A DNA stretch of 64,000 bases from an uncultured Bacteroidales bacterium (GCA_963748095.1 CAVVIO010000012.1:23237-87236); one strand, 5' to 3'. Positions 1 to 64,000 are shown, numbered from the stretch's first letter. Numbers and translations: made by a program. Notes: generated by a model from the sequence alone, not told the origin.

Positions 1-1
1 A

Positions 2-115
2 ACCATAGTTAAAAAAATAATTGAAATGTGGGGAGGAAAAATCTGGTTGCAATCAGTACCGGGACAGGGATCAACATTCTTTTTCACAATTCCGGAAAAA
101 ATTAAAATTTCTTAG
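2..115 (+). CDS. 3' end of a sensor histidine kinase gene (HATPase_c C-terminus); the 5' part lies outside the window
   Basis: The frame from nt 2 reads [37 protein letters not shown]-stop. This is the typical G2-box/ATP-lid end of a histidine kinase catalytic domain. Confidence 0.6.
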
Positions 116-151
116 GATTTATTTGAAAGAGTAATTGATAAATCCGGTTTA

Positions 152-1384
152 TTAATTTTTAATCAGTGCCCTTACACGTTGCAGTAAAGGAGGATGTGAA
201 TAATGAAAGAAAACGTAAGCCGGATGTGGGGTCAGGTTACTCAGATTTTTAGAAGTAAGTTTTTTTAATGCTGTTATCAATGGTTCAGCTTTATAATTTT
301 CTTTTGCATATAGATCGGCTGCATATTCATTTTTTCTCGATAAGATATTCATTCCAATTCCGACTACCAGGGATATTGGGCTATATAGTATTCCGAACGC
401 TATCAATCCAAGTTGGAAAAATGGTTTCTCAGATCCTAAAGCATGCGAAAGAGCCGGATTTGCCAACATTAATGATAAAATATATAAAGTAATTCCTGTT
501 TGTACGATACCGGCCAGTATACCCGTAAGCGTGTGTTTTTTCTTATAATGGCCTATTTCATGCGCCAGCACTCCTACAATTTCATCAGTAGTCATATCAT
601 TAATAAGTGTATCGTATAATACGATTCTTTTTTTTGCACCTAGTCCGCTAAAATAAGCATTGGCCTTGGTCGATCTTTTTGAACCATCGATTACAAAAAT
701 ATTATCCAGCTTAAAACCAACTTTGTTGCTGAATGTTTCAATGGCTTTTCGTAAGTCTCCTTCTTCAAGTGGCGTCTGTTTATTAAAAAGAGGTACAATT
801 AGTGAAGAATAGAACATTGTCATGAATATTGTGAATGCACTTATAGCTATCCAGGCATATAGCCAGAAATAGTCAGTAGTTAACTGATAAAACCAAATGA
901 TGAGCGCAAGTATTCCTCCCCCTAATATTGCTCCCAGTGCCCAGCCTTTCAGTTTATCAAAAATAAAGGTTTTGATTGTCATCTTATTAAAACCGAATCT
1001 TTCTTCTATTACAAAAGTATCGTATAAACTAAAAGGTATATTAATAAGATCGGAGGCAAACATTATTATTCCAAAAAATATCAAGGCCCCTATAATTGGA
1101 TTTGTGGATACTTCTAATGCAATATTATTCACATAACTAAATCCTCTCAAAAACAGCATCAGCAAAATAAGCCCGAAACTAAGGGTACTCGTAATCATGG
1201 AAAAACGATCATTCACCCGTTTATATTCCTGCTGTTTTTTGTATTTTTCTTCATCGTATATTCCTTCCAGTTCAGATGGGAGATTAACGGATATCTTGGA
1301 TGTATTCAGTAAATCAAGTATTCGTTCCAGCAGATAATTAAAAATTGTTATACTTATAATCAAATAAAAAACAGTATTATGCAT
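152..1384 (-). CDS. M48 family zinc metallopeptidase (Ste24/HtpX-like)
   Basis: 410-aa ORF with several TM helices. It has the HExxH motif in LAHEIGHYKKKH and a downstream glutamate motif (NEYAADLYA). Confidence 0.85.
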   Translation of the reverse strand: MHNTVFYLIISITIFNYLLERILDLLNTSKISVNLPSELEGIYDEEKYKKQQEYKRVNDRFSMITSTLSFGLILLMLFLRGFSYVNNIALEVSTNPIIGALIFFGIIMFASDLINIPFSLYDTFVIEERFGFNKMTIKTFIFDKLKGWALGAILGGGILALIIWFYQLTTDYFWLYAWIAISAFTIFMTMFYSSLIVPLFNKQTPLEEGDLRKAIETFSNKVGFKLDNIFVIDGSKRSTKANAYFSGLGAKKRIVLYDTLINDMTTDEIVGVLAHEIGHYKKKHTLTGILAGIVQTGITLYILSLMLANPALSHALGSEKPFFQLGLIAFGILYSPISLVVGIGMNILSRKNEYAADLYAKENYKAEPLITALKKLTSKNLSNLTPHPAYVFFHYSHPPLLQRVRALIKN

Positions 1385-1508
1385 CGTAATCCGTTAATAA
1401 GTTAAGTGCGCAAAAGTAATAATAAAATAATGAAAATGCCATGTAAACACAAACACATCATCCGGCCTTTTGTTTGTAGCCCAAGAATATAAAATTATGA
1501 GTTAACTT

Positions 1509-2546
1509 TCATTGATTTAATTGTGAATCAATGATCTTATTCACTTGCAGTCTGGTTTCCAAAATTTTCCAGTATTTTTTTGTAATGGGATTATCACTCA
1601 AAGTATCCGATTTTTCAATCCATGGTATAGCCAGATCTATCCTGTTCTGCATTTCACAGGCGAGCGCCATATTAAAAGCGGCCCTCGCGGCTATCTTTTT
1701 ATCAGGATTTAGGGTTTGAGGATTCCAAAATTCTGCAGCTTTCTTCCATTCGTTTTTTCTTATATATTTTTTTGCCAAACGAAATTTTTTATTTCCGGCT
1801 ATAAAATAAATACGATTAATTCCATCTGCCCAATAAGGAGCTATTCGTCTGCCATATTCGGTCCCTGCTTTATTAAAAGATTTAATGATCATATTCTCAA
1901 CTGTTGGAAAATTGGAAGAAGCATCTGTGAAAGTTAATTCTATACTTTTCCATTTTAATGTATCAGATTGTGAATAATAATCATCTATTTGATAATTATA
2001 TGGATCATATAATTTCCAAATTGTTTTAATAAATATTAAATAATCAATTGTATAGTAACCAAAAAAATTCGTGTTTATAAACAGTGAATCACTTAAATTG
2101 AAATATTCCAGAGCCAATAATCCATCTGTACTGTCAGTATCGCATTTTTTCTTTACATCGGCCCATGGAATAGAAGGATCAGGATGATGAATGTTTTTTA
2201 TCCCTTCATAATTTCCAGATATTTTAACTCGCTGGTAACGAGGTGATTTCTCCAGTACATCTGAAACTGCATATAGTCCTTCTGCTGACAATGGGTAGTA
2301 ATTTTTTGTTGAATCCAATATTACGTCATTCAATGAGTCCAGGCTACCTTTAATATTTTCAGGGTAAACACGGGATACTAAACTCAGGCTTTTTACATTA
2401 CCTGGAATCTTTTTATCAGCAGGAACAAGAATACTGATACTGATGTCTTCCGTAGGGGAACAGGCAGTCACAAGAATCATAAGTAACAGCAGAATAATGC
2501 AATATGGAGACTTTTGAAACATTAATTTGGCTTTTCTGCACCTCAC
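1509..2546 (-). CDS. hypothetical lipoprotein with a TPR-like C-terminus
   Basis: Signal peptide plus lipobox (LLLLMILVTAC-SP). The real start is probably the Met at 2522. The C-terminal WKKAAEFW...AARAAFNMALACE looks like a TPR helix pair. Confidence 0.5.
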   Translation of the reverse strand: MRCRKAKLMFQKSPYCIILLLLMILVTACSPTEDISISILVPADKKIPGNVKSLSLVSRVYPENIKGSLDSLNDVILDSTKNYYPLSAEGLYAVSDVLEKSPRYQRVKISGNYEGIKNIHHPDPSIPWADVKKKCDTDSTDGLLALEYFNLSDSLFINTNFFGYYTIDYLIFIKTIWKLYDPYNYQIDDYYSQSDTLKWKSIELTFTDASSNFPTVENMIIKSFNKAGTEYGRRIAPYWADGINRIYFIAGNKKFRLAKKYIRKNEWKKAAEFWNPQTLNPDKKIAARAAFNMALACEMQNRIDLAIPWIEKSDTLSDNPITKKYWKILETRLQVNKIIDSQLNQ

Positions 2547-2644
2547 TATTTTATGCTGTTTTTATACTAAAAGAATAAATTATTAACAAAAAATATACCA
2601 AATAACTTAATATAGATCCCCTATAAATTATCATTTTTTAAAAA

Positions 2645-2714
2645 GAAATAGCCTGATATAAAGTTTTAAAGTTTAGATTTGAATTTAAAAATAAAACTTT
2701 ATACCAGGCTATTT
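2645..2714 (-). terminator. long hairpin downstream of fabG, putative intrinsic terminator
   Basis: 22-nt arms (2645-2667 and 2693-2714, one mismatch) around a ~25-nt loop. A T-rich tract follows on the minus strand, directly after the fabG stop. Confidence 0.5.
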
Positions 2715-2731
2715 TCAATCCTTTAATATCA

Positions 2732-3478
2732 TCAGGTTTTCATTGCTCCGCAAATATTCAAAACCTGGCCACTTACATAAGAAGCAAGGTCGGAAGCCAG
2801 GAACAATACCACTTTAGCAACTTCTTCAGGGGTACCACCCCTTCTCAAAGGAATCTGACTTTCCCATTGTTTCCTTACATCTTCAGGTAATTTATCGGTC
2901 ATTTCTGTAAGAATAAATCCGGGCGCTACTGCATTGCAACGTACATTTCTCGAACCCAGTTCCTGTGCAATGGATTTGGTAAATCCGATAATTCCAGCTT
3001 TGGATGCAGAATAGTTTGCCTGTCCTGCATTACCGCCAACACCCACCACTGAACTCAGATTCACAATCGACCCTGTTCTGTTTTTCAACATTATTTTCTG
3101 AACGGCTTTTGTGAAATTAAATACAGATTTCAGGTTTACGCTGATCACAGTATCCCATTGCTGTTCGGTCATACGCATCAGGAGTGTATCCATAGTGATG
3201 CCGGCATTATTGACCAGTACATCTACAGTACCAAATTCTTTCACTATTTCATCAACTACTTTTTCTGTCTCGGCATAATTGCTGGCATCGGAAGCATAGG
3301 CTTTTGCTTTTACTCCGAGCGCCAATAACTCTTTCTCTGTAGCCTGGGCATTTTCATCATATTTCAGGTCGGTAAAGGCTACATTTGCACCTTCCTGTGC
3401 AAATTTAATTGCTATAGCTTTACCTATTCCCCGGGCTGCACCGGTTACAATTGCAGTTTTTCCTTCGAGTAATTTCAT
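2732..3478 (-). CDS. fabG: 3-oxoacyl-[acyl-carrier-protein] reductase (SDR family)
   Basis: 248 aa with the TGAARGIG cofactor motif, NNAG, and the S...YSASK catalytic triad. Length and end-to-end sequence are typical of FabG. Confidence 0.9.
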   Translation of the reverse strand: MKLLEGKTAIVTGAARGIGKAIAIKFAQEGANVAFTDLKYDENAQATEKELLALGVKAKAYASDASNYAETEKVVDEIVKEFGTVDVLVNNAGITMDTLLMRMTEQQWDTVISVNLKSVFNFTKAVQKIMLKNRTGSIVNLSSVVGVGGNAGQANYSASKAGIIGFTKSIAQELGSRNVRCNAVAPGFILTEMTDKLPEDVRKQWESQIPLRRGGTPEEVAKVVLFLASDLASYVSGQVLNICGAMKT

Positions 3479-3574
3479 GTTAATGGTTTTTATTTGAACT
3501 TCAAATTAAACAAAGTTATACGATATTTTCAAGAGTCATTTATTCGTAAAACTTTTAAATATGGAAATTATATT

Positions 3575-3598
3575 AAAAAAGCCAGCAAAAGGCTGGCC
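3575..3598 (-). terminator. Rho-independent terminator of sucD
   Basis: On the minus strand, GCCAGC-cuuuu-GCUGGC is followed by a T6 run, 10 nt after the sucD stop. Confidence 0.7.
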
Positions 3599-3608
3599 AT
3601 AAAGGTTA

Positions 3609-4487
3609 TTATTTGTTATTCTTTAGCGCTTCAGCCATTGCTTTTCCAATATTGGCAGGTGATTCTACTACGTGTATCCCGCATTCGCGCATAATTTTCA
3701 TTTTGGCTGCGGCTGTATCATCCGCCCCACCGATTATAGCTCCGGCATGTCCCATCCGGCGACCTTTGGGAGCTGTTTGTCCGGCAATGAACCCAACCAC
3801 GGGCTTGGTGCCGTTTTCTTTTATCCAGCGGGCAGCTTCGGCTTCCATGCTCCCTCCGATTTCCCCGATCATTATAATTCCTTCGGTTTCTTTGTCTGCC
3901 ATTAGTAGCTTTATTGCTTCAAGAGTTGTAGTTCCGATAATAGGATCACCACCTATACCAATACAGGTAGATTGTCCTAATCCTACTTTGGTAATCTGAT
4001 CTACTGCTTCATAAGTCAATGTCCCCGAACGGGAAACTATACCAATAGTGCCTTTCCGATGAATAAATCCCGGCATAATACCCACTTTAGCTTCATCCGG
4101 TGTGATGATGCCAGGGCAATTTGGTCCGACCAGCCGGACATCTTTCCCAACAAGGTATTCCTTAACTTTTACCATATCAGAAGTCGGTATTCCTTCGGTA
4201 ATACAAACAATTACCTTAATACCGGCCTGAGCAGCTTCCATAATGGCATCGGCTGCAAATGCCGGTGGCACAAATATTACGGATATATCTGCACCGGTTT
4301 GCTTTACTGCATCCTCTACTGTATTGAATACAGGTTTATCAAGATGAGTTTGTCCACCTTTACCAGGAGTAACACCTCCTACTACATTTGTTCCGTATTC
4401 GATCATCTGGCCGGCATGAAAAGTACCTTCGCTTCCGGTAAACCCCTGAACAACAACTTTGGAATTTTTATTTACTAATACACTCAT
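3609..4487 (-). CDS. sucD: succinate--CoA ligase (ADP-forming) subunit alpha
   Basis: 292 aa. Motifs present: [14 protein letters not shown], the SRSGTLTYE phosphohistidine loop region, and GHAGAII. Confidence 0.95.
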
Positions 4488-4830
4488 TATTTTTAGCTAA
4501 TTTAAAACTGATGCCAAAAATAAATTATTTTTGGCTGGTTTACAATTTCACCTGTCCTTTTCTGAATTATTTCAACAGATTGATCATAGAAACTACTATC
4601 CTTCCGAGAATGGTGAGATTAATTGCATTGACAAAATTTCATATTTATTCATCAGGTTAATATTCTTACCCGGTTACCTTCTTTAAGACATTATTTTTCA
4701 ATTGATATCAAGTATAATTTTATCAACATATTTCAAACTATACCCTGTTTTAAATGGGGATGTTTCTTTATATTTAATATTAATTTTACAACCATGCCGG
4801 TATAAATTTAGGGGGATATAAAAATTATAT

Positions 4831-4838
4831 TACTTTTG
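4831..4838 (+). promoter_or_regulatory. Bacteroidota -7 promoter box (TAnnTTTG) upstream of amt
   Basis: TACTTTTG lies 48 nt upstream of the ATG at 4886 and matches the known Bacteroides sigma-A -7 consensus. Confidence 0.45.
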
Positions 4839-4885
4839 CACCGAATTTTAATATTTATACATTTCATCATTTAATTACATATACA

Positions 4886-6100
4886 ATGTTTGATACCGGA
4901 CTTACGGCTTTTATGATTTTGGCCACCAGTTTAGTAATGCTAATGACACCAGGACTTGCTTTTTTTTATGGCGGACTGGTAGGTAAAAGAAATATCCTGA
5001 ATGTAATGATCCAGAGTTTCGTCTCTATGGGAATCACAACGGTGTTATGGTTTTCTTTTGGTTATTCCCTCTGTTTCAGCGGTGGCGAAGGTGAAATAAT
5101 TGGAAACTTACATAAAGTTTTTCTAAACGGAGTTACACCTGATTCAGTATTTTCTGCGGATAAACGTTTTCCTGAAATAGTATTTATAGCTTACCAGATG
5201 ATGTTTGCCATCATTACCCCTGCCCTTATAACCGGTGCTTTTGTACACAGGGTAACATTCAAAGCTTATCTGATCTTTTTAGTCGTATGGCAGGTGTTTG
5301 TTTATTATCCCTTTGTACATATGATATGGGGAGGCGGATTGCTTGCAAAATGGGGTGTGCTGGATTTTGCCGGAGGTGTAGTGGTTCATACCACGGCTGG
5401 TTTTGCGGCACTTGCATCGGTATTTTATGTTGGATCACGTCACGTTAAAAATCATAAGCCCAACAGTGTTCCGTTAATGGCTGTAGGATCAGCTCTTCTT
5501 TGGTTCGGATGGTATGGTTTTAATGCCGGAAGCGAATTACAAATGAATGGTATAACAGCGATGGCCTTTTTAAATACGGATATCTCTGCATCCGTAGCAG
5601 CAGTAGTCTGGCTGATCCTGGACTGGACCATTGGAAAATATAAACGTCCGACATTTATCGGTTTACTGACAGGATCTGTTGCCGGACTGGCTACCATCAC
5701 GCCTGCAGCAGGTTATGTAACCATGCACATGGCTTTTATTATTGGAATAATTGCATCTGTAAGTTGTTTCTATGCCGTGAAAATTAAAGAAAGAATGGAT
5801 TGGGACGACGCTTTGGATGTTTGGGGAGTACATGGTGTCGGTGGTCTTGTCGGTACTATACTTTTAGGTATATTCGCTACAAAAAGTATCAATCCTAATG
5901 GTGCGGATGGTTTGATTTATGGTAACTTTTCCTTTTTCTTTAAAGAGATCGTTACCATCATAATAGCAGCACTTTATGCTTTCATTTTCACCTATATGAT
6001 GTTAAAAATGATTAATCTGATAACACGTGTCAGGGTTTCTCCTGAAGAAGAAGAAATGGGACTCGATGCAGTTTTTCATGGTGAACAGGCAAGGGATTAG
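4886..6100 (+). CDS. amt: ammonium transporter (Amt/MEP family)
   Basis: 404 aa with about 11 TM helices. Conserved DFAGGVVVH and WGVHGVGG motifs are present. Confidence 0.9.
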   Translation: MFDTGLTAFMILATSLVMLMTPGLAFFYGGLVGKRNILNVMIQSFVSMGITTVLWFSFGYSLCFSGGEGEIIGNLHKVFLNGVTPDSVFSADKRFPEIVFIAYQMMFAIITPALITGAFVHRVTFKAYLIFLVVWQVFVYYPFVHMIWGGGLLAKWGVLDFAGGVVVHTTAGFAALASVFYVGSRHVKNHKPNSVPLMAVGSALLWFGWYGFNAGSELQMNGITAMAFLNTDISASVAAVVWLILDWTIGKYKRPTFIGLLTGSVAGLATITPAAGYVTMHMAFIIGIIASVSCFYAVKIKERMDWDDALDVWGVHGVGGLVGTILLGIFATKSINPNGADGLIYGNFSFFFKEIVTIIIAALYAFIFTYMMLKMINLITRVRVSPEEEEMGLDAVFHGEQARD

Positions 6101-6274
6101 AAATTTTTGAATAAATAATTTTAGTATTCCCATACTTAATGGATTATTGAAAATGGTTTTGTAAAAGGGAAGTTTACAGACATATTGTAATAATATGTAT
6201 TCCTATAGTTAATACATTTTATAAATAGTTAATATCTGGACAACTGAAAAACCTGAAAAAAAAATTAGTTTTCC

Positions 6275-6282
6275 TACTTTTG
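6275..6282 (+). promoter_or_regulatory. Bacteroidota -7 promoter box upstream of purL
   Basis: TACTTTTG lies 32 nt upstream of the ATG at 6314. Confidence 0.45.
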
Positions 6283-6313
6283 CCGCATATAGTACACTAT
6301 AAATTATCCGAAC

Positions 6314-9166
6314 ATGATATCCATTTTTAAAAACCGGTCAGATTACGTTTTTGTTGTAGAATCAATAGATACACCCGATAAAAATACGGTAGAAAAACTC
6401 TGCTGGTTGTTCGGTAATGCCACATTGATCAAGGAAACTTCTGTCAACGGATACTTTATCGGCCCCCGGAAAGAAATGATCACTCCATGGAGTACCAATG
6501 CTGTGGAGATTACTCAAAATATGGGGATCGGTTCCATAAAAAGAATTGAACAGTTTTTCGGGGTTCCGGATAAATCGGCAGAATACGATCCCATGTTACA
6601 AAAGATATATGAAGGAATTGATCAAAATATCTTTACTATAAATCACCAACCCGAACCGATATTATTTATTGATAATATTGCCACTTACAATCAAAAGGAA
6701 GGCCTGGCGCTAAATGAAGAAGAAATAAAATACCTGGATGAATTGAGCAGTAAACTGGGAAGAAAACTCACCGATAGTGAAATCTTTGGTTTTTCCCAGG
6801 TAAACTCAGAACATTGCCGTCATAAAATTTTTAATGGTACTTTTATTATTGATGGAAAAGAAATGGATAAATCGTTGTTTCAGCTAATTAAGCAAACAAC
6901 CATTTCGAACCCTAACCGCGTTGTATCAGCCTACAAAGATAATTGTGCCTTTGTAGATGGGCCTGTTATTGAACAATTTGCCCCGGCAACCCAGAACAAG
7001 CCGGATTATTTCGAAATAAAAGAAACCGAATCGGTTATATCACTGAAAGCAGAAACTCATAATTTCCCTACTACTGTTGAACCTTTTAATGGAGCCGCTA
7101 CCGGAACCGGCGGTGAAATACGCGACCGTATCGGAGGCGGTAAAGCAGCCATACCGATGGCTGGTACCGCGGTTTACATGACTTCCTATCCCCGCCTGGA
7201 TAATGGACGATCCTGGGAAAAGAAAGATCCTCCCCGCAAATGGCTTTATCAGAGTCCCGAACAAATTCTTATTAAAGCATCTAACGGGGCAAGCGATTTT
7301 GGTAATAAATTCGGACAACCCCTGATATGCGGCAGCGTGCTTACCTTTGAACATTCGGAGAATAATAAACAATTTGGTTTCGACAAAGTAATAATGCTGG
7401 CCGGGGGAATCGGTTACGGAAAGAAAAAGGACAGTGAGAAAGGCATCCCCGGAAAAAATGATAAAATTATTCTATTGGGCGGTGATAATTACAGGATCGG
7501 TATGGGAGGTGGTGCCGTTTCATCGGTCGATACCGGTAAATTTGCCAATGCTATCGAATTAAATGCTGTTCAGCGTTCGAATCCCGAAATGCAAAAAAGA
7601 GTTTGCAATGCCATCAGGGCCCTGGCTGAAAGTGACGAAAATCCAATAATTTCCATACATGATCATGGCGCAGGCGGACACCTTAATTGTCTCTCTGAGT
7701 TGGTAGAAGCAACCGGTGGTAAAATAGATATGTCGAAATTACCTATAGGCGACCCTACCCTTTCGGATAAAGAAATAATAGGTAATGAATCCCAGGAACG
7801 AATGGGTCTGGTACTTAAAGAAAAAGATATTACCCTGCTGAAGGAAATTGCCGAACGTGAAAGAGCTCCGATGTACGTGATTGGTGAAACCACCGGAGAT
7901 CATCAGTTTACATTTGAAAATACGAATAAAAAGATAAACCCTCTCGACCTGCAACTGGCAGATATGTTTGGCAATCCACCAAGAACCATCATGAAGGATG
8001 AATCGGTATCTGCTAAATATAGTGAGTTTCAATATAACCCTTCAAAGTTGGATGAATACCTGCAGCAGGTTTTGCAACTCGAACAGGTAGCCTGTAAAGA
8101 CTGGTTGACAAATAAAGTCGATCGTTCGGTTACCGGTAAGGTGGCCAAGCAACAGACTGCCGGGGCAATACAGCTTCCATTAAATAACGTGGCTGTAGTA
8201 GCACTCGATCATACCAGTTATCGTGGAATAGCTACTTCTCTGGGTCATGCTCCGGTGAGCGGATTAATTGATCCCGAAAAAGGAACTATTCTTTCTATAG
8301 CTGAAGCACTTACGAATATAATCTGGGCTCCCATAGAGTTGGGTTTAAGAGGAATATCACTGAGCGCCAACTGGATGTGGCCCTGCCGAAACAAAGGTGA
8401 AGATGCACGGCTATATTCGGCAGTGAAGGCAGCAAGCGATTTTGCCCTTGGCCTGGGTATAAACATTCCCACGGGAAAAGATTCCCTGTCTATGACTCAG
8501 AAATATCCAGATGAACAATCTGTGCTTGCACCGGGTACGGTTATCATCTCGGCGGCAGCCGAAGTGATGGATATTCGAAAAACTGTTGAACCGGTATTAC
8601 AACCCGTTAAAGAATCGTTCATTCTGTATATTAACCTGTCGAAAGACGGATTTAAACTGGGGGGAAGCAGTTTTGCACAGGTTCTGAATAAACTTGGAAC
8701 AGAAACACCTTCTGTTATTGATATAGCTTACTTTGGAAAAGCTTTTAATGTGATACAGGATCTGGTGAAAAGAAACCTTATTCTGGCAGGTCACGATATT
8801 TCATCGGGAGGTATGATCACTGCCCTGCTGGAAATGACTTTTGCCCAACCCGGTATAGGCATGGATATCAATCTTGATTATTTCCCGGAAAAAGATACTA
8901 TTAAGATACTGTTCAGTGAAAATCCGGGATTGTTGATTCAGGTTGAAGATCTGTTACAGGTAGAAGAATACCTCAAAGAAAACAAGCTGGAATACTATGT
9001 GCTTGGATTACCTAATTTCGATAAGACAATTGGTATTACGCACGACCAGCAAAGATACGATCTTCCGATAGAGAAACTGCGTGATACCTGGTACCGTACC
9101 TCCTATTTGCTCGATCGTAAACAATGTGGTGATGAAAAGGCACTCGGCGCGTTTTTCCAATTATAA
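6314..9166 (+). CDS. purL: phosphoribosylformylglycinamidine synthase, large single-chain type; fragment 1 of 2 (N-terminal, linker and FGAM synthetase domains)
   Basis: 950 aa with typical PurL motifs (NSEHCRHKIF, ETHNFPTTVEPFNGAATGTGGEIRD, DHGAGG). The frame breaks near 9131-9152. Confidence 0.9.
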   Translation: MISIFKNRSDYVFVVESIDTPDKNTVEKLCWLFGNATLIKETSVNGYFIGPRKEMITPWSTNAVEITQNMGIGSIKRIEQFFGVPDKSAEYDPMLQKIYEGIDQNIFTINHQPEPILFIDNIATYNQKEGLALNEEEIKYLDELSSKLGRKLTDSEIFGFSQVNSEHCRHKIFNGTFIIDGKEMDKSLFQLIKQTTISNPNRVVSAYKDNCAFVDGPVIEQFAPATQNKPDYFEIKETESVISLKAETHNFPTTVEPFNGAATGTGGEIRDRIGGGKAAIPMAGTAVYMTSYPRLDNGRSWEKKDPPRKWLYQSPEQILIKASNGASDFGNKFGQPLICGSVLTFEHSENNKQFGFDKVIMLAGGIGYGKKKDSEKGIPGKNDKIILLGGDNYRIGMGGGAVSSVDTGKFANAIELNAVQRSNPEMQKRVCNAIRALAESDENPIISIHDHGAGGHLNCLSELVEATGGKIDMSKLPIGDPTLSDKEIIGNESQERMGLVLKEKDITLLKEIAERERAPMYVIGETTGDHQFTFENTNKKINPLDLQLADMFGNPPRTIMKDESVSAKYSEFQYNPSKLDEYLQQVLQLEQVACKDWLTNKVDRSVTGKVAKQQTAGAIQLPLNNVAVVALDHTSYRGIATSLGHAPVSGLIDPEKGTILSIAEALTNIIWAPIELGLRGISLSANWMWPCRNKGEDARLYSAVKAASDFALGLGINIPTGKDSLSMTQKYPDEQSVLAPGTVIISAAAEVMDIRKTVEPVLQPVKESFILYINLSKDGFKLGGSSFAQVLNKLGTETPSVIDIAYFGKAFNVIQDLVKRNLILAGHDISSGGMITALLEMTFAQPGIGMDINLDYFPEKDTIKILFSENPGLLIQVEDLLQVEEYLKENKLEYYVLGLPNFDKTIGITHDQQRYDLPIEKLRDTWYRTSYLLDRKQCGDEKALGAFFQL

Positions 9167-10007
9167 AAAACAAGCACTTCAATTTACATTTCCTGCTGAT
9201 TTCACCGGCAAAGCACAGCAATACAATATCGACTTAAAACGAAAAAATAAAACCGGGATACGTACTGCCATTATCCGCGAAAAAGGAGTGAATGGAGATC
9301 GTGAGATGGCATATTCCATGTATCTCGCCGGTATGGACGTGAAAGATGTACACATGACCGATCTGATTGCAGGCAGAGAAACTCTTGAAGATATTAATAT
9401 GATCGTGTTTGTAGGCGGTTTTTCCAATTCCGATGTTCTTGGCAGCGCCAAAGGATGGGCTGGTGCATTTTTGTACAATCCGAAAGCCAAACAGGCACTT
9501 GACAATTTTTATAAACGTGATGATACTTTAAGTCTGGGGGTATGCAATGGCTGTCAGCTCATGATAGAACTTGGGCTGATTACTAAAAAACATAAAAAAA
9601 TGCCTGAAATGTTATTCAATGAATCCCATAAATTTGAATCGGCTTTTATTAATGTTGATATACCCGAGAATAACTCCATAATGCTTCATTCACTTGCCGG
9701 AAGTCGTCTCGGAACATGGGTGGCACACGGAGAAGGAAAATTCAGTCTTCCGCTCGATGAAAATCAATATCATATTCCATTAAAATACTCTTATGCTGAA
9801 TACCCTGGAAATCCTAACGGTTCGGATTATAATACGGCTGCATTATGTTCGGAAGACGGTCGTCATCTGGCAATGATGCCTCACCTCGAACGATCGGTTT
9901 TTCCATGGAACTGGGCGCATTATCCGGCCGATCATAAAAGCGATGAAATAACACCCTGGGTGGAAGCTTTTGTGAATGCCCGTAATTGGATACAAACCAA
10001 AAAGTAA
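9081..10007 (+). CDS. purL: phosphoribosylformylglycinamidine synthase; fragment 2 of 2 (glutamine amidotransferase domain). Real coding continuity starts near 9150.
   Basis: GATase motifs are present: GVNGDREMA, GGFSNSDVLGS, the GVCNGCQLM catalytic Cys, and HGEG. It lies in the +1 frame relative to fragment 1. Confidence 0.9.
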   Translation: MIPGTVPPICSIVNNVVMKRHSARFSNYKKQALQFTFPADFTGKAQQYNIDLKRKNKTGIRTAIIREKGVNGDREMAYSMYLAGMDVKDVHMTDLIAGRETLEDINMIVFVGGFSNSDVLGSAKGWAGAFLYNPKAKQALDNFYKRDDTLSLGVCNGCQLMIELGLITKKHKKMPEMLFNESHKFESAFINVDIPENNSIMLHSLAGSRLGTWVAHGEGKFSLPLDENQYHIPLKYSYAEYPGNPNGSDYNTAALCSEDGRHLAMMPHLERSVFPWNWAHYPADHKSDEITPWVEAFVNARNWIQTKK

Positions 10008-10137
10008 GCCGACTTAAAATATGCCACTAATAATCGAAATTCCAGTCAATATCAAAAACAGACTTGCAGGTGTAAAAGCAGGTAATTAAAATTTTAAATT
10101 TTTAACTTCACAATACACTTAATAATCTGATTCGAAG

Positions 10138-11316
10138 ATGAGAAGTTGGTTTTGGGATGCGATTATTTATCAGATATTTATTGACAGGTTTGCCGGATTT
10201 CCGGATATTACAGGTTGGGAAAAGCCGAAATTCCTGGGCGGAAATCTAAAAGGGATTATCGAAAAACTGGATTACCTGTCCGATTTAGGTATTACCACAT
10301 TATGGTTGTCTCCTTTCTGCCAGACCAGCGCATACCATGGTTATCATATAACCGATTTTTACAAGGTAGACCCGAATTTTGGTACTGAAGAAGATTTAAA
10401 AGAACTCATCACCAGTGCACATTCAAAAAACATGCGGATTATTACCGATTTTGTACCGAATCATTGTTCTGCCTATCATCCCATATTCCAGAAAGCTCAA
10501 AAAGATAAGAACAGTCCATTTTATAACTGGTTCTATTTTAAGAAATGGCCGGACGATTATTTATGTTTTCTGGATTTTAAAATTCTTCCAAAATTTAACC
10601 TGGACAATAAACAGGTAAGCCAACATTTAATAGATTCGGCAAAACACTGGTTGTCGATGGGTATTGATGGATTCAGAATTGACCACGCTATTGGCCTGCC
10701 TCACGCTTTTCTGAAAATATTCAACAAAGAAGTAAAAGCTGTAAATCCCGAAGCGGTTTTAATCGGGGAAGCCTGGATAGCCGGAATGAGTTTTAGAAAC
10801 CTGAAAACTATCCGGATAAAAAACAAATACCTGCGATGGCTCACCGGGATAAGGCAGGAATCGGTAGAAAAAGAATATTACGGGGAACTGGACGGTGTAC
10901 TCGACTTTTATTTTCGCGACCGGATTATCGAATACATTGCCTGGAAAGAAAAACCGGAAGATTATACAGCAGTAATTCATGAGAAACTGCTGCATCATTA
11001 CCGGAATTTTCCGGATGATTACCTGTTGCCCAATTTTATTGACAACCACGATATGAGCCGGTTTTTATTTGAGTGCGGTCAAAATCGCGAAAAGTTAAAA
11101 ATGGCACTCGAATTACAGTTCAGTCTCTCCCAGCCACCAGTAATTTATTATGGAACCGAAACCGGTTTGTCGCACCATAAACCGGTATTAGTAAATGAAG
11201 GTTTTTCAGATATACAGGCGCGCCGTCCAATGCCCTGGCAACGAATCGACAAGGATATGCTGGAATTTACCCGGGCACTTATAAAAAAAAGGAAATCGGG
11301 AAAGGGGAAAATATAA
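10138..11316 (+). CDS. GH13 alpha-amylase family glycoside hydrolase (cytoplasmic, neopullulanase/cyclomaltodextrinase-like core)
   Basis: GH13 conserved regions are present: DFVPNH, GFRIDHA, GEAW, FIDNHD. There is no signal peptide. Confidence 0.8.
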   Translation: MRSWFWDAIIYQIFIDRFAGFPDITGWEKPKFLGGNLKGIIEKLDYLSDLGITTLWLSPFCQTSAYHGYHITDFYKVDPNFGTEEDLKELITSAHSKNMRIITDFVPNHCSAYHPIFQKAQKDKNSPFYNWFYFKKWPDDYLCFLDFKILPKFNLDNKQVSQHLIDSAKHWLSMGIDGFRIDHAIGLPHAFLKIFNKEVKAVNPEAVLIGEAWIAGMSFRNLKTIRIKNKYLRWLTGIRQESVEKEYYGELDGVLDFYFRDRIIEYIAWKEKPEDYTAVIHEKLLHHYRNFPDDYLLPNFIDNHDMSRFLFECGQNREKLKMALELQFSLSQPPVIYYGTETGLSHHKPVLVNEGFSDIQARRPMPWQRIDKDMLEFTRALIKKRKSGKGKI

Positions 11317-11340
11317 AACAAAGAATGTGAAGTTGCGATA

Positions 11341-12144
11341 TCACTTCCCCATCATTTTATTTTTCATTATATTCATATCCTGTTTCAGGTTGGCAACTGT
11401 TTTCATCAGTTCATCCCTGGGAATCATTGGATCGGGAATTTCAGAACTGATATAATGAATGAACTTCCATACTTCTTTCACTTCATTCACAGGCACATCA
11501 AAAGGTTCGTACAACGGATTCAGTGAATATAAACGCAGTTTCTTTTCCTGCTCTATCAGGTTTTCCACAATTTTAAAAACAATACCTTCGTCAAGGGTGA
11601 AAACCACATATGCATGGCCGGTTATAAGTGTATTCCAGTCCTGCACATATTCTCCGGTAACCCACGCACCATGAGGAATAGGTAACATAGAATCACCACT
11701 TAGCTGAAAAGTACGATACTTTTTCTGTCGTGATAAAAAAGGCAGCTTAAACGATGGCAGTTCTTTAATGTATTCGGGATCGGCAAAACCGGTGGCATAA
11801 CCTGCTTTGGCTTTTTCAGGTACCAATTCGATGTTATCTTCATTATTATTATCGACAGTGGAGGTTAACACCCGCAGGTTACTTCCTTTTACATATACAT
11901 CACCTCCCATTTCGAGCTGAGTAAGCTGACTTGCTGTAAGAGTCTGTAAATCTACTTTAACCAGCGTATCTATAGAAATACCAAAATATTTCGAAAAAGT
12001 AAATAATGCCTGGACGGTTGGCTGACTTACCTGGTTTTCGTACCCGCTAAGGGTGGAACGTTTCATCTCCAGGGCATTTGCCACTTCATCCTGGGTAAGA
12101 TTCTTACGCTTCCGTAATAATTTAATATTGGTAGAGAAATACAT
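11341..12144 (-). CDS. XRE-family HTH regulator fused to an S24 (LexA/CI-like) peptidase domain
   Basis: The N-terminal HTH_XRE is LRKRKNLTQDEVANALEMKRSTLSGYE. The C-terminal LSGDSMLP carries the S24 catalytic Ser, and a Lys-containing region lies downstream. Confidence 0.85.
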   Translation of the reverse strand: MYFSTNIKLLRKRKNLTQDEVANALEMKRSTLSGYENQVSQPTVQALFTFSKYFGISIDTLVKVDLQTLTASQLTQLEMGGDVYVKGSNLRVLTSTVDNNNEDNIELVPEKAKAGYATGFADPEYIKELPSFKLPFLSRQKKYRTFQLSGDSMLPIPHGAWVTGEYVQDWNTLITGHAYVVFTLDEGIVFKIVENLIEQEKKLRLYSLNPLYEPFDVPVNEVKEVWKFIHYISSEIPDPMIPRDELMKTVANLKQDMNIMKNKMMGK

Positions 12145-12199
12145 GGTCTGGTATTATTGTGGGTTAATATTATAAAAGATTAATATTTAATCTTATTAA

Positions 12200-12216
12200 T
12201 GATTATTAAATAATCA
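12200..12216. promoter_or_regulatory. perfect 17-bp palindrome, candidate operator overlapping the XRE-S24 gene promoter
   Basis: The sequence is TGATTATTAAATAATCA (7-3-7 inverted repeat). On the minus strand it abuts a TAAATTTG -7 box (12215-12222), 56-72 nt upstream of the ATG at 12144. Confidence 0.4.
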
Positions 12217-12504
12217 AATTTATACAAAAAATTCGAAAACACAACATTTAATTATAATGATTAGATAATAAATTTTTCACCTGTTAAATCTTCCGGCAGT
12301 TCCTATATCCAACTTCTATAAATGTTTGTTCATATCTGATAAATCTACAAAACACCAGTGATATATCACTGATTGACGTATTCAAATAAGCAGCGAATAG
12401 AATATTGAATTTTCCAATCCAATATCATTCGGTAATGACTGAATCGGGGTAAAATTAATTAAAGACCTAAAAAATGTAATTTCTGTTAAAGAAACCAAAC
12501 GCGA

Positions 12505-13407
12505 TTATTCATTTTCCTTCTTCGACAAATCCATAACACAGGTATAATTTTTCCATGATCGTTTATCCAGGGAATGTAAGTTGGAAAATTTATCAGGGTT
12601 CAATTTTCGTAAAGCGGATCTCTTTGCCTGTTTCATAGGAAATAACTGTATGGCAATACCTTTCATGTTTTTATCATCATCAATCCAGGTGGTCGCGAAA
12701 TAATACATTTTTAATTTCAGGTACCCGTAATACGGATCGACAAGATGAAAATATTCATTTTTATGGGCATAAAGTACAGTCATGTGATTTGGCATATAGA
12801 GTATAACGGGAAACTGGATTTCCTGGTAAAGCTGTTGCATATCCGCTTTCACTACCTTCACATCAAACCCTATTTTTTCAGCAATATAAGCCAGATCGTC
12901 CACACTCATTGAATTCAGATCACTTTCAGCGGGAGCAAACCTTTGAAGTTTTTTATAGGATATTTTCTTACCGTAATAATATTTATGCATCATTTGCAGG
13001 CAAACCATCCCTGGCTGAAATCCTTTTTTCTGCCTGTAATACGGAAAAGAGGAAAAAAGCGCTTTTCTGGATGTAAGTCTTATAATGACAAATAGTAATA
13101 CCGCGATCAAAAAACCCAGAATGAAAATAATCCGCCTCTCTCTGAAATTCATCCGTTCCATCTGATCCATCTGCAAACGGTACAGGTAGAGCATAATATT
13201 ATACCCTCTTTCTATTGAATCAGTATTGAACATGGAAGTACTGGTATCAATAGTTGTAATTGTATCGCTATTCAAAATATTATCAGCTGCCGATAAACGG
13301 GTATTTTCTGTAAGCTGATTTCCCCATATATTATTCATAGCACATAAGAGGGCTATGCACAGTACACAATATTTCATGTAAAAGGTTTGGTTAACAATCT
13401 TCCGCAT
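12505..13407 (-). CDS. membrane protein with a C-terminal papain-like C39-type cysteine peptidase domain
   Basis: It has a signal-like N-terminus (MKYCVLCIALLCAM; probable start at 13377) and one TM helix (IIFILGFLIAVLLFVII). These are followed by Q..GMVC (Gln/Cys) and NHMTVLY...VDP (His/Asp) motifs spaced as in bacteriocin-processing C39 domains. Confidence 0.55.
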   Translation of the reverse strand: MRKIVNQTFYMKYCVLCIALLCAMNNIWGNQLTENTRLSAADNILNSDTITTIDTSTSMFNTDSIERGYNIMLYLYRLQMDQMERMNFRERRIIFILGFLIAVLLFVIIRLTSRKALFSSFPYYRQKKGFQPGMVCLQMMHKYYYGKKISYKKLQRFAPAESDLNSMSVDDLAYIAEKIGFDVKVVKADMQQLYQEIQFPVILYMPNHMTVLYAHKNEYFHLVDPYYGYLKLKMYYFATTWIDDDKNMKGIAIQLFPMKQAKRSALRKLNPDKFSNLHSLDKRSWKNYTCVMDLSKKENE

Positions 13408-13622
13408 TACATTTCAAATATAAAGGTGAATTTTTAATTTTTGTTCATAATCACAGATAATTTTAATAATTTTTGATGTAATTAACTGAAATAGTGGTTA
13501 ATGATTGTCAGAATAGCTTGCTGTTCAGAATCGACAGATAATTATATTTTAATTTTCACAAAAATAATATTCTGAAAAATCAATATTATTAAGAAATAAT
13601 GATTATATTGCAATCGTTTTAA

Positions 13623-13639
13623 TGATTATAATATAATCA
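13623..13639. promoter_or_regulatory. second perfect 17-bp palindrome with the same half-sites, candidate operator
   Basis: TGATTATAATATAATCA lies 8 nt upstream of the ATG at 13647, in the divergent region shared with the C39-like gene. Confidence 0.4.
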
Positions 13640-13646
13640 CATAGCT

Positions 13647-13832
13647 ATGAATGCAAAAATTTATTTTTCAAAACAGGGAAAAGGATGGTCGGAAGTAGAA
13701 ATACCATCGGTCTTAAAAAATTCTTCTGACGATGAATTAAAAAAATGGGCTTACAAAATAATGGATAGTAGTAATTATAAAAGTTATCTTATCTCTGAAA
13801 ATCCAAACCCCTATCCTATTTATAGTAAATAA
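13647..13832 (+). CDS. small hypothetical protein (61 aa)
   Basis: This is an ORF only, with no recognisable motif. It is supported mainly by its position directly behind the palindrome. Confidence 0.3.
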   Translation: MNAKIYFSKQGKGWSEVEIPSVLKNSSDDELKKWAYKIMDSSNYKSYLISENPNPYPIYSK

Positions 13833-14042
13833 CTGGTAATGTAATAATTACCTGATTAACCGGAATGTCAGAATATGAACATTCAGGTTATCATTAATTG
13901 CTGTTTTTTCGATATTTGTTCCTGCGAAATTCAATCACCTCTGTTAATTCTGTTAAGAGGTATTACAATTATTCTGAAAGTATTAATATTCAATACACTG
14001 CAACAAAATTCTACTTGTTATCGTTAAAAAGACGATAAACAA

Positions 14043-15062
14043 TTGTTTACCAAACCATTCATCATGAAAAAATCAATATATACATTATTATTAATGGTTG
14101 TATCATTATTACTTTTTACTGCTTGCGAAAAAAGTAAGGAAACCGATCCTGGAACTGAGACTCCTCCAGTTACCGGAGATTCAACTATTGCCAGTTATGC
14201 AGTAGCAAAAGAAAGTGTGTTAAGGGCAATTCCGCAGGAATATATCAATCAGGCCCGTAATACGCTTCATATCGCCTATCAGCATACATCACACGGCACT
14301 CATGTTGCCTATGGCTTATTCGGCCTTCCCGATTATAAAGCCGGGGACGATGTTCTTTTCGGAATTACCAATAACTCGCCCCAGACTGGTAAACTGGATT
14401 TCAGGGATTATGCCATGTCAGATTATTCAGCCGAAGGTGAAAGTGCTGTAGATTTAAGTGCCAATGAAACAGCTTTTGTCCAGGCAACCAGGAATTACCT
14501 TGATGATCCCGAAAATGCGGAAATCAATGTAATCATGTGGTCGTGGTGCAGTATTGCCGGACATGCGGTTGCTACAAATTATTTACCGGGTATGAAAATC
14601 CTGATCGATGAATACAGCATAGGTGGTACTAAGATCGGAACGGGTGCCGGCCAGCGGGAAATCCCGGTTACATTTATTTTAATGACCGGACACGCAGAAC
14701 CTGACAATAATGTTGGTGACGGCAAACCAAAAAACCAGGCAGATCTGATAATTAATTTCAGTGTTGAAAATCATCTGTTTTGTCTTGACTATTATGGGAT
14801 TGATACACATGATATGAATGATACCTACTGGGAAGATACCGGTGATAACGGAAATTCGACGGCATACGGTGGAAATTTTTACAGCGACTGGCAAAATGCA
14901 CACGCAGCAGGTACAGATTATTTTGAAAACAAATCAGCACCGGGAGGCAGCGTTACATTCGGCGCACACAATTCACAGCATATTACTGCCAACCGTAAAG
15001 CATATGCCATGTGGTGGATACTGGCCCGGATAGCCGGTTGGAACGGGGAATTAAGCAGCTAA
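14043..15062 (+). CDS. hypothetical lipoprotein
   Basis: Signal peptide and lipobox (LLLFTAC-EKS). The likely start is the Met at 14064. I did not recognise a family. Confidence 0.5.
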   Translation: MFTKPFIMKKSIYTLLLMVVSLLLFTACEKSKETDPGTETPPVTGDSTIASYAVAKESVLRAIPQEYINQARNTLHIAYQHTSHGTHVAYGLFGLPDYKAGDDVLFGITNNSPQTGKLDFRDYAMSDYSAEGESAVDLSANETAFVQATRNYLDDPENAEINVIMWSWCSIAGHAVATNYLPGMKILIDEYSIGGTKIGTGAGQREIPVTFILMTGHAEPDNNVGDGKPKNQADLIINFSVENHLFCLDYYGIDTHDMNDTYWEDTGDNGNSTAYGGNFYSDWQNAHAAGTDYFENKSAPGGSVTFGAHNSQHITANRKAYAMWWILARIAGWNGELSS

Positions 15063-15138
15063 CAAATTGTAACTGTTAATGATGATAAAGCTGATTATTA
15101 AAATAGATCTAATTATAGAAAATCTTAATAAAATCAAA

Positions 15139-15606
15139 ATGAAACTCACTTTTTTTCTTTTATTGTTCGTATCGGTTCCCCTGTTTTCACAGGAGTCCGG
15201 TTGTATTTCAGGAAATTGTGAAAACGACAATGGGGTGTACGTTTATACAAACGGTTTTAAATACGAAGGGCAGTTTGTGAACAGCCTGCGCGAAGGACGT
15301 GGTAAGCTTATCACACCCGAGGGAGAATCTTACGATGGAATGTGGGCCAAAGATGCATTTGATGGCCAGGGAACCTACATCTGGTCGAGCGGGGCCAAAT
15401 ATATCGGGGAATGGAAAAATGGGATCCGCAATGGCTATGGTATTTATTTTTATGCCAATGGAGATAAATATACCGGATATTTCAAAAATAACATGTTCAA
15501 TGGTAAAGGCAAATACATCTGGGCGAATGGTTCTGTGCAGGAAGGTTATTTTATAAACGGACAGTATGCCGGAGAAACCGGGGATAATACTTCATCGCCG
15601 AAATAA
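15139..15606 (+). CDS. secreted MORN-repeat protein
   Basis: The signal peptide MKLTFFLLLFVSVPLFSQ is followed by about 5 tandem YxGxWxxGxxxGxG MORN-type repeats. The ORF-track start at 15079 is probably too far upstream. Confidence 0.7.
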   Translation: MKLTFFLLLFVSVPLFSQESGCISGNCENDNGVYVYTNGFKYEGQFVNSLREGRGKLITPEGESYDGMWAKDAFDGQGTYIWSSGAKYIGEWKNGIRNGYGIYFYANGDKYTGYFKNNMFNGKGKYIWANGSVQEGYFINGQYAGETGDNTSSPK

Positions 15607-15622
15607 TATATTCTGTTAAAAT

Positions 15623-15648
15623 AAAAAAAAGGGCTGTTGTGCCCTTTT
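15623..15648. terminator. bidirectional hairpin terminator between the MORN gene and tRNA-Lys
   Basis: AAAAAAAAGGGC-tgttgt-GCCCTTTT. The A and T runs flank the stem on both sides. Confidence 0.55.
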
Positions 15649-15649
15649 G

Positions 15650-15722
15650 TCGGTTCGGAGGGGATCGAACCCTCGACCCCATGATTAAGAGTCACGTGCT
15701 CTACCAACTGAGCTACGAACCG
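15650..15722 (-). tRNA. tRNA-Lys (anticodon CTT)
   Basis: A manual cloverleaf fold fits: acceptor CGGTTCG/CGAACCG, D arm GCTC-AGTTGGTA-GAGC, anticodon arm CGTGA-CTCTTAA-TCATG, T arm GAGGG-TTCGATC-CCCTC, discriminator A. It is 73 nt and no CCA is encoded. Confidence 0.9.
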
Positions 15723-15733
15723 TTTTGCCTGTG

Positions 15734-15741
15734 CAAAAATA
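15734..15741 (-). promoter_or_regulatory. -7 promoter box (TATTTTTG) for tRNA-Lys
   Basis: On the minus strand TATTTTTG ends 12 nt before the tRNA 5' end. Confidence 0.45.
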
Positions 15742-15983
15742 GAAATTTTTTAGAAAATAGAGCATAATTCTATTCTTGCTTAAAGATTAATTTTCAATCT
15801 TACGTTTTAAATTAAAAATTGTATACTTTCAGCAAGTAGTCAGATAGATTGAAATCAACTGGCTTCTGATTTTATATTGCAATATTTCCGGTATGGTATC
15901 AGTTAGTTTATTAATTTTATGCTTTTTTTATTATACATAATATATATTGATATACAGCTTCCTGAAGCCTCTACCCCTGTAAA

Positions 15984-17177
15984 ATGAAAAAATTAATTGG
16001 AAGTTTATTGATAATGCTTGCTTTTACTTGTAGTCCTCAGGTAAAAGCTGCAAAATTATCGGATAACGCGAAAGTCTACATACTTACTGTTTTGCCTGGT
16101 AACGAAATTTATACGGTTTTTGGCCATAGTGCCATACGGGTAAATGATCCGGTAAACGGAATCGACCGAGTATACAATTACGGCACTTTCGATTTCGACA
16201 CTCCTTTTTTTTATTTGAAGTTCATAAAGGGAAACCTCATTTACCAGTTAGACTGGTCAGAATACGAACAGGAACAGGCACAATGGCCTTATGAACAACG
16301 AACGGTTTACGAACAGCAGCTGAATATCAGTCAAAAGGAAAAACAAAATATTTACGATAACCTGGAAAATACATTCCATTCAAAAGCACGTTATTACAGG
16401 TATGATTTTTTCTTTGATAATTGTGCTACCAGAATAAGAGATATCGTTGAAAAATCGCTGGAGGGTAAATTAATATACGACACTACAGGATTTTACGGAA
16501 AATCCTTCCGGGAACTCATACGTCCCTATATCAGACAGAACTATTGGCTGGATGCGGGTATTAATACTGCACTCGGTTTGAAAACCGACCGGACTGCCGA
16601 TACAAAGGAATACATGTTCCTGCCTGAGTTTATCATGCAAATATATGCGAATGCCCGCCTGACAGAACATGGCGATACAGTAAAGTTTACTTCAACACCA
16701 AAAATAATTTTTAAAGGAAGTATCAAACCCGGTACTGAAAAGGGCCATGGTCAGTATATTCCCTGGTTGATTTTTGTATTTCTCTTTCTGCTGACATTTT
16801 ATGAAATCTTCCGGAAAAAATTTTATCGGTTTCCTGATGCTATAATTCTCTTCATATATGGATTAACAGGATCGGTTTTATTAATCTTCTGGTTGTATTC
16901 ACTTCATGCAGTATTGCATAATAATTTTAACCTTATATGGTTATTCCCGTTGAATTTACCTGCAGCATTTATGTTATGGAAAAATAAGTGGGCGAAGTTG
17001 ATTTATTATTATTCGATAATTGTCGCAACCAGTATTTTTCTTTTACTGATTCTCCAGCCTTTCATACCTCAAAAGTTAGTTATTGAACTTTTACCACTGG
17101 TGCTGATCGTTTTCATTTCATTGGTAAGAAATATTCTACATTATTTGTTCAGAAAAATAAATAATTCCGAAATATAA
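15984..17177 (+). CDS. DUF4105-type (Lnb N-terminal domain) membrane protein
   Basis: A signal peptide is followed by YILTVLPGNEIYTVFGHSAIRVND, typical of DUF4105. The C-terminal part has about 5 TM helices. Confidence 0.65.
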   Translation: MKKLIGSLLIMLAFTCSPQVKAAKLSDNAKVYILTVLPGNEIYTVFGHSAIRVNDPVNGIDRVYNYGTFDFDTPFFYLKFIKGNLIYQLDWSEYEQEQAQWPYEQRTVYEQQLNISQKEKQNIYDNLENTFHSKARYYRYDFFFDNCATRIRDIVEKSLEGKLIYDTTGFYGKSFRELIRPYIRQNYWLDAGINTALGLKTDRTADTKEYMFLPEFIMQIYANARLTEHGDTVKFTSTPKIIFKGSIKPGTEKGHGQYIPWLIFVFLFLLTFYEIFRKKFYRFPDAIILFIYGLTGSVLLIFWLYSLHAVLHNNFNLIWLFPLNLPAAFMLWKNKWAKLIYYYSIIVATSIFLLLILQPFIPQKLVIELLPLVLIVFISLVRNILHYLFRKINNSEI

Positions 17178-17484
17178 AATTTCTACTCGCTACAGGACAT
17201 GCATCAAAATATTCCGTAACTTTATTTTTCACTAGAAACTATATTCAAATAAGTTACATTTCTGCAATTCATAATAAGTAAAAATGTACAGGGATAAAAT
17301 CTTTAAGAGATTTAATGTTGTTGCGTTATTGATAGTATTCAATGCAATTATTCTTTCTTCGTGTATGTCACAAACCGATAAAAACAAAACCATGTCTAAC
17401 CATAGATGAGAAACTTCAAAATCGTGAACCGGTGGTTGCCGGGGCAATTTTATCCGGCAACCGAAAGTGCACTGAAAGTCCGAT

Positions 17485-18861
17485 ATGGAGCAGTTATTTT
17501 CAGAGGTAAAATCTGATAAAGCAATAACCTCAGAGCACATCGATCGTGATAAAGTACTGGCAGTGATCTCGCCTCATGCCGGTTATGTCTTTTCCGGACG
17601 TATGGCAGCAACCAGTTTCAGCCAGATCGATCCAGACAAGCAGTACAATACTATTTTTGTAATCGGATCGAGCCACCGGATTACATTTAACGGTGCTTCC
17701 GTATATAATAAAGGGAATTACCTCACTCCTCTTGGAGAGGTAAAAGTCGACCGAACTATTGCCAATTTGCTGATCGACGATTACAAATTTTTCACATTCC
17801 ATCCCGATGCACATGACGGGGAACACAGCCTGGAAGTTCAGTTGCCTTTTTTGCAATATATTTTAAAAAAAGATTTCAAAATAGTCCCCATTGTTTTGGG
17901 AACTCAGGATGAAGGTACCTGCAAAAAAATCGCCGAAGCCCTGAAACCTTACTTTAATGAAGACAACCTGTTTGTTATCAGTACCGACTTCTCACATTAT
18001 CCGAAATACGATGACGCGGTAAAAGTTGACCAGCAAACAGCCGATGCGATAATGACCAATAACCCTGTTAAGTTCATTAATACGCTTGACAGGAACAGAG
18101 ATATGAACATTCCCAACCTGCTTACCAGTATATGTGGGTGGACATCAGCACTTACACTGTTGTATATCACGCAAGACATGCCGGATATCCGGTATATTCA
18201 TGAAGCCTACCAGAATTCGGGCGATTCCAAAACTTACGGAGACAAATCAAGAGTGGTAGGATATCAGTCAATAGTTGTTATAAAGGAAACGTCTGAAGAA
18301 AAAAAGGAGTTTGGATTAAGCAGGCAGGATAAAAATGATTTGCTCAGCTTAGCCCGCAATACGATTGAATCGTATGTAAAAACAAATAAAAAACCAGGTA
18401 TTGATACAGAAAATTTTTCACCTTCCTTATTAACACCGGCAGGGGCATTTGTTACATTGCGTAAAAAAGGAAAACTCAGAGGATGCATCGGCAGTTTCAA
18501 TCCGGATATACCACTTTATAAAGTCGTACAGGAAATGGCTGTTTCTGCTGCTTCCAAAGATTATCGTTTCAGTCCGGTTACACCCGATGAGCTTGACAAG
18601 ATAGATATTGAAATATCGGTTTTAACACCACTAAAGAAAATTAATTCGACAGATGAAATTAAACTGGGCAGGGATGGTATCTATCTAAAAAAGGGATACC
18701 ATTCCGGCACCTTTCTTCCACAAGTAGCTACTGAAACCGGATGGAACCTGGAAGAATTCCTTGGACATTGTGCTCGTGATAAAGCAGGTATCGGCTGGGA
18801 CGGATGGACTGATGCCGATATTTATACTTATGAAGCCCTTATTTTTTCGGAAAAGGAATAA
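17485..18861 (+). CDS. fused Memo-like (AmmeMemoRadiSam protein B) and AMMECR1 (protein A) protein. The N-terminus is encoded upstream in other frames (17284-17484).
   Basis: The Memo part has SPHAGYVFSG, GSSHR, EHSLEVQLPFLQ. The AMMECR1 part has GAFVTLRKKGKLRGCIGS and GTFLPQV. The conserved GQFYP Memo start motif lies at 17442-17456 in a different frame. Confidence 0.8.
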   Translation: MEQLFSEVKSDKAITSEHIDRDKVLAVISPHAGYVFSGRMAATSFSQIDPDKQYNTIFVIGSSHRITFNGASVYNKGNYLTPLGEVKVDRTIANLLIDDYKFFTFHPDAHDGEHSLEVQLPFLQYILKKDFKIVPIVLGTQDEGTCKKIAEALKPYFNEDNLFVISTDFSHYPKYDDAVKVDQQTADAIMTNNPVKFINTLDRNRDMNIPNLLTSICGWTSALTLLYITQDMPDIRYIHEAYQNSGDSKTYGDKSRVVGYQSIVVIKETSEEKKEFGLSRQDKNDLLSLARNTIESYVKTNKKPGIDTENFSPSLLTPAGAFVTLRKKGKLRGCIGSFNPDIPLYKVVQEMAVSAASKDYRFSPVTPDELDKIDIEISVLTPLKKINSTDEIKLGRDGIYLKKGYHSGTFLPQVATETGWNLEEFLGHCARDKAGIGWDGWTDADIYTYEALIFSEKE

Positions 18862-18917
18862 CCAATTGCTTTGCTGAAACGAGAACCGGAAGTTATAAAT
18901 TTACAGATATTCTTATT

Positions 18918-20687
18918 CTAAAGAAATAATTCTTTATACAATCCCCGGAAAAAAGCCCTGGCATTGATTCCCAAAACCCTGTTCCGGTAACCTCCTTCCT
19001 GCACAACAAGAGTGGGCAGATGAAGTGAAGCAATTAATTTGCCATTTTCTTCAAAATCTTTGGAACCGAGATTCCATGTTCCGGTCGGGTCGCCTTTGGC
19101 AGTATCGAGACCCAGCGCTACTACCAGAAAATCAGGCCTGTAATTTCCAATCTCTTTCAGGGCTTTACTCAGAGTCAACCGGTAAGCAGTTCCGTCAATG
19201 ATCTCCTGTAACGGATGATTGATATTGTAACCTGTACCTGCCCCCTCGCCTTTCTCTTCCCTGAATCCTGAAAAATAAGGATAGGCAAAAGAGGGATGAC
19301 CATGGATGGAAATTGTCAGCACATCCGCCCGGTTATAAAATATCTGCTGTTGGCCGTTTCCGTGATGATAATCCACATCGAGAATGGCTACTTTTCCAAA
19401 CCGGCTGAGATAATTGGCTGCAATTGCATTATTATTAAAATAACAAAATCCTCCGAATACAAATCTTTCAGCATGGTGACCAGGCGGCCGGGTAAGTACA
19501 TAAGCAGCTCGGGTCCCTTCAAGAACAGCATCGGCAGCAGTTAACGTGCAATTTACACCACGTCTTGCTGCCAGGTAAGCATTCAGATTCAGGGGAGTAA
19601 AGGTATCGATGCAATAATATCCGGCACGAACCGACAGTTCTTTTGGCGGATGTGCAGCGTTTCTTATGGGAAAAACGTAAGGATATACCGATTTTCCCGG
19701 TTTCATTTCACTGCAGACCTTCTTAAAATAATTGACATATCCTTTATCATGAACTTCCAGTATATACTTATCGGGATATTCCGAAATTTTACCCTGGCGG
19801 AACATTTCGGTATTTTCAATTTCACGGATTATACTGGTAATTCTTACGGGCGATTCTACATAACCTACTTCTTTAATGTGATGGAGCTCATGCTTATCGT
19901 TGACTACCAGGAATATTTTTTTCCGGGACATCTGAATTCCGGAAGAGATTTTTTCGGCCTTTTTCTTATAAAGGTACGGTCGCAATTGTATCGGATCGTC
20001 CTTGACTGAGCCCACCACATTTTTTATGTAAGATTCGGGACAATAGTCCCCGTATTTTCTCTCAAGGATTGCCCGGATAATTTTTTGTGCCGATTTCCCC
20101 GAAACCGGCGTGTTTTTTCCCAGATCGTCGAAAACCAGGTAAGGCGGACAATCATCTCCTTCTTTTACAGGAGTTTCGTATTTAGTGTTGATTACCGGCC
20201 GGGCTCCATATTGTTCATAAAATGCCAGCCGTCTTTTATTTTGTTCAACAGTTACTTTATTGGAACACAAGTCCGGATTATCGGGCAGGCATTCGAAAAA
20301 AATACCAGGTGAACGCAATGCAAGCGCCTCGTCACGAAGTTTTTCGTAAATCGCCCCACCTACTCCTGATGAAGTTTTTCCGGGCGAAACAGCCAGGAAA
20401 TCGAGATAACAAAATTTCAGGTCGGACATGAACAACAGCAGGGCAAATCCCCGTATGTTTCCACGTGTGTCATCGGCAACTATCAGAAAAGTCTGGTATT
20501 TGTATTTCAACGGATTAACTAGCTGTTCGGAAACCTCGTCGATCTTTTCTTCCCTGATATCCGGAAATTGTTCCCGGATAATGGACTTCACCTTGTTCAT
20601 TGCCTGAATATTGGCATCCAGATATGGATTTGAAATTTTACGTATCCGAAGCATATAATTTTTTACTGAAAGTATGAAAAAAATCAA
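18918..20687 (-). CDS. fusion of a GNAT-like acetyltransferase domain with a histone-deacetylase/acetylpolyamine amidohydrolase (HDAC) family domain
   Basis: The N-terminal ~250 aa carry a GNAT-like acetyl-CoA loop (LAVSPGKTSSGVGGAIYEKL). The C-terminal part has RPPGHHA, DVDYHHGNG and EGGY arginase-fold deacetylase motifs. The likely start is the Met at 20654. Confidence 0.75.
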   Translation of the reverse strand: MIFFILSVKNYMLRIRKISNPYLDANIQAMNKVKSIIREQFPDIREEKIDEVSEQLVNPLKYKYQTFLIVADDTRGNIRGFALLLFMSDLKFCYLDFLAVSPGKTSSGVGGAIYEKLRDEALALRSPGIFFECLPDNPDLCSNKVTVEQNKRRLAFYEQYGARPVINTKYETPVKEGDDCPPYLVFDDLGKNTPVSGKSAQKIIRAILERKYGDYCPESYIKNVVGSVKDDPIQLRPYLYKKKAEKISSGIQMSRKKIFLVVNDKHELHHIKEVGYVESPVRITSIIREIENTEMFRQGKISEYPDKYILEVHDKGYVNYFKKVCSEMKPGKSVYPYVFPIRNAAHPPKELSVRAGYYCIDTFTPLNLNAYLAARRGVNCTLTAADAVLEGTRAAYVLTRPPGHHAERFVFGGFCYFNNNAIAANYLSRFGKVAILDVDYHHGNGQQQIFYNRADVLTISIHGHPSFAYPYFSGFREEKGEGAGTGYNINHPLQEIIDGTAYRLTLSKALKEIGNYRPDFLVVALGLDTAKGDPTGTWNLGSKDFEENGKLIASLHLPTLVVQEGGYRNRVLGINARAFFRGLYKELFL

Positions 20688-20759
20688 CGGATAGTATGTT
20701 CTTACATATTAAAAAGCTTTAAACTTCCTAAAATAGCTCCATAAACAGTTACTAATTCC

Positions 20760-20767
20760 TATTTTTG
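20760..20767 (+). promoter_or_regulatory. -7 promoter box (TATTTTTG)
   Basis: It lies 28 nt upstream of the ATG at 20795. Confidence 0.4.
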
Positions 20768-20794
20768 TAACCGATGAACAATTAATTACTTCCT

Positions 20795-21028
20795 ATGTCA
20801 GAAAAGGATAACAATGATTTTTTTAATCCTGGTATATTACTGGAACTGGTAACTATGAAAATGCCATTCGGGAAATACAAAGACCGTATTCTTTGTGATC
20901 TGCCGGAACCCTACCTGCTTTGGTTTCATCAAAAAGGATTTCCCAGCGGTAAACTGGGAGTATTACTTTCCACGCTATATGAAATAAAACTAAATGGACT
21001 GGAATATCTGCTGGAGCCGTTAAAATAA
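20795..21028 (+). CDS. DUF3820 family small protein
   Basis: MPFGKYKDRILCDLPEPYLLWF...GFPSGKLG matches my memory of the DUF3820 signature. Confidence 0.65.
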   Translation: MSEKDNNDFFNPGILLELVTMKMPFGKYKDRILCDLPEPYLLWFHQKGFPSGKLGVLLSTLYEIKLNGLEYLLEPLK

Positions 21029-21192
21029 TGCCGATAATTTCCTTTTGCAATATTATTAATATCATGATTCACATGATTCTTATAAAGGAATTATTCTAAT
21101 AAATTAGTTTTTTCCTGAAATATTATAATATTTTTAAATACTTATTATAAATTCGTAATGAATTTCTACGAATTCGTATTAAACTTTACGAC

Positions 21193-21870
21193 ATGCCTCA
21201 AAAATACAAAATCATTCAACAATTAATAGATCTGTGGCAGGAATTCGAGGACCAAGAGGAAAATGCTGATTTTCAAAAATTCGGGGAATGGTTATCCGAA
21301 AGGCCGGCAGAAGGCAAAAAAAATACGTACGGCGAGGAGATTATAACAACAGATCAGATCAACATACCGTATATGGAAGGCATGGCAATAAAGGAGAAAA
21401 TAAATTTTCTATTATCCAGATTATCACGTTTTTATGATTTTTACACAAAAAAATTTTTTAGTAGTTTACCTATTAATAACCAATTGGAATTTCAGTTCCT
21501 TTTATCGTTAAACAAAAGCGGCATGCCCAAAAAAACGGAAATTATCAAATCACAATTGGTTGAGTATACAACAGGAATTGATATACTGAAACGATTGTCA
21601 CGGCTGGGATTGGTCGAAGAGTATAAGGATAATCAAGACAAACGAAGTATACGGGTTCGAATTACCTCCGAAGGAAAACGAACACTTATTGAGGCATTGC
21701 TTCGCATCAAAAAAATCAATGATCTGTTTTTTAAGGAAACAGACATAAAAACATGTCGTTTGTTGATAAATCCATTGATTACTCTGAATAATTATCATAC
21801 GATCCTGTTCGATAAACACTCGGGAAAAAATTATTTCGAATGGCTGGAACTGGCCATGCTTCCGGAATAG
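21193..21870 (+). CDS. MarR-like winged-helix regulator with an extra N-terminal region
   Basis: The residue ~100-170 segment LEFQFLLSLNKSGMPKKTEIIKSQLVEYTTGIDILKRLSRLGLVEEYKDNQDKRSIRVRITSEGKR has the MarR wHTH pattern. Confidence 0.6.
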   Translation: MPQKYKIIQQLIDLWQEFEDQEENADFQKFGEWLSERPAEGKKNTYGEEIITTDQINIPYMEGMAIKEKINFLLSRLSRFYDFYTKKFFSSLPINNQLEFQFLLSLNKSGMPKKTEIIKSQLVEYTTGIDILKRLSRLGLVEEYKDNQDKRSIRVRITSEGKRTLIEALLRIKKINDLFFKETDIKTCRLLINPLITLNNYHTILFDKHSGKNYFEWLELAMLPE

Positions 21871-21945
21871 TATTTAATACCTGTCCCAGGTATCCTGATT
21901 ACTATCGTGGGGAAAAATAGAACCAATTTATGAATTCATAACCCG

Positions 21946-24900
21946 ATGCGTAATACCCGTTATAAAAGTCCCGGTACACCAATAATCAACAATGCGTTGG
22001 AAATAAAAAGACTTTCTGTGATCAATGAAATCATTGCCGTATTTCAGAAATCACTTCCTTTAAAGGAGTCTCTGCTAAAAATATGTAACTTACTTCCCGA
22101 TGCATTCGAATTTCCTGAATACATTGCCATAAAGATACTCTATTCCGATTTACAGGTTCAGAACAAGAATTTTCTGGAAACCCCATGGATGGAACGCCAT
22201 CATTTAAAAATTCCTGGTAAAAATAAAGGAACACTGGAAATATACTATTCAAGAGAATATATAGAAAAGGTTGATAGGGAGTTTCTGTTGAAAGATAACC
22301 GGTTTCTCGATAAATTTATGACCATCATAGCCGGTGAAATATCAAAAAAGGAACTGGAAGAAATATTCAGTGACAATACCGAAAGGGTAAAAGAGCTGAC
22401 AGGTATTAACAGAACAACAGCCATTCTGAAAAAAGGAACCTCCCTTGAAGAATCACTACAGGAAATTTGTTCATTTCTTCCCGAAGCATGGCAATATCCC
22501 AGGCACACTGCTGTGAGGATAATATATGAAGACAAAATCTTTGTAAACAAAAAATTCAGAAATACCCAGTGGACACAACAACAGTGTTTCGAAACTCCCG
22601 ACGGTAAAAGCGGGTTGATTGAAGTTTTTTATCTCAGGGAATTTCCGAAAGAAGATGAAGGCCCCTTTTTGAAAGAAGAAAGAAACCTGCTGGATAACCT
22701 GGCCGCCCTTATATCCGGAACTGCCTCGAAAAATGCATTACAGCAATTACTGATTCAAAATACGGAACGATTGAAAGAACTCAGGGGTATAAGTCAGACA
22801 TCAGCAGTCCTGAAACAATCGCGTAATATAGAAGAGTCTTTACAGACTATCTGCTCTATTCTCCCGGAAGCATGGCAATACCCTGAATTCACCGTTACCA
22901 GAATCATCTATGAAAATGAAATATTTACCAGTCCTAATTTCAAGGAAACAAAATGGGTTCAGAAACAGGAATTTGAGGCCCCGAATAATAAAACGGGAAC
23001 CATTGAAATCTATTACCTGAAAGAATTTCCCGCGGCTGATGAAGGTCCCTTTCTTAAAGAAGAACGTCATTTACTGATTAATCTTGCAAACCTGATTGCA
23101 GGATCAGCTACCAAAGATGTCTTCAATAAATTACTGGCAGAAAACAAAGAACGGTTAAAAGAGTTAAGAGCCATAAACCAGACCTCGCGACTTATTGCCC
23201 AAGGTTTATCAATTGACGAAACTTTACAGAAAATATGTAATATTCTTCCAAAATCCTGGCAATATCCGCAAAATACAGCTGTCCGTATCAGATATGAAGA
23301 CAAGGAATATCTTACCCGGAATTTCAGGGAAACGGTGTGGATTCAAAAAGAGAACTTCATAACCATTGATAACAAGAAAGGAACAATTGAAGTTTTTTAT
23401 TTAAAAGAATTCCCGGATTGTTACGAAGGACCTTTCCTGAAAGAAGAACGACAACTTCTGATCAATATCGGCAAGTTAATCAGCGGTTACCTTAATAACT
23501 ACAAAGGAAGAGAAATTTATAATGATACTTTATCGATCGAACGAACTACTCATAAATCTATTGAATTCCGTGAGTCTCTTGTAAAAAACAAACAACCCCT
23601 TCAGCTATTCTTCAATAAGCAGGTGATTGACAAGTATATATATTTCGATATGATGAAATACAAGGTGAAGGAAATACTCTTTGTTGCCACCTTGTACGAT
23701 GCTTTTATCCTTGAAAACGAAGACCGGTTCTTTGAACAATTCATGGGGGAAATATATCAGTACAGTCTGTTTTCGTTGCCGAGGATAACAGGTGTAACAT
23801 CGGCAGAAGAAGCTCTGGAGTTGTTGGGGACTACCCATTTCGACCTGGTCATTCTCATGGTCGGCCTCGATTCGAAAACACCGATTGAACTCGGAAAAAA
23901 GATCAAGCAGAAGCACCCACAACTGAACATTCACCTGCTGCTTAACCAAAAAAGTAATATTAAATACTTTGAAGATCTTGTACCGACAATTAAATGGATC
24001 GAAAAACTTTATGTATGGAACGGGGATTCACAAATATTTTTCGCTATTGTAAAATCAATCGAGGATCATGCGAACGTGGAGGACGATACAAAAATCGGAT
24101 TGGTACGAATCATCTTGCTGATTGAAGATTCGGCACAATATTACTCAAAGTACCTTCCCATTCTCTATTCTATTTTCTTCAGTCAGGTACAACAGTCATT
24201 GGAAGAAGTTGAAAAGAACGAGCTGGAAAAAATATGCCGGATGCGTTCGAGGCCTAAAATACTTCACGCCCGAAATTATGAAGATGCCATCTATTTTTAC
24301 AATAAGTATAAAGATTTTCTGTCATGTGTAATCTCCGATGTGGAGTTTGAACAAGATGGAAAAATGAATAAAACAGCCGGGATCTGTTTTATCAAATATA
24401 TCCGTTCACATCTGATCAACCTTCCTGTAATTTTACAATCAGCCGATCCGCATAATGAAAAAATTGCACAGGATCTGGGTGTTACTTTCATTAATAAAAA
24501 TTCGGAAAGCCTGTTGAACGAATTAAAAAAATTTCTGAAGCATAATCTTAGATTCGGAGATTTTGTCTTCCGGGACAAAGAAGGGAACCCCATTGCCGTA
24601 GCACGTTCGATGCGTGAATTCGAAACCCTTTTCCAGCAAATACCTGAAGAATCGCTGTATGTACATGGAATTGACAATCAATTTTCGCTATGGTTCATGG
24701 CCCGTGGAGAGATTCAACTAGCCAAAACACTTAATCCAATAAAAATCAGTGATTTTGAGGATCTTGAAGAATTCCGTTATTTTTTCCTGAACACGTTGAA
24801 AAAGTACAAAGAAGAAAAAAAACGGGGTAAGATTCTGAATTTTGATGAAACTTCAATACTGGATGAAAAGAACATTGTTAGCTTCGCAAGTGGTTCACTT

Positions 24901-26559
24901 GGTGGAAAAGGACGTGGTCTGGCATTCATTAATACTTTAATATATAACCTCGATTTTTCAAATTATACCCGGGAGATAAATATTCGCACTCCTATAACGG
25001 CCATTATCGGAACCGATGAATATGAAAACTTTCTGGATAAAAATCATTTGTATGATAAGATTATAGATCCGAATGCAAGTTACCTGGAGATCCGGCAACA
25101 ATTTATTCACGGTAATTTATCATCCCCATTGATTAAGAAGTTAAAGGTCTTTGTCCGACAGGTTAACAAACCAATCGCCGTGCGATCATCAAGCCTATTC
25201 GAAGATTCGTTGACACAACCCTTTGCAGGAGTATTCGATACATATATTGTCCCAAACAATAACAACAACAAAAAAGTTACACTTGATCGCTTGATCACTG
25301 CCATTAAACTTGTATTTGCATCTGTTTTTTCCGATAATGCAAGGACCTATTTTAAGGCGATTCACCATAAAGTAGAAGAAGAAAGAATGGCAGTAATCCT
25401 TCAGGAATTGGTAGGTAACCAGCATGATCATTATTATTATCCGGAAATCAGCGGTATAGCGCAATCCTACAATTTTTACCCAATAGCACAGATGAAACCT
25501 GAAGAGGGATTTGCGGTAACTGCAATCGGACTTGGGACTTATGTGGTAGGTGGCAGAAAATCGTACCGTTTTTCTCCCACGTATCCGGCAATAGAAATGT
25601 ATACAACAGAAGATTTATTAAAAAGTACACAGGTAGAATTCTACGCCCTTGATCTTTCGCGTAAAAAAATTGATTATTTAAAAGAGGGCGAGCTGGCCTC
25701 TCTCTTCCTTCTGGATATAAGTGCTGCTGAGAAACACGGTACCTTGAAACATTGTGTTTCGGTTTATAACAGGAATAACGATAAAATTGAGCCCGGGCTT
25801 AATGCAAATGGACCATGTATTATTAATTTTGCCGACATTTTAAAATTTAATTATATTCCCCTGGCCGAAACCATCTCCGTATTGCTAAATACCGCAAAAG
25901 AAGCTTTTGGTGCGCCTGTAGAAATAGAATATGCTATCGATTTATCAGGATCTCAACATAATCTTCCTACTTTTTATTTATTACAAATCAAGCCGTTGGT
26001 GGGTAATCAGCTTCATGTGGATTTTGACCTTGAACATACCGATGCATCAAAAACGGTACTTTTTACAAGTTCGAGCCTTGGAAACGGTAAAATCGATTAT
26101 ATAAGTGATGTAATATATGTCCATATCCCTGCCTTCGACAAGATGAAAACCTTCAAAATGGTTAAAGAAATTGAATACATTAATAAAATGATGCAAAAAC
26201 AAAACAGGGAATATATTCTGATAGGACCAGGCAGATGGGGTACCAGGGATCAGTACCTGGGAATTCCAGTCGACTGGTCACAGATATCAAATGCCAGGGT
26301 AATTGTAGAAGTAAGCCTCTCAAATTATCCGCTTGATTCTTCTCTGGGATCACACTTTTTCTATAATTTAACTTCGATGAATATCGGATACTTTTCCGTA
26401 CTGGATTCATCAAAAACGGATTATATCCGCTGGAAGATGCTGAATAATCAAAAAATAATTTACCAGACAGATTATTTTCGTCATGTCCGGTTCAAAAATC
26501 CTTTAACGGTTCTGATGAACGGGAAGCAGAAAACATCAGCAATAATCATCAATGAATAA
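21946..26559 (+). CDS. 1537-aa multidomain signalling protein: 4 tandem sensor-like modules, a degenerate receiver, a canonical receiver, and a PEP-synthase/PPDK N-terminal-type ATP-grasp domain with a C-terminal extension
   Basis: The repeats cover 21985-23506. The REC-like segment is at ~23665-23990 (FDLVILMVGL, no acceptor Asp). The canonical REC is at ~24100-24545 (LLIEDS, VISDVEF, LQSAD, FINK). The ATP-grasp domain is at ~24880-25990 (GGKGRGLAF, VAVRSSSLFEDSLTQPFAGVFDTY). Confidence 0.7.
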   Translation: MRNTRYKSPGTPIINNALEIKRLSVINEIIAVFQKSLPLKESLLKICNLLPDAFEFPEYIAIKILYSDLQVQNKNFLETPWMERHHLKIPGKNKGTLEIYYSREYIEKVDREFLLKDNRFLDKFMTIIAGEISKKELEEIFSDNTERVKELTGINRTTAILKKGTSLEESLQEICSFLPEAWQYPRHTAVRIIYEDKIFVNKKFRNTQWTQQQCFETPDGKSGLIEVFYLREFPKEDEGPFLKEERNLLDNLAALISGTASKNALQQLLIQNTERLKELRGISQTSAVLKQSRNIEESLQTICSILPEAWQYPEFTVTRIIYENEIFTSPNFKETKWVQKQEFEAPNNKTGTIEIYYLKEFPAADEGPFLKEERHLLINLANLIAGSATKDVFNKLLAENKERLKELRAINQTSRLIAQGLSIDETLQKICNILPKSWQYPQNTAVRIRYEDKEYLTRNFRETVWIQKENFITIDNKKGTIEVFYLKEFPDCYEGPFLKEERQLLINIGKLISGYLNNYKGREIYNDTLSIERTTHKSIEFRESLVKNKQPLQLFFNKQVIDKYIYFDMMKYKVKEILFVATLYDAFILENEDRFFEQFMGEIYQYSLFSLPRITGVTSAEEALELLGTTHFDLVILMVGLDSKTPIELGKKIKQKHPQLNIHLLLNQKSNIKYFEDLVPTIKWIEKLYVWNGDSQIFFAIVKSIEDHANVEDDTKIGLVRIILLIEDSAQYYSKYLPILYSIFFSQVQQSLEEVEKNELEKICRMRSRPKILHARNYEDAIYFYNKYKDFLSCVISDVEFEQDGKMNKTAGICFIKYIRSHLINLPVILQSADPHNEKIAQDLGVTFINKNSESLLNELKKFLKHNLRFGDFVFRDKEGNPIAVARSMREFETLFQQIPEESLYVHGIDNQFSLWFMARGEIQLAKTLNPIKISDFEDLEEFRYFFLNTLKKYKEEKKRGKILNFDETSILDEKNIVSFASGSLGGKGRGLAFINTLIYNLDFSNYTREINIRTPITAIIGTDEYENFLDKNHLYDKIIDPNASYLEIRQQFIHGNLSSPLIKKLKVFVRQVNKPIAVRSSSLFEDSLTQPFAGVFDTYIVPNNNNNKKVTLDRLITAIKLVFASVFSDNARTYFKAIHHKVEEERMAVILQELVGNQHDHYYYPEISGIAQSYNFYPIAQMKPEEGFAVTAIGLGTYVVGGRKSYRFSPTYPAIEMYTTEDLLKSTQVEFYALDLSRKKIDYLKEGELASLFLLDISAAEKHGTLKHCVSVYNRNNDKIEPGLNANGPCIINFADILKFNYIPLAETISVLLNTAKEAFGAPVEIEYAIDLSGSQHNLPTFYLLQIKPLVGNQLHVDFDLEHTDASKTVLFTSSSLGNGKIDYISDVIYVHIPAFDKMKTFKMVKEIEYINKMMQKQNREYILIGPGRWGTRDQYLGIPVDWSQISNARVIVEVSLSNYPLDSSLGSHFFYNLTSMNIGYFSVLDSSKTDYIRWKMLNNQKIIYQTDYFRHVRFKNPLTVLMNGKQKTSAIIINE
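21985..23506 (+). repeat. four tandem ~128-aa (~384-nt) intragenic repeats encoding a sensor-like module
   Basis: Unit starts are near 21985 (divergent copy), 22381, 22765 and 23149. Each contains ER(V/L)KEL.GI..T, LQ.IC..LP.AWQYP, T.W.Q, G.IE(V/I)(F/Y)YL.EFP...EGPFLKEER.LL. Confidence 0.85.
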
Positions 26560-26564
26560 CTGGA

Positions 26565-27224
26565 ATGAATCAAATATCAGTAGTTATATATGATGAACAT
26601 AAGTTAGTACAGGAAGGTATCTGTTCTTTATTAGAGGATTCGCCGGATATTGAAACTAACATGTGCTCCAGTGATCCTGATTCCATTATTTATAGATTAA
26701 AAAATACCCTGGCACATATTTTATTAATAAATATTCATTTATTTTCAGACACATTACTAAATTTTATCAAGCAATTAAAAATTCAATATCCAAAGATCAG
26801 AATTCTAATACTTTCCGTTCACAATGATGAAGATATTATTATAAAGACAATAAAAGCAGGAGCAAATGGTTTTCTTTCCAATGATAACGGAAAAGCAGAT
26901 TTAATTGAGGCCATCTATTCACTATATAATGGTCATGACTATTTCAGTCAATCAATTACTCAGTTGTTACTCAAACAATACATTCAAAAAATTAAAGTTA
27001 AGGGTAAAAAACCAGAAGAAAAATATCAACTTTTAAGCCAGCGGGAGATTGAAATCATAAAATTATGGGGCGAGAGTTTTTCCAATAAAGAAATTGCGGA
27101 GAAATTATTTATAAGCATAAGGACTGTTGAATCGCATAAAAATCATATTATGCAAAAGCTTAACACAAAAAACAGTGTGGACGTTATAAAATTTGCCATT
27201 AAAAACAATATAATAGAGATTTAA
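26565..27224 (+). CDS. LuxR/NarL-family response regulator with a non-canonical (pseudo-)receiver
   Basis: The C-terminal GerE HTH is LSQREIEIIKLWGESFSNKEIAEKLFISIRTVESHKNHIMQKL. In the receiver, Asn replaces the acceptor Asp (HILLINIHLF) and Asn replaces the conserved Lys (GANGFLSN). Confidence 0.85.
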   Translation: MNQISVVIYDEHKLVQEGICSLLEDSPDIETNMCSSDPDSIIYRLKNTLAHILLINIHLFSDTLLNFIKQLKIQYPKIRILILSVHNDEDIIIKTIKAGANGFLSNDNGKADLIEAIYSLYNGHDYFSQSITQLLLKQYIQKIKVKGKKPEEKYQLLSQREIEIIKLWGESFSNKEIAEKLFISIRTVESHKNHIMQKLNTKNSVDVIKFAIKNNIIEI

Positions 27225-27406
27225 AGAGCCTAATACACAAAGCATTTTTAAGAAGATTGCGGAAATATATCAGTGAAACACGTAATATGAGGGGGGTGGA
27301 GTATCAGCTTTCGATTAGTTTATTATTTTAGTTTCAAAATCATGAAACGGCGCACTGAATGCCTTTCTCATAGTAGTTTGAATAAAAATTAAAGATTAAA
27401 AATCTC

Positions 27407-28759
27407 ATGGCAAATATTCTGGATGTAAAAGTCAATGATTTTATGGCAAAAATAATAGCCAAAAATCCCGGAGAATCCGAATTTCATCAGGCAGTAAAAG
27501 AAGTAACTGAATCATTAATGCCTTTTATCGAAGAAAATCCGAAATATAAATATGCAAAGATACTTGAACGAATGGCTGAACCGGAGCGTGTAATAATGTT
27601 CAGGGTGCCCTGGCTGGATGATAAAGGTCAAATTCAGATAAACAGAGGATTTCGTGTTGAAATGAGTAGTGCGATTGGTCCCTATAAAGGAGGATTACGT
27701 TTTCACCATATGGTCAATCTGGGTACATTGAAATTTCTTGCTTTTGAACAGGTTTTTAAAAACAGTCTGACAACCTTGCCAATGGGAGGCGGAAAAGGCG
27801 GGTCGGATTTTGATCCCAAAGGAAAATCGGACAATGAGGTGATGCGCTTTTGCCAGAGTTTTATGACAGAATTATACCGTCATATTGGTCCGGATACAGA
27901 TGTTCCGGCAGGAGATATTGGAGTTGGTGGTCGTGAAATAGGTTTTTTATTTGGTCAGTATAAACGACTTAAAAATGAATTTACCGGAGTACTTACGGGT
28001 AAAGGAATTGAATGGGGTGGCAGTCTAATTCGTCCGGAAGCCACCGGATATGGAACTGTATATTTTGCACAGGAAATGTTAAAAACAAGAAATTCTGATA
28101 TGCAGGATAAGATCGTAACCATCTCCGGTTCAGGAAATGTAGCACAATTTGCAACAAAAAAGGCAATTCAGTTTGGTGCCAAAGTTGTTACCCTTTCCGA
28201 TTCGAATGGTTTTATTTACGATCCTGATGGAATAGATGAAAGTAAACTAGCTTATATAATGGAATTGAAAAATATCCGACGTGGGAGAATAAGTGAATAT
28301 GCAGATAAATTTAATGCTAAATACTATAACGAAGACCGTCCCTGGAATATAAAATGCGATATTGCATTACCCTGTGCCATTCAAAATGAAATCGACGAAA
28401 AAGATGCAACCACATTAGTAAAAAATGGTTGTAAAGTTGTAGCCGAGGGCGCCAATATGCCTTCTACACCTGAGGCGGTTGAAATATTCCTGAATTCCGA
28501 AATATTATACGGACCGGGAAAAGCCGCAAATGCCGGTGGTGTTGCCGTATCAGGACTGGAAATGACACAAAATTCCATGCGCCTTCCCTGGAGTATTGAA
28601 GAAGTAGATAATCGTTTACACCAGATCATGATTAATATCCATGAAACATGTGTGAAATATGGAAAAGATAAACAGGGTTTTGTAAATTATGTAAACGGAG
28701 CAAATATTGGTGGATTTATCAAAGTAGCGGATTCTATGTTGGCTCAGGGATTAGTATAA
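27407..28759 (+). CDS. gdhA: NADP-specific glutamate dehydrogenase
   Basis: 450 aa with the GPYKGGLRFH and LPMGGGKGGSDFDPKG active-site motifs and a GSGNVAQ dinucleotide fold. Confidence 0.95.
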   Translation: MANILDVKVNDFMAKIIAKNPGESEFHQAVKEVTESLMPFIEENPKYKYAKILERMAEPERVIMFRVPWLDDKGQIQINRGFRVEMSSAIGPYKGGLRFHHMVNLGTLKFLAFEQVFKNSLTTLPMGGGKGGSDFDPKGKSDNEVMRFCQSFMTELYRHIGPDTDVPAGDIGVGGREIGFLFGQYKRLKNEFTGVLTGKGIEWGGSLIRPEATGYGTVYFAQEMLKTRNSDMQDKIVTISGSGNVAQFATKKAIQFGAKVVTLSDSNGFIYDPDGIDESKLAYIMELKNIRRGRISEYADKFNAKYYNEDRPWNIKCDIALPCAIQNEIDEKDATTLVKNGCKVVAEGANMPSTPEAVEIFLNSEILYGPGKAANAGGVAVSGLEMTQNSMRLPWSIEEVDNRLHQIMINIHETCVKYGKDKQGFVNYVNGANIGGFIKVADSMLAQGLV

Positions 28760-29106
28760 TAAAATAAAAATCAATCTGATGAATTTACCAGATATTCATC
28801 CGGTTGATTGAAAAATTGATAAAATATTTGTTTCTGAGAGCATGACCTGACGGACAGGTACGACAGATAAATGTCTTAACCTGCTCTTATCCGGTACATG
28901 CTAAACGGACAAATGAAGGAGATTTGGGGGAGTGAATATAATCATGAAAAGCAACTCCCCCGTCTCTTCCTGAAGTTTATTCTGATTATTAATCTTATAC
29001 TGCATAAAAACCCGGTAAATGTGAAAATGTTCAAAGTTTTTTTGAATTCGCATTTAATCGAATAAAACTATACCCGTTTTTTTTTTATAATGAGGAATTA
29101 AGTAAA

Positions 29107-31467
29107 TTATTTCAGCAAATTAATCGTTCCTTTCTTTTCCACAATATTTCCATCCCACATTTCAGCCTTCAGAATATAAACGTATGAATCGATGTTCTGG
29201 GTTTTCCCGTTATACGTTCCGTCCCATCCCTGACGCAGGTCATCGGTAAAGAATATACGGTTACCCCAGCGGTTATATACACTGAATTCAATTAATTTTT
29301 TAATCCCCCACCCTTTCACATAAATTACATCGTTAATATTATCACCGTTTGGAGTAAAGGATGATGGTAATTCCAGTGAATATGCTTCCGTAACATCAAT
29401 GTTCAGGTTGTACGTTTCATTAAAACAATTGTGCTTATCGGAAACTTCAAGCGAGTAATAAGTTGAATGCAAAGGTTGGGCCACCGGGGAGGCGCAATTA
29501 CTGCAGCTTAACTGATAATCGGGTGACCAGTTGTAAATAAATTCACCACTTGAATCAGCCAGAATTTTCACAACTTCACCGATAATGATCGTAGTATCCG
29601 AAGGTGAAATACTCAAATCAGGGGGCTGCTGAACAGCAATATTTACCACACCGGTATTCCTGCATGCATTAGTTGTATCTATAATAACTGCCGTATAAGT
29701 TATGTTACTTTCAGGCGAAGCATCCGGAGAAGATATTGACGGATTACTCAATCCCTGAGCCGGTGACCAATATATCAGATCTCCCCCGGTGGCTGAAATA
29801 ACAATGGATGTTCCTTTACAAATAGTGGTATCATTACTTAACAACAATGGCGGTAAAGGATTTATTGTTAAAGTTTTTTGCAGGGTATCACTACAACCAA
29901 AGTCATTGGCAACCTGTAGAGAAACAGTATAATTACCAGTTGAGAATTGTTCTACCGGATCGGTTACCGTACTTGATATTCCATTGCCAAAATCCCAGTT
30001 ATTCACATCATTTCCGGTTGAATAATTCATGAAATGAATATCATACTGATCACACATTGCTGAATCTGAATAGTTAAAAGCAGCCATTACATTATAAATT
30101 AGTAATGTATCCGTCACTGGCGGTGGTGAGCATTTTCCCGAGTCGCCATAAAGCAACAATTTTGGATAGATATCTCCCATTTCGGCATATACATACTTAA
30201 TCGGATCACCCTTAAGAAATATACCATTGCCCATATCCCATTCAAAATCATAAACGTTGTTAGTGTCTTTTACACTGAAAGTAATGGAATCACCACGGCA
30301 GGCTTCTTTCGGGAAAATATCAAAACTACCGGTAGGTCCCGACAGGGAAATAGCACGTTTAAATGAATCTTTGCAACCGAAAGAAGTTTGTATTACCAGT
30401 TGCGATTGATAATCTCCCGGGTACGGATAGTTGAACTTGGGAGTTTCCGAAAAAGGACCCGTATTATTATTGTATCCGAATTCCCAGTAACTCAATGAAT
30501 CAACTACCGGATCAGAAGGTGTATAAGTAAAGCTTATTTGTTTCGGATAACAATTCCAGACAGAATCGGATACCAAATAGGAAGCATCCGCTTTCTGTAG
30601 TTGAATATAATCTACCGGACTGGTATATGTATCAGGACATCCGTTTTCATAAACTGTTAGAGATACCGGATAATTTCCTTTTGTGGTAAATGCATGAGTT
30701 AGTGGGTTATCAGTGCTTCTGCTGATTGTTCCGTCTCCAAAGTTCCAGATCACACTGTCACCGGCAAGATAGGCATAGTTAAACTGGATATTATCACCTA
30801 CACAGGCTTCGGTTTTGTCGGCAACGAATTGTGCATCAGGATTTGCCGTGGATACGGTTTTCGAAAAAGTTCCTATGCATCCCATTGTATCAGTAACGGT
30901 CAGTGTTACAGGGAATGTTCCAGGTGTGTCGAACAGGTGGTTGATTGTATTGATTTTTGCTAAATAGCTGGTATCACTCCCGGTACTGAAATTCCAGCTC
31001 CAGCTCTCAATCGGGTTGACATCAGCTTTCGAGGTATCCATAAAGTTAACATCAAAGGGCGAACAACCTAACAGTTTATCTGCTGTAAAACCGGCGAACG
31101 GCTGAAATATCCTGACCGTCTGATAAGCCGTATCAATGCATTCGTTATCGTACATGGTAATGAGTTTGCCCGTAAAATAGCCCCTTGACGGAAAATTAAC
31201 AGATACCTGATCATCATTGGTGCGTATTTTTGCTATAGTATCAAAATCCCAGAAATATTTCTCAAAACAATAATCCAGTTTGGAATATGAACTGTCACTA
31301 TGAAATATTACAGGAGTATTAGCACAGGCTATTGTATCGGAATAAATCGAAGCATGCGGTTGTCTTACTTTCAGTTCCATATCTGATATATCTGAACATC
31401 CGCCATTATTGGTAGTCAGTTTTACTACGTAATTACTGTCTTTCGCATAGGTATGTGTAGGATTCAT
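29107..31467 (-). CDS. PKD-repeat T9SS cargo; fragment 3 of 3, ending in a type-B (gliding-motility CHU_C-type) T9SS sorting domain
   Basis: More PKD units are followed by the C-terminal FTPNGDNINDV...GWDGTYNGK....D.YVY....... signature of the type-B CTD. Confidence 0.85.
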   Translation of the reverse strand: MNPTHTYAKDSNYVVKLTTNNGGCSDISDMELKVRQPHASIYSDTIACANTPVIFHSDSSYSKLDYCFEKYFWDFDTIAKIRTNDDQVSVNFPSRGYFTGKLITMYDNECIDTAYQTVRIFQPFAGFTADKLLGCSPFDVNFMDTSKADVNPIESWSWNFSTGSDTSYLAKINTINHLFDTPGTFPVTLTVTDTMGCIGTFSKTVSTANPDAQFVADKTEACVGDNIQFNYAYLAGDSVIWNFGDGTISRSTDNPLTHAFTTKGNYPVSLTVYENGCPDTYTSPVDYIQLQKADASYLVSDSVWNCYPKQISFTYTPSDPVVDSLSYWEFGYNNNTGPFSETPKFNYPYPGDYQSQLVIQTSFGCKDSFKRAISLSGPTGSFDIFPKEACRGDSITFSVKDTNNVYDFEWDMGNGIFLKGDPIKYVYAEMGDIYPKLLLYGDSGKCSPPPVTDTLLIYNVMAAFNYSDSAMCDQYDIHFMNYSTGNDVNNWDFGNGISSTVTDPVEQFSTGNYTVSLQVANDFGCSDTLQKTLTINPLPPLLLSNDTTICKGTSIVISATGGDLIYWSPAQGLSNPSISSPDASPESNITYTAVIIDTTNACRNTGVVNIAVQQPPDLSISPSDTTIIIGEVVKILADSSGEFIYNWSPDYQLSCSNCASPVAQPLHSTYYSLEVSDKHNCFNETYNLNIDVTEAYSLELPSSFTPNGDNINDVIYVKGWGIKKLIEFSVYNRWGNRIFFTDDLRQGWDGTYNGKTQNIDSYVYILKAEMWDGNIVEKKGTINLLK

Positions 31468-31742
31468 TGTAAATTATCCGTTTGTCCGTCTCCGAAATCC
31501 CATTCGAAACCTGTGGCAGCTGTCGACAGATTGGTAAAATTGTAAACATACGGGTCATCACAGGAAAAATTATAGGTGAAAGCAGAACTTGGTCCGTTGG
31601 CATATAGTATAGCTGGTTTGGTTGTATCCGACAGGCAGCCATTGTAATCTACAATCAGTGTTACATCGTTATTCCCAGGGTTGGCATCAACATTCCAATA
31701 TGGATCAGGATTATCAGGCGACAGAAGGAATACTGCTTCCAT
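31464..31742 (-). CDS. PKD-repeat T9SS cargo; fragment 2 of 3 (frame-shifted middle piece)
   Basis: It ends in FEWDFGDGQTDN. The PKD motif continues as NPTHTY at the start of fragment 3. Confidence 0.8.
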   Translation of the reverse strand: MEAVFLLSPDNPDPYWNVDANPGNNDVTLIVDYNGCLSDTTKPAILYANGPSSAFTYNFSCDDPYVYNFTNLSTAATGFEWDFGDGQTDNLQ

Positions 31743-33468
31743 TTACAAAATAATGCCACTTTTGTATCAGTTCCGATTCAGGTGTATTATCATGAAACTG
31801 AAGTTGCTCGTTCGGACATACATTTGTCGAACTCAATGTAAAATCAGGTTTGAGTTTTTTTCCTACCCTTATTTTAATAATAAATGACGTGTCCGTACAT
31901 CCCAGTGAGTTGGTTATGACAAGTCTACTATCATAAATAGCATCAGATGCATATGTATGAGATGTCATATTATTTGTAGTATTCAATGTATTACCGTCAT
32001 CAAATATCCATTCCCGGTTGGTAATATTTTCATCCGAAAGACTTACATCTTTAAAATTCACGGTTAATGACTTGCAGCCCATTGTCGTGTCGACAGTGAA
32101 TAAAGCTGTTGGTTTTTTTATCCGAAGGGATTTACTGCTGGAACTAATGCATCCATTTGCACTGGTAACTTCAAGTGTAGTAACAAAATATTCGTCTCCA
32201 TTTATAACATACTGATCGGAATCAGAGGGTAATGTATATGTGTGTACAACATTTTGAGAAGCAGAAGTAGTTCCATCCTGAAAAGTCCATTTCCAGGAAG
32301 AAGCATTGGTTGATTTATCTGTAAATGTAACATCCACCGGAGTTGCACAGGAATAAGTTTTATCCATTGTAAAATCTGCTTTCACATCTTCCACAGAAAA
32401 ATTCCAGGAAATAGTATCGGCACAATCGGTTCCGGGGGCTGCAATAAGCAGTACCTTATAATCACCGCTTTGCCCGTATGGCCTTACTCCGCTTTGGTTA
32501 TAGGATACTCCGCCTCCGGTACCAATGAATACCCATTGTACTGAACCGGTACCGGTAGAAGTGCTGTTAAAATTAACACTACCGGGACAAATAACATCGT
32601 TGTTTTGAATTGCATCCCCACCCTGGGTTAATGTCCCTTGCGCCACAACATGGTTAACACTAATAGTGGAAGAGGTACTTGCTGAACATCCGTAATCACT
32701 GGTAACCTGAAGATGAACGTTATAATTATTAAACTGATCATATATATGTGAGGGACTTGCTGATTCGGATGAATCACCATCAGCAAAGACCCACAGATAG
32801 GTAAGCGTTCCCGGACCTGTAGAAGTATTGGTAAACTGTACAGTGGCAGGAATATTGCAGGCTGTGGCAGGATTAGCTGTAAAGCCGGCAACAGGTTGGT
32901 TCGCCACATCGATATTCTTTGAAGCATTGGACTGGCATCCGTTATCATCGGTTACCTGCAGAAAAACCTCGTAAGTACCGGTATTATTATATATATAGGT
33001 AGGATCCGGCAAATTGCTGGTAACACCATTTCTAAAATCCCAGTTCCAGGCTGTGATAGGTGCATCCCCTACCTGAGAATTATCCATGAAATTTGCCGTA
33101 TAAGGAACACATCCCTTGACGCCAATAGAGAAATCAGCCGTTGGGGCTTTATATACTGTTACTGTTTTTGAAATCGTGGCCGAATCATTGTGAATAATAT
33201 CTTTAACCACCAGGGTAACTGTGTAATCCTTGGCTAACGAATAAGAAGCTGAAGGATTTGTAAGACTGGAATGGTTGCCATTTCCAAAATCCCAGGAATA
33301 GACAATACTATCACCTGCTGTGCTTAGATTTGTAAAGTTAACTTTTAATACCGGAGTACATCCTGCCTGCTTATCCATCGAAAAATTGGCAGTTACCTGA
33401 GAAAATGTATATAATTCTGAAAAAAATAAAAAAAATATCAACCGGATGGAAGTTGTCAGTATTTTCAC
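31714..33468 (-). CDS. PKD-repeat T9SS cargo/adhesin; fragment 1 of 3 (signal peptide plus N-terminal PKD repeats)
   Basis: A signal peptide is followed by repeated F....GC.P..V.F.N.S....W.FGDG..S....P.H.Y...G.Y.V.L PKD units. Confidence 0.85.
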   Translation of the reverse strand: MKILTTSIRLIFFLFFSELYTFSQVTANFSMDKQAGCTPVLKVNFTNLSTAGDSIVYSWDFGNGNHSSLTNPSASYSLAKDYTVTLVVKDIIHNDSATISKTVTVYKAPTADFSIGVKGCVPYTANFMDNSQVGDAPITAWNWDFRNGVTSNLPDPTYIYNNTGTYEVFLQVTDDNGCQSNASKNIDVANQPVAGFTANPATACNIPATVQFTNTSTGPGTLTYLWVFADGDSSESASPSHIYDQFNNYNVHLQVTSDYGCSASTSSTISVNHVVAQGTLTQGGDAIQNNDVICPGSVNFNSTSTGTGSVQWVFIGTGGGVSYNQSGVRPYGQSGDYKVLLIAAPGTDCADTISWNFSVEDVKADFTMDKTYSCATPVDVTFTDKSTNASSWKWTFQDGTTSASQNVVHTYTLPSDSDQYVINGDEYFVTTLEVTSANGCISSSSKSLRIKKPTALFTVDTTMGCKSLTVNFKDVSLSDENITNREWIFDDGNTLNTTNNMTSHTYASDAIYDSRLVITNSLGCTDTSFIIKIRVGKKLKPDFTLSSTNVCPNEQLQFHDNTPESELIQKWHYFVNGSSIPSVA

Positions 33469-33694
33469 GGGAAAAAGTTTAGTTTAGTAACATACTTCTG
33501 GTGCATAATACTTTATTTTGCCCATCAGTAATGGTTTTATAAAGCAGATTAATTATATCTTTTTTTGTTAAAAATATCATTTTAAAAGTAATATAAAAAG
33601 AAAAAAATCTATCTTGGCATAATATTATTAAAAATATTGTTTCTTAATATTAATAATAATAATTATTTTTCCTGATATTTTTAGCAATTTATAT

Positions 33695-34744
33695 ATGATT
33701 GTCTCCAAAAAGAAGGGTTTTTATACGGTTATACGTACGATTCTTTTTACCCTGATTCTCCCGGGTTGCTTTATCGCTTCTTCGCCATTACATGCCCAGG
33801 ATATACATTTCAGCATGTTTAATGCGAGCCCGTTACTTCTAAATCCTGCCAATACAGGAAATTTCGACGGAGACTGGCGAATTGCAGGTAATTACCGAAA
33901 CCAGTGGCTGGCCATTAGCAAAACTTTCAGGACTGCTGCAGTAAGCTTTGATAAACAAATATATTTTTTAAATCAGAAATTCAGCGGAGGAGTATACCTT
34001 GTAAATGATGAATCGGGATCGCGCGGGCTGATTTTTAACAAAGCTTATGCATCGTTGGGGTATAACCGCGTTATAAACAATAATTATCTGAATTTCGGTC
34101 TACAGTTAGGATATGTTTACCAGGCATTCGACCGGAATATGACCACACCATCGCAATGGAATAATACTACCGGCGGTTTCGATCCGACATTACCAACTCT
34201 GGAACCGAATGAAGGGGAAAACCGTTCGTATCTTGACGTGAATGCAGGTTTGTTATGGAAAAAAAATATCAACATTTTCGTTCCTGAAGTGGGACTGGCA
34301 TTTTTTCATCTGAATTCTCCGAATTGGTCGTTTTATGGATATGACGAACACCAGCCTATACGTTTTACATTACATACAAAAGTAAAAACCAAATTAAACG
34401 ATGAAATATATTTGTTACCAACCCTGTTATATATGCGACAGAAAGGAGCTACTGAAACGATAGTTGGTTCCGGTGTAGGCATGAATCTGTTTGGTAACAG
34501 ATCGAGTGTAAAAGAAATTACCGGCGGATTATATCTTCGTAACGGTTTTTTCAACAGCCCCGATGCCATTTCTTTAGTAGGTGGTGCTACCATCCGAAGA
34601 ATTGAAGTAGCCCTGAGTTATGATATTAATATCTCTGGATTATCGCAGGTAACCGGCTACCGGGGAGCTTTTGAAATATCATTCATATATAAAAGTATCA
34701 GTACAGTGTTGAACAGTTATTCCATTCCGTGTGAAAGGCTTTAG
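33695..34744 (+). CDS. PorP/SprF family type IX secretion system membrane protein
   Basis: The signal peptide is followed by QDIHFSMFNASPLLLNPANTGNFDGDWRIAGNYRNQW, the hallmark N-terminus of PorP/SprF. Confidence 0.85.
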   Translation: MIVSKKKGFYTVIRTILFTLILPGCFIASSPLHAQDIHFSMFNASPLLLNPANTGNFDGDWRIAGNYRNQWLAISKTFRTAAVSFDKQIYFLNQKFSGGVYLVNDESGSRGLIFNKAYASLGYNRVINNNYLNFGLQLGYVYQAFDRNMTTPSQWNNTTGGFDPTLPTLEPNEGENRSYLDVNAGLLWKKNINIFVPEVGLAFFHLNSPNWSFYGYDEHQPIRFTLHTKVKTKLNDEIYLLPTLLYMRQKGATETIVGSGVGMNLFGNRSSVKEITGGLYLRNGFFNSPDAISLVGGATIRRIEVALSYDINISGLSQVTGYRGAFEISFIYKSISTVLNSYSIPCERL

Positions 34745-35621
34745 ATTGAAAATTGGATTAGTATTGGTATCTCTCACCTTTAGCTGGATAGCAAATGCTC
34801 AGCTATCAAACATTGATGAGCTGACACCACAGCAACTTAAAAAATTTGCGAAACATTCCGAGCGTACGGGTGACTTTTTTACCGCTATCTATTTTTTTGA
34901 GCGTTACCGTGAGTTTCGCCCGAATAATACCAAAATTAATTATGAACTGGCCAACCTGCAGCGGGAAGTAAGAAATTACGAAAAAGCAAAAGAACTTTAT
35001 AAAAAAGTTACAGATGCCACTTCTTCCAAAAAATACGTGCTGGCTCGTTATTACTATGCCCAGATGCTGAAATCGACTGGTGAATACGATGAGGCTATAA
35101 AAGAGTTTACCAAATTCCGCAGAGATTACAGGGGCCAGAAAGATTACCGCGATCTTAGCAAACTTGTAAGAAGTGAAATAGAAGGCTGCGATTCAGCCAA
35201 AGTTATTATTGAACATCCACTGAATGTGACGGTTGAGGATCTGAACTCCACCGTAAACGGTCCTCATATCGAGTTATCTCCTATTCCCGTGGATGATACT
35301 ACATTTTATTATGCATCACTAAGGGTTGATTCTCTGGTTTATTTTAACAGTGATAATGTTGATTCCGCTATACCTACCCGGCAGTTTTATGTAGCAAAAA
35401 AGAAAGGACTCGACTGGATTGGTGGCAAAACCTTACCCGGGCCGATAAATATACCAGGAGTAGAAACTGGAAACGGAGTACTCTCGAGAGACGGGAATCG
35501 TTTTTATTTTACACGTTGTTTTAAGAACTGGCAGGGTAAAAATATCTGCAGTATTTACCTGACCAAAAAAAATGGGACACCAATGGTCGAAGCCAGAAAA
35601 GCTTCCCCCGTTGATAAATGA
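34731..35621 (+). CDS. OmpA-family protein with TPR and TolB-like repeats; fragment 1 of 2
   Basis: A signal peptide and TPR-like helices (YELANLQREVRNYEKAKELYKK) are present. The frame breaks in an A8 run at 35565-35572. Confidence 0.8.
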   Translation: MKGFRLKIGLVLVSLTFSWIANAQLSNIDELTPQQLKKFAKHSERTGDFFTAIYFFERYREFRPNNTKINYELANLQREVRNYEKAKELYKKVTDATSSKKYVLARYYYAQMLKSTGEYDEAIKEFTKFRRDYRGQKDYRDLSKLVRSEIEGCDSAKVIIEHPLNVTVEDLNSTVNGPHIELSPIPVDDTTFYYASLRVDSLVYFNSDNVDSAIPTRQFYVAKKKGLDWIGGKTLPGPINIPGVETGNGVLSRDGNRFYFTRCFKNWQGKNICSIYLTKKNGTPMVEARKASPVDK

Positions 35622-36852
35622 CCCCAACTATACATCTACTCAGCCTGCCCTGGGACGTACTGCCAAAACCAACCGGGAGATACTTTATTATGTATCCGAT
35701 CGTCCGGATGGGCGTGGTGGACTCGACATCTGGTATACCGTATGGAATGATAAAAAACAACTATTCAGTAAGCCAAGAAACCTGGGATTTAAAATCAATA
35801 CTGCCGGTGACGAGATGACCCCGTTTTATAATTTATCAACCCGTAACCTGTATTTCAGCTCTAACGGACTTCCCGGGATCGGCGGACTAGATATTTTTAA
35901 AGCTTTTGGGGAACGAAATCGCTGGAGTAATATAAATAATCTGGGATACCCGATAAATTCAAGTTACGATGATCTCTACTTTACGGTAAACAAAAGTGGG
36001 GAATTCGGCTTTTTCGTTTCCAACCGTCCGGGTGGCAAGTCCATTAATAATGAAACCTGTTGTGATGATATTTACTATTACCGTTGGAATGAATTCATTC
36101 ATATATCGGTTACCGGGACCATTTATCCCTTTGAAAAAGACCGGTTCGGAAGAAAAAAGGACCTGTCTAACTTCGACTTTATGAATCCGGATTCTTCCAT
36201 TAAACCACTCGATCACGCAGTTATTGCTCTGTACATGCTCGACAAAGAAACAAAGCAGTACGAATTTATGGACAGGGATACCACCGGAAAGAATGGTAAA
36301 TTCTTTTTCGATATTCAACCTGATCAGGATTATGAATTCAGGATGGAAGGATTTCAGTATTTCGATAGTAAAGAGTACTTGTCTACCCAGTTCTTCAACT
36401 TTTCAGATACGATCGGGCTACCGCCTATATGGGTAAATGTGCTGAGTGAAAAGCCGATTGTCCTTCACAATATTTATTATGAATTCAACAAAGCTGAATT
36501 GACGGAAGATGCCAAGCACGTGCTTGATACTACTTTACTTGTAATGTTAAAAGAAGCTCCTGAATTTATTATCGAGGTAGGGTCACATACCGACAGTATT
36601 GGTGGTGCTGAATATAACCTGCAACTCTCACAGGAAAGAGCTGATAATGTAGTCAAGTACCTGATAAGTAAGGGCATATCTGCCAACAGACTAGTTGCAA
36701 AAGGATATGGTTCGGAAATACCCATTGCTCGAAATACAAATCCCGACGGAACAGATAATCCGGCAGGCAGGGAAATGAACAGGAGAACGGAATTCAGGGT
36801 TATTGGTACCATAGGTGGCGAGACCGAGGATGAGGATTACGGGGATAATTGA
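35572..36852 (+). CDS. OmpA-family protein; fragment 2 of 2 (WD40-like/TolB-type repeats and a C-terminal OmpA peptidoglycan-binding domain)
   Basis: DRPDGRGGLDIWY-type repeats are present. The OmpA_C motifs are GSHTDSIGGAEYNLQLSQERADNV...NRRTEF. Confidence 0.85.
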   Translation: MGHQWSKPEKLPPLINDPNYTSTQPALGRTAKTNREILYYVSDRPDGRGGLDIWYTVWNDKKQLFSKPRNLGFKINTAGDEMTPFYNLSTRNLYFSSNGLPGIGGLDIFKAFGERNRWSNINNLGYPINSSYDDLYFTVNKSGEFGFFVSNRPGGKSINNETCCDDIYYYRWNEFIHISVTGTIYPFEKDRFGRKKDLSNFDFMNPDSSIKPLDHAVIALYMLDKETKQYEFMDRDTTGKNGKFFFDIQPDQDYEFRMEGFQYFDSKEYLSTQFFNFSDTIGLPPIWVNVLSEKPIVLHNIYYEFNKAELTEDAKHVLDTTLLVMLKEAPEFIIEVGSHTDSIGGAEYNLQLSQERADNVVKYLISKGISANRLVAKGYGSEIPIARNTNPDGTDNPAGREMNRRTEFRVIGTIGGETEDEDYGDN

Positions 36853-36969
36853 CATTTATAGAATTTGTATTCCTTATTCAGAAAATAAATTAACTTTAAC
36901 AATAACCGGAAAATTCTGACAATTGTAAAGCTTATACCGAAAAATCTGATTAAAATATAAAGAGAAACC

Positions 36970-37809
36970 ATGAACTTCAGAGCAATTAAAATAATATCGA
37001 TCCTGATTTTTTCTTTTAATATTCTCAGTTTTACCAACGCACAGGTTGTTACCTGTTCAACCGTAGTAGACTCAACACAAATTAATTTTGAAAACAGCAT
37101 CACAGACAGTATTACTGCAATGATACCATTAAACCGTACTTTTAATATAACAGTACATGTTGTAAGATATAGTAATGGTGAAACCGGCGTTAATCCCAAC
37201 GACATAAATCAGTACATTGCAGAAGTCAACCAGGCATTTGAACCTATAAAAGTTACCTTTCAGATTGGCTCCTACGACACTATAGATAATTACCAACTGG
37301 ATTATATCCGGCAGGCAACTACTGAAAAAGATTTAACATCCAGATATTTCCAGCTGAATACGATTAATCTTTACCTGGTGAGCCAGCTTACAGATAAGAC
37401 TAACAAAACCACTTGTGCTTATACTTATTATCCTTCTGCCCAAAAGGATATGATCTTTATGGCAAAAAACTGTATTTCCGGAATCTTACTGATCGAACAA
37501 CTCGGACATTTTTTCAATCTCTATCATACACATGAGACAGCTTTTGGACAGGAACTGGTTAACGAATCAAATTGTTCCATTGCCGGAGACTTATGCTGCG
37601 ATACGTATGCCCAGCCTGATCTTTCAGGTAAAGTAACCTCCGACTGCAAATATACTTCCTCTGTAAAAGACCCGAACGGTCAGCTTTATCATCCATCTGT
37701 AAAAAACTACATGTCGGCTGCGCCGCAGGATTGCCGTTGTTTCTTTTCCAAAGAACAATACATACGCATGCTCAATGCCATGGTACTTTTCAAGGATTAT
37801 CTGTGGTAA
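36970..37809 (+). CDS. secreted M43 (pappalysin/cytophagalysin)-like protein with a degenerate zinc motif
   Basis: It has a signal peptide. IEQLGHFFNLYHTH aligns to the metzincin HExxHxxGxxH but reads EQxxHxxxxxH. The Cys-rich C-terminal half is as in M43. Confidence 0.45.
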   Translation: MNFRAIKIISILIFSFNILSFTNAQVVTCSTVVDSTQINFENSITDSITAMIPLNRTFNITVHVVRYSNGETGVNPNDINQYIAEVNQAFEPIKVTFQIGSYDTIDNYQLDYIRQATTEKDLTSRYFQLNTINLYLVSQLTDKTNKTTCAYTYYPSAQKDMIFMAKNCISGILLIEQLGHFFNLYHTHETAFGQELVNESNCSIAGDLCCDTYAQPDLSGKVTSDCKYTSSVKDPNGQLYHPSVKNYMSAAPQDCRCFFSKEQYIRMLNAMVLFKDYLW

Positions 37810-38057
37810 ATTTTGTTTTTCTGGTCATCCTGAACATTGTGAAAGATCTGTAATTAGCACCCATTAAAAGCCACTTTTTGTCAACATGGCTTAGACAGGC
37901 TTGCATCCTATAGTTGGTTCTATTAGGACAAATCCATCTTTGGTTATTGATGAATATGAAGCAAATACTACAAATAATAAAATCAAATTCCATCAATTTC
38001 TTAACTTTGGTATAAGACATAATTTCATTGTAAAATTTCTTTCAAAGAAATATTTCT

Positions 38058-39155
38058 ATGAAAGGATACTATCACAAAGGCGCCATGACAGAGAACGGGA
38101 ATGTAGATACCGGAAAAACTATCAGCGATGCCGCTACATTAAAACTAATGCTAAAAGATGACCGTTTTCATCTGCACGAACCTGTTACCGGAAATTTTGA
38201 ATGGTGGTACTTTGATATAATTGATAGGAAAAGGGAATACAAACTTAAGATTGTTGCACATATCGGTACTGATCCATTGCGTAATAAGGTTTATCCTCAA
38301 CTGGCTCTTTCCATTACTGCATCCGAATCAGGAAAAGCAGTTATCCTGCCCTATTCATGGAACGATTTTTCAGGTTCTGATGAATTCTGTCATATCTGGT
38401 TAAAAAACGATTTTGAGGCATGGGTGGAATACAATTCACAAATTGAATATTTTGTTAAAGTAAACGTACCATTCTTTTCCTGTAATCTTCATTTCATCGG
38501 GCAAATTGAAGGCTGGAAACCACTCGGAAATGATATAACAATATCCAGGGGATCAAAAACTGGAAAATTCGCATGGATCATCCCGGTACCAAAAGCAAGT
38601 GTTTCAGGTGAGTTTATTTATGAAGGAAAATCCCATCAGGTAATGAATGCCACTGGTTATCACGATCATAATTTCTGGTCGGTAAACAGAAACAAACCGC
38701 TATTTATAGATGATGCAATTCGCAAATGGTACTGGGGAAAATGCTACTGCGAAGATTACACAATTATCTTTATGGATACTTATTTTAGAACCAACCGGTT
38801 ACGATCTATCATGATAGCCAAAGAGGATGAAATTATACACAGTTCGAACAATCTGGTTGATATATCGGAAGCAGTCACAGAAAATGACAATACACTGAAA
38901 GCAACATACCCGTCAAAACTCTCAATACAATTGAATGATAAAAACTGGCAGATGGATCTTCAAATGAATTTCAATCAGATGATCGATAAAAGAGACCTAT
39001 TAGAAGAAATTCATCCTGTTCCAAGGTGGATCATCAAAAGTTTCATTGCTCGCCCGGTATATTTCGGAATCTATTCAGATGCAGTGCTGACCCTTGAAAA
39101 TAAAAAAATAAATGGATTTGGAAATTATGAAGTAATGACATTCAGAAATGTTTAG
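38058..39155 (+). CDS. hypothetical protein, possibly CrtC/AttH-like (lipocalin-like hydratase fold)
   Basis: Only the FEWWYFDIIDRK motif near the N-terminus recalls the CrtC/AttH family. The call is weak. Confidence 0.35.
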   Translation: MKGYYHKGAMTENGNVDTGKTISDAATLKLMLKDDRFHLHEPVTGNFEWWYFDIIDRKREYKLKIVAHIGTDPLRNKVYPQLALSITASESGKAVILPYSWNDFSGSDEFCHIWLKNDFEAWVEYNSQIEYFVKVNVPFFSCNLHFIGQIEGWKPLGNDITISRGSKTGKFAWIIPVPKASVSGEFIYEGKSHQVMNATGYHDHNFWSVNRNKPLFIDDAIRKWYWGKCYCEDYTIIFMDTYFRTNRLRSIMIAKEDEIIHSSNNLVDISEAVTENDNTLKATYPSKLSIQLNDKNWQMDLQMNFNQMIDKRDLLEEIHPVPRWIIKSFIARPVYFGIYSDAVLTLENKKINGFGNYEVMTFRNV

Positions 39156-39205
39156 CAATTTCTACCCGAAAAAATCAGGTATACCAAAAAAGTAAAAGTT
39201 TTATC

Positions 39206-40042
39206 TTAATCCACCAATAGCTGTTCCAATGCTTCATCAACTGTTTGAACAGGCTGTCGGCATACTTTGTTTTTGCAGACATAAATAAAAGTCTTTCCAG
39301 GAACATGCCGGTTTTCAAGTAACGGAAAATTACTTTGGCTGGTAGCTCCTGCGAGTATAATGCCTGGTAAATAGTATTTCTCCAGTTCACCCAGTTTTTC
39401 GAGGGCTTTTTCTCCGGCGATCACAACTTCATGTGGTTCATATACCATAGAAACTAAAAGCTGTGCCCAGCTGGAATAAAACTTACCATGACAGATCACA
39501 TTCTCCTGTACATGTGCATACATTCTCTTTGCGATTTCTGCATATTCCATTTTATCAAAATAACCTGCCAGTGCAAAAAGGTTGCGTGCCATCGACGAGT
39601 TGGACGAAGGAATTACATTATCCGAAATATCGTATTTTCTGACAACCAGTTCCGGATCGAGTCGGGAAGTATAATAGAATAAGCCTGTTTGCTTATCATA
39701 GAAATGTTCCAGTGTATATTCCGTAAGATCTCCGGCAAGTTGCAGCCATTTCTCGTTGAAAGTTGCCCTGTATAAGGCAATGAATGCTGCAATGGTAAAG
39801 CTGTAATCGTCCAGAAAACCGTTAATAGTGGCTTTGCCTTTTTTAAAATTCCGGTAAAGCCTGTTGTCATGTTGTAACATTGCAGAACTAATAAAATCAG
39901 CATTTTTCAATGCATAGTCCAGGTATTCTTTTTTCCCGAATACACGATAGGCATCTGTAAATCCTTTCAGCATCAGTGCATTCCACGAGGTTAATATTTT
40001 ATCATCAAGGGCAGGGACGCACCCGCATGGTTTCTCTGACAA
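39206..40042 (-). CDS. YyaL/DUF255 family protein; fragment 2 of 2 (C-terminal (alpha/alpha)6 barrel)
   Basis: LDDKILTSWNALMLKGF is the conserved continuation of the family. It is separated from fragment 1 by about 3 frame changes. Confidence 0.8.
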   Translation of the reverse strand: MSEKPCGCVPALDDKILTSWNALMLKGFTDAYRVFGKKEYLDYALKNADFISSAMLQHDNRLYRNFKKGKATINGFLDDYSFTIAAFIALYRATFNEKWLQLAGDLTEYTLEHFYDKQTGLFYYTSRLDPELVVRKYDISDNVIPSSNSSMARNLFALAGYFDKMEYAEIAKRMYAHVQENVICHGKFYSSWAQLLVSMVYEPHEVVIAGEKALEKLGELEKYYLPGIILAGATSQSNFPLLENRHVPGKTFIYVCKNKVCRQPVQTVDEALEQLLVD

Positions 40043-40088
40043 TGAGTTTATTTCTTAGATCGCTCCAGCAAATCAATCACAAGCTTCT

Positions 40089-41243
40089 TCATCTATACCC
40101 GATTGATGCGGCAAGTTTTTGACGGTAAGATATAGTATGAAGAATATTTTTCCCGTGCTCCCAGTTTCCCTGTGCAGTAACATTATAATACCGGCAAAAT
40201 AAATCGCTGTCTTCTCCCAGAATCGTATCGATTTCTTTTTTTGTCCACACATAATACTTTCCCTCCTCGCCTTCCGAATCAGCATCCAGTGAAGCAAAAA
40301 ATCCACCCTCCGGTGAAGTCAGTTCTCGTTGGATAAAATCCAGCGTCTCTTCCACAACCTGCTGGAAGCGGGGAATACGTGTTTTCTGATAAGCCTCACT
40401 GTAAAGACTGACCAACTGGGCATTGTCGTACAACATTTTCTCAAAATGAGGAACTTTCCAATACATATCAGTTGAATACCGGGAGAATCCACCTCCGATG
40501 TGATCATATATGCCGCCACCTGCCATTTTTTCAAGGGTAAGAATCACATGTTCCAGCGCCTCACGATTGGTCGAAAAATGTGCATACATTAATAAAAATT
40601 CGTAATTATCAGGCATCGGAAATTTGGGGGCATGGTTTTCACCGCCTTCTTCCCTGTCAAAATCTTTTTGCCAGTTTTTATACAGCGTCTTTAACTCATC
40701 CGGATTATAAGCCTTCGCCTGTATTTCTTCCAAAAAAAGTTCGTTGGAAACCATTCCTTTCCGGATATCTTCCGCCTGTTGTTCCAGACCGGTCCGCTGT
40801 GTACTGTAGAGTTTTTCGAGCGATGATAACATGCTTATCCAGTTTTCCCGTGGAAAATAAGTACCTCCGTATACAGGCCTGCCATCTGGCAGCGCAAAAC
40901 AATTAAGCGGCCATCCGCCATGTCCGGTAAGCAACTGAACAGCTTCCATATACACCTGGTCGATATCGGGACGTTCTTCGCGATCGACTTTAATACATAC
41001 GAAGTGTTCATTCATGATCCTTGCCACTATCTCATTTTCAAAGGATTCTCTTTCCATTACATGGCACCAGTGGCAGGCAGCATAACCGATGCTTACCAGT
41101 ATCATTTTATCTTCTTGTTTTGCTTTTGCAAGCGCTTCCTCTCCCCACGGAAACCAGTTAACCGGATTATGGGCATGTTGCAACAGGTAAGGACTGCTTT
41201 CATTGATCAGATGGTTGGTATATTTTTGAACAGATGATTTCAT
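40089..41243 (-). CDS. thioredoxin-domain protein of the YyaL/DUF255 (SPATA20-like) family; fragment 1 of 2
   Basis: The N-terminal [28 protein letters not shown]...[11 protein letters not shown] thioredoxin-like motif is followed by the start of the (alpha/alpha)6 domain. Confidence 0.85.
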
Positions 41244-41380
41244 GGTTGTATTCTATTTGTTAATTTATTGATTTATTGATCAATGGAATGAATGAAACAA
41301 CTATATAAATGATAACAGCCAGACCTGGATAAGGTTTGATTTTTAACTTAATTATATTGCCAATGTGATTTAAATAAAAA

Positions 41381-41848
41381 TCATTCGTCTTTTTTCATAC
41401 TTACTCTGCGGATAACCTGCAACCAGAAAAACCCGATAAGGGCACCCAAAAAATAATACGGAAAATCGAACCAGTTAAAAGAATTACCGATCATTGCCCT
41501 GCCGATAAAAGTAGAACGAATAGACATAAGGAACGGAATATTCCACAATTGAGTAAATTCAAGGCAACAGGTAACAATAAGTACGCTTAAAGTTATGAAA
41601 CTGATTTTCCCTTTTGGAAAAAGAAAATAAAACACCAGGCACCAAAAAACAACATATATGAATCCGCCAAGTGAATTATGAACCCACGTTGCTCCTATTC
41701 CTGAATAAAATTTAGTATAAATTCCGATTGGTATTAATACAAATGCAGAAAGAAACGCTATAATTTTTTGTTTTCTGACAGAATATTCCGAAACTGTTTT
41801 ATATTTATTCTCATTCATCCGTTGTTTCATCCTATCGTGTTGAACCAC
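41381..41848 (-). CDS. small integral membrane protein (DUF2809-like)
   Basis: It has four TM helices. VHNSLGGFIYVVFWCL resembles DUF2809. The call is weak. Confidence 0.4.
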   Translation of the reverse strand: MVQHDRMKQRMNENKYKTVSEYSVRKQKIIAFLSAFVLIPIGIYTKFYSGIGATWVHNSLGGFIYVVFWCLVFYFLFPKGKISFITLSVLIVTCCLEFTQLWNIPFLMSIRSTFIGRAMIGNSFNWFDFPYYFLGALIGFFWLQVIRRVSMKKDE

Positions 41849-41977
41849 TTAAATAGCAAATATTGATAATTCTTAAAAAAGACAGTTTAATAATTTCCAA
41901 AATTCATTTGAATATTCGAAAGTTAGAAATATTATCATTATTTTTAATAAAATTTAATAAACAAGATACACACCTTA

Positions 41978-42730
41978 ATGACACAATCAAACATGGAAAA
42001 TCAGGAGAATAGTAAACCAAAGAACACATCTGCCAACAAAGAAAAAACCACATCAACCGGCAAAACATCTACCCCCCGGAAGACAACAGGCAATACTACC
42101 AAAAAAACCACAGGTAATAAAAGTACCTCTACAACAAAAAAGACTACTGCAAGAAGACCTGCTACCCGGCCAGCAACGAGAAAACAACCCGTAAAAAAGC
42201 AGACTACTGTTTCAGGAGCCGGAGCTAAATCAGGTACAGGGACAACAGTTAAAAAACCACCTATACAGAAAAAAACTGTAACAAAAACTCCTGTGCGATC
42301 AAAAGTACCGCAACCCGATAAAAAAACCAATTACCTGGATTCCAATCCTGTTTATTCATCCAGCATGCCCGATGAAAAAACAATCAGCGAACTGGCAAAA
42401 AGTGAAATGGGCCTGGAAGATTATCTCAAGGGCCTGAACAAGAAGAATAACCCTGTTAAAAAATCACCAAAAGTAAAAAAGGACAAAAAAGTAAAAACTG
42501 ATAAACCCGGTCAACTAATGAAAAAAGCTAAAAAAAGCCTGAAGAAAACAGAAGAAAAAGCCACAACTTTAAAGAAAGACCTTAAAAAAGCCAAACATAA
42601 AAAGGCAGGTAAAAAGAAAATTAAAGTGCTGGATAGTAAATTATCAAAAATTCTGAAGAAACTACGATTAAAAAAATCGGAACTAAAAAAAGAAAAAAAG
42701 AAATCGAAAAAAGAAAAAAGCAAAAAATAA
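41978..42730 (+). CDS. Lys/Thr/Pro-rich, highly basic low-complexity protein (histone H1-like composition)
   Basis: 250 aa with KKTT/KKxxKK repeats throughout. There is no signal peptide or TM helix. Confidence 0.5.
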   Translation: MTQSNMENQENSKPKNTSANKEKTTSTGKTSTPRKTTGNTTKKTTGNKSTSTTKKTTARRPATRPATRKQPVKKQTTVSGAGAKSGTGTTVKKPPIQKKTVTKTPVRSKVPQPDKKTNYLDSNPVYSSSMPDEKTISELAKSEMGLEDYLKGLNKKNNPVKKSPKVKKDKKVKTDKPGQLMKKAKKSLKKTEEKATTLKKDLKKAKHKKAGKKKIKVLDSKLSKILKKLRLKKSELKKEKKKSKKEKSKK

Positions 42731-43043
42731 AATCTTTCTCTGTTTCCGTACGGAATATTTCAGGAAATTCACCAGTTTTAATGCATATACAATAACCAAA
42801 TGTTAAATATAGCTGCTGGAATGGCCACTTCCCGACTTAATTGATATAGCACCGTTACGACTCAACCCAGTGTTTTACAAACCGATTTTAATGAGACAGG
42901 GGTTCTTTTTAAAGAAAAAAAGGGCAAGCGAACAGGCATCAAATCAATCACAAACAAGGCCTGCGCAAATATGATATTGACGAAGAATTTTACAAAAAAA
43001 GAAGGCAGGGAAAATGCAGGTATCAACTGCTAAATATGTTCAT

Positions 43044-43079
43044 AAAAAATCCTGCAACCTTACTTATTAGTTGCAGGAT
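43044..43079 (-). terminator. Rho-independent terminator of the 43155..43781 gene
   Basis: On the minus strand, a 10-bp stem (ATCCTGCAAC/GTTGCAGGAT) with an 11-nt loop is followed by a T6 run. Confidence 0.7.
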
Positions 43080-43154
43080 AATTCAAAAAATCAATTACCA
43101 CTTAAAAAATACTAAAAAGGACAGTTCAAATTAGTAGTATTCCATGAACCTGTC

Positions 43155-43781
43155 TTAAGTTTTTATAATGTTATAATTATCTGCTTTCGGATGATGCTTG
43201 TAATTATTCTGTTGTTTTTGTGCCGGTATCGAATCATTTTTAACACCGGGGATCAACGGTTTTTGTTTCAGGTTGTTCTGAAAATCCTTGAAGAATCCAT
43301 TCCCACCGTTGAACTCATCACCAAACATCTGTTGCAGTTGCTTATCCATGTTCCTGAAGTACTTATCCATTGACTGCCCTGCCATGGGACCAAACCCGCC
43401 GAAATTTCTGCTCATCAGCGAATCATTCGGTTCACCCTGACCCATCAATGAATCATTACCAAAGAAACCAGGTCCGAACATCTGATCATCGGGAAAATTG
43501 AATGAGAAATTCGTCCCGAAATTCTTTTCCATTGAACGCATCATCGAATCGGATGGCATACTGCCATTGGATGACCACGACCACGTATAGGTAGAATCGT
43601 AGCCAACCTCATTGCCTTTCTTATCATATTTACGGTGTACATTAATATTTACCTTTGGCTGATTATCATTCTTCTTGTTATTATTCTGTGCCGACAACGT
43701 AACAGCCGGCAGACATACAGCCAGTACCATCATCATAGAAAGATGGAATTTGCCGGATTTTTTAAAATTTGCATGTCTCAT
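43155..43781 (-). CDS. secreted hypothetical protein (G/N/M/F-rich)
   Basis: It has a signal peptide (LSMMMVLAVCLPAVTLSAQ). I did not recognise a family. Confidence 0.5.
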   Translation of the reverse strand: MRHANFKKSGKFHLSMMMVLAVCLPAVTLSAQNNNKKNDNQPKVNINVHRKYDKKGNEVGYDSTYTWSWSSNGSMPSDSMMRSMEKNFGTNFSFNFPDDQMFGPGFFGNDSLMGQGEPNDSLMSRNFGGFGPMAGQSMDKYFRNMDKQLQQMFGDEFNGGNGFFKDFQNNLKQKPLIPGVKNDSIPAQKQQNNYKHHPKADNYNIIKT

Positions 43782-44189
43782 ATCTTTATACTTTTTAGTT
43801 ATTTTCTATCTTATTTAGTAGTATAAAGATACAATATTTTGCTTTCGATTATTACGTAAGTGCTTGATATTAACAATATTTAACAATACTAATTCAATAT
43901 AAAACTCATATTATCAACTGACTTTGCAATAGCTGGCTGTTTTTAAAAAGCATATTTTTAACAATAATTTATATTAATAATATACGTTTACAACTCAGGC
44001 CCCAATATTATTAATTAAGGAATATTTTAAAGTCCTGCCCGCTTTTAGTAATCATTTGTTATACAGCAGGAATTATTGGTGTTCTGTTGTTGAATGTGTA
44101 TCTAATGTCAGAAAGAAAATAATGCAACATCCAATTTTGAAAGCTTATATTTACAATTTGAAAACAAATTAATTAAACAGGGAAATAGT

Positions 44190-44855
44190 ATGGTTACCTA
44201 CGAAGAAATAGCAAAAATGATCGACCATTCGTTGCTGAAACCTACCCTTACCGATAAGGAAATACAGGAAGGATGTGAAATTGCAGCTCAATATAACGTA
44301 GCTTCCGTATGTGTAAGACCTGCCGATGTGAAGTTTGCATCTCAACTTTTGAAAAACAGCGACGTGCTGGTAACAACGGTTATCGGTTTTCCGCACGGAT
44401 CCACCACTACTCTTACCAAAGTAACCGAAGCACTCGAAGCCATTGAGAACGGGGCCAAAGAACTGGATGTAGTTCTTCATATCGGCAAATTATTATCGAA
44501 ACAATATGCCTATGTGAAACTCGACCTGGAAGCAGTAACAAAAGCGTCCCACGAGAAAAATGTACCGGTAAAAGTAATATTTGAAAATTGTTACCTGGGA
44601 GAAGAAGATATTATTGCCGCATGTAAAATCTGTAATGAAATAGGAGTCGATTTTGTTAAAACCTCCACCGGATACGGAACCGGAGGCGCTGAAGACAAGG
44701 ACTTGAAAATAATGCGGAAATATGCCAATCCGGAAATTCAGATAAAAGCAGCCGGCGGCGTGCGCACCCTCGAACGGGCAATAGAAATTAAAGAGCTGGG
44801 CTGCACACGGTTTGGTTGCACTGCCACGGTGGGAATACTGGAGCGGTTGAAATAA
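44190..44855 (+). CDS. deoC: deoxyribose-phosphate aldolase
   Basis: 221 aa. IDHSLLKP, VIGFPHG, and the Schiff-base Lys in FVKTSTGY are present. Confidence 0.9.
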   Translation: MVTYEEIAKMIDHSLLKPTLTDKEIQEGCEIAAQYNVASVCVRPADVKFASQLLKNSDVLVTTVIGFPHGSTTTLTKVTEALEAIENGAKELDVVLHIGKLLSKQYAYVKLDLEAVTKASHEKNVPVKVIFENCYLGEEDIIAACKICNEIGVDFVKTSTGYGTGGAEDKDLKIMRKYANPEIQIKAAGGVRTLERAIEIKELGCTRFGCTATVGILERLK

Positions 44856-45239
44856 GAGACTTTTAAATAACTAAATATAGTTCGATCAGCCTTATCGCTA
44901 ACCTTAGGCCTGTTTTTATCTTTTTTATTCTTACAAGCGGAAATAGTGGGAGGTGTTGACCTTACGCTATGGTGACCGATCTTTATTGCAATGCATCGTA
45001 TGTGTCGGTGGACAGGGAATTTTTGAAACGTAACATTAGCAACTTACCCAACTTTTCTGCCATAAGAATGCCTGATTTAAAAAAATTGCCATACAAAGAA
45101 TATATCCGTTTAAATGAAGTACCTTTAGTATAGAAAAGTCGGTAAACAAATTTCCACAGAATTTATCAGTATCATATTTCAAGCTCACCGTACAGAAGTC
45201 ATCCAGCAACATCCGGGGATATTACGAATAACTACTAAA

Positions 45240-46340
45240 ATGAAAAGCATATTTAATTTATTCGAAAGGTTAAGTGCAGATAAAATCAGCTTTTTGTACC
45301 ATGGAATTCTTCATGATGAATTTACTGAAAAAATTATCGACCTTATTGAAAAGAATATCAGTACTAATAATGATGAAGTTTCAATAAAAAATAAGATCTC
45401 TTTTCTGGTGGCTGAGTCTTTTCAAAATGTTTTAAGACATAGCGAAATAGATAAAGACAATGGAAAAAATATAAGGAGTTTGGGTGTTTTTATTTTAAGA
45501 AACAGAAACAATTTATATTATATTACCTCTGCTAATCTAATTAATAATAAAGATATTGATGAGTTAAAAGTTAAACTTTCACATGTAAATGAGCTGGATA
45601 AAGACAAACTAAAAGAGCTTTATATTGAAATCCTGAATAATACGGGTTTTTCCGCAAAAGGTGGCGCAGGATTAGGTCTCATTCAAATGGCAAATAAATC
45701 AGGTAATAAGATAGAATATGACTTCGAAAAAGTGAATGACAACTATTCGTATTTTTATTTCCATCTAAAAATCAAAACGAAACTGCCTGATGATAAAAAC
45801 ATTTCAGAGCTTTTAGTATCTTCCGAAAAAGAACTTTGCTCATACATGTACAGTCATGACAGTTATCTGGCATATAAAGGAAATTTTTCTCAGGATAATG
45901 TTTTAATTCTGTTAAAAATTATTGAGAGAAATTTACAGGCAAACCCTTTTGAATATACAGGTATTAAAGCAATAATATTTACCATTCTCACTGAACTTTT
46001 ACAAAATATCAGTAAACACGCATATCAAATTAAAAATAAAAAAGAAGGGATATTTATGCTTGAGACCTCTTTAAATAAATATATTATCAGTACAGGAAAC
46101 TATATTGAAAATACCGAATCTGAGATTATTGTAAAAAAATTAAATCTGCTTAATGGTTTAGATAAAGATGCCTTAAAAACATTGTATTTAAACAAAATCA
46201 GAAATAGTGAGATTGATAGTGAAGGGAATGCCGGCATTGGATTTATAGAAATTGCAAGAGACAGCAGCGATAAAATTGAATATAATATATCAGTGATAAA
46301 TGAGAAATATTCATTTTTAACAGTAAGTGTAAAAATATAA
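45240..46340 (+). CDS. tandem-duplicated SiaB-like (GHKL/anti-sigma-type) Ser/Thr protein kinase
   Basis: There are two homologous halves of ~180 aa. Each starts with ..FLYHG/LAYKG-type segments and ends with an ATP-lid motif (GGAGLGLIQMANKSGNKIEYDF and GNAGIGFIEIARDSSDKIEYNI). Confidence 0.6.
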   Translation: MKSIFNLFERLSADKISFLYHGILHDEFTEKIIDLIEKNISTNNDEVSIKNKISFLVAESFQNVLRHSEIDKDNGKNIRSLGVFILRNRNNLYYITSANLINNKDIDELKVKLSHVNELDKDKLKELYIEILNNTGFSAKGGAGLGLIQMANKSGNKIEYDFEKVNDNYSYFYFHLKIKTKLPDDKNISELLVSSEKELCSYMYSHDSYLAYKGNFSQDNVLILLKIIERNLQANPFEYTGIKAIIFTILTELLQNISKHAYQIKNKKEGIFMLETSLNKYIISTGNYIENTESEIIVKKLNLLNGLDKDALKTLYLNKIRNSEIDSEGNAGIGFIEIARDSSDKIEYNISVINEKYSFLTVSVKI

Positions 46341-46343
46341 GCT

Positions 46344-46721
46344 ATGATAAATAAACTACACATAACAGGCGATGTAGACGTGCCTGAAATAGTACTAGAT
46401 GCAAAAAATAACCATTTTGAGATTTCCGGAAGATCCATTCCTGAAAATGCAAATACTATTTTTATACCTGTTTTAGAATGGCTGAATCAGTACTTCATGA
46501 ACCCTAATAAACAAACAAATTTTATTTTGAAGCTGGATCATATTAATTCTTCTTCATTAAAAAAAATTACTGAAATATTGGCACTACTCGAGAAAAACCA
46601 TAACAAAGGCTGTGATATAAAAGTTCTATGGTTTTATAAGATCAATGATACTGCAATGGAGAGAAAGTGCATGGAGCTTTTAAATTTATTTAAAATCCCA
46701 TCTGAAATAAATTCATTTTAG
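46344..46721 (+). CDS. DUF1987 / SiaC-like regulatory phosphoprotein
   Basis: The start lies 4 nt after the kinase stop. LHITGDVDVPEIVLDAKNNHFEISGRSIPENANTIFIPVLEWLNQY is the DUF1987 signature. Confidence 0.65.
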   Translation: MINKLHITGDVDVPEIVLDAKNNHFEISGRSIPENANTIFIPVLEWLNQYFMNPNKQTNFILKLDHINSSSLKKITEILALLEKNHNKGCDIKVLWFYKINDTAMERKCMELLNLFKIPSEINSF

Positions 46722-46991
46722 TTCCTTTTCTTTGATGCAAGAGGTCAGGAAATGTAATAAAATAAATGAGGGAAACAGCATCAGTTAAACAATGGAAGCC
46801 TGAACAATACTTCCATATAATATAATTTTAATATGTGTGAATTATACAAATTATTTATCTAATTGTGTAATGCCCTTCCTGATTAGTACGATTACCTTTA
46901 TTCCGGGAACATTTATTCATACACTAAAGCTATTGGTATAGTGTTATATTTATCTGACTCCCAATTGTAAGTTACTTCATCGATTCAGGAT

Positions 46992-48587
46992 ATGAATGAA
47001 AAAGGCAAATCGGAAACGTTAGATGTTGTGAACATTGAAAAAGCAAAACGTGCCGCTGAACTGGTTATTGCAAACACGGAGAAAGCAAAGCGTGCTGCAG
47101 AATTAGTTATTGCAGATAAAGAGCTCATATATCAAAAAGATGAAAAGGCAAAACGTGAAGCAGAGTTAGTACTTGCAAACGTGAAAAAAGCAGAACGTGA
47201 AGCAGAGTTAGTCCTTGCAAACATAGAGAAAGCAAAACGTGCTGCAGAATTAGTCATTGCTGATAAAGAGCTTATCTACCAAAAAGAAGAGAAAGTAAAA
47301 CGTGCAGCAGAGTTAGTACTTGCAAACACAGAGAAAGCAAAACGTGAAGCAGAGTTAATTATTGCAAATATAAAAAAAGCAAAACGTGAAGCGGAATTAG
47401 TCATTGCAAACAAAGAACTTTCTTATCAGAAAAGAGAAAAGGCAAAACGTGCCGCAGAGCTGATTATTGCAAAAGTCGAGAAAGCAAAACAAGCATCAGA
47501 GATAGTCAATGAAAAGATAGAGAAAACAAAACGCGCGGCAGCGTTAGTTGTGACGAAGAAAGAACTTTCTTATCAGAAAAGAGAGCAGGCAAAACAAGAG
47601 TTAGAGATAGCCATTGAAAAGTTAGAGAAAGCAAAACGTGCAGCAGCTTTAGTTGTAACAAAAAAAGAACTTGCATTGGCAAAAGAGAAAGAAAAACTTG
47701 CTGAAGAGTTAATCATTTTAAATAAACGGCTTTCAAATCAAATCTCAGTGCGCAAGCTGGCAGAAGAGAAGTTACTCCAATTAAATCATGAATTAAAAAC
47801 TACTTATGAGAAATTGGAACATTTTAGTAGTTTAATCTCAGAAAGTGTTGATTATGCTAAAAAAATACAGAATTCTATCATTCCTGACTATCAAAAATTT
47901 TTTGATTTTTTCCCGGACTCTTTTATTCTTTCACAACCTAAAGATGTATTAAGCGGTGACTTTTTTTGGTCGCACAATAAAAATAATAAAATAACTTTTG
48001 CAATTGTTGATTGCACCGGACACGGTATTCCTGGTGCATTACTGAGTGTCATAGGGATCATCTTACTTAACAAAGTGGTGATCGAAAAAGAAATAATTTC
48101 TCCAACTGAGATTCTGGGTTCAATTAATAAAGAGTTAAAAAACCTTTTTAATGCCGGTAACGAAATGGTTGATGATGGAATGGAAATCAGCATTATTTCT
48201 TATGACAAACTAACAAAAGAAATGATAATAGCCCAGACATCAAGAAGTGTTTTAATTATTGATCCCGATGGTACATTAACCACTTTTGATTCTGATGTAT
48301 TTACTATTGGCGGTATATTATCAAGAAATAAAACAACAACGTTTTTAGATGACAGTTATCAAATAAAAAGGGATTCAATGCTGTATTTATTTTCAGATGG
48401 CTATACCGACCAGTTTGGTTCGGATTTAAATATTAAATACGGCATACAAAACTTCCATGAACAAATAAAGACTATTTATAAACTTCCGGCGCAGGAACAA
48501 CGTGAAATACTATTAAACCGCCATTTACAATGGAAAGGTAATATGCAACAAACCGATGATATTACAGTAATTGGGATAAAATTTTAA
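46992..48587 (+). CDS. PP2C/SpoIIE-type protein phosphatase with a long N-terminal repeat (coiled-coil) region (SiaA-like role)
   Basis: The C-terminal PPM motifs are LSGDFFW, DCTGHGIPGA, SDGYTDQFG, QTDDITVIGIKF. The N-terminal ~230 aa are EKAKRAAELVIAN-type repeats. Confidence 0.85.
   Translation: MNEKGKSETLDVVNIEKAKRAAELVIANTEKAKRAAELVIADKELIYQKDEKAKREAELVLANVKKAEREAELVLANIEKAKRAAELVIADKELIYQKEEKVKRAAELVLANTEKAKREAELIIANIKKAKREAELVIANKELSYQKREKAKRAAELIIAKVEKAKQASEIVNEKIEKTKRAAALVVTKKELSYQKREQAKQELEIAIEKLEKAKRAAALVVTKKELALAKEKEKLAEELIILNKRLSNQISVRKLAEEKLLQLNHELKTTYEKLEHFSSLISESVDYAKKIQNSIIPDYQKFFDFFPDSFILSQPKDVLSGDFFWSHNKNNKITFAIVDCTGHGIPGALLSVIGIILLNKVVIEKEIISPTEILGSINKELKNLFNAGNEMVDDGMEISIISYDKLTKEMIIAQTSRSVLIIDPDGTLTTFDSDVFTIGGILSRNKTTTFLDDSYQIKRDSMLYLFSDGYTDQFGSDLNIKYGIQNFHEQIKTIYKLPAQEQREILLNRHLQWKGNMQQTDDITVIGIKF
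47026..47720 (+). repeat. intragenic tandem repeats (39-nt/13-aa unit EKAKRAAELVIAN, often extended by KELxYQK)
   Basis: About 15 recognisable copies are visible at both protein and DNA level (recurrent gagaaagcaaaacgtgc.gcaga.ttagt.attgc). Confidence 0.85.
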
Positions 48588-48751
48588 TGAACAACCTCGC
48601 TAAGTTCGTTCGACTTACCACCCGATAAAATATCAGGTTCATCGTGCTTTACTTCTGAAATTTGAGTCTCACGTATAAAATGACTTTTATCTAACGGTGA
48701 TCTGGCAAGGGCGCCATCTCCACATCCTTCTTATCCTGTGATACTTTAATG

Positions 48752-49534
48752 TTATCGAACCAGGTATAACAGGTTACTGCCGGTCCCCACTCCGGAGCTG
48801 TTTCCACCATGAAAAGTAGAAAAGTAGAAACGATCGACTTTTTCTCCATTGGAAGTAAAGCGCAATCCTTTTTTCAGCAGTACCTGTTTTCCGTTTACCC
48901 ATACTTCTACTTCGCCATCGTATTTGTCGCCGGCACTGTTTATTTTTACCCGTTCCGTCATCAGGTACCATTTCCCTCTTTCGAAGGTAACCTGTTCGCC
49001 CGAAGGATATAACAGCGGCATGTCCTCGCCCCATTTGCCGGGCTTGTCCATGTGATAGAGATATAAGACGGCATGTCCTTCGGATCGCCACATAAAACGG
49101 GCGGTGAATCCATTGGTACCGTCGCAGGTCTGTCCGCCACTGCAAAGGTCTCCTGCTGCGAGGCCCGGCAGTTTACCTCCCAGCTTAAAACTGAAATTGT
49201 TACTGAACCGCAGCCAGTACGACATGTAATACTGGTCGTGTTCCGGCAATACTATGGAAATCTGGGCTCCGGTTTCTCCTGGTCCTACTCCACCTTCGGG
49301 ATAGGTGATTCGCAGGGATTGCCGGCCTGATTCTGCAACCGAACTATCGACCATCGAACGGGTTTTCATTCCGTCCTGCCAGCCGGCTGACTGAAATCCG
49401 TCGGATTGCCACATATCGATATCATAGGCTGTACCTGCCGGTTGTTTTTCAAATCCGGTGGAGATACTGTACTGGGCGTTAACCGTTAGTGTGATGGTTA
49501 CCGGGATCAGAAATGTGAGGATGTAGTTTTTCAT
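48752..49534 (-). CDS. secreted polysaccharide-lyase-like protein (concanavalin-like fold, PL14-type). The C-terminus continues in another frame to 48691.
   Basis: It has a signal peptide plus GGKLPGL, FTARFMWR, GKW..., EVWVNGK and STFHGG motifs. The expected terminal W..YTWFDNIKV motif is encoded in a different frame downstream of ~48790. Confidence 0.5.
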   Translation of the reverse strand: MKNYILTFLIPVTITLTVNAQYSISTGFEKQPAGTAYDIDMWQSDGFQSAGWQDGMKTRSMVDSSVAESGRQSLRITYPEGGVGPGETGAQISIVLPEHDQYYMSYWLRFSNNFSFKLGGKLPGLAAGDLCSGGQTCDGTNGFTARFMWRSEGHAVLYLYHMDKPGKWGEDMPLLYPSGEQVTFERGKWYLMTERVKINSAGDKYDGEVEVWVNGKQVLLKKGLRFTSNGEKVDRFYFSTFHGGNSSGVGTGSNLLYLVR

Positions 49535-49595
49535 TTTTAAGTCTGTGTTTTTTGTTGAATTATTACATTGTTGTAAGCAATAACCTTCTATTAAT

Positions 49596-49830
49596 CGTCA
49601 TTGCGAAGGAGGAACGACTGAAGCAATCTCCTGCTAAAGTATAATGAATATTCTAATTAGTGAAATCTCATTCAAAAGAAGGAGACTGCCTGCCTGCTGC
49701 AGGCAGGCCACGCTATCGCTCGCAGTGACGTTCTTTTAGTAATTATTTCATTCAAAAGAAGGAGATTACCTGCGGTGCGCTCCGTTGCGTTACGGTTGCC
49801 ACATCGATGTACCTCCTCTTCGTATGACGG
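49596..49830. repeat. cluster of three REP-like intergenic elements bounded by CGTCAYTGCGA...GCARTCTCC-type termini
   Basis: The copies are at 49596-49631 (forward), 49681-49730 and 49761-49830 (inverted). There is an 18-nt direct repeat TCATTCAAAAGAAGGAGA at 49668 and 49748, and a 10-bp-stem palindrome at 49688-49708. Confidence 0.6.
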
Positions 49831-49875
49831 AAACTACAAAGGACTTTTTCAAACATCTTCATCAAAGTTATGTAA

Positions 49876-50148
49876 TTATTTCCACCATTCAGCCGGCTTC
49901 GGGCCCATAACAAAGGACATGGTTCCGCCCTGCATGATGGCATCATGGGAAAGAATCGTGGAATCCAGTTTTTTCCCGTTTAGGGAACAGGACTGAATAT
50001 AAATGTTCTCTTTGCTAAGGTTCTCTGCTTCTATCAGCAGTTGTTTGCCATTGCCCAGTTGTACCTGTATCTCGGGAAATGCCGGGCCGTTGACATAATA
50101 AAAGGGCTGGCCGGCATTCGGGAAAAAGCCTAAGCGCTGCAAATACAT
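49876..50148 (-). CDS. GH92 family glycoside hydrolase; fragment 2 of 2 (C-terminal ~85 aa)
   Basis: LGFFPNAGQPFYYVNGPAF...NIYIQSCSLNGKKL...GGTMSFVMGPKP is the conserved GH92 C-terminus. It is in another frame from ~50131. Confidence 0.7.
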   Translation of the reverse strand: MYLQRLGFFPNAGQPFYYVNGPAFPEIQVQLGNGKQLLIEAENLSKENIYIQSCSLNGKKLDSTILSHDAIMQGGTMSFVMGPKPAEWWK

Positions 50149-52093
50149 ACCACGAACTCATGGCGCCACTGTCCTCATTTCCGGGATACCCTTTTTCCGT
50201 GTATTTCTCCCGCATCATTTTCTTTACCCAATAGCTGGCCAGATCGGGCCGGCCGGAATAATGAAACGACTGGATAGCCAGGAAAGCCGGTTCATTATCA
50301 TAGCCAATGAGGTTGTGCTCCAGTCCGTAACTGAGTCTGTCAGAAAAGTTCGTAGCCCCTCCGCAAAGATCCACCAGTTTGGGAAAATCGTGGGGAACAA
50401 AGTATGAATAGGTCCATGAATTGGCTTCGTAAAAATAGTTGTGCCATGAACCCCAGTTTTTGGCCGGATCGATTATCACCCAGTTACCGTTTTCATCTTT
50501 CGGACAGATAAAACCCTTGTACCCCCCGCTTTCGAGTTCCGGATCCCAGAGGTTTACCCACTTATGGCTTCTATCGAGGTATTTCTTGTAATCGGCAGTT
50601 TGTCCCAGTCCGTTTGCCATTTCCGAAGCACAAAAGTCGTTATAGGAATATTCCAGGCTAACCGAGCAGGACATGGTACCTGCAGGTATCCAGCCAAGCG
50701 ATTTGTAACTGGCTGCTGCCTTATCCATCTTTGCCGGATCGGCAGAGCTCTGCGGACCCAGCCGCTGACTGTCGGCATCGTATTGAATGATCCGGTAAGC
50801 ATCCTGCCAGTTGACCCCCGGTACTTTTTTCACGTACGCATCGGCAATGATATTGTCGACGTTGTTGCCTCCCTGCTCACGGAACATATCGTGACCGGCA
50901 ATAAAGGCATCCTTCACCAGGTGATTGCGGTTGAACCGGGTAATGAACGAATTTACATTATCCTTCACCATTGCGGGATTGATCAATACCATGAGCGGGA
51001 ACACGGTGCGCCAGGTATCCCAGGCGGCATAGTGGTCGTCCCACAATACGGCGCCTTCCTTATACCCTTCCATATCGTTGGTACGGTCGCGCGGCATCAG
51101 CATGCTGTGGTACATGGCTGTATAAAAGATCTTCCGGGCAACCGTATCTTCCGTACTGATTTTTATTTTATCCAACTGGTTGTTCCATGTATCGTATGCC
51201 TGTTGTTTTACTGCCTTGTAATCCCATCCGGGAATTTCCCCGGCAAGCCATTTGGCTGACTGATCGCTGCTTTTGAACGAAACAGCTATTTTCAGGTAAA
51301 CCGTATCGTTTTCCGAGGTGTTGAAATGCAAATAAGCCCCTACCCTGTCGTTCACCTGTTCCAGTTGTGTGGAGGATTTTCCCTTCATCAGTTCCTTGTT
51401 GCGCCATACGCCATAAGAAACGGGCTTTTTACTGGTTTCGGCCGTGAACCATACGCGGTATTGTCCATCGCCGAAGCCGCCGCTGTAGCGTCCGTGTCCG
51501 CTTATCCGGCCGTCCTTGTCAACGGTTACATCCGCTTCGCTTACTTTACCGCCTACTTCGGTGGCAATGTCCATTGGAATGTTGTGGGTGACATCGAAAA
51601 CCAGCACGGATGAATCGCTTTTGGGATAGATGATGCGGTAGATCGCCGAATGGTACGACGGGGTGACCTGTACCCGGATATTGTACCTGTTGAGTCTGAC
51701 GGAATATTCGTACGCCCGGGCCGTCTCCTCCGACTTCGGGGAATCGTGTCCCTGTTCGGTGTAATTCAGTCCGGTTTGCGGACTAATGAACACCATACCG
51801 TATTTCCCCCAGCCGGTGCCGCTGGCATGTAACTGGCCGAATCCCCGGATGGGTTGGTCGGGCGAATAACCGTCGTGTCCGCCTTTCCTGGTTTCGGGAC
51901 TGGGATTAATGGATGCAAAGGGAAGCTGCGGCCCGATCACACAGTTACTGATATTGCCGTCGGCTACCCCGATAAACGGATCGACAAAACGCACAGGATC
52001 CTCTGTAAACTGAACGGATGAGCTGTTGCAGCCGGAACTGAACGAAAAGATTACCGGGACTAAAAGAAACAGAAGGAGATTGTTTTTTTTCAT
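50015..52093 (-). CDS. GH92 family glycoside hydrolase (putative alpha-mannosidase); fragment 1 of 2
   Basis: It has a signal peptide with lipobox-like SSGC. GH92-like motifs are present: FVDPFIG, GFGQLHASGTG, YDNEPAF, GNEDSGAMSSWYVF. Confidence 0.7.
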   Translation of the reverse strand: MKKNNLLLFLLVPVIFSFSSGCNSSSVQFTEDPVRFVDPFIGVADGNISNCVIGPQLPFASINPSPETRKGGHDGYSPDQPIRGFGQLHASGTGWGKYGMVFISPQTGLNYTEQGHDSPKSEETARAYEYSVRLNRYNIRVQVTPSYHSAIYRIIYPKSDSSVLVFDVTHNIPMDIATEVGGKVSEADVTVDKDGRISGHGRYSGGFGDGQYRVWFTAETSKKPVSYGVWRNKELMKGKSSTQLEQVNDRVGAYLHFNTSENDTVYLKIAVSFKSSDQSAKWLAGEIPGWDYKAVKQQAYDTWNNQLDKIKISTEDTVARKIFYTAMYHSMLMPRDRTNDMEGYKEGAVLWDDHYAAWDTWRTVFPLMVLINPAMVKDNVNSFITRFNRNHLVKDAFIAGHDMFREQGGNNVDNIIADAYVKKVPGVNWQDAYRIIQYDADSQRLGPQSSADPAKMDKAAASYKSLGWIPAGTMSCSVSLEYSYNDFCASEMANGLGQTADYKKYLDRSHKWVNLWDPELESGGYKGFICPKDENGNWVIIDPAKNWGSWHNYFYEANSWTYSYFVPHDFPKLVDLCGGATNFSDRLSYGLEHNLIGYDNEPAFLAIQSFHYSGRPDLASYWVKKMMREKYTEKGYPGNEDSGAMSSWYVFAALRLFPECRPALLLCQRPGISRDTGTTGQWQTTADRSREP

Positions 52094-52132
52094 AGGTCTG
52101 TTGTAGTTTTATATAAAAGGCTGTAAAAAAGC

Positions 52133-52246
52133 CTTTGCGAATCTTGGTGACACCGACAAGCTGCCGGTGCTTTGCGCTTCTCCGTGCAATAATCAGATGT
52201 AGCTGTTACGCGAAGTTACGCAAAGAAGTCGCCAAGATACGCAAAG
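52133..52246. repeat. 19-nt inverted repeat pair in the GH92 upstream region
   Basis: CTTTGCGAATCTTGGTGAC (52133-52151) pairs with GTCGCCAAGATACGCAAAG (52228-52246). There are 2 mismatches and 76 nt between the arms. Confidence 0.6.
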
Positions 52247-52384
52247 AAAAGAAATGCAAATTTCGGCAATCCTCTTCTTTTTTGACAGCTTTATAGTTTT
52301 CGTTTGTGAGGTTGAATGAAAAGGTAGCTGCAAGTTTGTAATAAAAACCGGAAATAGCAAGAGGGGATAATAAATTGATGTATA

Positions 52385-52762
52385 ATTGAGCTGTGGGATG
52401 GTAAAATGACGTTTTGAGCGGGTGGAATTGAACATCAATCTGATAATATGACGCATTGAGTTATCAGAATGAAGCATTGAGCTAATAAAATGAAGCATTG
52501 AGTTATTAATATGATGTGTTGAGTTAATAAAATGAAACGTTGAGCGAATAATATGATCTGTAAAAATGACAATATGGCGCATTGAGATGATTTTATGGCA
52601 TATTGAGCGAACAATATGATGCGTTGTGTTAATAAAATGATACGTTGAGCGAATAATATGACGCGTTGTGTTAATTATATGACGCGTTGAGTTAATTATA
52701 TGATGTGTTGAGTTGGTAAAATGATGCATTGAGCGGGTATTATGATACCTGCAGTGAATAAA
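52385..52762. repeat. tandem array of 17 phased 21-bp units (plus one degenerate leading unit)
   Basis: Units start at 52406, 52427, 52448 ... 52742 with no phase slip. The consensus is ATGAYGCRTTGAGYKAATAAW. The ORF 52193..52729 (-) is the in-frame read-through of this array. Confidence 0.9.
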
Positions 52763-52797
52763 ATTTTACCAGAAGCGGGAAGAATTGGATATATGTA

Positions 52798-52819
52798 GAG
52801 ACGTGATGCATCACGTCTC
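52798..52819. repeat. perfect 22-nt palindrome
   Basis: GAGACGTGATG/CATCACGTCTC. A second GC-rich near-palindrome (GCACGGACAACATGTCCGCGC) lies at ~52968-52990. Confidence 0.7.
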
Positions 52820-53098
52820 GGGAATGTTCACAATTTCTCCTGTTACAGATCAATCCGACATGCCGGTATTTTGTTCGTTGTCTGAACACGATTTACAGGA
52901 TTTTTTGATGGACAGGATGAAGATGTGGCAGAATAAGTAAGTTAACAAGGTATATGGAATTAAAACGAGGGCACGGACAACATGTCCGCGCCAGCTTGGG
53001 GGGGATTTCTTTCCTTTTGCGAAATGTTCATACGGTAATACCGGCGGTTATATGCCAACTATGCCTTTTTAATAAACGGGATTGACCCCGGCTTGTGT

Positions 53099-53848
53099 TT
53101 ACCTGAACATAATTGCTATACCAAACGAAAGCCGATTGATATCCTCTTTATGCTCCCATTCATCAAACTGACCATATTCGTAATCTTTTCTTGCAACCGA
53201 TTTAGTTTTTTGATACCGGTATGCAGCAGTAAACAATAAATCACTGTTTTTGCTCAGCGGTATTTTAACTCCTATTTCGGGATGAACCATCAATCCCCCA
53301 TAATGCCGGAGTCTGGCATCAGTGATATTGTAAGGTGACCAGTTCAGGTAAAGTTCGTCATAATGCTTGGCTTTGAAACCACCAAAAGAATATCCTCCCT
53401 TTACTACCACAAAAGGAGAGATTGCATGATCCCATAAGGTGTATCGTAATTCAGCAAAAAGCGGAAAAAGATTGTGATCAAAAATTTCAAATCCTACTCC
53501 TGCCCCTGCTGCCCAATGTTTGTTGAACATATAACCATTAGTGATAGTGAATGAAGGTGCAACAGCCAAAGTGGTGCGGGTAGAGCGATGATCATATCCA
53601 GTATAGGAGTCAGCAGTCTGTAAATAGTCAGGGTAGTATGGTATATAATAAATTGTCCCGTTATCTATCTGACTGTTCCCAAACAAAAAACTGATCTGCA
53701 TTATATTATAAAATCCTTTCTCTTTTCTGGTATTGGAAGAGGAATCGATTTCATTGTTTTTTGAATTGAGGTTGACTTCTTTTCCGGATTGAGCAAAAAT
53801 ACTGAGTGTCAGTAATAGCGATAAGATGATAAGGTAGATCTTTTTCAT
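53099..53848 (-). CDS. outer-membrane beta-barrel protein (porin-like, hypothetical)
   Basis: It has the signal peptide MKKIYLIILSLLLTLSIFAQ, alternating amphipathic strands, and a C-terminal ...SFGIAIMFR aromatic terminus. The ORF-track start at 53938 is probably too far upstream. Confidence 0.6.
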   Translation of the reverse strand: MKKIYLIILSLLLTLSIFAQSGKEVNLNSKNNEIDSSSNTRKEKGFYNIMQISFLFGNSQIDNGTIYYIPYYPDYLQTADSYTGYDHRSTRTTLAVAPSFTITNGYMFNKHWAAGAGVGFEIFDHNLFPLFAELRYTLWDHAISPFVVVKGGYSFGGFKAKHYDELYLNWSPYNITDARLRHYGGLMVHPEIGVKIPLSKNSDLLFTAAYRYQKTKSVARKDYEYGQFDEWEHKEDINRLSFGIAIMFR

Positions 53849-53858
53849 AACAATCATT

Positions 53859-54788
53859 TTATGGGATGAGTTTAATATTTTCCAGGTCACTGATATCATA
53901 TAGAAATAAACCCTGAGTATTGGCAACTGCAAGGACATCTCCTGTTTTCGAATAGCAGGTTCCGGATATATCAGGATAGTCTTTCACAAGATTAAGTTCG
54001 TTTTCAGATGCAGTATAAACAGAAAGTTCATTACCCAGGGTAATTAGCTTATCCCCAACCCTGAATATTTTTACTGCATCCGTTGTAACCGGATAATCTT
54101 TAAATATTTTTGAAAATTCCGGTATTCCATTGCCTGTTATAAAAACACCCAGGATGGTTGTGCCCGTGAGAACGAAAAAAGCATCCATCTGTGGCATGTA
54201 ACAAATATCAACAGGCTCAAAGCTATGGAAATAGAGCGGATAGGTGATCGGATAGTTTTCATTATATATTATGCAATCGCAATAACCACTTGAAAGGTTT
54301 TCCAGTTTTCCCAAAATATAAACTATATCATCCTCAAAAAACATTCGTACCGGAAAGGCATTGCTGTAGTAGAGCGGAGGAGCATAATTTCCCCTGGGAG
54401 TTGTCCACAGATCTTCCTCTCTTGAGCTGAAAGCTCCCGACCGGTAAGTGCAGATAGCCCAACTATTGTAACTTCCATAAGAATATATTTGATCCGTATC
54501 CATTTTGATCATTCCTATATATGGCTTATCATATTCAGGATGATCACTGAACCAGGAATCAGGAATTACTTTCGTCGTGAGATTGCCGTATAGCTGATCG
54601 TATTCAGTGAAATCGAGATTAGGCTGCTTATCTGTTACCGTACCTGTGAGTACATGCGTTTCTGTTCCTGCAATAAGTCCTTTGCCTTCCTCATAGGGTA
54701 TATTCCAGTAACTCTTATAGTCCGTGAACCGGTTAAAATAGTTTTTCTGCCGTGTGTAAAATAGTTGTCTGAAGCGGATTACTGACAT
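53859..54788 (-). CDS. beta-propeller (LVIVD-like repeat) lipoprotein; fragment 2 of 2
   Basis: It is in the same frame as fragment 1 but separated from it by an ~85-nt segment that reads sensibly only in a different frame. It ends ...LFLYDISDLENIKLIP. Confidence 0.5.
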   Translation of the reverse strand: MSVIRFRQLFYTRQKNYFNRFTDYKSYWNIPYEEGKGLIAGTETHVLTGTVTDKQPNLDFTEYDQLYGNLTTKVIPDSWFSDHPEYDKPYIGMIKMDTDQIYSYGSYNSWAICTYRSGAFSSREEDLWTTPRGNYAPPLYYSNAFPVRMFFEDDIVYILGKLENLSSGYCDCIIYNENYPITYPLYFHSFEPVDICYMPQMDAFFVLTGTTILGVFITGNGIPEFSKIFKDYPVTTDAVKIFRVGDKLITLGNELSVYTASENELNLVKDYPDISGTCYSKTGDVLAVANTQGLFLYDISDLENIKLIP

Positions 54789-54803
54789 CGAGAACGACCA
54801 TAT

Positions 54804-55148
54804 CTACAAGATTGTTAAGAAAAGCAGGTTACCGGCAAGTTCAAAGTCTTTGATATACCTGCACTCTATAAAACACAGATAACTTACACTTCCGGCTTTC
54901 TTTTCGTAGACGTGAATACCTTTGAGCATGTCGCCCACGAAATAATATTTATCATTTGACAAGATCTTGAAGGGCGCTGACTGTGACACTCCGGTTTTTA
55001 CCTGTATGTTCCCGATTTCGCTCATATCGAGATACACCGGATATTCTTTTGATTGTGAAATTATTTTAGAGTATCTGTAAATGTCTTCATTGTTATCCTC
55101 GCATCCAAGCAGAACAAGAACCAGGAACAGATAGAAAAGACGTCTCAT
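54804..55148 (-). CDS. beta-propeller (LVIVD-like repeat) lipoprotein; fragment 1 of 2
   Basis: Lipobox LVLLGC-ED. It is followed in another frame by LNNLVDMVVLDVSNPLQTT (LVIVD-type motif). Confidence 0.5.
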   Translation of the reverse strand: MRRLFYLFLVLVLLGCEDNNEDIYRYSKIISQSKEYPVYLDMSEIGNIQVKTGVSQSAPFKILSNDKYYFVGDMLKGIHVYEKKAGSVSYLCFIECRYIKDFELAGNLLFLTIL

Positions 55149-55282
55149 AAGATAACTTAATTATTTAAAACCGGGCCTGCAATTTATAATGATATTGATG
55201 AATATATATCATTAAAGGTTGCGTACAAAATGTTTATTTCTGCTTAATGTGTATGCGCCAGCTTTTGCGCAGGGTTTTAGGA

Positions 55283-56347
55283 TCATTCCCCGAACAACAT
55301 TTTAAAACACACGGCATCATCCAGCTTGGTTGTGTCCAAAGGAGCATAAAATCTATCGAGAAAGTCAGCAGCAGAACTCCATGTAGTATGGAGCATACCT
55401 TTAATGTGCCGGCCTGTTTCCCCGCTTGCATTTTTTCTGATAGTTTTAAGAAAGGCCAGTTGCTCTTTTGCTACAACCCCGTTTTGCCAGGATGAGGTAA
55501 CCACATCAAAACCTTTCAGGGCAAAATACGCGGCAGTAGGCTCTGCCCGTTCATAATGCCAGTCGCATATCATTACATCTTTAGGGATCATATCAATGGC
55601 CCGGTAGGTATTGTTCATACTTGCCTCCCACATCCCTATTCCCGTGGTTTTACCGTCTAACAAACGATCACCCCATATCCATAACCGTTTATCTGTAAGT
55701 GCCAGATGGTTTCTGATAGTTGTCACCTCTCCCGCGAATAATGCTGCTTTATCCCTGCCGTAACAACGGGGGCATTCTTTTTCCCCAATGTAAAAAACCT
55801 CGTCCATACCGGCATGGAAAGCATTTGCATGAAAAGCAGCCACGATTTCATCTATCAGATCAAACACCACCTCATGAACTTTCGGATGCAACGGACAATA
55901 ACTTTTACAATAAAGACCGTCTTTATTCGGCCATTCATACTTTTCCGGCAGCTTAATGTTGGGCGTCTCATCAAATTCAGGGTAAACTTTCAGCAACATT
56001 CCCGGATTGGAATGCCAGGACTGATGGCCCAATAAGTCAATTTCCGGGATAATGTCAATATTGTGTTGCTGGCAGGCAGCCACTATTTTATTCACGTCCT
56101 CCTGCGAGAGGCCGTTCTCTCCTGCCAGTTCCGGATGCGATTTGTACTGATAATTATAATCAACCCGTAATACCAGGGTATTGATCCTCCTGGGCGGTAG
56201 TTCTTCATTGATGAATTTAACAAACCTGTCGACGTTTTCCCTGTTGGGGGCGGCAATCGCCAATCCCCTGACTGGCAGGGTATCATTCTGAGCATTTACC
56301 AACAGACTCAGGGAAAAAGCAGTGATTATTAAAAGTATTTTTTTCAT
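55283..56347 (-). CDS. GH20-like glycoside hydrolase (hexosaminidase catalytic-domain type)
   Basis: It has a signal peptide. IIPEIDLLGHQSW and FHAGMDEVF resemble the GH20 H-x-G-x-D-E catalytic region. Confidence 0.6.
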   Translation of the reverse strand: MKKILLIITAFSLSLLVNAQNDTLPVRGLAIAAPNRENVDRFVKFINEELPPRRINTLVLRVDYNYQYKSHPELAGENGLSQEDVNKIVAACQQHNIDIIPEIDLLGHQSWHSNPGMLLKVYPEFDETPNIKLPEKYEWPNKDGLYCKSYCPLHPKVHEVVFDLIDEIVAAFHANAFHAGMDEVFYIGEKECPRCYGRDKAALFAGEVTTIRNHLALTDKRLWIWGDRLLDGKTTGIGMWEASMNNTYRAIDMIPKDVMICDWHYERAEPTAAYFALKGFDVVTSSWQNGVVAKEQLAFLKTIRKNASGETGRHIKGMLHTTWSSAADFLDRFYAPLDTTKLDDAVCFKMLFGE

Positions 56348-56353
56348 TTTATA

Positions 56354-57541
56354 TTAAAGTTTAAGGCGAATATTTATTCTTGACAATAATGCTGCGAAAC
56401 CTATCATGGCAAAAGCCCAAACAACAGACCCGGAAACTGCCAACCAAGGCATCTCTGCTTGCTTGTAAAGCAAGATATTTAGATTAAGGCCCCAAATTAA
56501 GTAATACAGAATATCAGGTGCCAAATACGTCGTTAAAGAATTTTGCCCTGCCGGCAGAAAAAGAACACTCCACTTTTGCCATTTCTTAATGTCAAGCAAA
56601 TAAAATAATAATGCAAATACTAAGATGCTAATCCCATTACACAGCATGGCCCATGATGGCGTTCCTATTATTTTCGAAATTATAAACCAATTTCTCAAAA
56701 TAAATGCCATTGCTAAACATACCAAACCTATGGGGATTATAAAAGATAAAAATTGTCTATAATCAGATTTATACTTCTTTAAAAGAATCCCTATCAGTAA
56801 ACCGGCAAGTACAATAGAGGGAATATTACCATCCAAAATAACTCCAAAAATTGGTTTGACAGGATTTAGAAAATCCGTGTATGATGTTTGAGCTAAAATA
56901 TTCAAAAGAATAAATCCTGCCCAAACTACTGCGATGGCCCCTATATTGTCTTTCAGCCATAAATAGGTAAGGGCGGAAACTAAATATCCCCAGCCGATTA
57001 AACCCAGTATCCCCCACCAACTTGTGCTCATCCAACCTACGTTTTCAGGAGTGCCGGAACGGTACAATACGGCCATTAATAGCAGACCTATAATTCCAAA
57101 ATATTTTAATCCCTTAAAACCCAAAGTAAATTTTGAACCTTTTGGATATTTATTCCAGATTAGAAAAATAAACAGATAAACCAAAATGGTCCATAGAAAC
57201 TTATTTACTCCAGTTAGATCAGCATTATAATCCTCTATATTCACCATGAAAACACCAATAGCCAATAGGCTGAAGGTCCTAAACAAGATATGTGAAAGTA
57301 GTTGGATGCCGGACTGCCCTATTTTTTCCCGGGCCATAAAGGCAAAAGGAATAGACAGGCCCACTATAAACAAAAATCCGGGAAAAACCCAATCAGCTAA
57401 ACCCATTCCATCTTCTTTTGCATCAGTATGAACCAACCACTTGGGAACGCCTGGGGTATATAAATCATTCACAAATAACATCAAAAAGAGGGTTAGGCCC
57501 CTCATGATATCAATGGATTGAATTCGAATTTTACTAGTCAT
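56354..57541 (-). CDS. DUF5009/DUF1624 acyltransferase-like membrane protein (heparan-alpha-glucosaminide N-acetyltransferase-like)
   Basis: The N-terminal RIQSIDIMRGLTLFLMLFVN motif is present and there are about 11 TM helices. It abuts the GH20-like gene with a 6-nt gap. Confidence 0.65.
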   Translation of the reverse strand: MTSKIRIQSIDIMRGLTLFLMLFVNDLYTPGVPKWLVHTDAKEDGMGLADWVFPGFLFIVGLSIPFAFMAREKIGQSGIQLLSHILFRTFSLLAIGVFMVNIEDYNADLTGVNKFLWTILVYLFIFLIWNKYPKGSKFTLGFKGLKYFGIIGLLLMAVLYRSGTPENVGWMSTSWWGILGLIGWGYLVSALTYLWLKDNIGAIAVVWAGFILLNILAQTSYTDFLNPVKPIFGVILDGNIPSIVLAGLLIGILLKKYKSDYRQFLSFIIPIGLVCLAMAFILRNWFIISKIIGTPSWAMLCNGISILVFALLFYLLDIKKWQKWSVLFLPAGQNSLTTYLAPDILYYLIWGLNLNILLYKQAEMPWLAVSGSVVWAFAMIGFAALLSRINIRLKL

Positions 57542-57638
57542 TATAATTATTTTATTAATTAGAGAATTTCATATTAATAAAATATAAATTAATTATTACT
57601 GAGAAAACATACCCATAACCCCACCTGTCTTTATGCCT

Positions 57639-57790
57639 AAATGTAAAAGATAATCCGGTAAAAAGCAAATCATTTTTATGAATGTTCCTGTTTATAAAAG
57701 GTGACAGGGTGACGGGTAACAATGTGACAATGTTTTTTGTGTGGATGAAGGTTCTTCGTGTCGTTTTAGCCGTTGTTTTTTGAATGATTG
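57639..57790. repeat. dispersed intergenic repeat, copy A
   Basis: It shares AAATGTAAAAGATAATCCGG...AAGGTGACAGGGTGACGGGTAACAATGTGACAATGTTTTTTGTG..ATGAAGGTTC with 63065-63187 in the same orientation. Copy A has a ~20-nt insertion. Confidence 0.75.
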
Positions 57791-57830
57791 GGATTGCGAA
57801 CCTGAATCAGCAGGAAGGCTGAAACAGTCC

Positions 57831-57871
57831 AAAAATAAAAAAGGTCCAGGCTAAACTTCGTTAAGCCTGAA
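57831..57871 (-). terminator. putative terminator hairpin downstream of the 57929..58297 gene
   Basis: An imperfect 8-bp stem (TCCAGGCT/AGCCTGAA) is flanked by A-rich (57831-57842) and T-rich (57876-57889) runs. Confidence 0.4.
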
Positions 57872-57928
57872 CCAGTTTTTTGTTTTTTTACAATCTTGGA
57901 CTATACGGGGCCGTCTTACGTTTTTATT

Positions 57929-58297
57929 TTATGGATATTCGAATCCAAATTTAAACTTTATCAAATATCCGTTCTTAAATTCGTAATCTGCAAAATATAT
58001 CGGCATATTATATCTTTTAAGAAAGTCAGAAGAATTAAAATCATCAATTTTATAATGGTAAATAATCGTTTTATTAGTAGAAATAATACTATCAGGTTCT
58101 CCTTTAAGTGATTTAAGGTCTCCAACAGTTATGCCTAATTTAATATTACTTTCTGTTATAAATTCTTTATCATCAGTTGCTCTTAGTTCCCTATCAAGTT
58201 TATTGTTATATGAAATTTCGAATTCTGAGAACTCATTTTTCATACCTCCTGGATGAAAATAAACTTTAAGTAGTTGTTTTTTATCTTTAGACAACAC
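57929..58297 (-). CDS. hypothetical lipoprotein, 3' fragment. The gene appears to start at 58573 and is interrupted twice.
   Basis: Upstream at 58573-58457 the same frame encodes MKINVFFFALLILVNMISC-KS (lipobox). The stretch 58455-58300 is open only in another frame. Confidence 0.45.
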   Translation of the reverse strand: MLSKDKKQLLKVYFHPGGMKNEFSEFEISYNNKLDRELRATDDKEFITESNIKLGITVGDLKSLKGEPDSIISTNKTIIYHYKIDDFNSSDFLKRYNMPIYFADYEFKNGYLIKFKFGFEYP

Positions 58298-58729
58298 TTC
58301 GCGGCAGATAAACCACTATCGGTCAGTCTGTCCATAATATCAGCACCTAAATAGTCTGAAATATTTTCTGTACTATTTAATCTAATTTTTCCAATCACAG
58401 TATCAGGATGAAAAACATGTTTTAGGGAATCGGCTTTTTGAGTAAACCCAATATGTTCATATTTCTTCAGGATTTGGAATTAATTCCTTTTGTCCATTTC
58501 TGGCTGTTGTTGATTTACATGAAATCATATTAACGAGAATCAATAATGCAAAGAAGAACACATTTATTTTCATATCATTTTTTAATAATTATCATCCTTT
58601 TGCAGAGGCTCTTATTGAATGCAGCGAATGTAAACCATATGTGTAATAGCGAATGTGTTGTGCTCGCGGGTGCGAGCTATTACATATTTGCGATGTTGTG
58701 CATTGAAACATTTTTTAATGAGTTTAAAA

Positions 58730-59155
58730 TTAATAATCGAGTCCTTTAAAAAATCTACCTGTTTGTAAAACTCTTTGTCCTTTTAATCCAATCACTATCA
58801 ATAAAAAGAATACAAATATAAAATACCAAAAAATTGGAAATAAGATTCCCCCAATTATTCCAATTAATTCATAATACCCTTTAATCAGAATTAGCAATAA
58901 GTTAATAAATATATCAATTACAAGAACATATAACATTATTCTTTTTGATTGCTTTATCAGGTTAGCTCTCTGTTTGTCAAAATCCAGATTTACTTTTTCT
59001 TTATTTTTTTCATCTCCATAAATTAAACTCTTTTTTTGGTTTTCATTAATTTTTCTGACTTTATCATTTACATAAAATACAAGAAATAGTCCATAGAATG
59101 AACATAATATTACAATAGAGTCAAATAATAATCCATATTTATCTGAAAAATCCAT
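58730..59155 (-). CDS. small membrane protein, hypothetical
   Basis: 141 aa with one N-terminal and two or three C-terminal TM helices around a Lys-rich loop. I did not recognise a family. Confidence 0.45.
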   Translation of the reverse strand: MDFSDKYGLLFDSIVILCSFYGLFLVFYVNDKVRKINENQKKSLIYGDEKNKEKVNLDFDKQRANLIKQSKRIMLYVLVIDIFINLLLILIKGYYELIGIIGGILFPIFWYFIFVFFLLIVIGLKGQRVLQTGRFFKGLDY

Positions 59156-59369
59156 TTATCTTGGTTTTATTTATTTGCAAATGCATAAAATACGCATAAC
59201 CACACCTTTCTTTATGGTGACTTTCCTAATATCTTTATCAGCGCTATCGCGGAGCAAGGTCAGTTTACAATGTACTTTTTTACGCTCCACAAACCAACCA
59301 AAAACCTCTGTAAACCGCATACACGTGACCATTTATTAGCGCTGGCAATTTTATTATACAATTGTTTTT

Positions 59370-59885
59370 TCAATCATCCGGTTTCAAATCCTTTTTATAA
59401 TTAATCCATTTATCTGCAACCTTATCCTCTCCATAAAAATAGTCAACTTGAGAATCTTTTACGAAAATCTCATTACGAGGGGCAATGTTTATTTTTCCGG
59501 AATCAGGATATTCACATACATCCATTTCTCTAACCGTTTTGATATCCAAATAGGTGCATGGTATCGTATTGTGATTGTAAAATTGATGCGCACTGGTTTC
59601 ACCCATCTCGAAAAATATCAAATCACCTTTATTTAAAATTTTAAACCCATCGATTGTCCGCATTGTCATTGAACCTGAAAGAATCAAAACTAATTCCTCC
59701 ACATTTCGATGAAAGTGGTATGGAAATGAATATTGTTCCGGCGGAAGCGTTCTGTAATCGAAAACAAGATGTTTAGAGTCCACAACTTTATACAATCGTG
59801 GCATCACTGTTTGAAGCCTGAAGTTATCAATTGTACCAGAATCTTCCTGAAAGCTTAATTCCGGCTGTTTAAATATCTTTGGCAT
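59370..59885 (-). CDS. cupin domain protein
   Basis: The double His motif region FPYHFHRNVEELVLILSGSMTM...GETSAHQFYN is typical of the cupin_2 fold. Confidence 0.7.
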   Translation of the reverse strand: MPKIFKQPELSFQEDSGTIDNFRLQTVMPRLYKVVDSKHLVFDYRTLPPEQYSFPYHFHRNVEELVLILSGSMTMRTIDGFKILNKGDLIFFEMGETSAHQFYNHNTIPCTYLDIKTVREMDVCEYPDSGKINIAPRNEIFVKDSQVDYFYGEDKVADKWINYKKDLKPDD

Positions 59886-59912
59886 TGTCTTAAATAGTTA
59901 AAAGTACACGTT

Positions 59913-60542
59913 TTATTTATCTGTTAAAATCTTAATTCCAATTCCTATAAATAGTATACCACTCATTTTTTGCATGATTTTTCCTATTTTATCATTATTT
60001 CTTAAAGTCCTTGTAATCATAGATGCAGAATAAGCAAGAACCAAACACCAAATTGTTCCGGTTGTCATAAACGTCACACCTAAAATTAAAAACGGAATCG
60101 GTCCGTTTGCATATTGAGGATTTATAAACTGGGGTAAAAGTGAAAGAAAAAACAATGCCACTTTTGGATTTAAAACATTAGTCAACAATCCTTGTCGGTA
60201 TATTTTAAATAAATCTGTTGTTTCAATCTTTTGTGTTTTATTATCAAACAGGTTATTTCTTTCAATTATCATTTTTATACCAAGATAGACTAAATAGGCA
60301 ACCCCAATATATTTAATCATATTAAATGCAAATGCCGATTTAGCCAATACAATAGATAATCCAAAAGCTGCTAATGTTGTATGAATCAATCCGCCGGTTG
60401 TAATTCCCAGAACAGAATAAACTCCTGCTCTGCGACCCTGAGTGATACTTCGTGTTAAAATATACATTGTATCGACTCCCGGAGTTAAATTTAATAGTAC
60501 TCCGGCAATAATAAAACCTAAATAATTTTCAATTCCATACAT
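59913..60542 (-). CDS. LysE/RhtB family amino-acid exporter
   Basis: 209 aa with six TM helices. The N-terminal LNLTPGVDTMYILTRSITQGRRAG motif is present. Confidence 0.85.
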   Translation of the reverse strand: MYGIENYLGFIIAGVLLNLTPGVDTMYILTRSITQGRRAGVYSVLGITTGGLIHTTLAAFGLSIVLAKSAFAFNMIKYIGVAYLVYLGIKMIIERNNLFDNKTQKIETTDLFKIYRQGLLTNVLNPKVALFFLSLLPQFINPQYANGPIPFLILGVTFMTTGTIWCLVLAYSASMITRTLRNNDKIGKIMQKMSGILFIGIGIKILTDK

Positions 60543-60668
60543 TGTTTTCTGATTTAAAATGCAAGATAATCATTGTTTTTGAAAAATAATTGGTAGCTAA
60601 TTTGTTGCTTTGCGTTAACATACGCAAAACCATAGGACGTGAATTTCCAAACCTGACTAAAGACAGAA

Positions 60669-62909
60669 TCAGATACCTTGCTTATATTGAGTATTAATTG
60701 TTGGATGAATCATGTGATTGAGTTGCTGTGATGAATCAGCATTTGCACTTAAGTGGTTTTTAAATAGCTTAATTACGCTTGCTTTATCCAGCTCCATTTT
60801 GGTTTCGGTTTTTATATTCCTTAAATCAATGAAAAAACCGGAATATAGCTTTGGCTGATCCTTAACAATAGCTGTATTCAATAAATTCACTGCATTATAT
60901 ACAGTATGATAGTTTCCTTTTGTTTTGCTGATAATGAAAGTGTCATCTCTCAAATTTGTAATTGTAGCATGCTTCTCACATTGCTGAACACAGCTATCAT
61001 CTATTTTATTTTTTTTACATCCGGTTACCTGGTGAAACAAACATTGTCTGCTCGTCATTAATTCGACAGGGTGATAAATACTACAGTACAATTTGAAATC
61101 CTCAGGTATTTTAACCGATATCCGCTGTTCTTTACTTATTTCATTTGAAAGAAATGCACCATAACAGTTGAAATTTTCTTTTAAACACAGCAGGCTATAG
61201 GAATTCGCAATATTAAGGCTGGGCCCGGCTATCCAGGAAATTCCTTTTTGATACGCCTCAAAAGCTATTCCTGTATTGTTGGTTACTATACGTTTTGGAT
61301 GCACCTGATCAAGAAATTCTACCGCTGTCTTATAGTCATCACCTATTAATATGGAAGGAAACCAGGGTGTTAGTTTAATGTTCTTTTTAAAAAGATCTAT
61401 AAATCCGGCAATCTCATTTTTGAAACTATTCGGAAGCTGAAAATAAACATCTACCGAGGTATCATTACAAATGCCAATATCTTCATGTGAAGATATCAAT
61501 ACTGAAAGAGCAGGCTTATTTGTGTCCTTATGTTTCTTTAAAACCGGAATATTTACGGGTGCAATCACTTCTCGTGAACCATTCAATATGAATAATAATC
61601 TTTTTTTTATTGAAGTGAGTTCTTTAAAGGGCAGATAAAGCCCTTTGTCAAGGAAAAGCTCCATATTCTTTATGAAATATTCCGTATCATTTATTGCTTT
61701 CAGTCTTTTAAGTATCATCTTGTAATCCAAGGCTTCCGTACCAACATCGACCAGATTAACAGCTGAGAGCACATGAAATGATAGTTCCGGTGATTTTACA
61801 GATACTTTTAACGGAGCGCCACACTTCCCCGTAATACTTATTATTAAAGGAATCTTGGCTGTATCAAATTGTTCTGTTTCATTTTTAATATACGTTCTGA
61901 GATTTTCTTTTTCTTCAATAAGTTCCATTTGGCCCTTCATCCTATTATCATTCGAAGAATAATCATTAACCTTCGAAAGGTGTTTGGTGGAATGGCTCAT
62001 CGGATTATCAATAAACATGTCCCGGTTAATATCTCCCATTAAATATCCATTTGAGAAATCGCGGTTAAATACCTTGTATAGATCACTGTTGTCGTTAGTC
62101 AGGCTGTTTTTCTCATAAAACTGGGAAATCTGTTTTTTCCAGGAATTCACCACCCTATACACGTATTCAAACTCTTTAATCCGGCCTTCAATCTTTAGTG
62201 AGTCAACCCCTGCATCATACAATTCTTTTAAATCAAAAAAAGCTGAATTATCTTTAAGATTAAGCGGGTAGTCTTTACCTGCAGGAGTCTTTACATATTT
62301 ATCCCTGCATGGCTGACTGCACCTGCCACGATTTCCGGAGTTTCCTCCATGTACAGAACTCATATAGCAGATACCTGAAAAAGAAATACAATAGGAACCA
62401 TGAACAAATACTTCGGTTAGGACACTGTTTTTATGTGCCACAGCAGTCAATGCTTTAATTTCATGAATATTTAGCTCTCTTGACAGATTAACCCGCTCAG
62501 CATTCAGTTGACTTAAAAACTGAATCTGACCCTGATTATGAGTCGTGAGTTGTGTGGACGCGTGTACTTTAATCCCCTTGAAGTATTTAGATAACAGATA
62601 GAATAACCCTAAATCCTGAACAATCACACCATCTATAGTTGTATTAACTAATCTGTTTAGCAACTTTATAAGAGCAGGAATTTCACTATCCACTATAATG
62701 ATATTGAGGGTTAGAAAAACTTTGCAACTGTTTTTATGTGCTAGTCTTAAAATTCCCTGTAAATCATCGAAGCTGATATTTGCAGCCCGGTTTCTCGCAT
62801 TAAATTTATTCAGGCCACAGTAAACAGCATCTGCACCGGCAAGAACAGCAGCTTTTATAGAATCAATATCTCCCCCAGGTGATAGCAATTCAATTTTCCT
62901 TTTCATCAT
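60669..62909 (-). CDS. U32 family peptidase-like protein (long form)
   Basis: The N-terminal ELLSPGGDIDSIKAAVLAGADAVYCGL..FNAR and the Cys-rich E.FVHGS.CISFSGICY...R.CSQPCR motifs are characteristic of U32. Confidence 0.8.
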   Translation of the reverse strand: MMKRKIELLSPGGDIDSIKAAVLAGADAVYCGLNKFNARNRAANISFDDLQGILRLAHKNSCKVFLTLNIIIVDSEIPALIKLLNRLVNTTIDGVIVQDLGLFYLLSKYFKGIKVHASTQLTTHNQGQIQFLSQLNAERVNLSRELNIHEIKALTAVAHKNSVLTEVFVHGSYCISFSGICYMSSVHGGNSGNRGRCSQPCRDKYVKTPAGKDYPLNLKDNSAFFDLKELYDAGVDSLKIEGRIKEFEYVYRVVNSWKKQISQFYEKNSLTNDNSDLYKVFNRDFSNGYLMGDINRDMFIDNPMSHSTKHLSKVNDYSSNDNRMKGQMELIEEKENLRTYIKNETEQFDTAKIPLIISITGKCGAPLKVSVKSPELSFHVLSAVNLVDVGTEALDYKMILKRLKAINDTEYFIKNMELFLDKGLYLPFKELTSIKKRLLFILNGSREVIAPVNIPVLKKHKDTNKPALSVLISSHEDIGICNDTSVDVYFQLPNSFKNEIAGFIDLFKKNIKLTPWFPSILIGDDYKTAVEFLDQVHPKRIVTNNTGIAFEAYQKGISWIAGPSLNIANSYSLLCLKENFNCYGAFLSNEISKEQRISVKIPEDFKLYCSIYHPVELMTSRQCLFHQVTGCKKNKIDDSCVQQCEKHATITNLRDDTFIISKTKGNYHTVYNAVNLLNTAIVKDQPKLYSGFFIDLRNIKTETKMELDKASVIKLFKNHLSANADSSQQLNHMIHPTINTQYKQGI

Positions 62910-63064
62910 TCTTCAGTGTGAAGTATTTAGTTATAACTTATGTAAAAACACTCCCAGTGCATAAGGATGTCTTTATGGTTATTATAGTGCATGAATTTTT
63001 TTTGTAACAATCCGATGTGCCGGTTACCTTTCTTTAACAATTACCAACTACCCGCAAAGTAAAT

Positions 63065-63187
63065 AAATGTAAAGGATAATCCGGGAAAAATCAAATTTTT
63101 TTTGAGGTGAAAGGGTGACGGGTAACAATGTAACAAAGTTTCTTGTGCAAATGAAGGTTCGCTTCGATTTGATGATTGTTTTTTTAT
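63065..63187. repeat. dispersed intergenic repeat, copy B
   Basis: See copy A (57639-57790). This copy lies ~155-280 nt upstream of the U32 gene start. Confidence 0.75.
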
Positions 63188-63218
63188 TCTGGAACAAAGA
63201 ATTCTCAGTTATTAATCA

Positions 63219-63560
63219 TTATCTCTTAATGATCTTATACACATAATTATCACCGCCGGAATTTATTCTGAAAAGATATATTCCTTCCGGATATGTTGTA
63301 AGATCAATAATTAGGTGTTGACTTCCTGAACGAGAAGTGATTGTTTTAAGCAGATTACCACGGCTGTCAACCACTTCGACCAGGATATCATGTTTCATCC
63401 CTTCAGGAAGAAGGATATCAAATCTATCATTACCGGGATTTGGATATACCATTATATTCTTAAATTCAGGTGAACCCGGAAGGTCCGAATAACAGGAATC
63501 AGCTGTACTGATGATAGCTGTAACAGGTATTCTTTCCTGTGTGGCACAATCATTATACAC
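63219..63560 (-). CDS. C-terminal part of a T9SS-secreted protein (type-A Por sorting domain). The ORF actually continues upstream to ~63790 in this frame.
   Basis: VYPNPGNDRFDILLP......VVDSRGNLL............L..YPEGIYLFRI......YVYKIIKR is a classical T9SS CTD. An upstream ...GGARCGQGEVTLEA... Ig-like repeat is in the same frame. Confidence 0.8.
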   Translation of the reverse strand: MYNDCATQERIPVTAIISTADSCYSDLPGSPEFKNIMVYPNPGNDRFDILLPEGMKHDILVEVVDSRGNLLKTITSRSGSQHLIIDLTTYPEGIYLFRINSGGDNYVYKIIKR

Positions 63561-63676
63561 GGCTTCGACATAATACGTGGTGGTACTGTCGAGAACCGGC
63601 GTGGTAAAACTGTTACCACTGGCAATAGCCGTATCTCCTGAAATATCCGTATACCAGTTGATAATACCCGGATCGG

Positions 63677-63991
63677 CTATTGCTTCCAGGGTAACCTCTC
63701 CCTGTCCGCAGCGGGCTCCACCGGAAGTTGAAGTAATAAAGGCGGATCGGTTTGTGTGAAAGTATCTATGCGGGAATACCAGTATACAGAACCATCATAA
63801 GCATCCTGAGCAAAAATAAACCATTCTGGTTCAGGTTTAAAGACTTCAATAATATAACGATTACTTGTCGCCCAATCATAAGAACTATAATCATTAAGTA
63901 GACCGTCAATTTTAAATTTACTATATATTACAATTTTACAATTATGATAAGAAATCATTATAATACTGTCTTTTTTCGGCACACGTATCAT
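63677..63991 (-). CDS. upstream fragment of the same T9SS-secreted protein (different frame; the 5' end lies beyond the window)
   Basis: The reading ...DAYDGSVYWYSRIDTFTQTDPP joins the ...ITSTSGGARCGQG frame near 63725-63750. Confidence 0.4.
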   Translation of the reverse strand: MIRVPKKDSIIMISYHNCKIVIYSKFKIDGLLNDYSSYDWATSNRYIIEVFKPEPEWFIFAQDAYDGSVYWYSRIDTFTQTDPPLLLQLPVEPAADRERLPWKQ

Positions 63992-64000
63992 TAGTACAGA

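Follow-up and report, generated by a model that had tools for sequence, protein, structure and literature searches.

The window, a 64-kb stretch of DNA from an uncultured Bacteroidales bacterium, carries neighbouring genes for a tandem SiaB-family kinase, a SiaC/DUF1987 phosphoprotein and a soluble PP2C phosphatase, which we consider likely (probability roughly 0.7) to form a self-contained partner-switching phospho-module of the SiaABC type without a dedicated cyclase. To our knowledge, the SiaABC switch has been studied in Pseudomonas only, where it serves solely to activate a single diguanylate cyclase, and Ser/Thr signalling in Bacteroidota has been little studied. The family described here keeps the kinase, the phosphoprotein and the phosphatase in hundreds of species-level genomes without a cyclase, and identifying its partner would establish a regulatory output new to DUF1987 proteins.

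Kinase and phosphoprotein

Three ORFs are present on the + strand (45240-46340, 46344-46721 and 46992-48587), between deoC upstream (TIGR00126, E 3e-67) and a convergent PL14 polysaccharide lyase gene downstream, the two neighbours named in a preliminary description of the locus. The ORF map also agrees with that description in placing the siaC start 4 nt past the final base of the kinase stop codon, and HMM searches recovered all three proteins it had proposed, namely a GHKL-type kinase of two fused SiaB-like halves, a 125-aa DUF1987/SiaC-like protein and a PP2C phosphatase. In the same map, at least two genes nearby, a GH92 gene and a YyaL-like gene, look frameshifted.

The first gene (45240..46340, + strand) encodes a tandem SiaB-family GHKL Ser/Thr protein kinase of 366 aa. 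The protein gives two Pfam DUF6272 matches (E 6e-63) and scores 228 bits in two stretches against the NCBIfam model NF038262, 'SiaB family protein kinase' (cut-off 85), and its two halves share 34% identity (E 2e-23). The AF2 model of the kinase (pLDDT 85) has a pTM of 0.84, which indicates a fixed pseudo-dimer. Its best PDB fold match by Foldseek is P. aeruginosa SiaB (6KKO A/B; target-normalised TM 0.85-0.86, rmsd 2.4-2.8 Å), and among the next matches are SpoIIAB (1TID, 1TH8, 1L0O), UsfX (8IH8, 8JZT) and RsbW (6M37), all with a probability of 0.98-1.0 and a target-normalised TM of 0.5-0.7. As modelled, the tandem kinase has an anti-sigma-type GHKL kinase fold.

Conservation differs between the two halves: invariant or near-invariant positions number 32 in the N-half against 21 in the C-half, and the G-box is strict in the N-half only. 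The N-terminal half (aa 1-183, 45240..45788) contains an N-box, E59-x2-Q62-N63, and a G-box, K140-GGAGLG-L147. In a 108-sequence alignment, residues E59, Q62, N63, G142, A143 and G146 are invariant, and conservation reaches 90% or more at K140, G141, G144, L145 and L147. An internal alignment of the kinase halves places E59 at the N-box position of PaSiaB Glu61, the predicted catalytic residue of that protein (PMC7647112). The C-terminal half (aa 184-366, 45789..46337), to which phmmer aligns PaSiaB (aa 245-350, E 5e-9), contains an N-box, E252-x2-Q255-N256, and a looser G-box, G332-N-A-G-I-G-F. Here E252 and N256 are invariant in the same alignment, G332 and G334 are the only G-box positions conserved at 90% or more, and the G-box is degenerate in some relatives and in fusion proteins.

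The second gene (46344..46721, + strand) encodes a SiaC/DUF1987 regulatory phosphoprotein of 125 aa, which matches Pfam PF09345 (E 4.5e-29, 101 bits, cut-off 24.5) and the PaSiaC chains in the PDB (6K4F/6KKO, E about 1e-12). Its predicted phospho-acceptor, Ser69 (codon at 46548..46550, + strand), lies in the motif H66-I-N68-S69-S-S and aligns with Thr68, the phospho-site of PaSiaC (PMC7647112). Among 83 aligned SiaC sequences, comprising 81 from the window and related loci, one window duplicate and one partial PaSiaC, this column holds Ser in 59 and Thr in 24, and is therefore always a hydroxyl residue (83/83). N68 is kept in 81/83. The window protein departs from its family at two positions: it has His66 at a near-invariant Tyr position (Tyr in 82/83, including the 85%-identical ortholog locus) and Cys109 where 78/83 sequences have Gly. 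These substitutions could alter or weaken SiaC function, and they count against a working module.

Outside the phospho-loop, the PaSiaC side chains that grip the SiaD stalk are D79, D29 and Y31 (PMC8457831). In the window protein these correspond to Ala80, in a column that is hydrophobic across the family, Arg30 (Arg in 62/83) and Ile32 (Leu in 49/83). Judged from this alignment, the SiaD-contacting side chains outside the phospho-loop are not kept.

The kinase-siaC pair is preceded by the 384-nt deoC–kinase intergenic region (44856..45239, + strand), its presumed promoter region. A scan of 44000-49000 for sigma-70 consensus sites gave 23, no better than shuffled sequence (19.3 +/- 4.1), and the sole promoter-like motifs in the deoC–kinase region are relaxed Bacteroidetes -7-like TAnnTTT sequences.

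Phosphatase and its helical stalk

The third gene (46992..48587, + strand) encodes a soluble PP2C phosphatase of the SpoIIE/SiaA type, 531 aa in length. It contains a SpoIIE domain at aa 332-530 (Pfam, E 6e-17), and its best PDB match is the PP2C domain of SiaA (6K4E, E 7e-24). The catalytic domain (aa 300-531, 47889..48584) is modelled with a pLDDT of mostly 80-96. The SiaA active-site residues D457, D474, G477, D600, G601 and D653 (PMC7647112) align with D323, D340, G343, D469, G470 and either D522 or D523, which form a DD pair; by this alignment, the metal-binding aspartates of PPM/PP2C phosphatases are intact.

The preliminary description had noted that the phosphatase carries a repeat region in place of a membrane or HAMP sensor. 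Consistent with this, domain and TM prediction found no HAMP domain and no credible TM segment, and a heptad-multiple repeat array occupies approximately aa 16-232 (47037..47687). The array is built from units of 14 aa (EKAKRAAELVIANx) and 21 aa (EKAKRAAELVIADKELIYQKx), and ten units open with EKxK[RQ]. By Tandem Repeats Finder the period is 147 nt, with 4.2 copies, 76% matches and sub-periods of 42 nt, and a degenerate DNA pattern for AEL[IV]IAN gives 9 matches against 0 expected, all within the phosphatase gene. In the AF2 model, DSSP helices span residues 6-135, 143-218 and 225-296, making the protein all-helical to residue 296; confidence in the repeat region is moderate (pLDDT 44-87), and the model, being of a monomer, is silent on oligomeric state. 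A non-repeat linker (aa 233-299, 47688..47888), likewise helical in the model, leads into the PP2C fold and contains the conserved 'LISESVDYAKKIQ' helix, of which S285, Y288, A289, I292 and Q293 are invariant in 15 aligned phosphatases, whether repeat-bearing or membrane-anchored.

In P0131 and P0136, whose PP2C domains are the closest (64-67% identity), a membrane domain occupies the N-terminal position taken up by the repeats in the window protein. Of the PP2C proteins adjacent to SiaC at 33 loci, moreover, about 30 are predicted to have a TM segment, and none has the stalk repeat. The lineage-specific change is a swap of the phosphatase N-terminus, in which a membrane domain was lost and ~220 aa of repeats were gained. 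The repeat itself is widespread: it is found in most of the 120 best matches listed, together with HisKA/HATPase, PAS, GGDEF+HD-GYP or PP2C domains. No Pfam model matched the stalk repeat at threshold, and no description of a 14/21-aa stalk repeat was found in the searchable literature.

The phosphatase gene is separated from siaC by a 270-nt intergenic region (46722..46991, + strand), whereas the spacer is just 13-14 nt in relatives with a membrane-type phosphatase. It gave no match to Rfam families. Aligned with the corresponding 271-nt spacer of L083, an ortholog locus from a different sample with 85% identity, it agrees in about 80% of columns. This spacer shows that the phosphatase gene is no longer tightly co-transcribed, which counts against a self-contained module, and it probably contains a separate phosphatase promoter.

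Family-wide gene linkage and the proposed switch

The window locus belongs to a large Bacteroidota/Chlorobi family, defined by a kinase of ~360-370 aa with two DUF6272 domains and a SiaC gene following on the same strand. It accounts for at least 510 matching stretches in species-representative genomes, and for 329 clusters (50% identity) at E<=1e-30; Nafulsella and Cesiribacter are among its cultured carriers. At E<=1e-5 the kinase search gave 391 clusters (90% identity), and of the 120 that were listed nearly all are about 345-410 aa long. Over its full length, the window kinase aligns with 107 members of the family (34-60% identical), and its relatives bear the name 'SiaB family protein kinase' in NCBI records. 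The duplication of the kinase noted in the preliminary description is real; it is the standard architecture of the family rather than a fusion peculiar to this locus.

SiaC is the immediate same-strand downstream neighbour of the kinase in 63 of 74 related loci, with a gap of at most 10 nt in 56, and PP2C directly follows SiaC in about 34-35 of 60 loci. Natural fusions join the kinase, SiaC and PP2C exclusively to one another: six tandem kinase + SiaC fusions are about 500-520 aa long (P0098, P0113, P0314, P0341, P0344 and P0359), and P0337 fuses a sensor-PP2C to a tandem kinase in 1371 aa. Counting against a three-part module, the close kinase relatives P0004 and P0005 have no adjacent PP2C.

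The 64-kb window lacks the GG[DE]EF motif in all six frames, consistent with the preliminary description, as do 1056 ORFs of 81 sequences (80 related loci with flanks of up to 10 kb on each side, and window positions 35-58 kb), and Pfam scans of the window neighbours returned no GGDEF domain. The lack of a cyclase is not peculiar to this organism but is the rule in this large FCB-group family, extending to all 80 related loci. Nor did the survey, which the preliminary description had suggested, reveal a conserved fourth gene: every other cluster is limited to at most 10 of the 81 sequences, and those with an annotation are housekeeping genes. With no cyclase and no conserved neighbour across the family, the switch therefore probably acts on something else. 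As the cyclase-less module is common across Bacteroidota, the identity of the target concerns a whole family rather than one genome. The proposed new effector pairing is put forward as a hypothesis, the locus surveys having yielded no candidate effector.

We propose that the kinase, in which two SiaB-like GHKL domains form a covalent pseudo-dimer, would bind SiaC and phosphorylate Ser69, and that the PP2C phosphatase would strip the phosphate from this residue. By analogy with Pseudomonas, the phospho-state of SiaC would set the freedom of SiaC, or of a kinase-SiaC complex, to bind a third protein, which would be encoded at an unlinked site and is unlikely to be a diguanylate cyclase of the SiaD type. 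Signals would enter through the phosphatase, which in most relatives has a membrane, TPR or 7TM sensor. In the window lineage this sensor region was replaced by a helical stalk of ~280 residues, made up of ~220 aa of repeats and the non-repeat linker and most likely forming a parallel dimeric coiled coil. The stalk may set phosphatase activity through PP2C dimerisation via the conserved linker helix, as in RsbU-type PPM phosphatases, and the phosphatase gene is apparently under its own promoter.

The output could instead be centred on the kinase, as in SpoIIAB and RsbW, although we regard this as unlikely. The tandem kinase would then sequester a target, such as a sigma factor or another regulator, with one half (plausibly the less constrained C-half) binding the target and the other catalysing, and unphosphorylated SiaC would act as the antagonist that releases it. 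The SpoIIAB dimer binds a single sigma-F asymmetrically, and the unequal conservation of the two halves, the confinement of the strict G-box to the N-half and the fixed pseudo-dimer indicated by the pTM are consistent with such an arrangement, as are the good target-normalised TM values of SpoIIAB, UsfX and RsbW after PaSiaB. In addition, SiaB has been described as the anti-sigma-like component (PMC7647112), and disruption of Slr1658, a distant superfamily member, alters Synechocystis transcription (PMC7555055). However, no sigma factor gene is linked at any locus examined, the output in Pseudomonas, the only studied system, runs via SiaC and not SiaB, and a catalytic Glu/Asn N-box is present in both halves, neither of which is obviously a pure binding domain. 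The tandem kinase provides a naturally occurring test case for asymmetry among GHKL anti-sigma-type kinases.

It is less likely still that the classical output has been kept in unlinked form, with SiaC activating a helical-stalk diguanylate cyclase encoded elsewhere in the genome. The searches cover a 64-kb window of an incomplete genome, beyond which any unlinked GGDEF target would lie, and database proteins exist that combine the stalk repeat with GGDEF and HD-GYP domains (P0132, P0169 and P0171). In addition, the stalk on which PaSiaC recognises its repeated motifs is a parallel coiled coil (PMC8457831). Against this stand the absence of GG[DE]EF from the window and from the flanks of the 80 loci, and the loss of the SiaD-contacting side chains. 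GGDEF proteins are also scarce in many Bacteroidota.

Two repeated motifs of the SiaD stalk serve PaSiaC as docking sites (PMC8457831), and it is conceivable, if highly improbable, that Bacteroidota SiaC-type proteins recognise parallel coiled-coil stalks generally, the phosphatase stalk being a multivalent dock for unphosphorylated SiaC. If so, the kinase-SiaC pair would act in trans on an entire class of signalling enzymes that bear such stalks, and would feed back on the phosphatase of its own module. We also regard it as very unlikely that the module is decaying or non-functional in the window genome, a reading that takes the domain swap, the detached phosphatase gene with its long spacer, SiaC His66 and Cys109 and the frameshifted appearance of the GH92 and YyaL-like genes as relaxed selection, but that is countered by three intact ORFs, by the retention of every checked catalytic residue, by the ortholog locus L083, which retains the three-gene set, including the repeat-bearing phosphatase, along with the spacer, and by an independent assembly with an identical phosphatase protein and the same gene order.

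Comparison with known systems

The module that we favour, a SiaABC-type switch without a dedicated cyclase, most resembles P. aeruginosa SiaABCD (PA0172-PA0169). SiaA is the closest solved relative of the window PP2C, the kinase has the SiaB fold with a catalytic Glu/Asn N-box and a GxAGxG lid, the DUF1987/SiaC protein has a hydroxyl residue at the Thr68 position in a conserved Y-x-N-[ST]-S loop, and the kinase and siaC genes are adjacent and almost abutting. In contrast to SiaABCD, in which the SiaC target SiaD is a co-transcribed GGDEF diguanylate cyclase, the window has no siaD or any other GGDEF gene, its gene order is B-C-A rather than A-B-C-D, its kinase consists of two SiaB domains in tandem, its acceptor is Ser rather than Thr, and its SiaC does not conserve the SiaD-contacting residues. 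SiaA is an inner-membrane protein with two TM helices and a HAMP domain, whereas the window phosphatase has neither and carries a helical repeat stalk. All three proteins score under the NCBIfam equivalog cut-offs: 113 of 225 bits for the kinase (NF038264), 73 of 150 for SiaC (NF038265) and 135 of 700 for the phosphatase (NF038263, aa 230-531).

RsbU/RsbV/RsbW and SpoIIE/SpoIIAA/SpoIIAB share the three-part logic of the module, in which a PPM phosphatase and a GHKL kinase are paired with a small phosphoprotein antagonist, and the linker leading into the PPM domain, a putative coiled coil, is similar to that of RsbU (PMC12143880). Unlike in those systems, no sigma factor or other defined output partner is found at the linked genes, the kinase is one protein with two fused domains and not a homodimer, and the phosphoprotein belongs to DUF1987 and not to Pfam STAS, the reported kinship of PaSiaC to STAS being structural only (PMC7647112, PMC8457831). 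Slr1658 of cyanobacteria (NCBIfam NF047703), to which both kinase halves are distantly related (E 3e-13), likewise belongs to the SiaB superfamily and functions with no known diguanylate cyclase, and its sole reported phenotype is transcriptional (PMC7555055); the window kinase, at 49.6 bits, is under the 100-bit superfamily cut-off.

Coiled-coil linkers dimerise and activate PPM phosphatases and can be exchanged among PPM, HK and GGDEF outputs (PMC12143880). The window repeat differs from such signalling-helix linkers in its far greater length (about 280 helical residues for the whole stalk), in being built of a specific 14/21-aa unit, EKxKRAAELxIAN[KELxxQx], that has no curated family, and in having no sensor domain ahead of it in the phosphatase. 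It resembles them in lying directly N-terminal to the output domain, in being all-helical as modelled, in occurring with HK, GGDEF/HD-GYP and PP2C outputs and in varying in length by multiples of seven residues: the 85%-identical phosphatase ortholog P0122, which has the same gene order, differs in the array by a 14-aa deletion and a 7-aa insertion. The phosphatase swap is a clean example of coiled-coil input modules exchanged among phosphatases, histidine kinases and cyclases, and it draws attention to a widespread helical repeat that lacks a curated family.

The tandem kinase and SiaC

The best-supported reading of the locus is that it encodes a SiaABC-type partner switch. All three genes lie on the + strand at the coordinates assigned in the preliminary description: the tandem SiaB-family kinase gene (45240–46340, a 366-aa ORF), the siaC gene (46344–46721, 125 aa), which starts 4 nt past the last base of the kinase stop codon, and the PP2C phosphatase gene (46992–48587, 531 aa), which is preceded by a 270-nt gap. 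The HMM check proposed in that description matched DUF6272 twice in the kinase (Pfam, E 6e-63), SpoIIE/PP2C in the phosphatase, and SiaC in the 125-aa protein (Pfam, E 4.5e-29), verifying the latter as a DUF1987/SiaC protein. No mention of DUF6272 by name was found in the searchable literature.

The kinase scores 228 bits against the family-level NCBIfam model 'SiaB family protein kinase' (cut-off 85), with two matching stretches, and does not reach the Pseudomonas aeruginosa SiaB equivalog model (113 vs 225 bits). Its halves are 34% identical to one another, and the C-terminal half matches P. aeruginosa SiaB (PaSiaB; 6KKO_A, E 5e-9) in a phmmer search against the PDB. Modelling with AlphaFold2 on 108 family members gave a pLDDT of 85 and a pTM of 0.84, implying that the two halves are held in a predicted fixed mutual arrangement, and each half forms the alpha/beta sandwich of a GHKL domain. 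The top Foldseek match of the model is 6KKO A/B (target-normalised TM 0.85–0.86, rmsd 2.4–2.8 Å), and the anti-sigma kinases SpoIIAB, UsfX and RsbW are among the next matches. Because of this GHKL fold and the match to 6KKO, the 366-aa ORF does possess the ATP-binding fold on which its original assignment depended.

The N-box Glu and Asn are kept in both halves (E59/N63 and E252/N256), without exception across 108 sequences; the Glu corresponds to E61, the residue predicted to be catalytic in PaSiaB (PMC7647112). In the 108-sequence alignment, the G-box is strictly KGGAGLGL in the N-terminal half only; just two glycines of the C-terminal G-box reach 90%, and some relatives and the fusion proteins have an evidently degenerate box there. 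We read the kinase as a covalent pseudo-dimer tending to asymmetry, which would mimic the SiaB homodimer. The unequal conservation of the two halves also speaks for a rival reading, in which the output is kinase-centred and anti-sigma-like, as do the fold neighbours and the effect on transcription of disrupting Slr1658, a distant relative (PMC7555055).

The partner-switch reading draws on SiaC as well, which gives a gap-free alignment with P. aeruginosa SiaC (PaSiaC) structures (E about 1e-12). The residue aligned with Thr68, the phospho-site mapped in PaSiaC (PMC7647112), is Ser69 of the H66-I-N-S69-S-S loop. The acceptor column holds Ser in 59 and Thr in 24 of 83 SiaC proteins, an alignment comprising 81 proteins from the window and related loci, one window duplicate, and one partial PaSiaC. 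The flanking Tyr (82/83) and Asn (81/83) are nearly invariant, and the sole exception at the Tyr column is the window protein, which carries His66 (codon 66, 46539–46541) where its ortholog in L083, a related locus 85% identical to that of the window, has Tyr. Tyr at this position contacts the partner in the PaSiaC–SiaD structure; His66 is either a private substitution or a sequencing error.

Outside the phospho-loop, the PaSiaC side chains that hold the stalk of the diguanylate cyclase SiaD include D79, D29 and Y31 (PMC8457831), and several such side chains are conserved neither in the window SiaC nor in its family. Specifically, D79 is matched by Ala80, where the family has a hydrophobic column, D29 by Arg30 (Arg in 62/83), and Y31 by Ile32 (Leu in 49/83). 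This pattern is in keeping with a partner different from SiaD. A second rival reading holds that the SiaC target is an unlinked, stalk-bearing GGDEF protein. A homolog search with SiaC returned 10 matches, all stand-alone, and no domain fusions.

A phosphatase with a repeat stalk

The C-terminal 230 residues of the phosphatase form a SpoIIE/PP2C domain, predicted at high confidence by AlphaFold2, with the SiaA PP2C domain as its closest solved relative (6K4E, E 7e-24). The SiaA active-site residues D457, D474, G477, D600, G601 and D653 (PMC7647112) align to D323, D340, G343, D469, G470 and D522/D523, and the aligned residues are invariant in a 15-protein alignment. As the preliminary description had proposed, the protein is repeat-rich and carries no membrane or HAMP sensor: neither a HAMP match nor a credible TM segment was found, and the tandem repeat is genuine. 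In the DNA, the repeat has a 147-nt period in 4.2 copies (76% matches) with 42-nt sub-periods; in the protein, it comes in 14-aa (EKAKRAAELVIANx) and 21-aa (EKAKRAAELVIADKELIYQKx) units. The array (47037–47687, + strand) thus includes a 14-residue variant of a more widespread 21-residue helical repeat. Relative to P0122, the 85%-identical ortholog of the phosphatase, the array shows a 14-residue deletion and a 7-residue insertion, and therefore evolves by heptad multiples. In the AlphaFold2 prediction, residues 6–296 make up three long helices, and neither a globular nor a membrane domain is seen there.

Most of the 120 best phosphatase matches listed involve the N-terminal half only. Among the listed matches (P0123–P0240), 21-residue EKEKRAAELxIANKELxFQN units directly precede HisKA/HATPase, GGDEF + HD-GYP or other PP2C domains, and PAS domains often stand ahead of them. 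Four further proteins combine the repeat with a PP2C domain of another subfamily (about 40% identity), indicating that the combination arose more than once. The repeat is matched by no Pfam model at threshold, and no description of its sequence was found in the searchable literature. Precomputed PF24081 (PH_SLA1) and PF24433 (DUF7556) labels on repeat proteins look spurious, as rescanning gave sub-threshold matches or no significant stretch.

The PP2C domains nearest to that of the window belong to P0131 and P0136 (64–67% identity), and also to P0145, P0146, P0206 and P0221, proteins of 356–385 aa with an N-terminal membrane domain bearing the motif GIIDWxTGYELSFQFFYFIPL, which they share with P0181 and P0203. 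In P0136, the sole protein of this set that was scanned, Pfam gives a SpoIIE domain only. This membrane domain is presumably the ancestral sensor of the phosphatase clade. Where the locus could be examined (L085, L086, and L002, which encodes P0136), the short membrane-type PP2C is encoded after a tandem kinase–SiaC pair, with a spacer of 13–14 nt after siaC in L085 and L086. In the window and L083, the repeat stalk stands in place of the membrane domain, with the junction just ahead of the conserved linker helix LISESVDYAKKIQ. The spacer here is expanded, to 270 nt in the window, and is about 80% conserved between the two. By a crude hydropathy test, a TM segment is predicted for the SiaC-adjacent PP2C of about 30 out of 33 related loci, and the repeat is absent from all of these proteins.

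The phosphatase gene probably has its own promoter. A scan for sigma-70 promoters and terminators gave nothing above shuffled sequences, with a consensus unsuited to Bacteroidota, and the TAnnTTTG −7 box turns up in relaxed form but never exactly. No RNA element was recognised in the 270-nt spacer, the sole Rfam match in the window at the gathering threshold being a tRNA (15650–15722).

Distribution and gene neighbourhood

The preliminary description was right that the kinase contains two SiaB-like halves, but the doubling is not a local oddity: tandem relatives form 391 clusters at E<=1e-5 in a 90%-clustered database, nearly all about 345–410 aa long among the 120 listed. In a 50%-clustered library, a cut-off of E<=1e-30 gives 329 kinase clusters and one of E<=1e-10 gives 1600, and at least 510 pattern-matched stretches of GTDB species-representative genomes encode a relative. 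The carriers are mostly Bacteroidota (Bacteroidales, Marinilabiliales, Flavobacteriales, Cytophagales, Chitinophagales and Sphingobacteriales), and some stretches come from Chlorobi-labelled MAGs. Nafulsella turpanensis ZLM-10, Cesiribacter andamanensis AMV16 and Flavobacteriales bacterium DA487 are among the cultured organisms that have a tandem kinase of this family.

Gene order was counted with a simple ORF caller and BLAST labels in the window and in 78 of the 80 fetched loci, 79 usable sequences in all. Where a gene lies downstream of the kinase (74 sequences), that gene is a same-strand SiaC in 63, and in 56 the gap is <=10 nt. PP2C directly follows SiaC in about 34–35 of 60 (34 by BLAST label, plus one ambiguous), convergently in 24–25 and on the same strand in 10. 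This count is firmer than the cluster-based figure of PP2C within about 4–5 genes in 47/79 loci, an upper bound because the cluster label (c2) includes a few non-PP2C members. Eight loci (L037, L040, L044, L046, L060, L061, L069 and L078), mostly from Chlorobi-labelled MAGs, carry 2–4 tandem SiaC paralogs behind one kinase, hinting at several outputs or a phospho-sink.

Clustering of 1056 ORFs from the 80 loci and window positions 35–58 kb revealed no conserved fourth gene: beyond the three components, no cluster occurs in >10 of the 81 sequences. The annotated shared-neighbour clusters are housekeeping (zinc ADH, MltG/YceG, ACT, MGS, PcrB, NdpA, metallo-beta-lactamase, Mur ligase and thioredoxin-like); others we take, by eye, to be DapF, GyrB, PBP1a and S9 peptidase. 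These neighbours reflect lineage-specific synteny, and the flanks are unrelated on Pfam-annotated contigs of closer relatives. The reported absence of a GGDEF gene was borne out, with no GG[DE]EF motif in any of the 1056 ORFs or any window frame, and no GGDEF, EAL or stand-alone sigma factor among 26 window proteins scanned with Pfam. None of the three proteins has a PADLOC match, and an anti-phage defence role was rejected. Natural fusions join the three components solely to each other. Specifically, tandem kinase and SiaC are fused in proteins of about 500–520 aa, and P0337 (1371 aa) is a natural phosphatase–kinase fusion, combining a Reg_prop beta-propeller/Y_Y_Y sensor, a SpoIIE PP2C and a tandem SiaB kinase in one polypeptide.

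The neighbours named in the preliminary description are present: deoC (44190–44855; TIGR00126, E 3e-67) upstream of the kinase gene and a PL14 polysaccharide lyase gene (48752–49534, − strand) downstream, convergent with the phosphatase gene, with a GH92 gene (50015–52093, − strand) next. The latter two lie in a GC-rich block (48681–52100; 46–55% GC vs about 32–38% around). An independent ENA assembly with an identical phosphatase and the same gene order ends at 48681, the exact block edge, suggesting either a CAZyme island that was gained horizontally or varies between strains, or else an assembly join. Close to the 3′ end, the GH92 gene (49876–52093, −) appears to be frameshifted: its 692-aa ORF has an odd Arg/Pro/Thr-rich tail, and an overlapping 90-aa ORF in another frame (49876–50148) may carry the displaced C-terminal part. 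Adjacent 278-aa and 384-aa ORFs at 39206–41243 (−) appear by eye to belong to a single thioredoxin-domain/DUF255 (YyaL-like) protein that a stop or frameshift has cut in two; a pseudogene or a sequencing error may lie behind this. Elsewhere (21946–27224, +), an unusual signalling pair consists of a 1537-aa protein, which has a PPDK_N (pyruvate phosphate dikinase ATP-binding) domain as well as a weak receiver-like match, and, directly behind it, a LuxR-type response regulator (26565–27224). A 250-aa low-complexity Lys/Thr/Pro-rich protein (41978–42730, +) has no Pfam match. A type IX secretion context at 29107–36852 (two PKD-repeat proteins, one with a CHU_C sorting domain, PorP/SprF, TPR and an OmpA-family protein) is consistent with the Bacteroidota origin of the window.

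The proposed switch and known systems

We infer that the tandem kinase would phosphorylate SiaC at Ser69, that the PP2C phosphatase would take the phosphate off, and that the phosphorylation state would decide whether SiaC, or a kinase–SiaC complex, engages an unlinked partner. Input would arrive via the phosphatase. Work on RsbU has shown that PPM phosphatases are activated through dimerisation by coiled-coil linkers, which have been argued to make input modules exchangeable among PPM, HK and GGDEF outputs (eLife 2025, PMC12143880). The window phosphatase, with a roughly 280-residue helical stalk and no sensor ahead of it, looks like an extreme case of such a linker and may be a constitutive or physically tuned dimeriser (e.g. 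by temperature or ionic strength). A third rival reading, decay of the module, is countered by its intact catalytic residues, by the conserved ortholog locus L083, and by the independent assembly encoding an identical phosphatase protein.

DUF1987 proteins are widespread and have been proposed as regulators of 'adjacent proteins' (eLife 2021, PMC8457831); the tandem-kinase family has no conserved adjacent protein. The suggested new effector pairing is a hypothesis, and the locus alone does not reveal the effector; it is useful to specialists in bacterial Ser/Thr signalling rather than startling. Compared with the P. aeruginosa Sia proteins, the window set falls in the SiaB, SiaC and SiaA/SpoIIE families and below all three equivalog thresholds. 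Of the features of SiaABCD, a membrane/HAMP phosphatase and a co-transcribed cyclase are both absent at the window locus, which therefore is no SiaABCD module and would work like a SiaABC switch.
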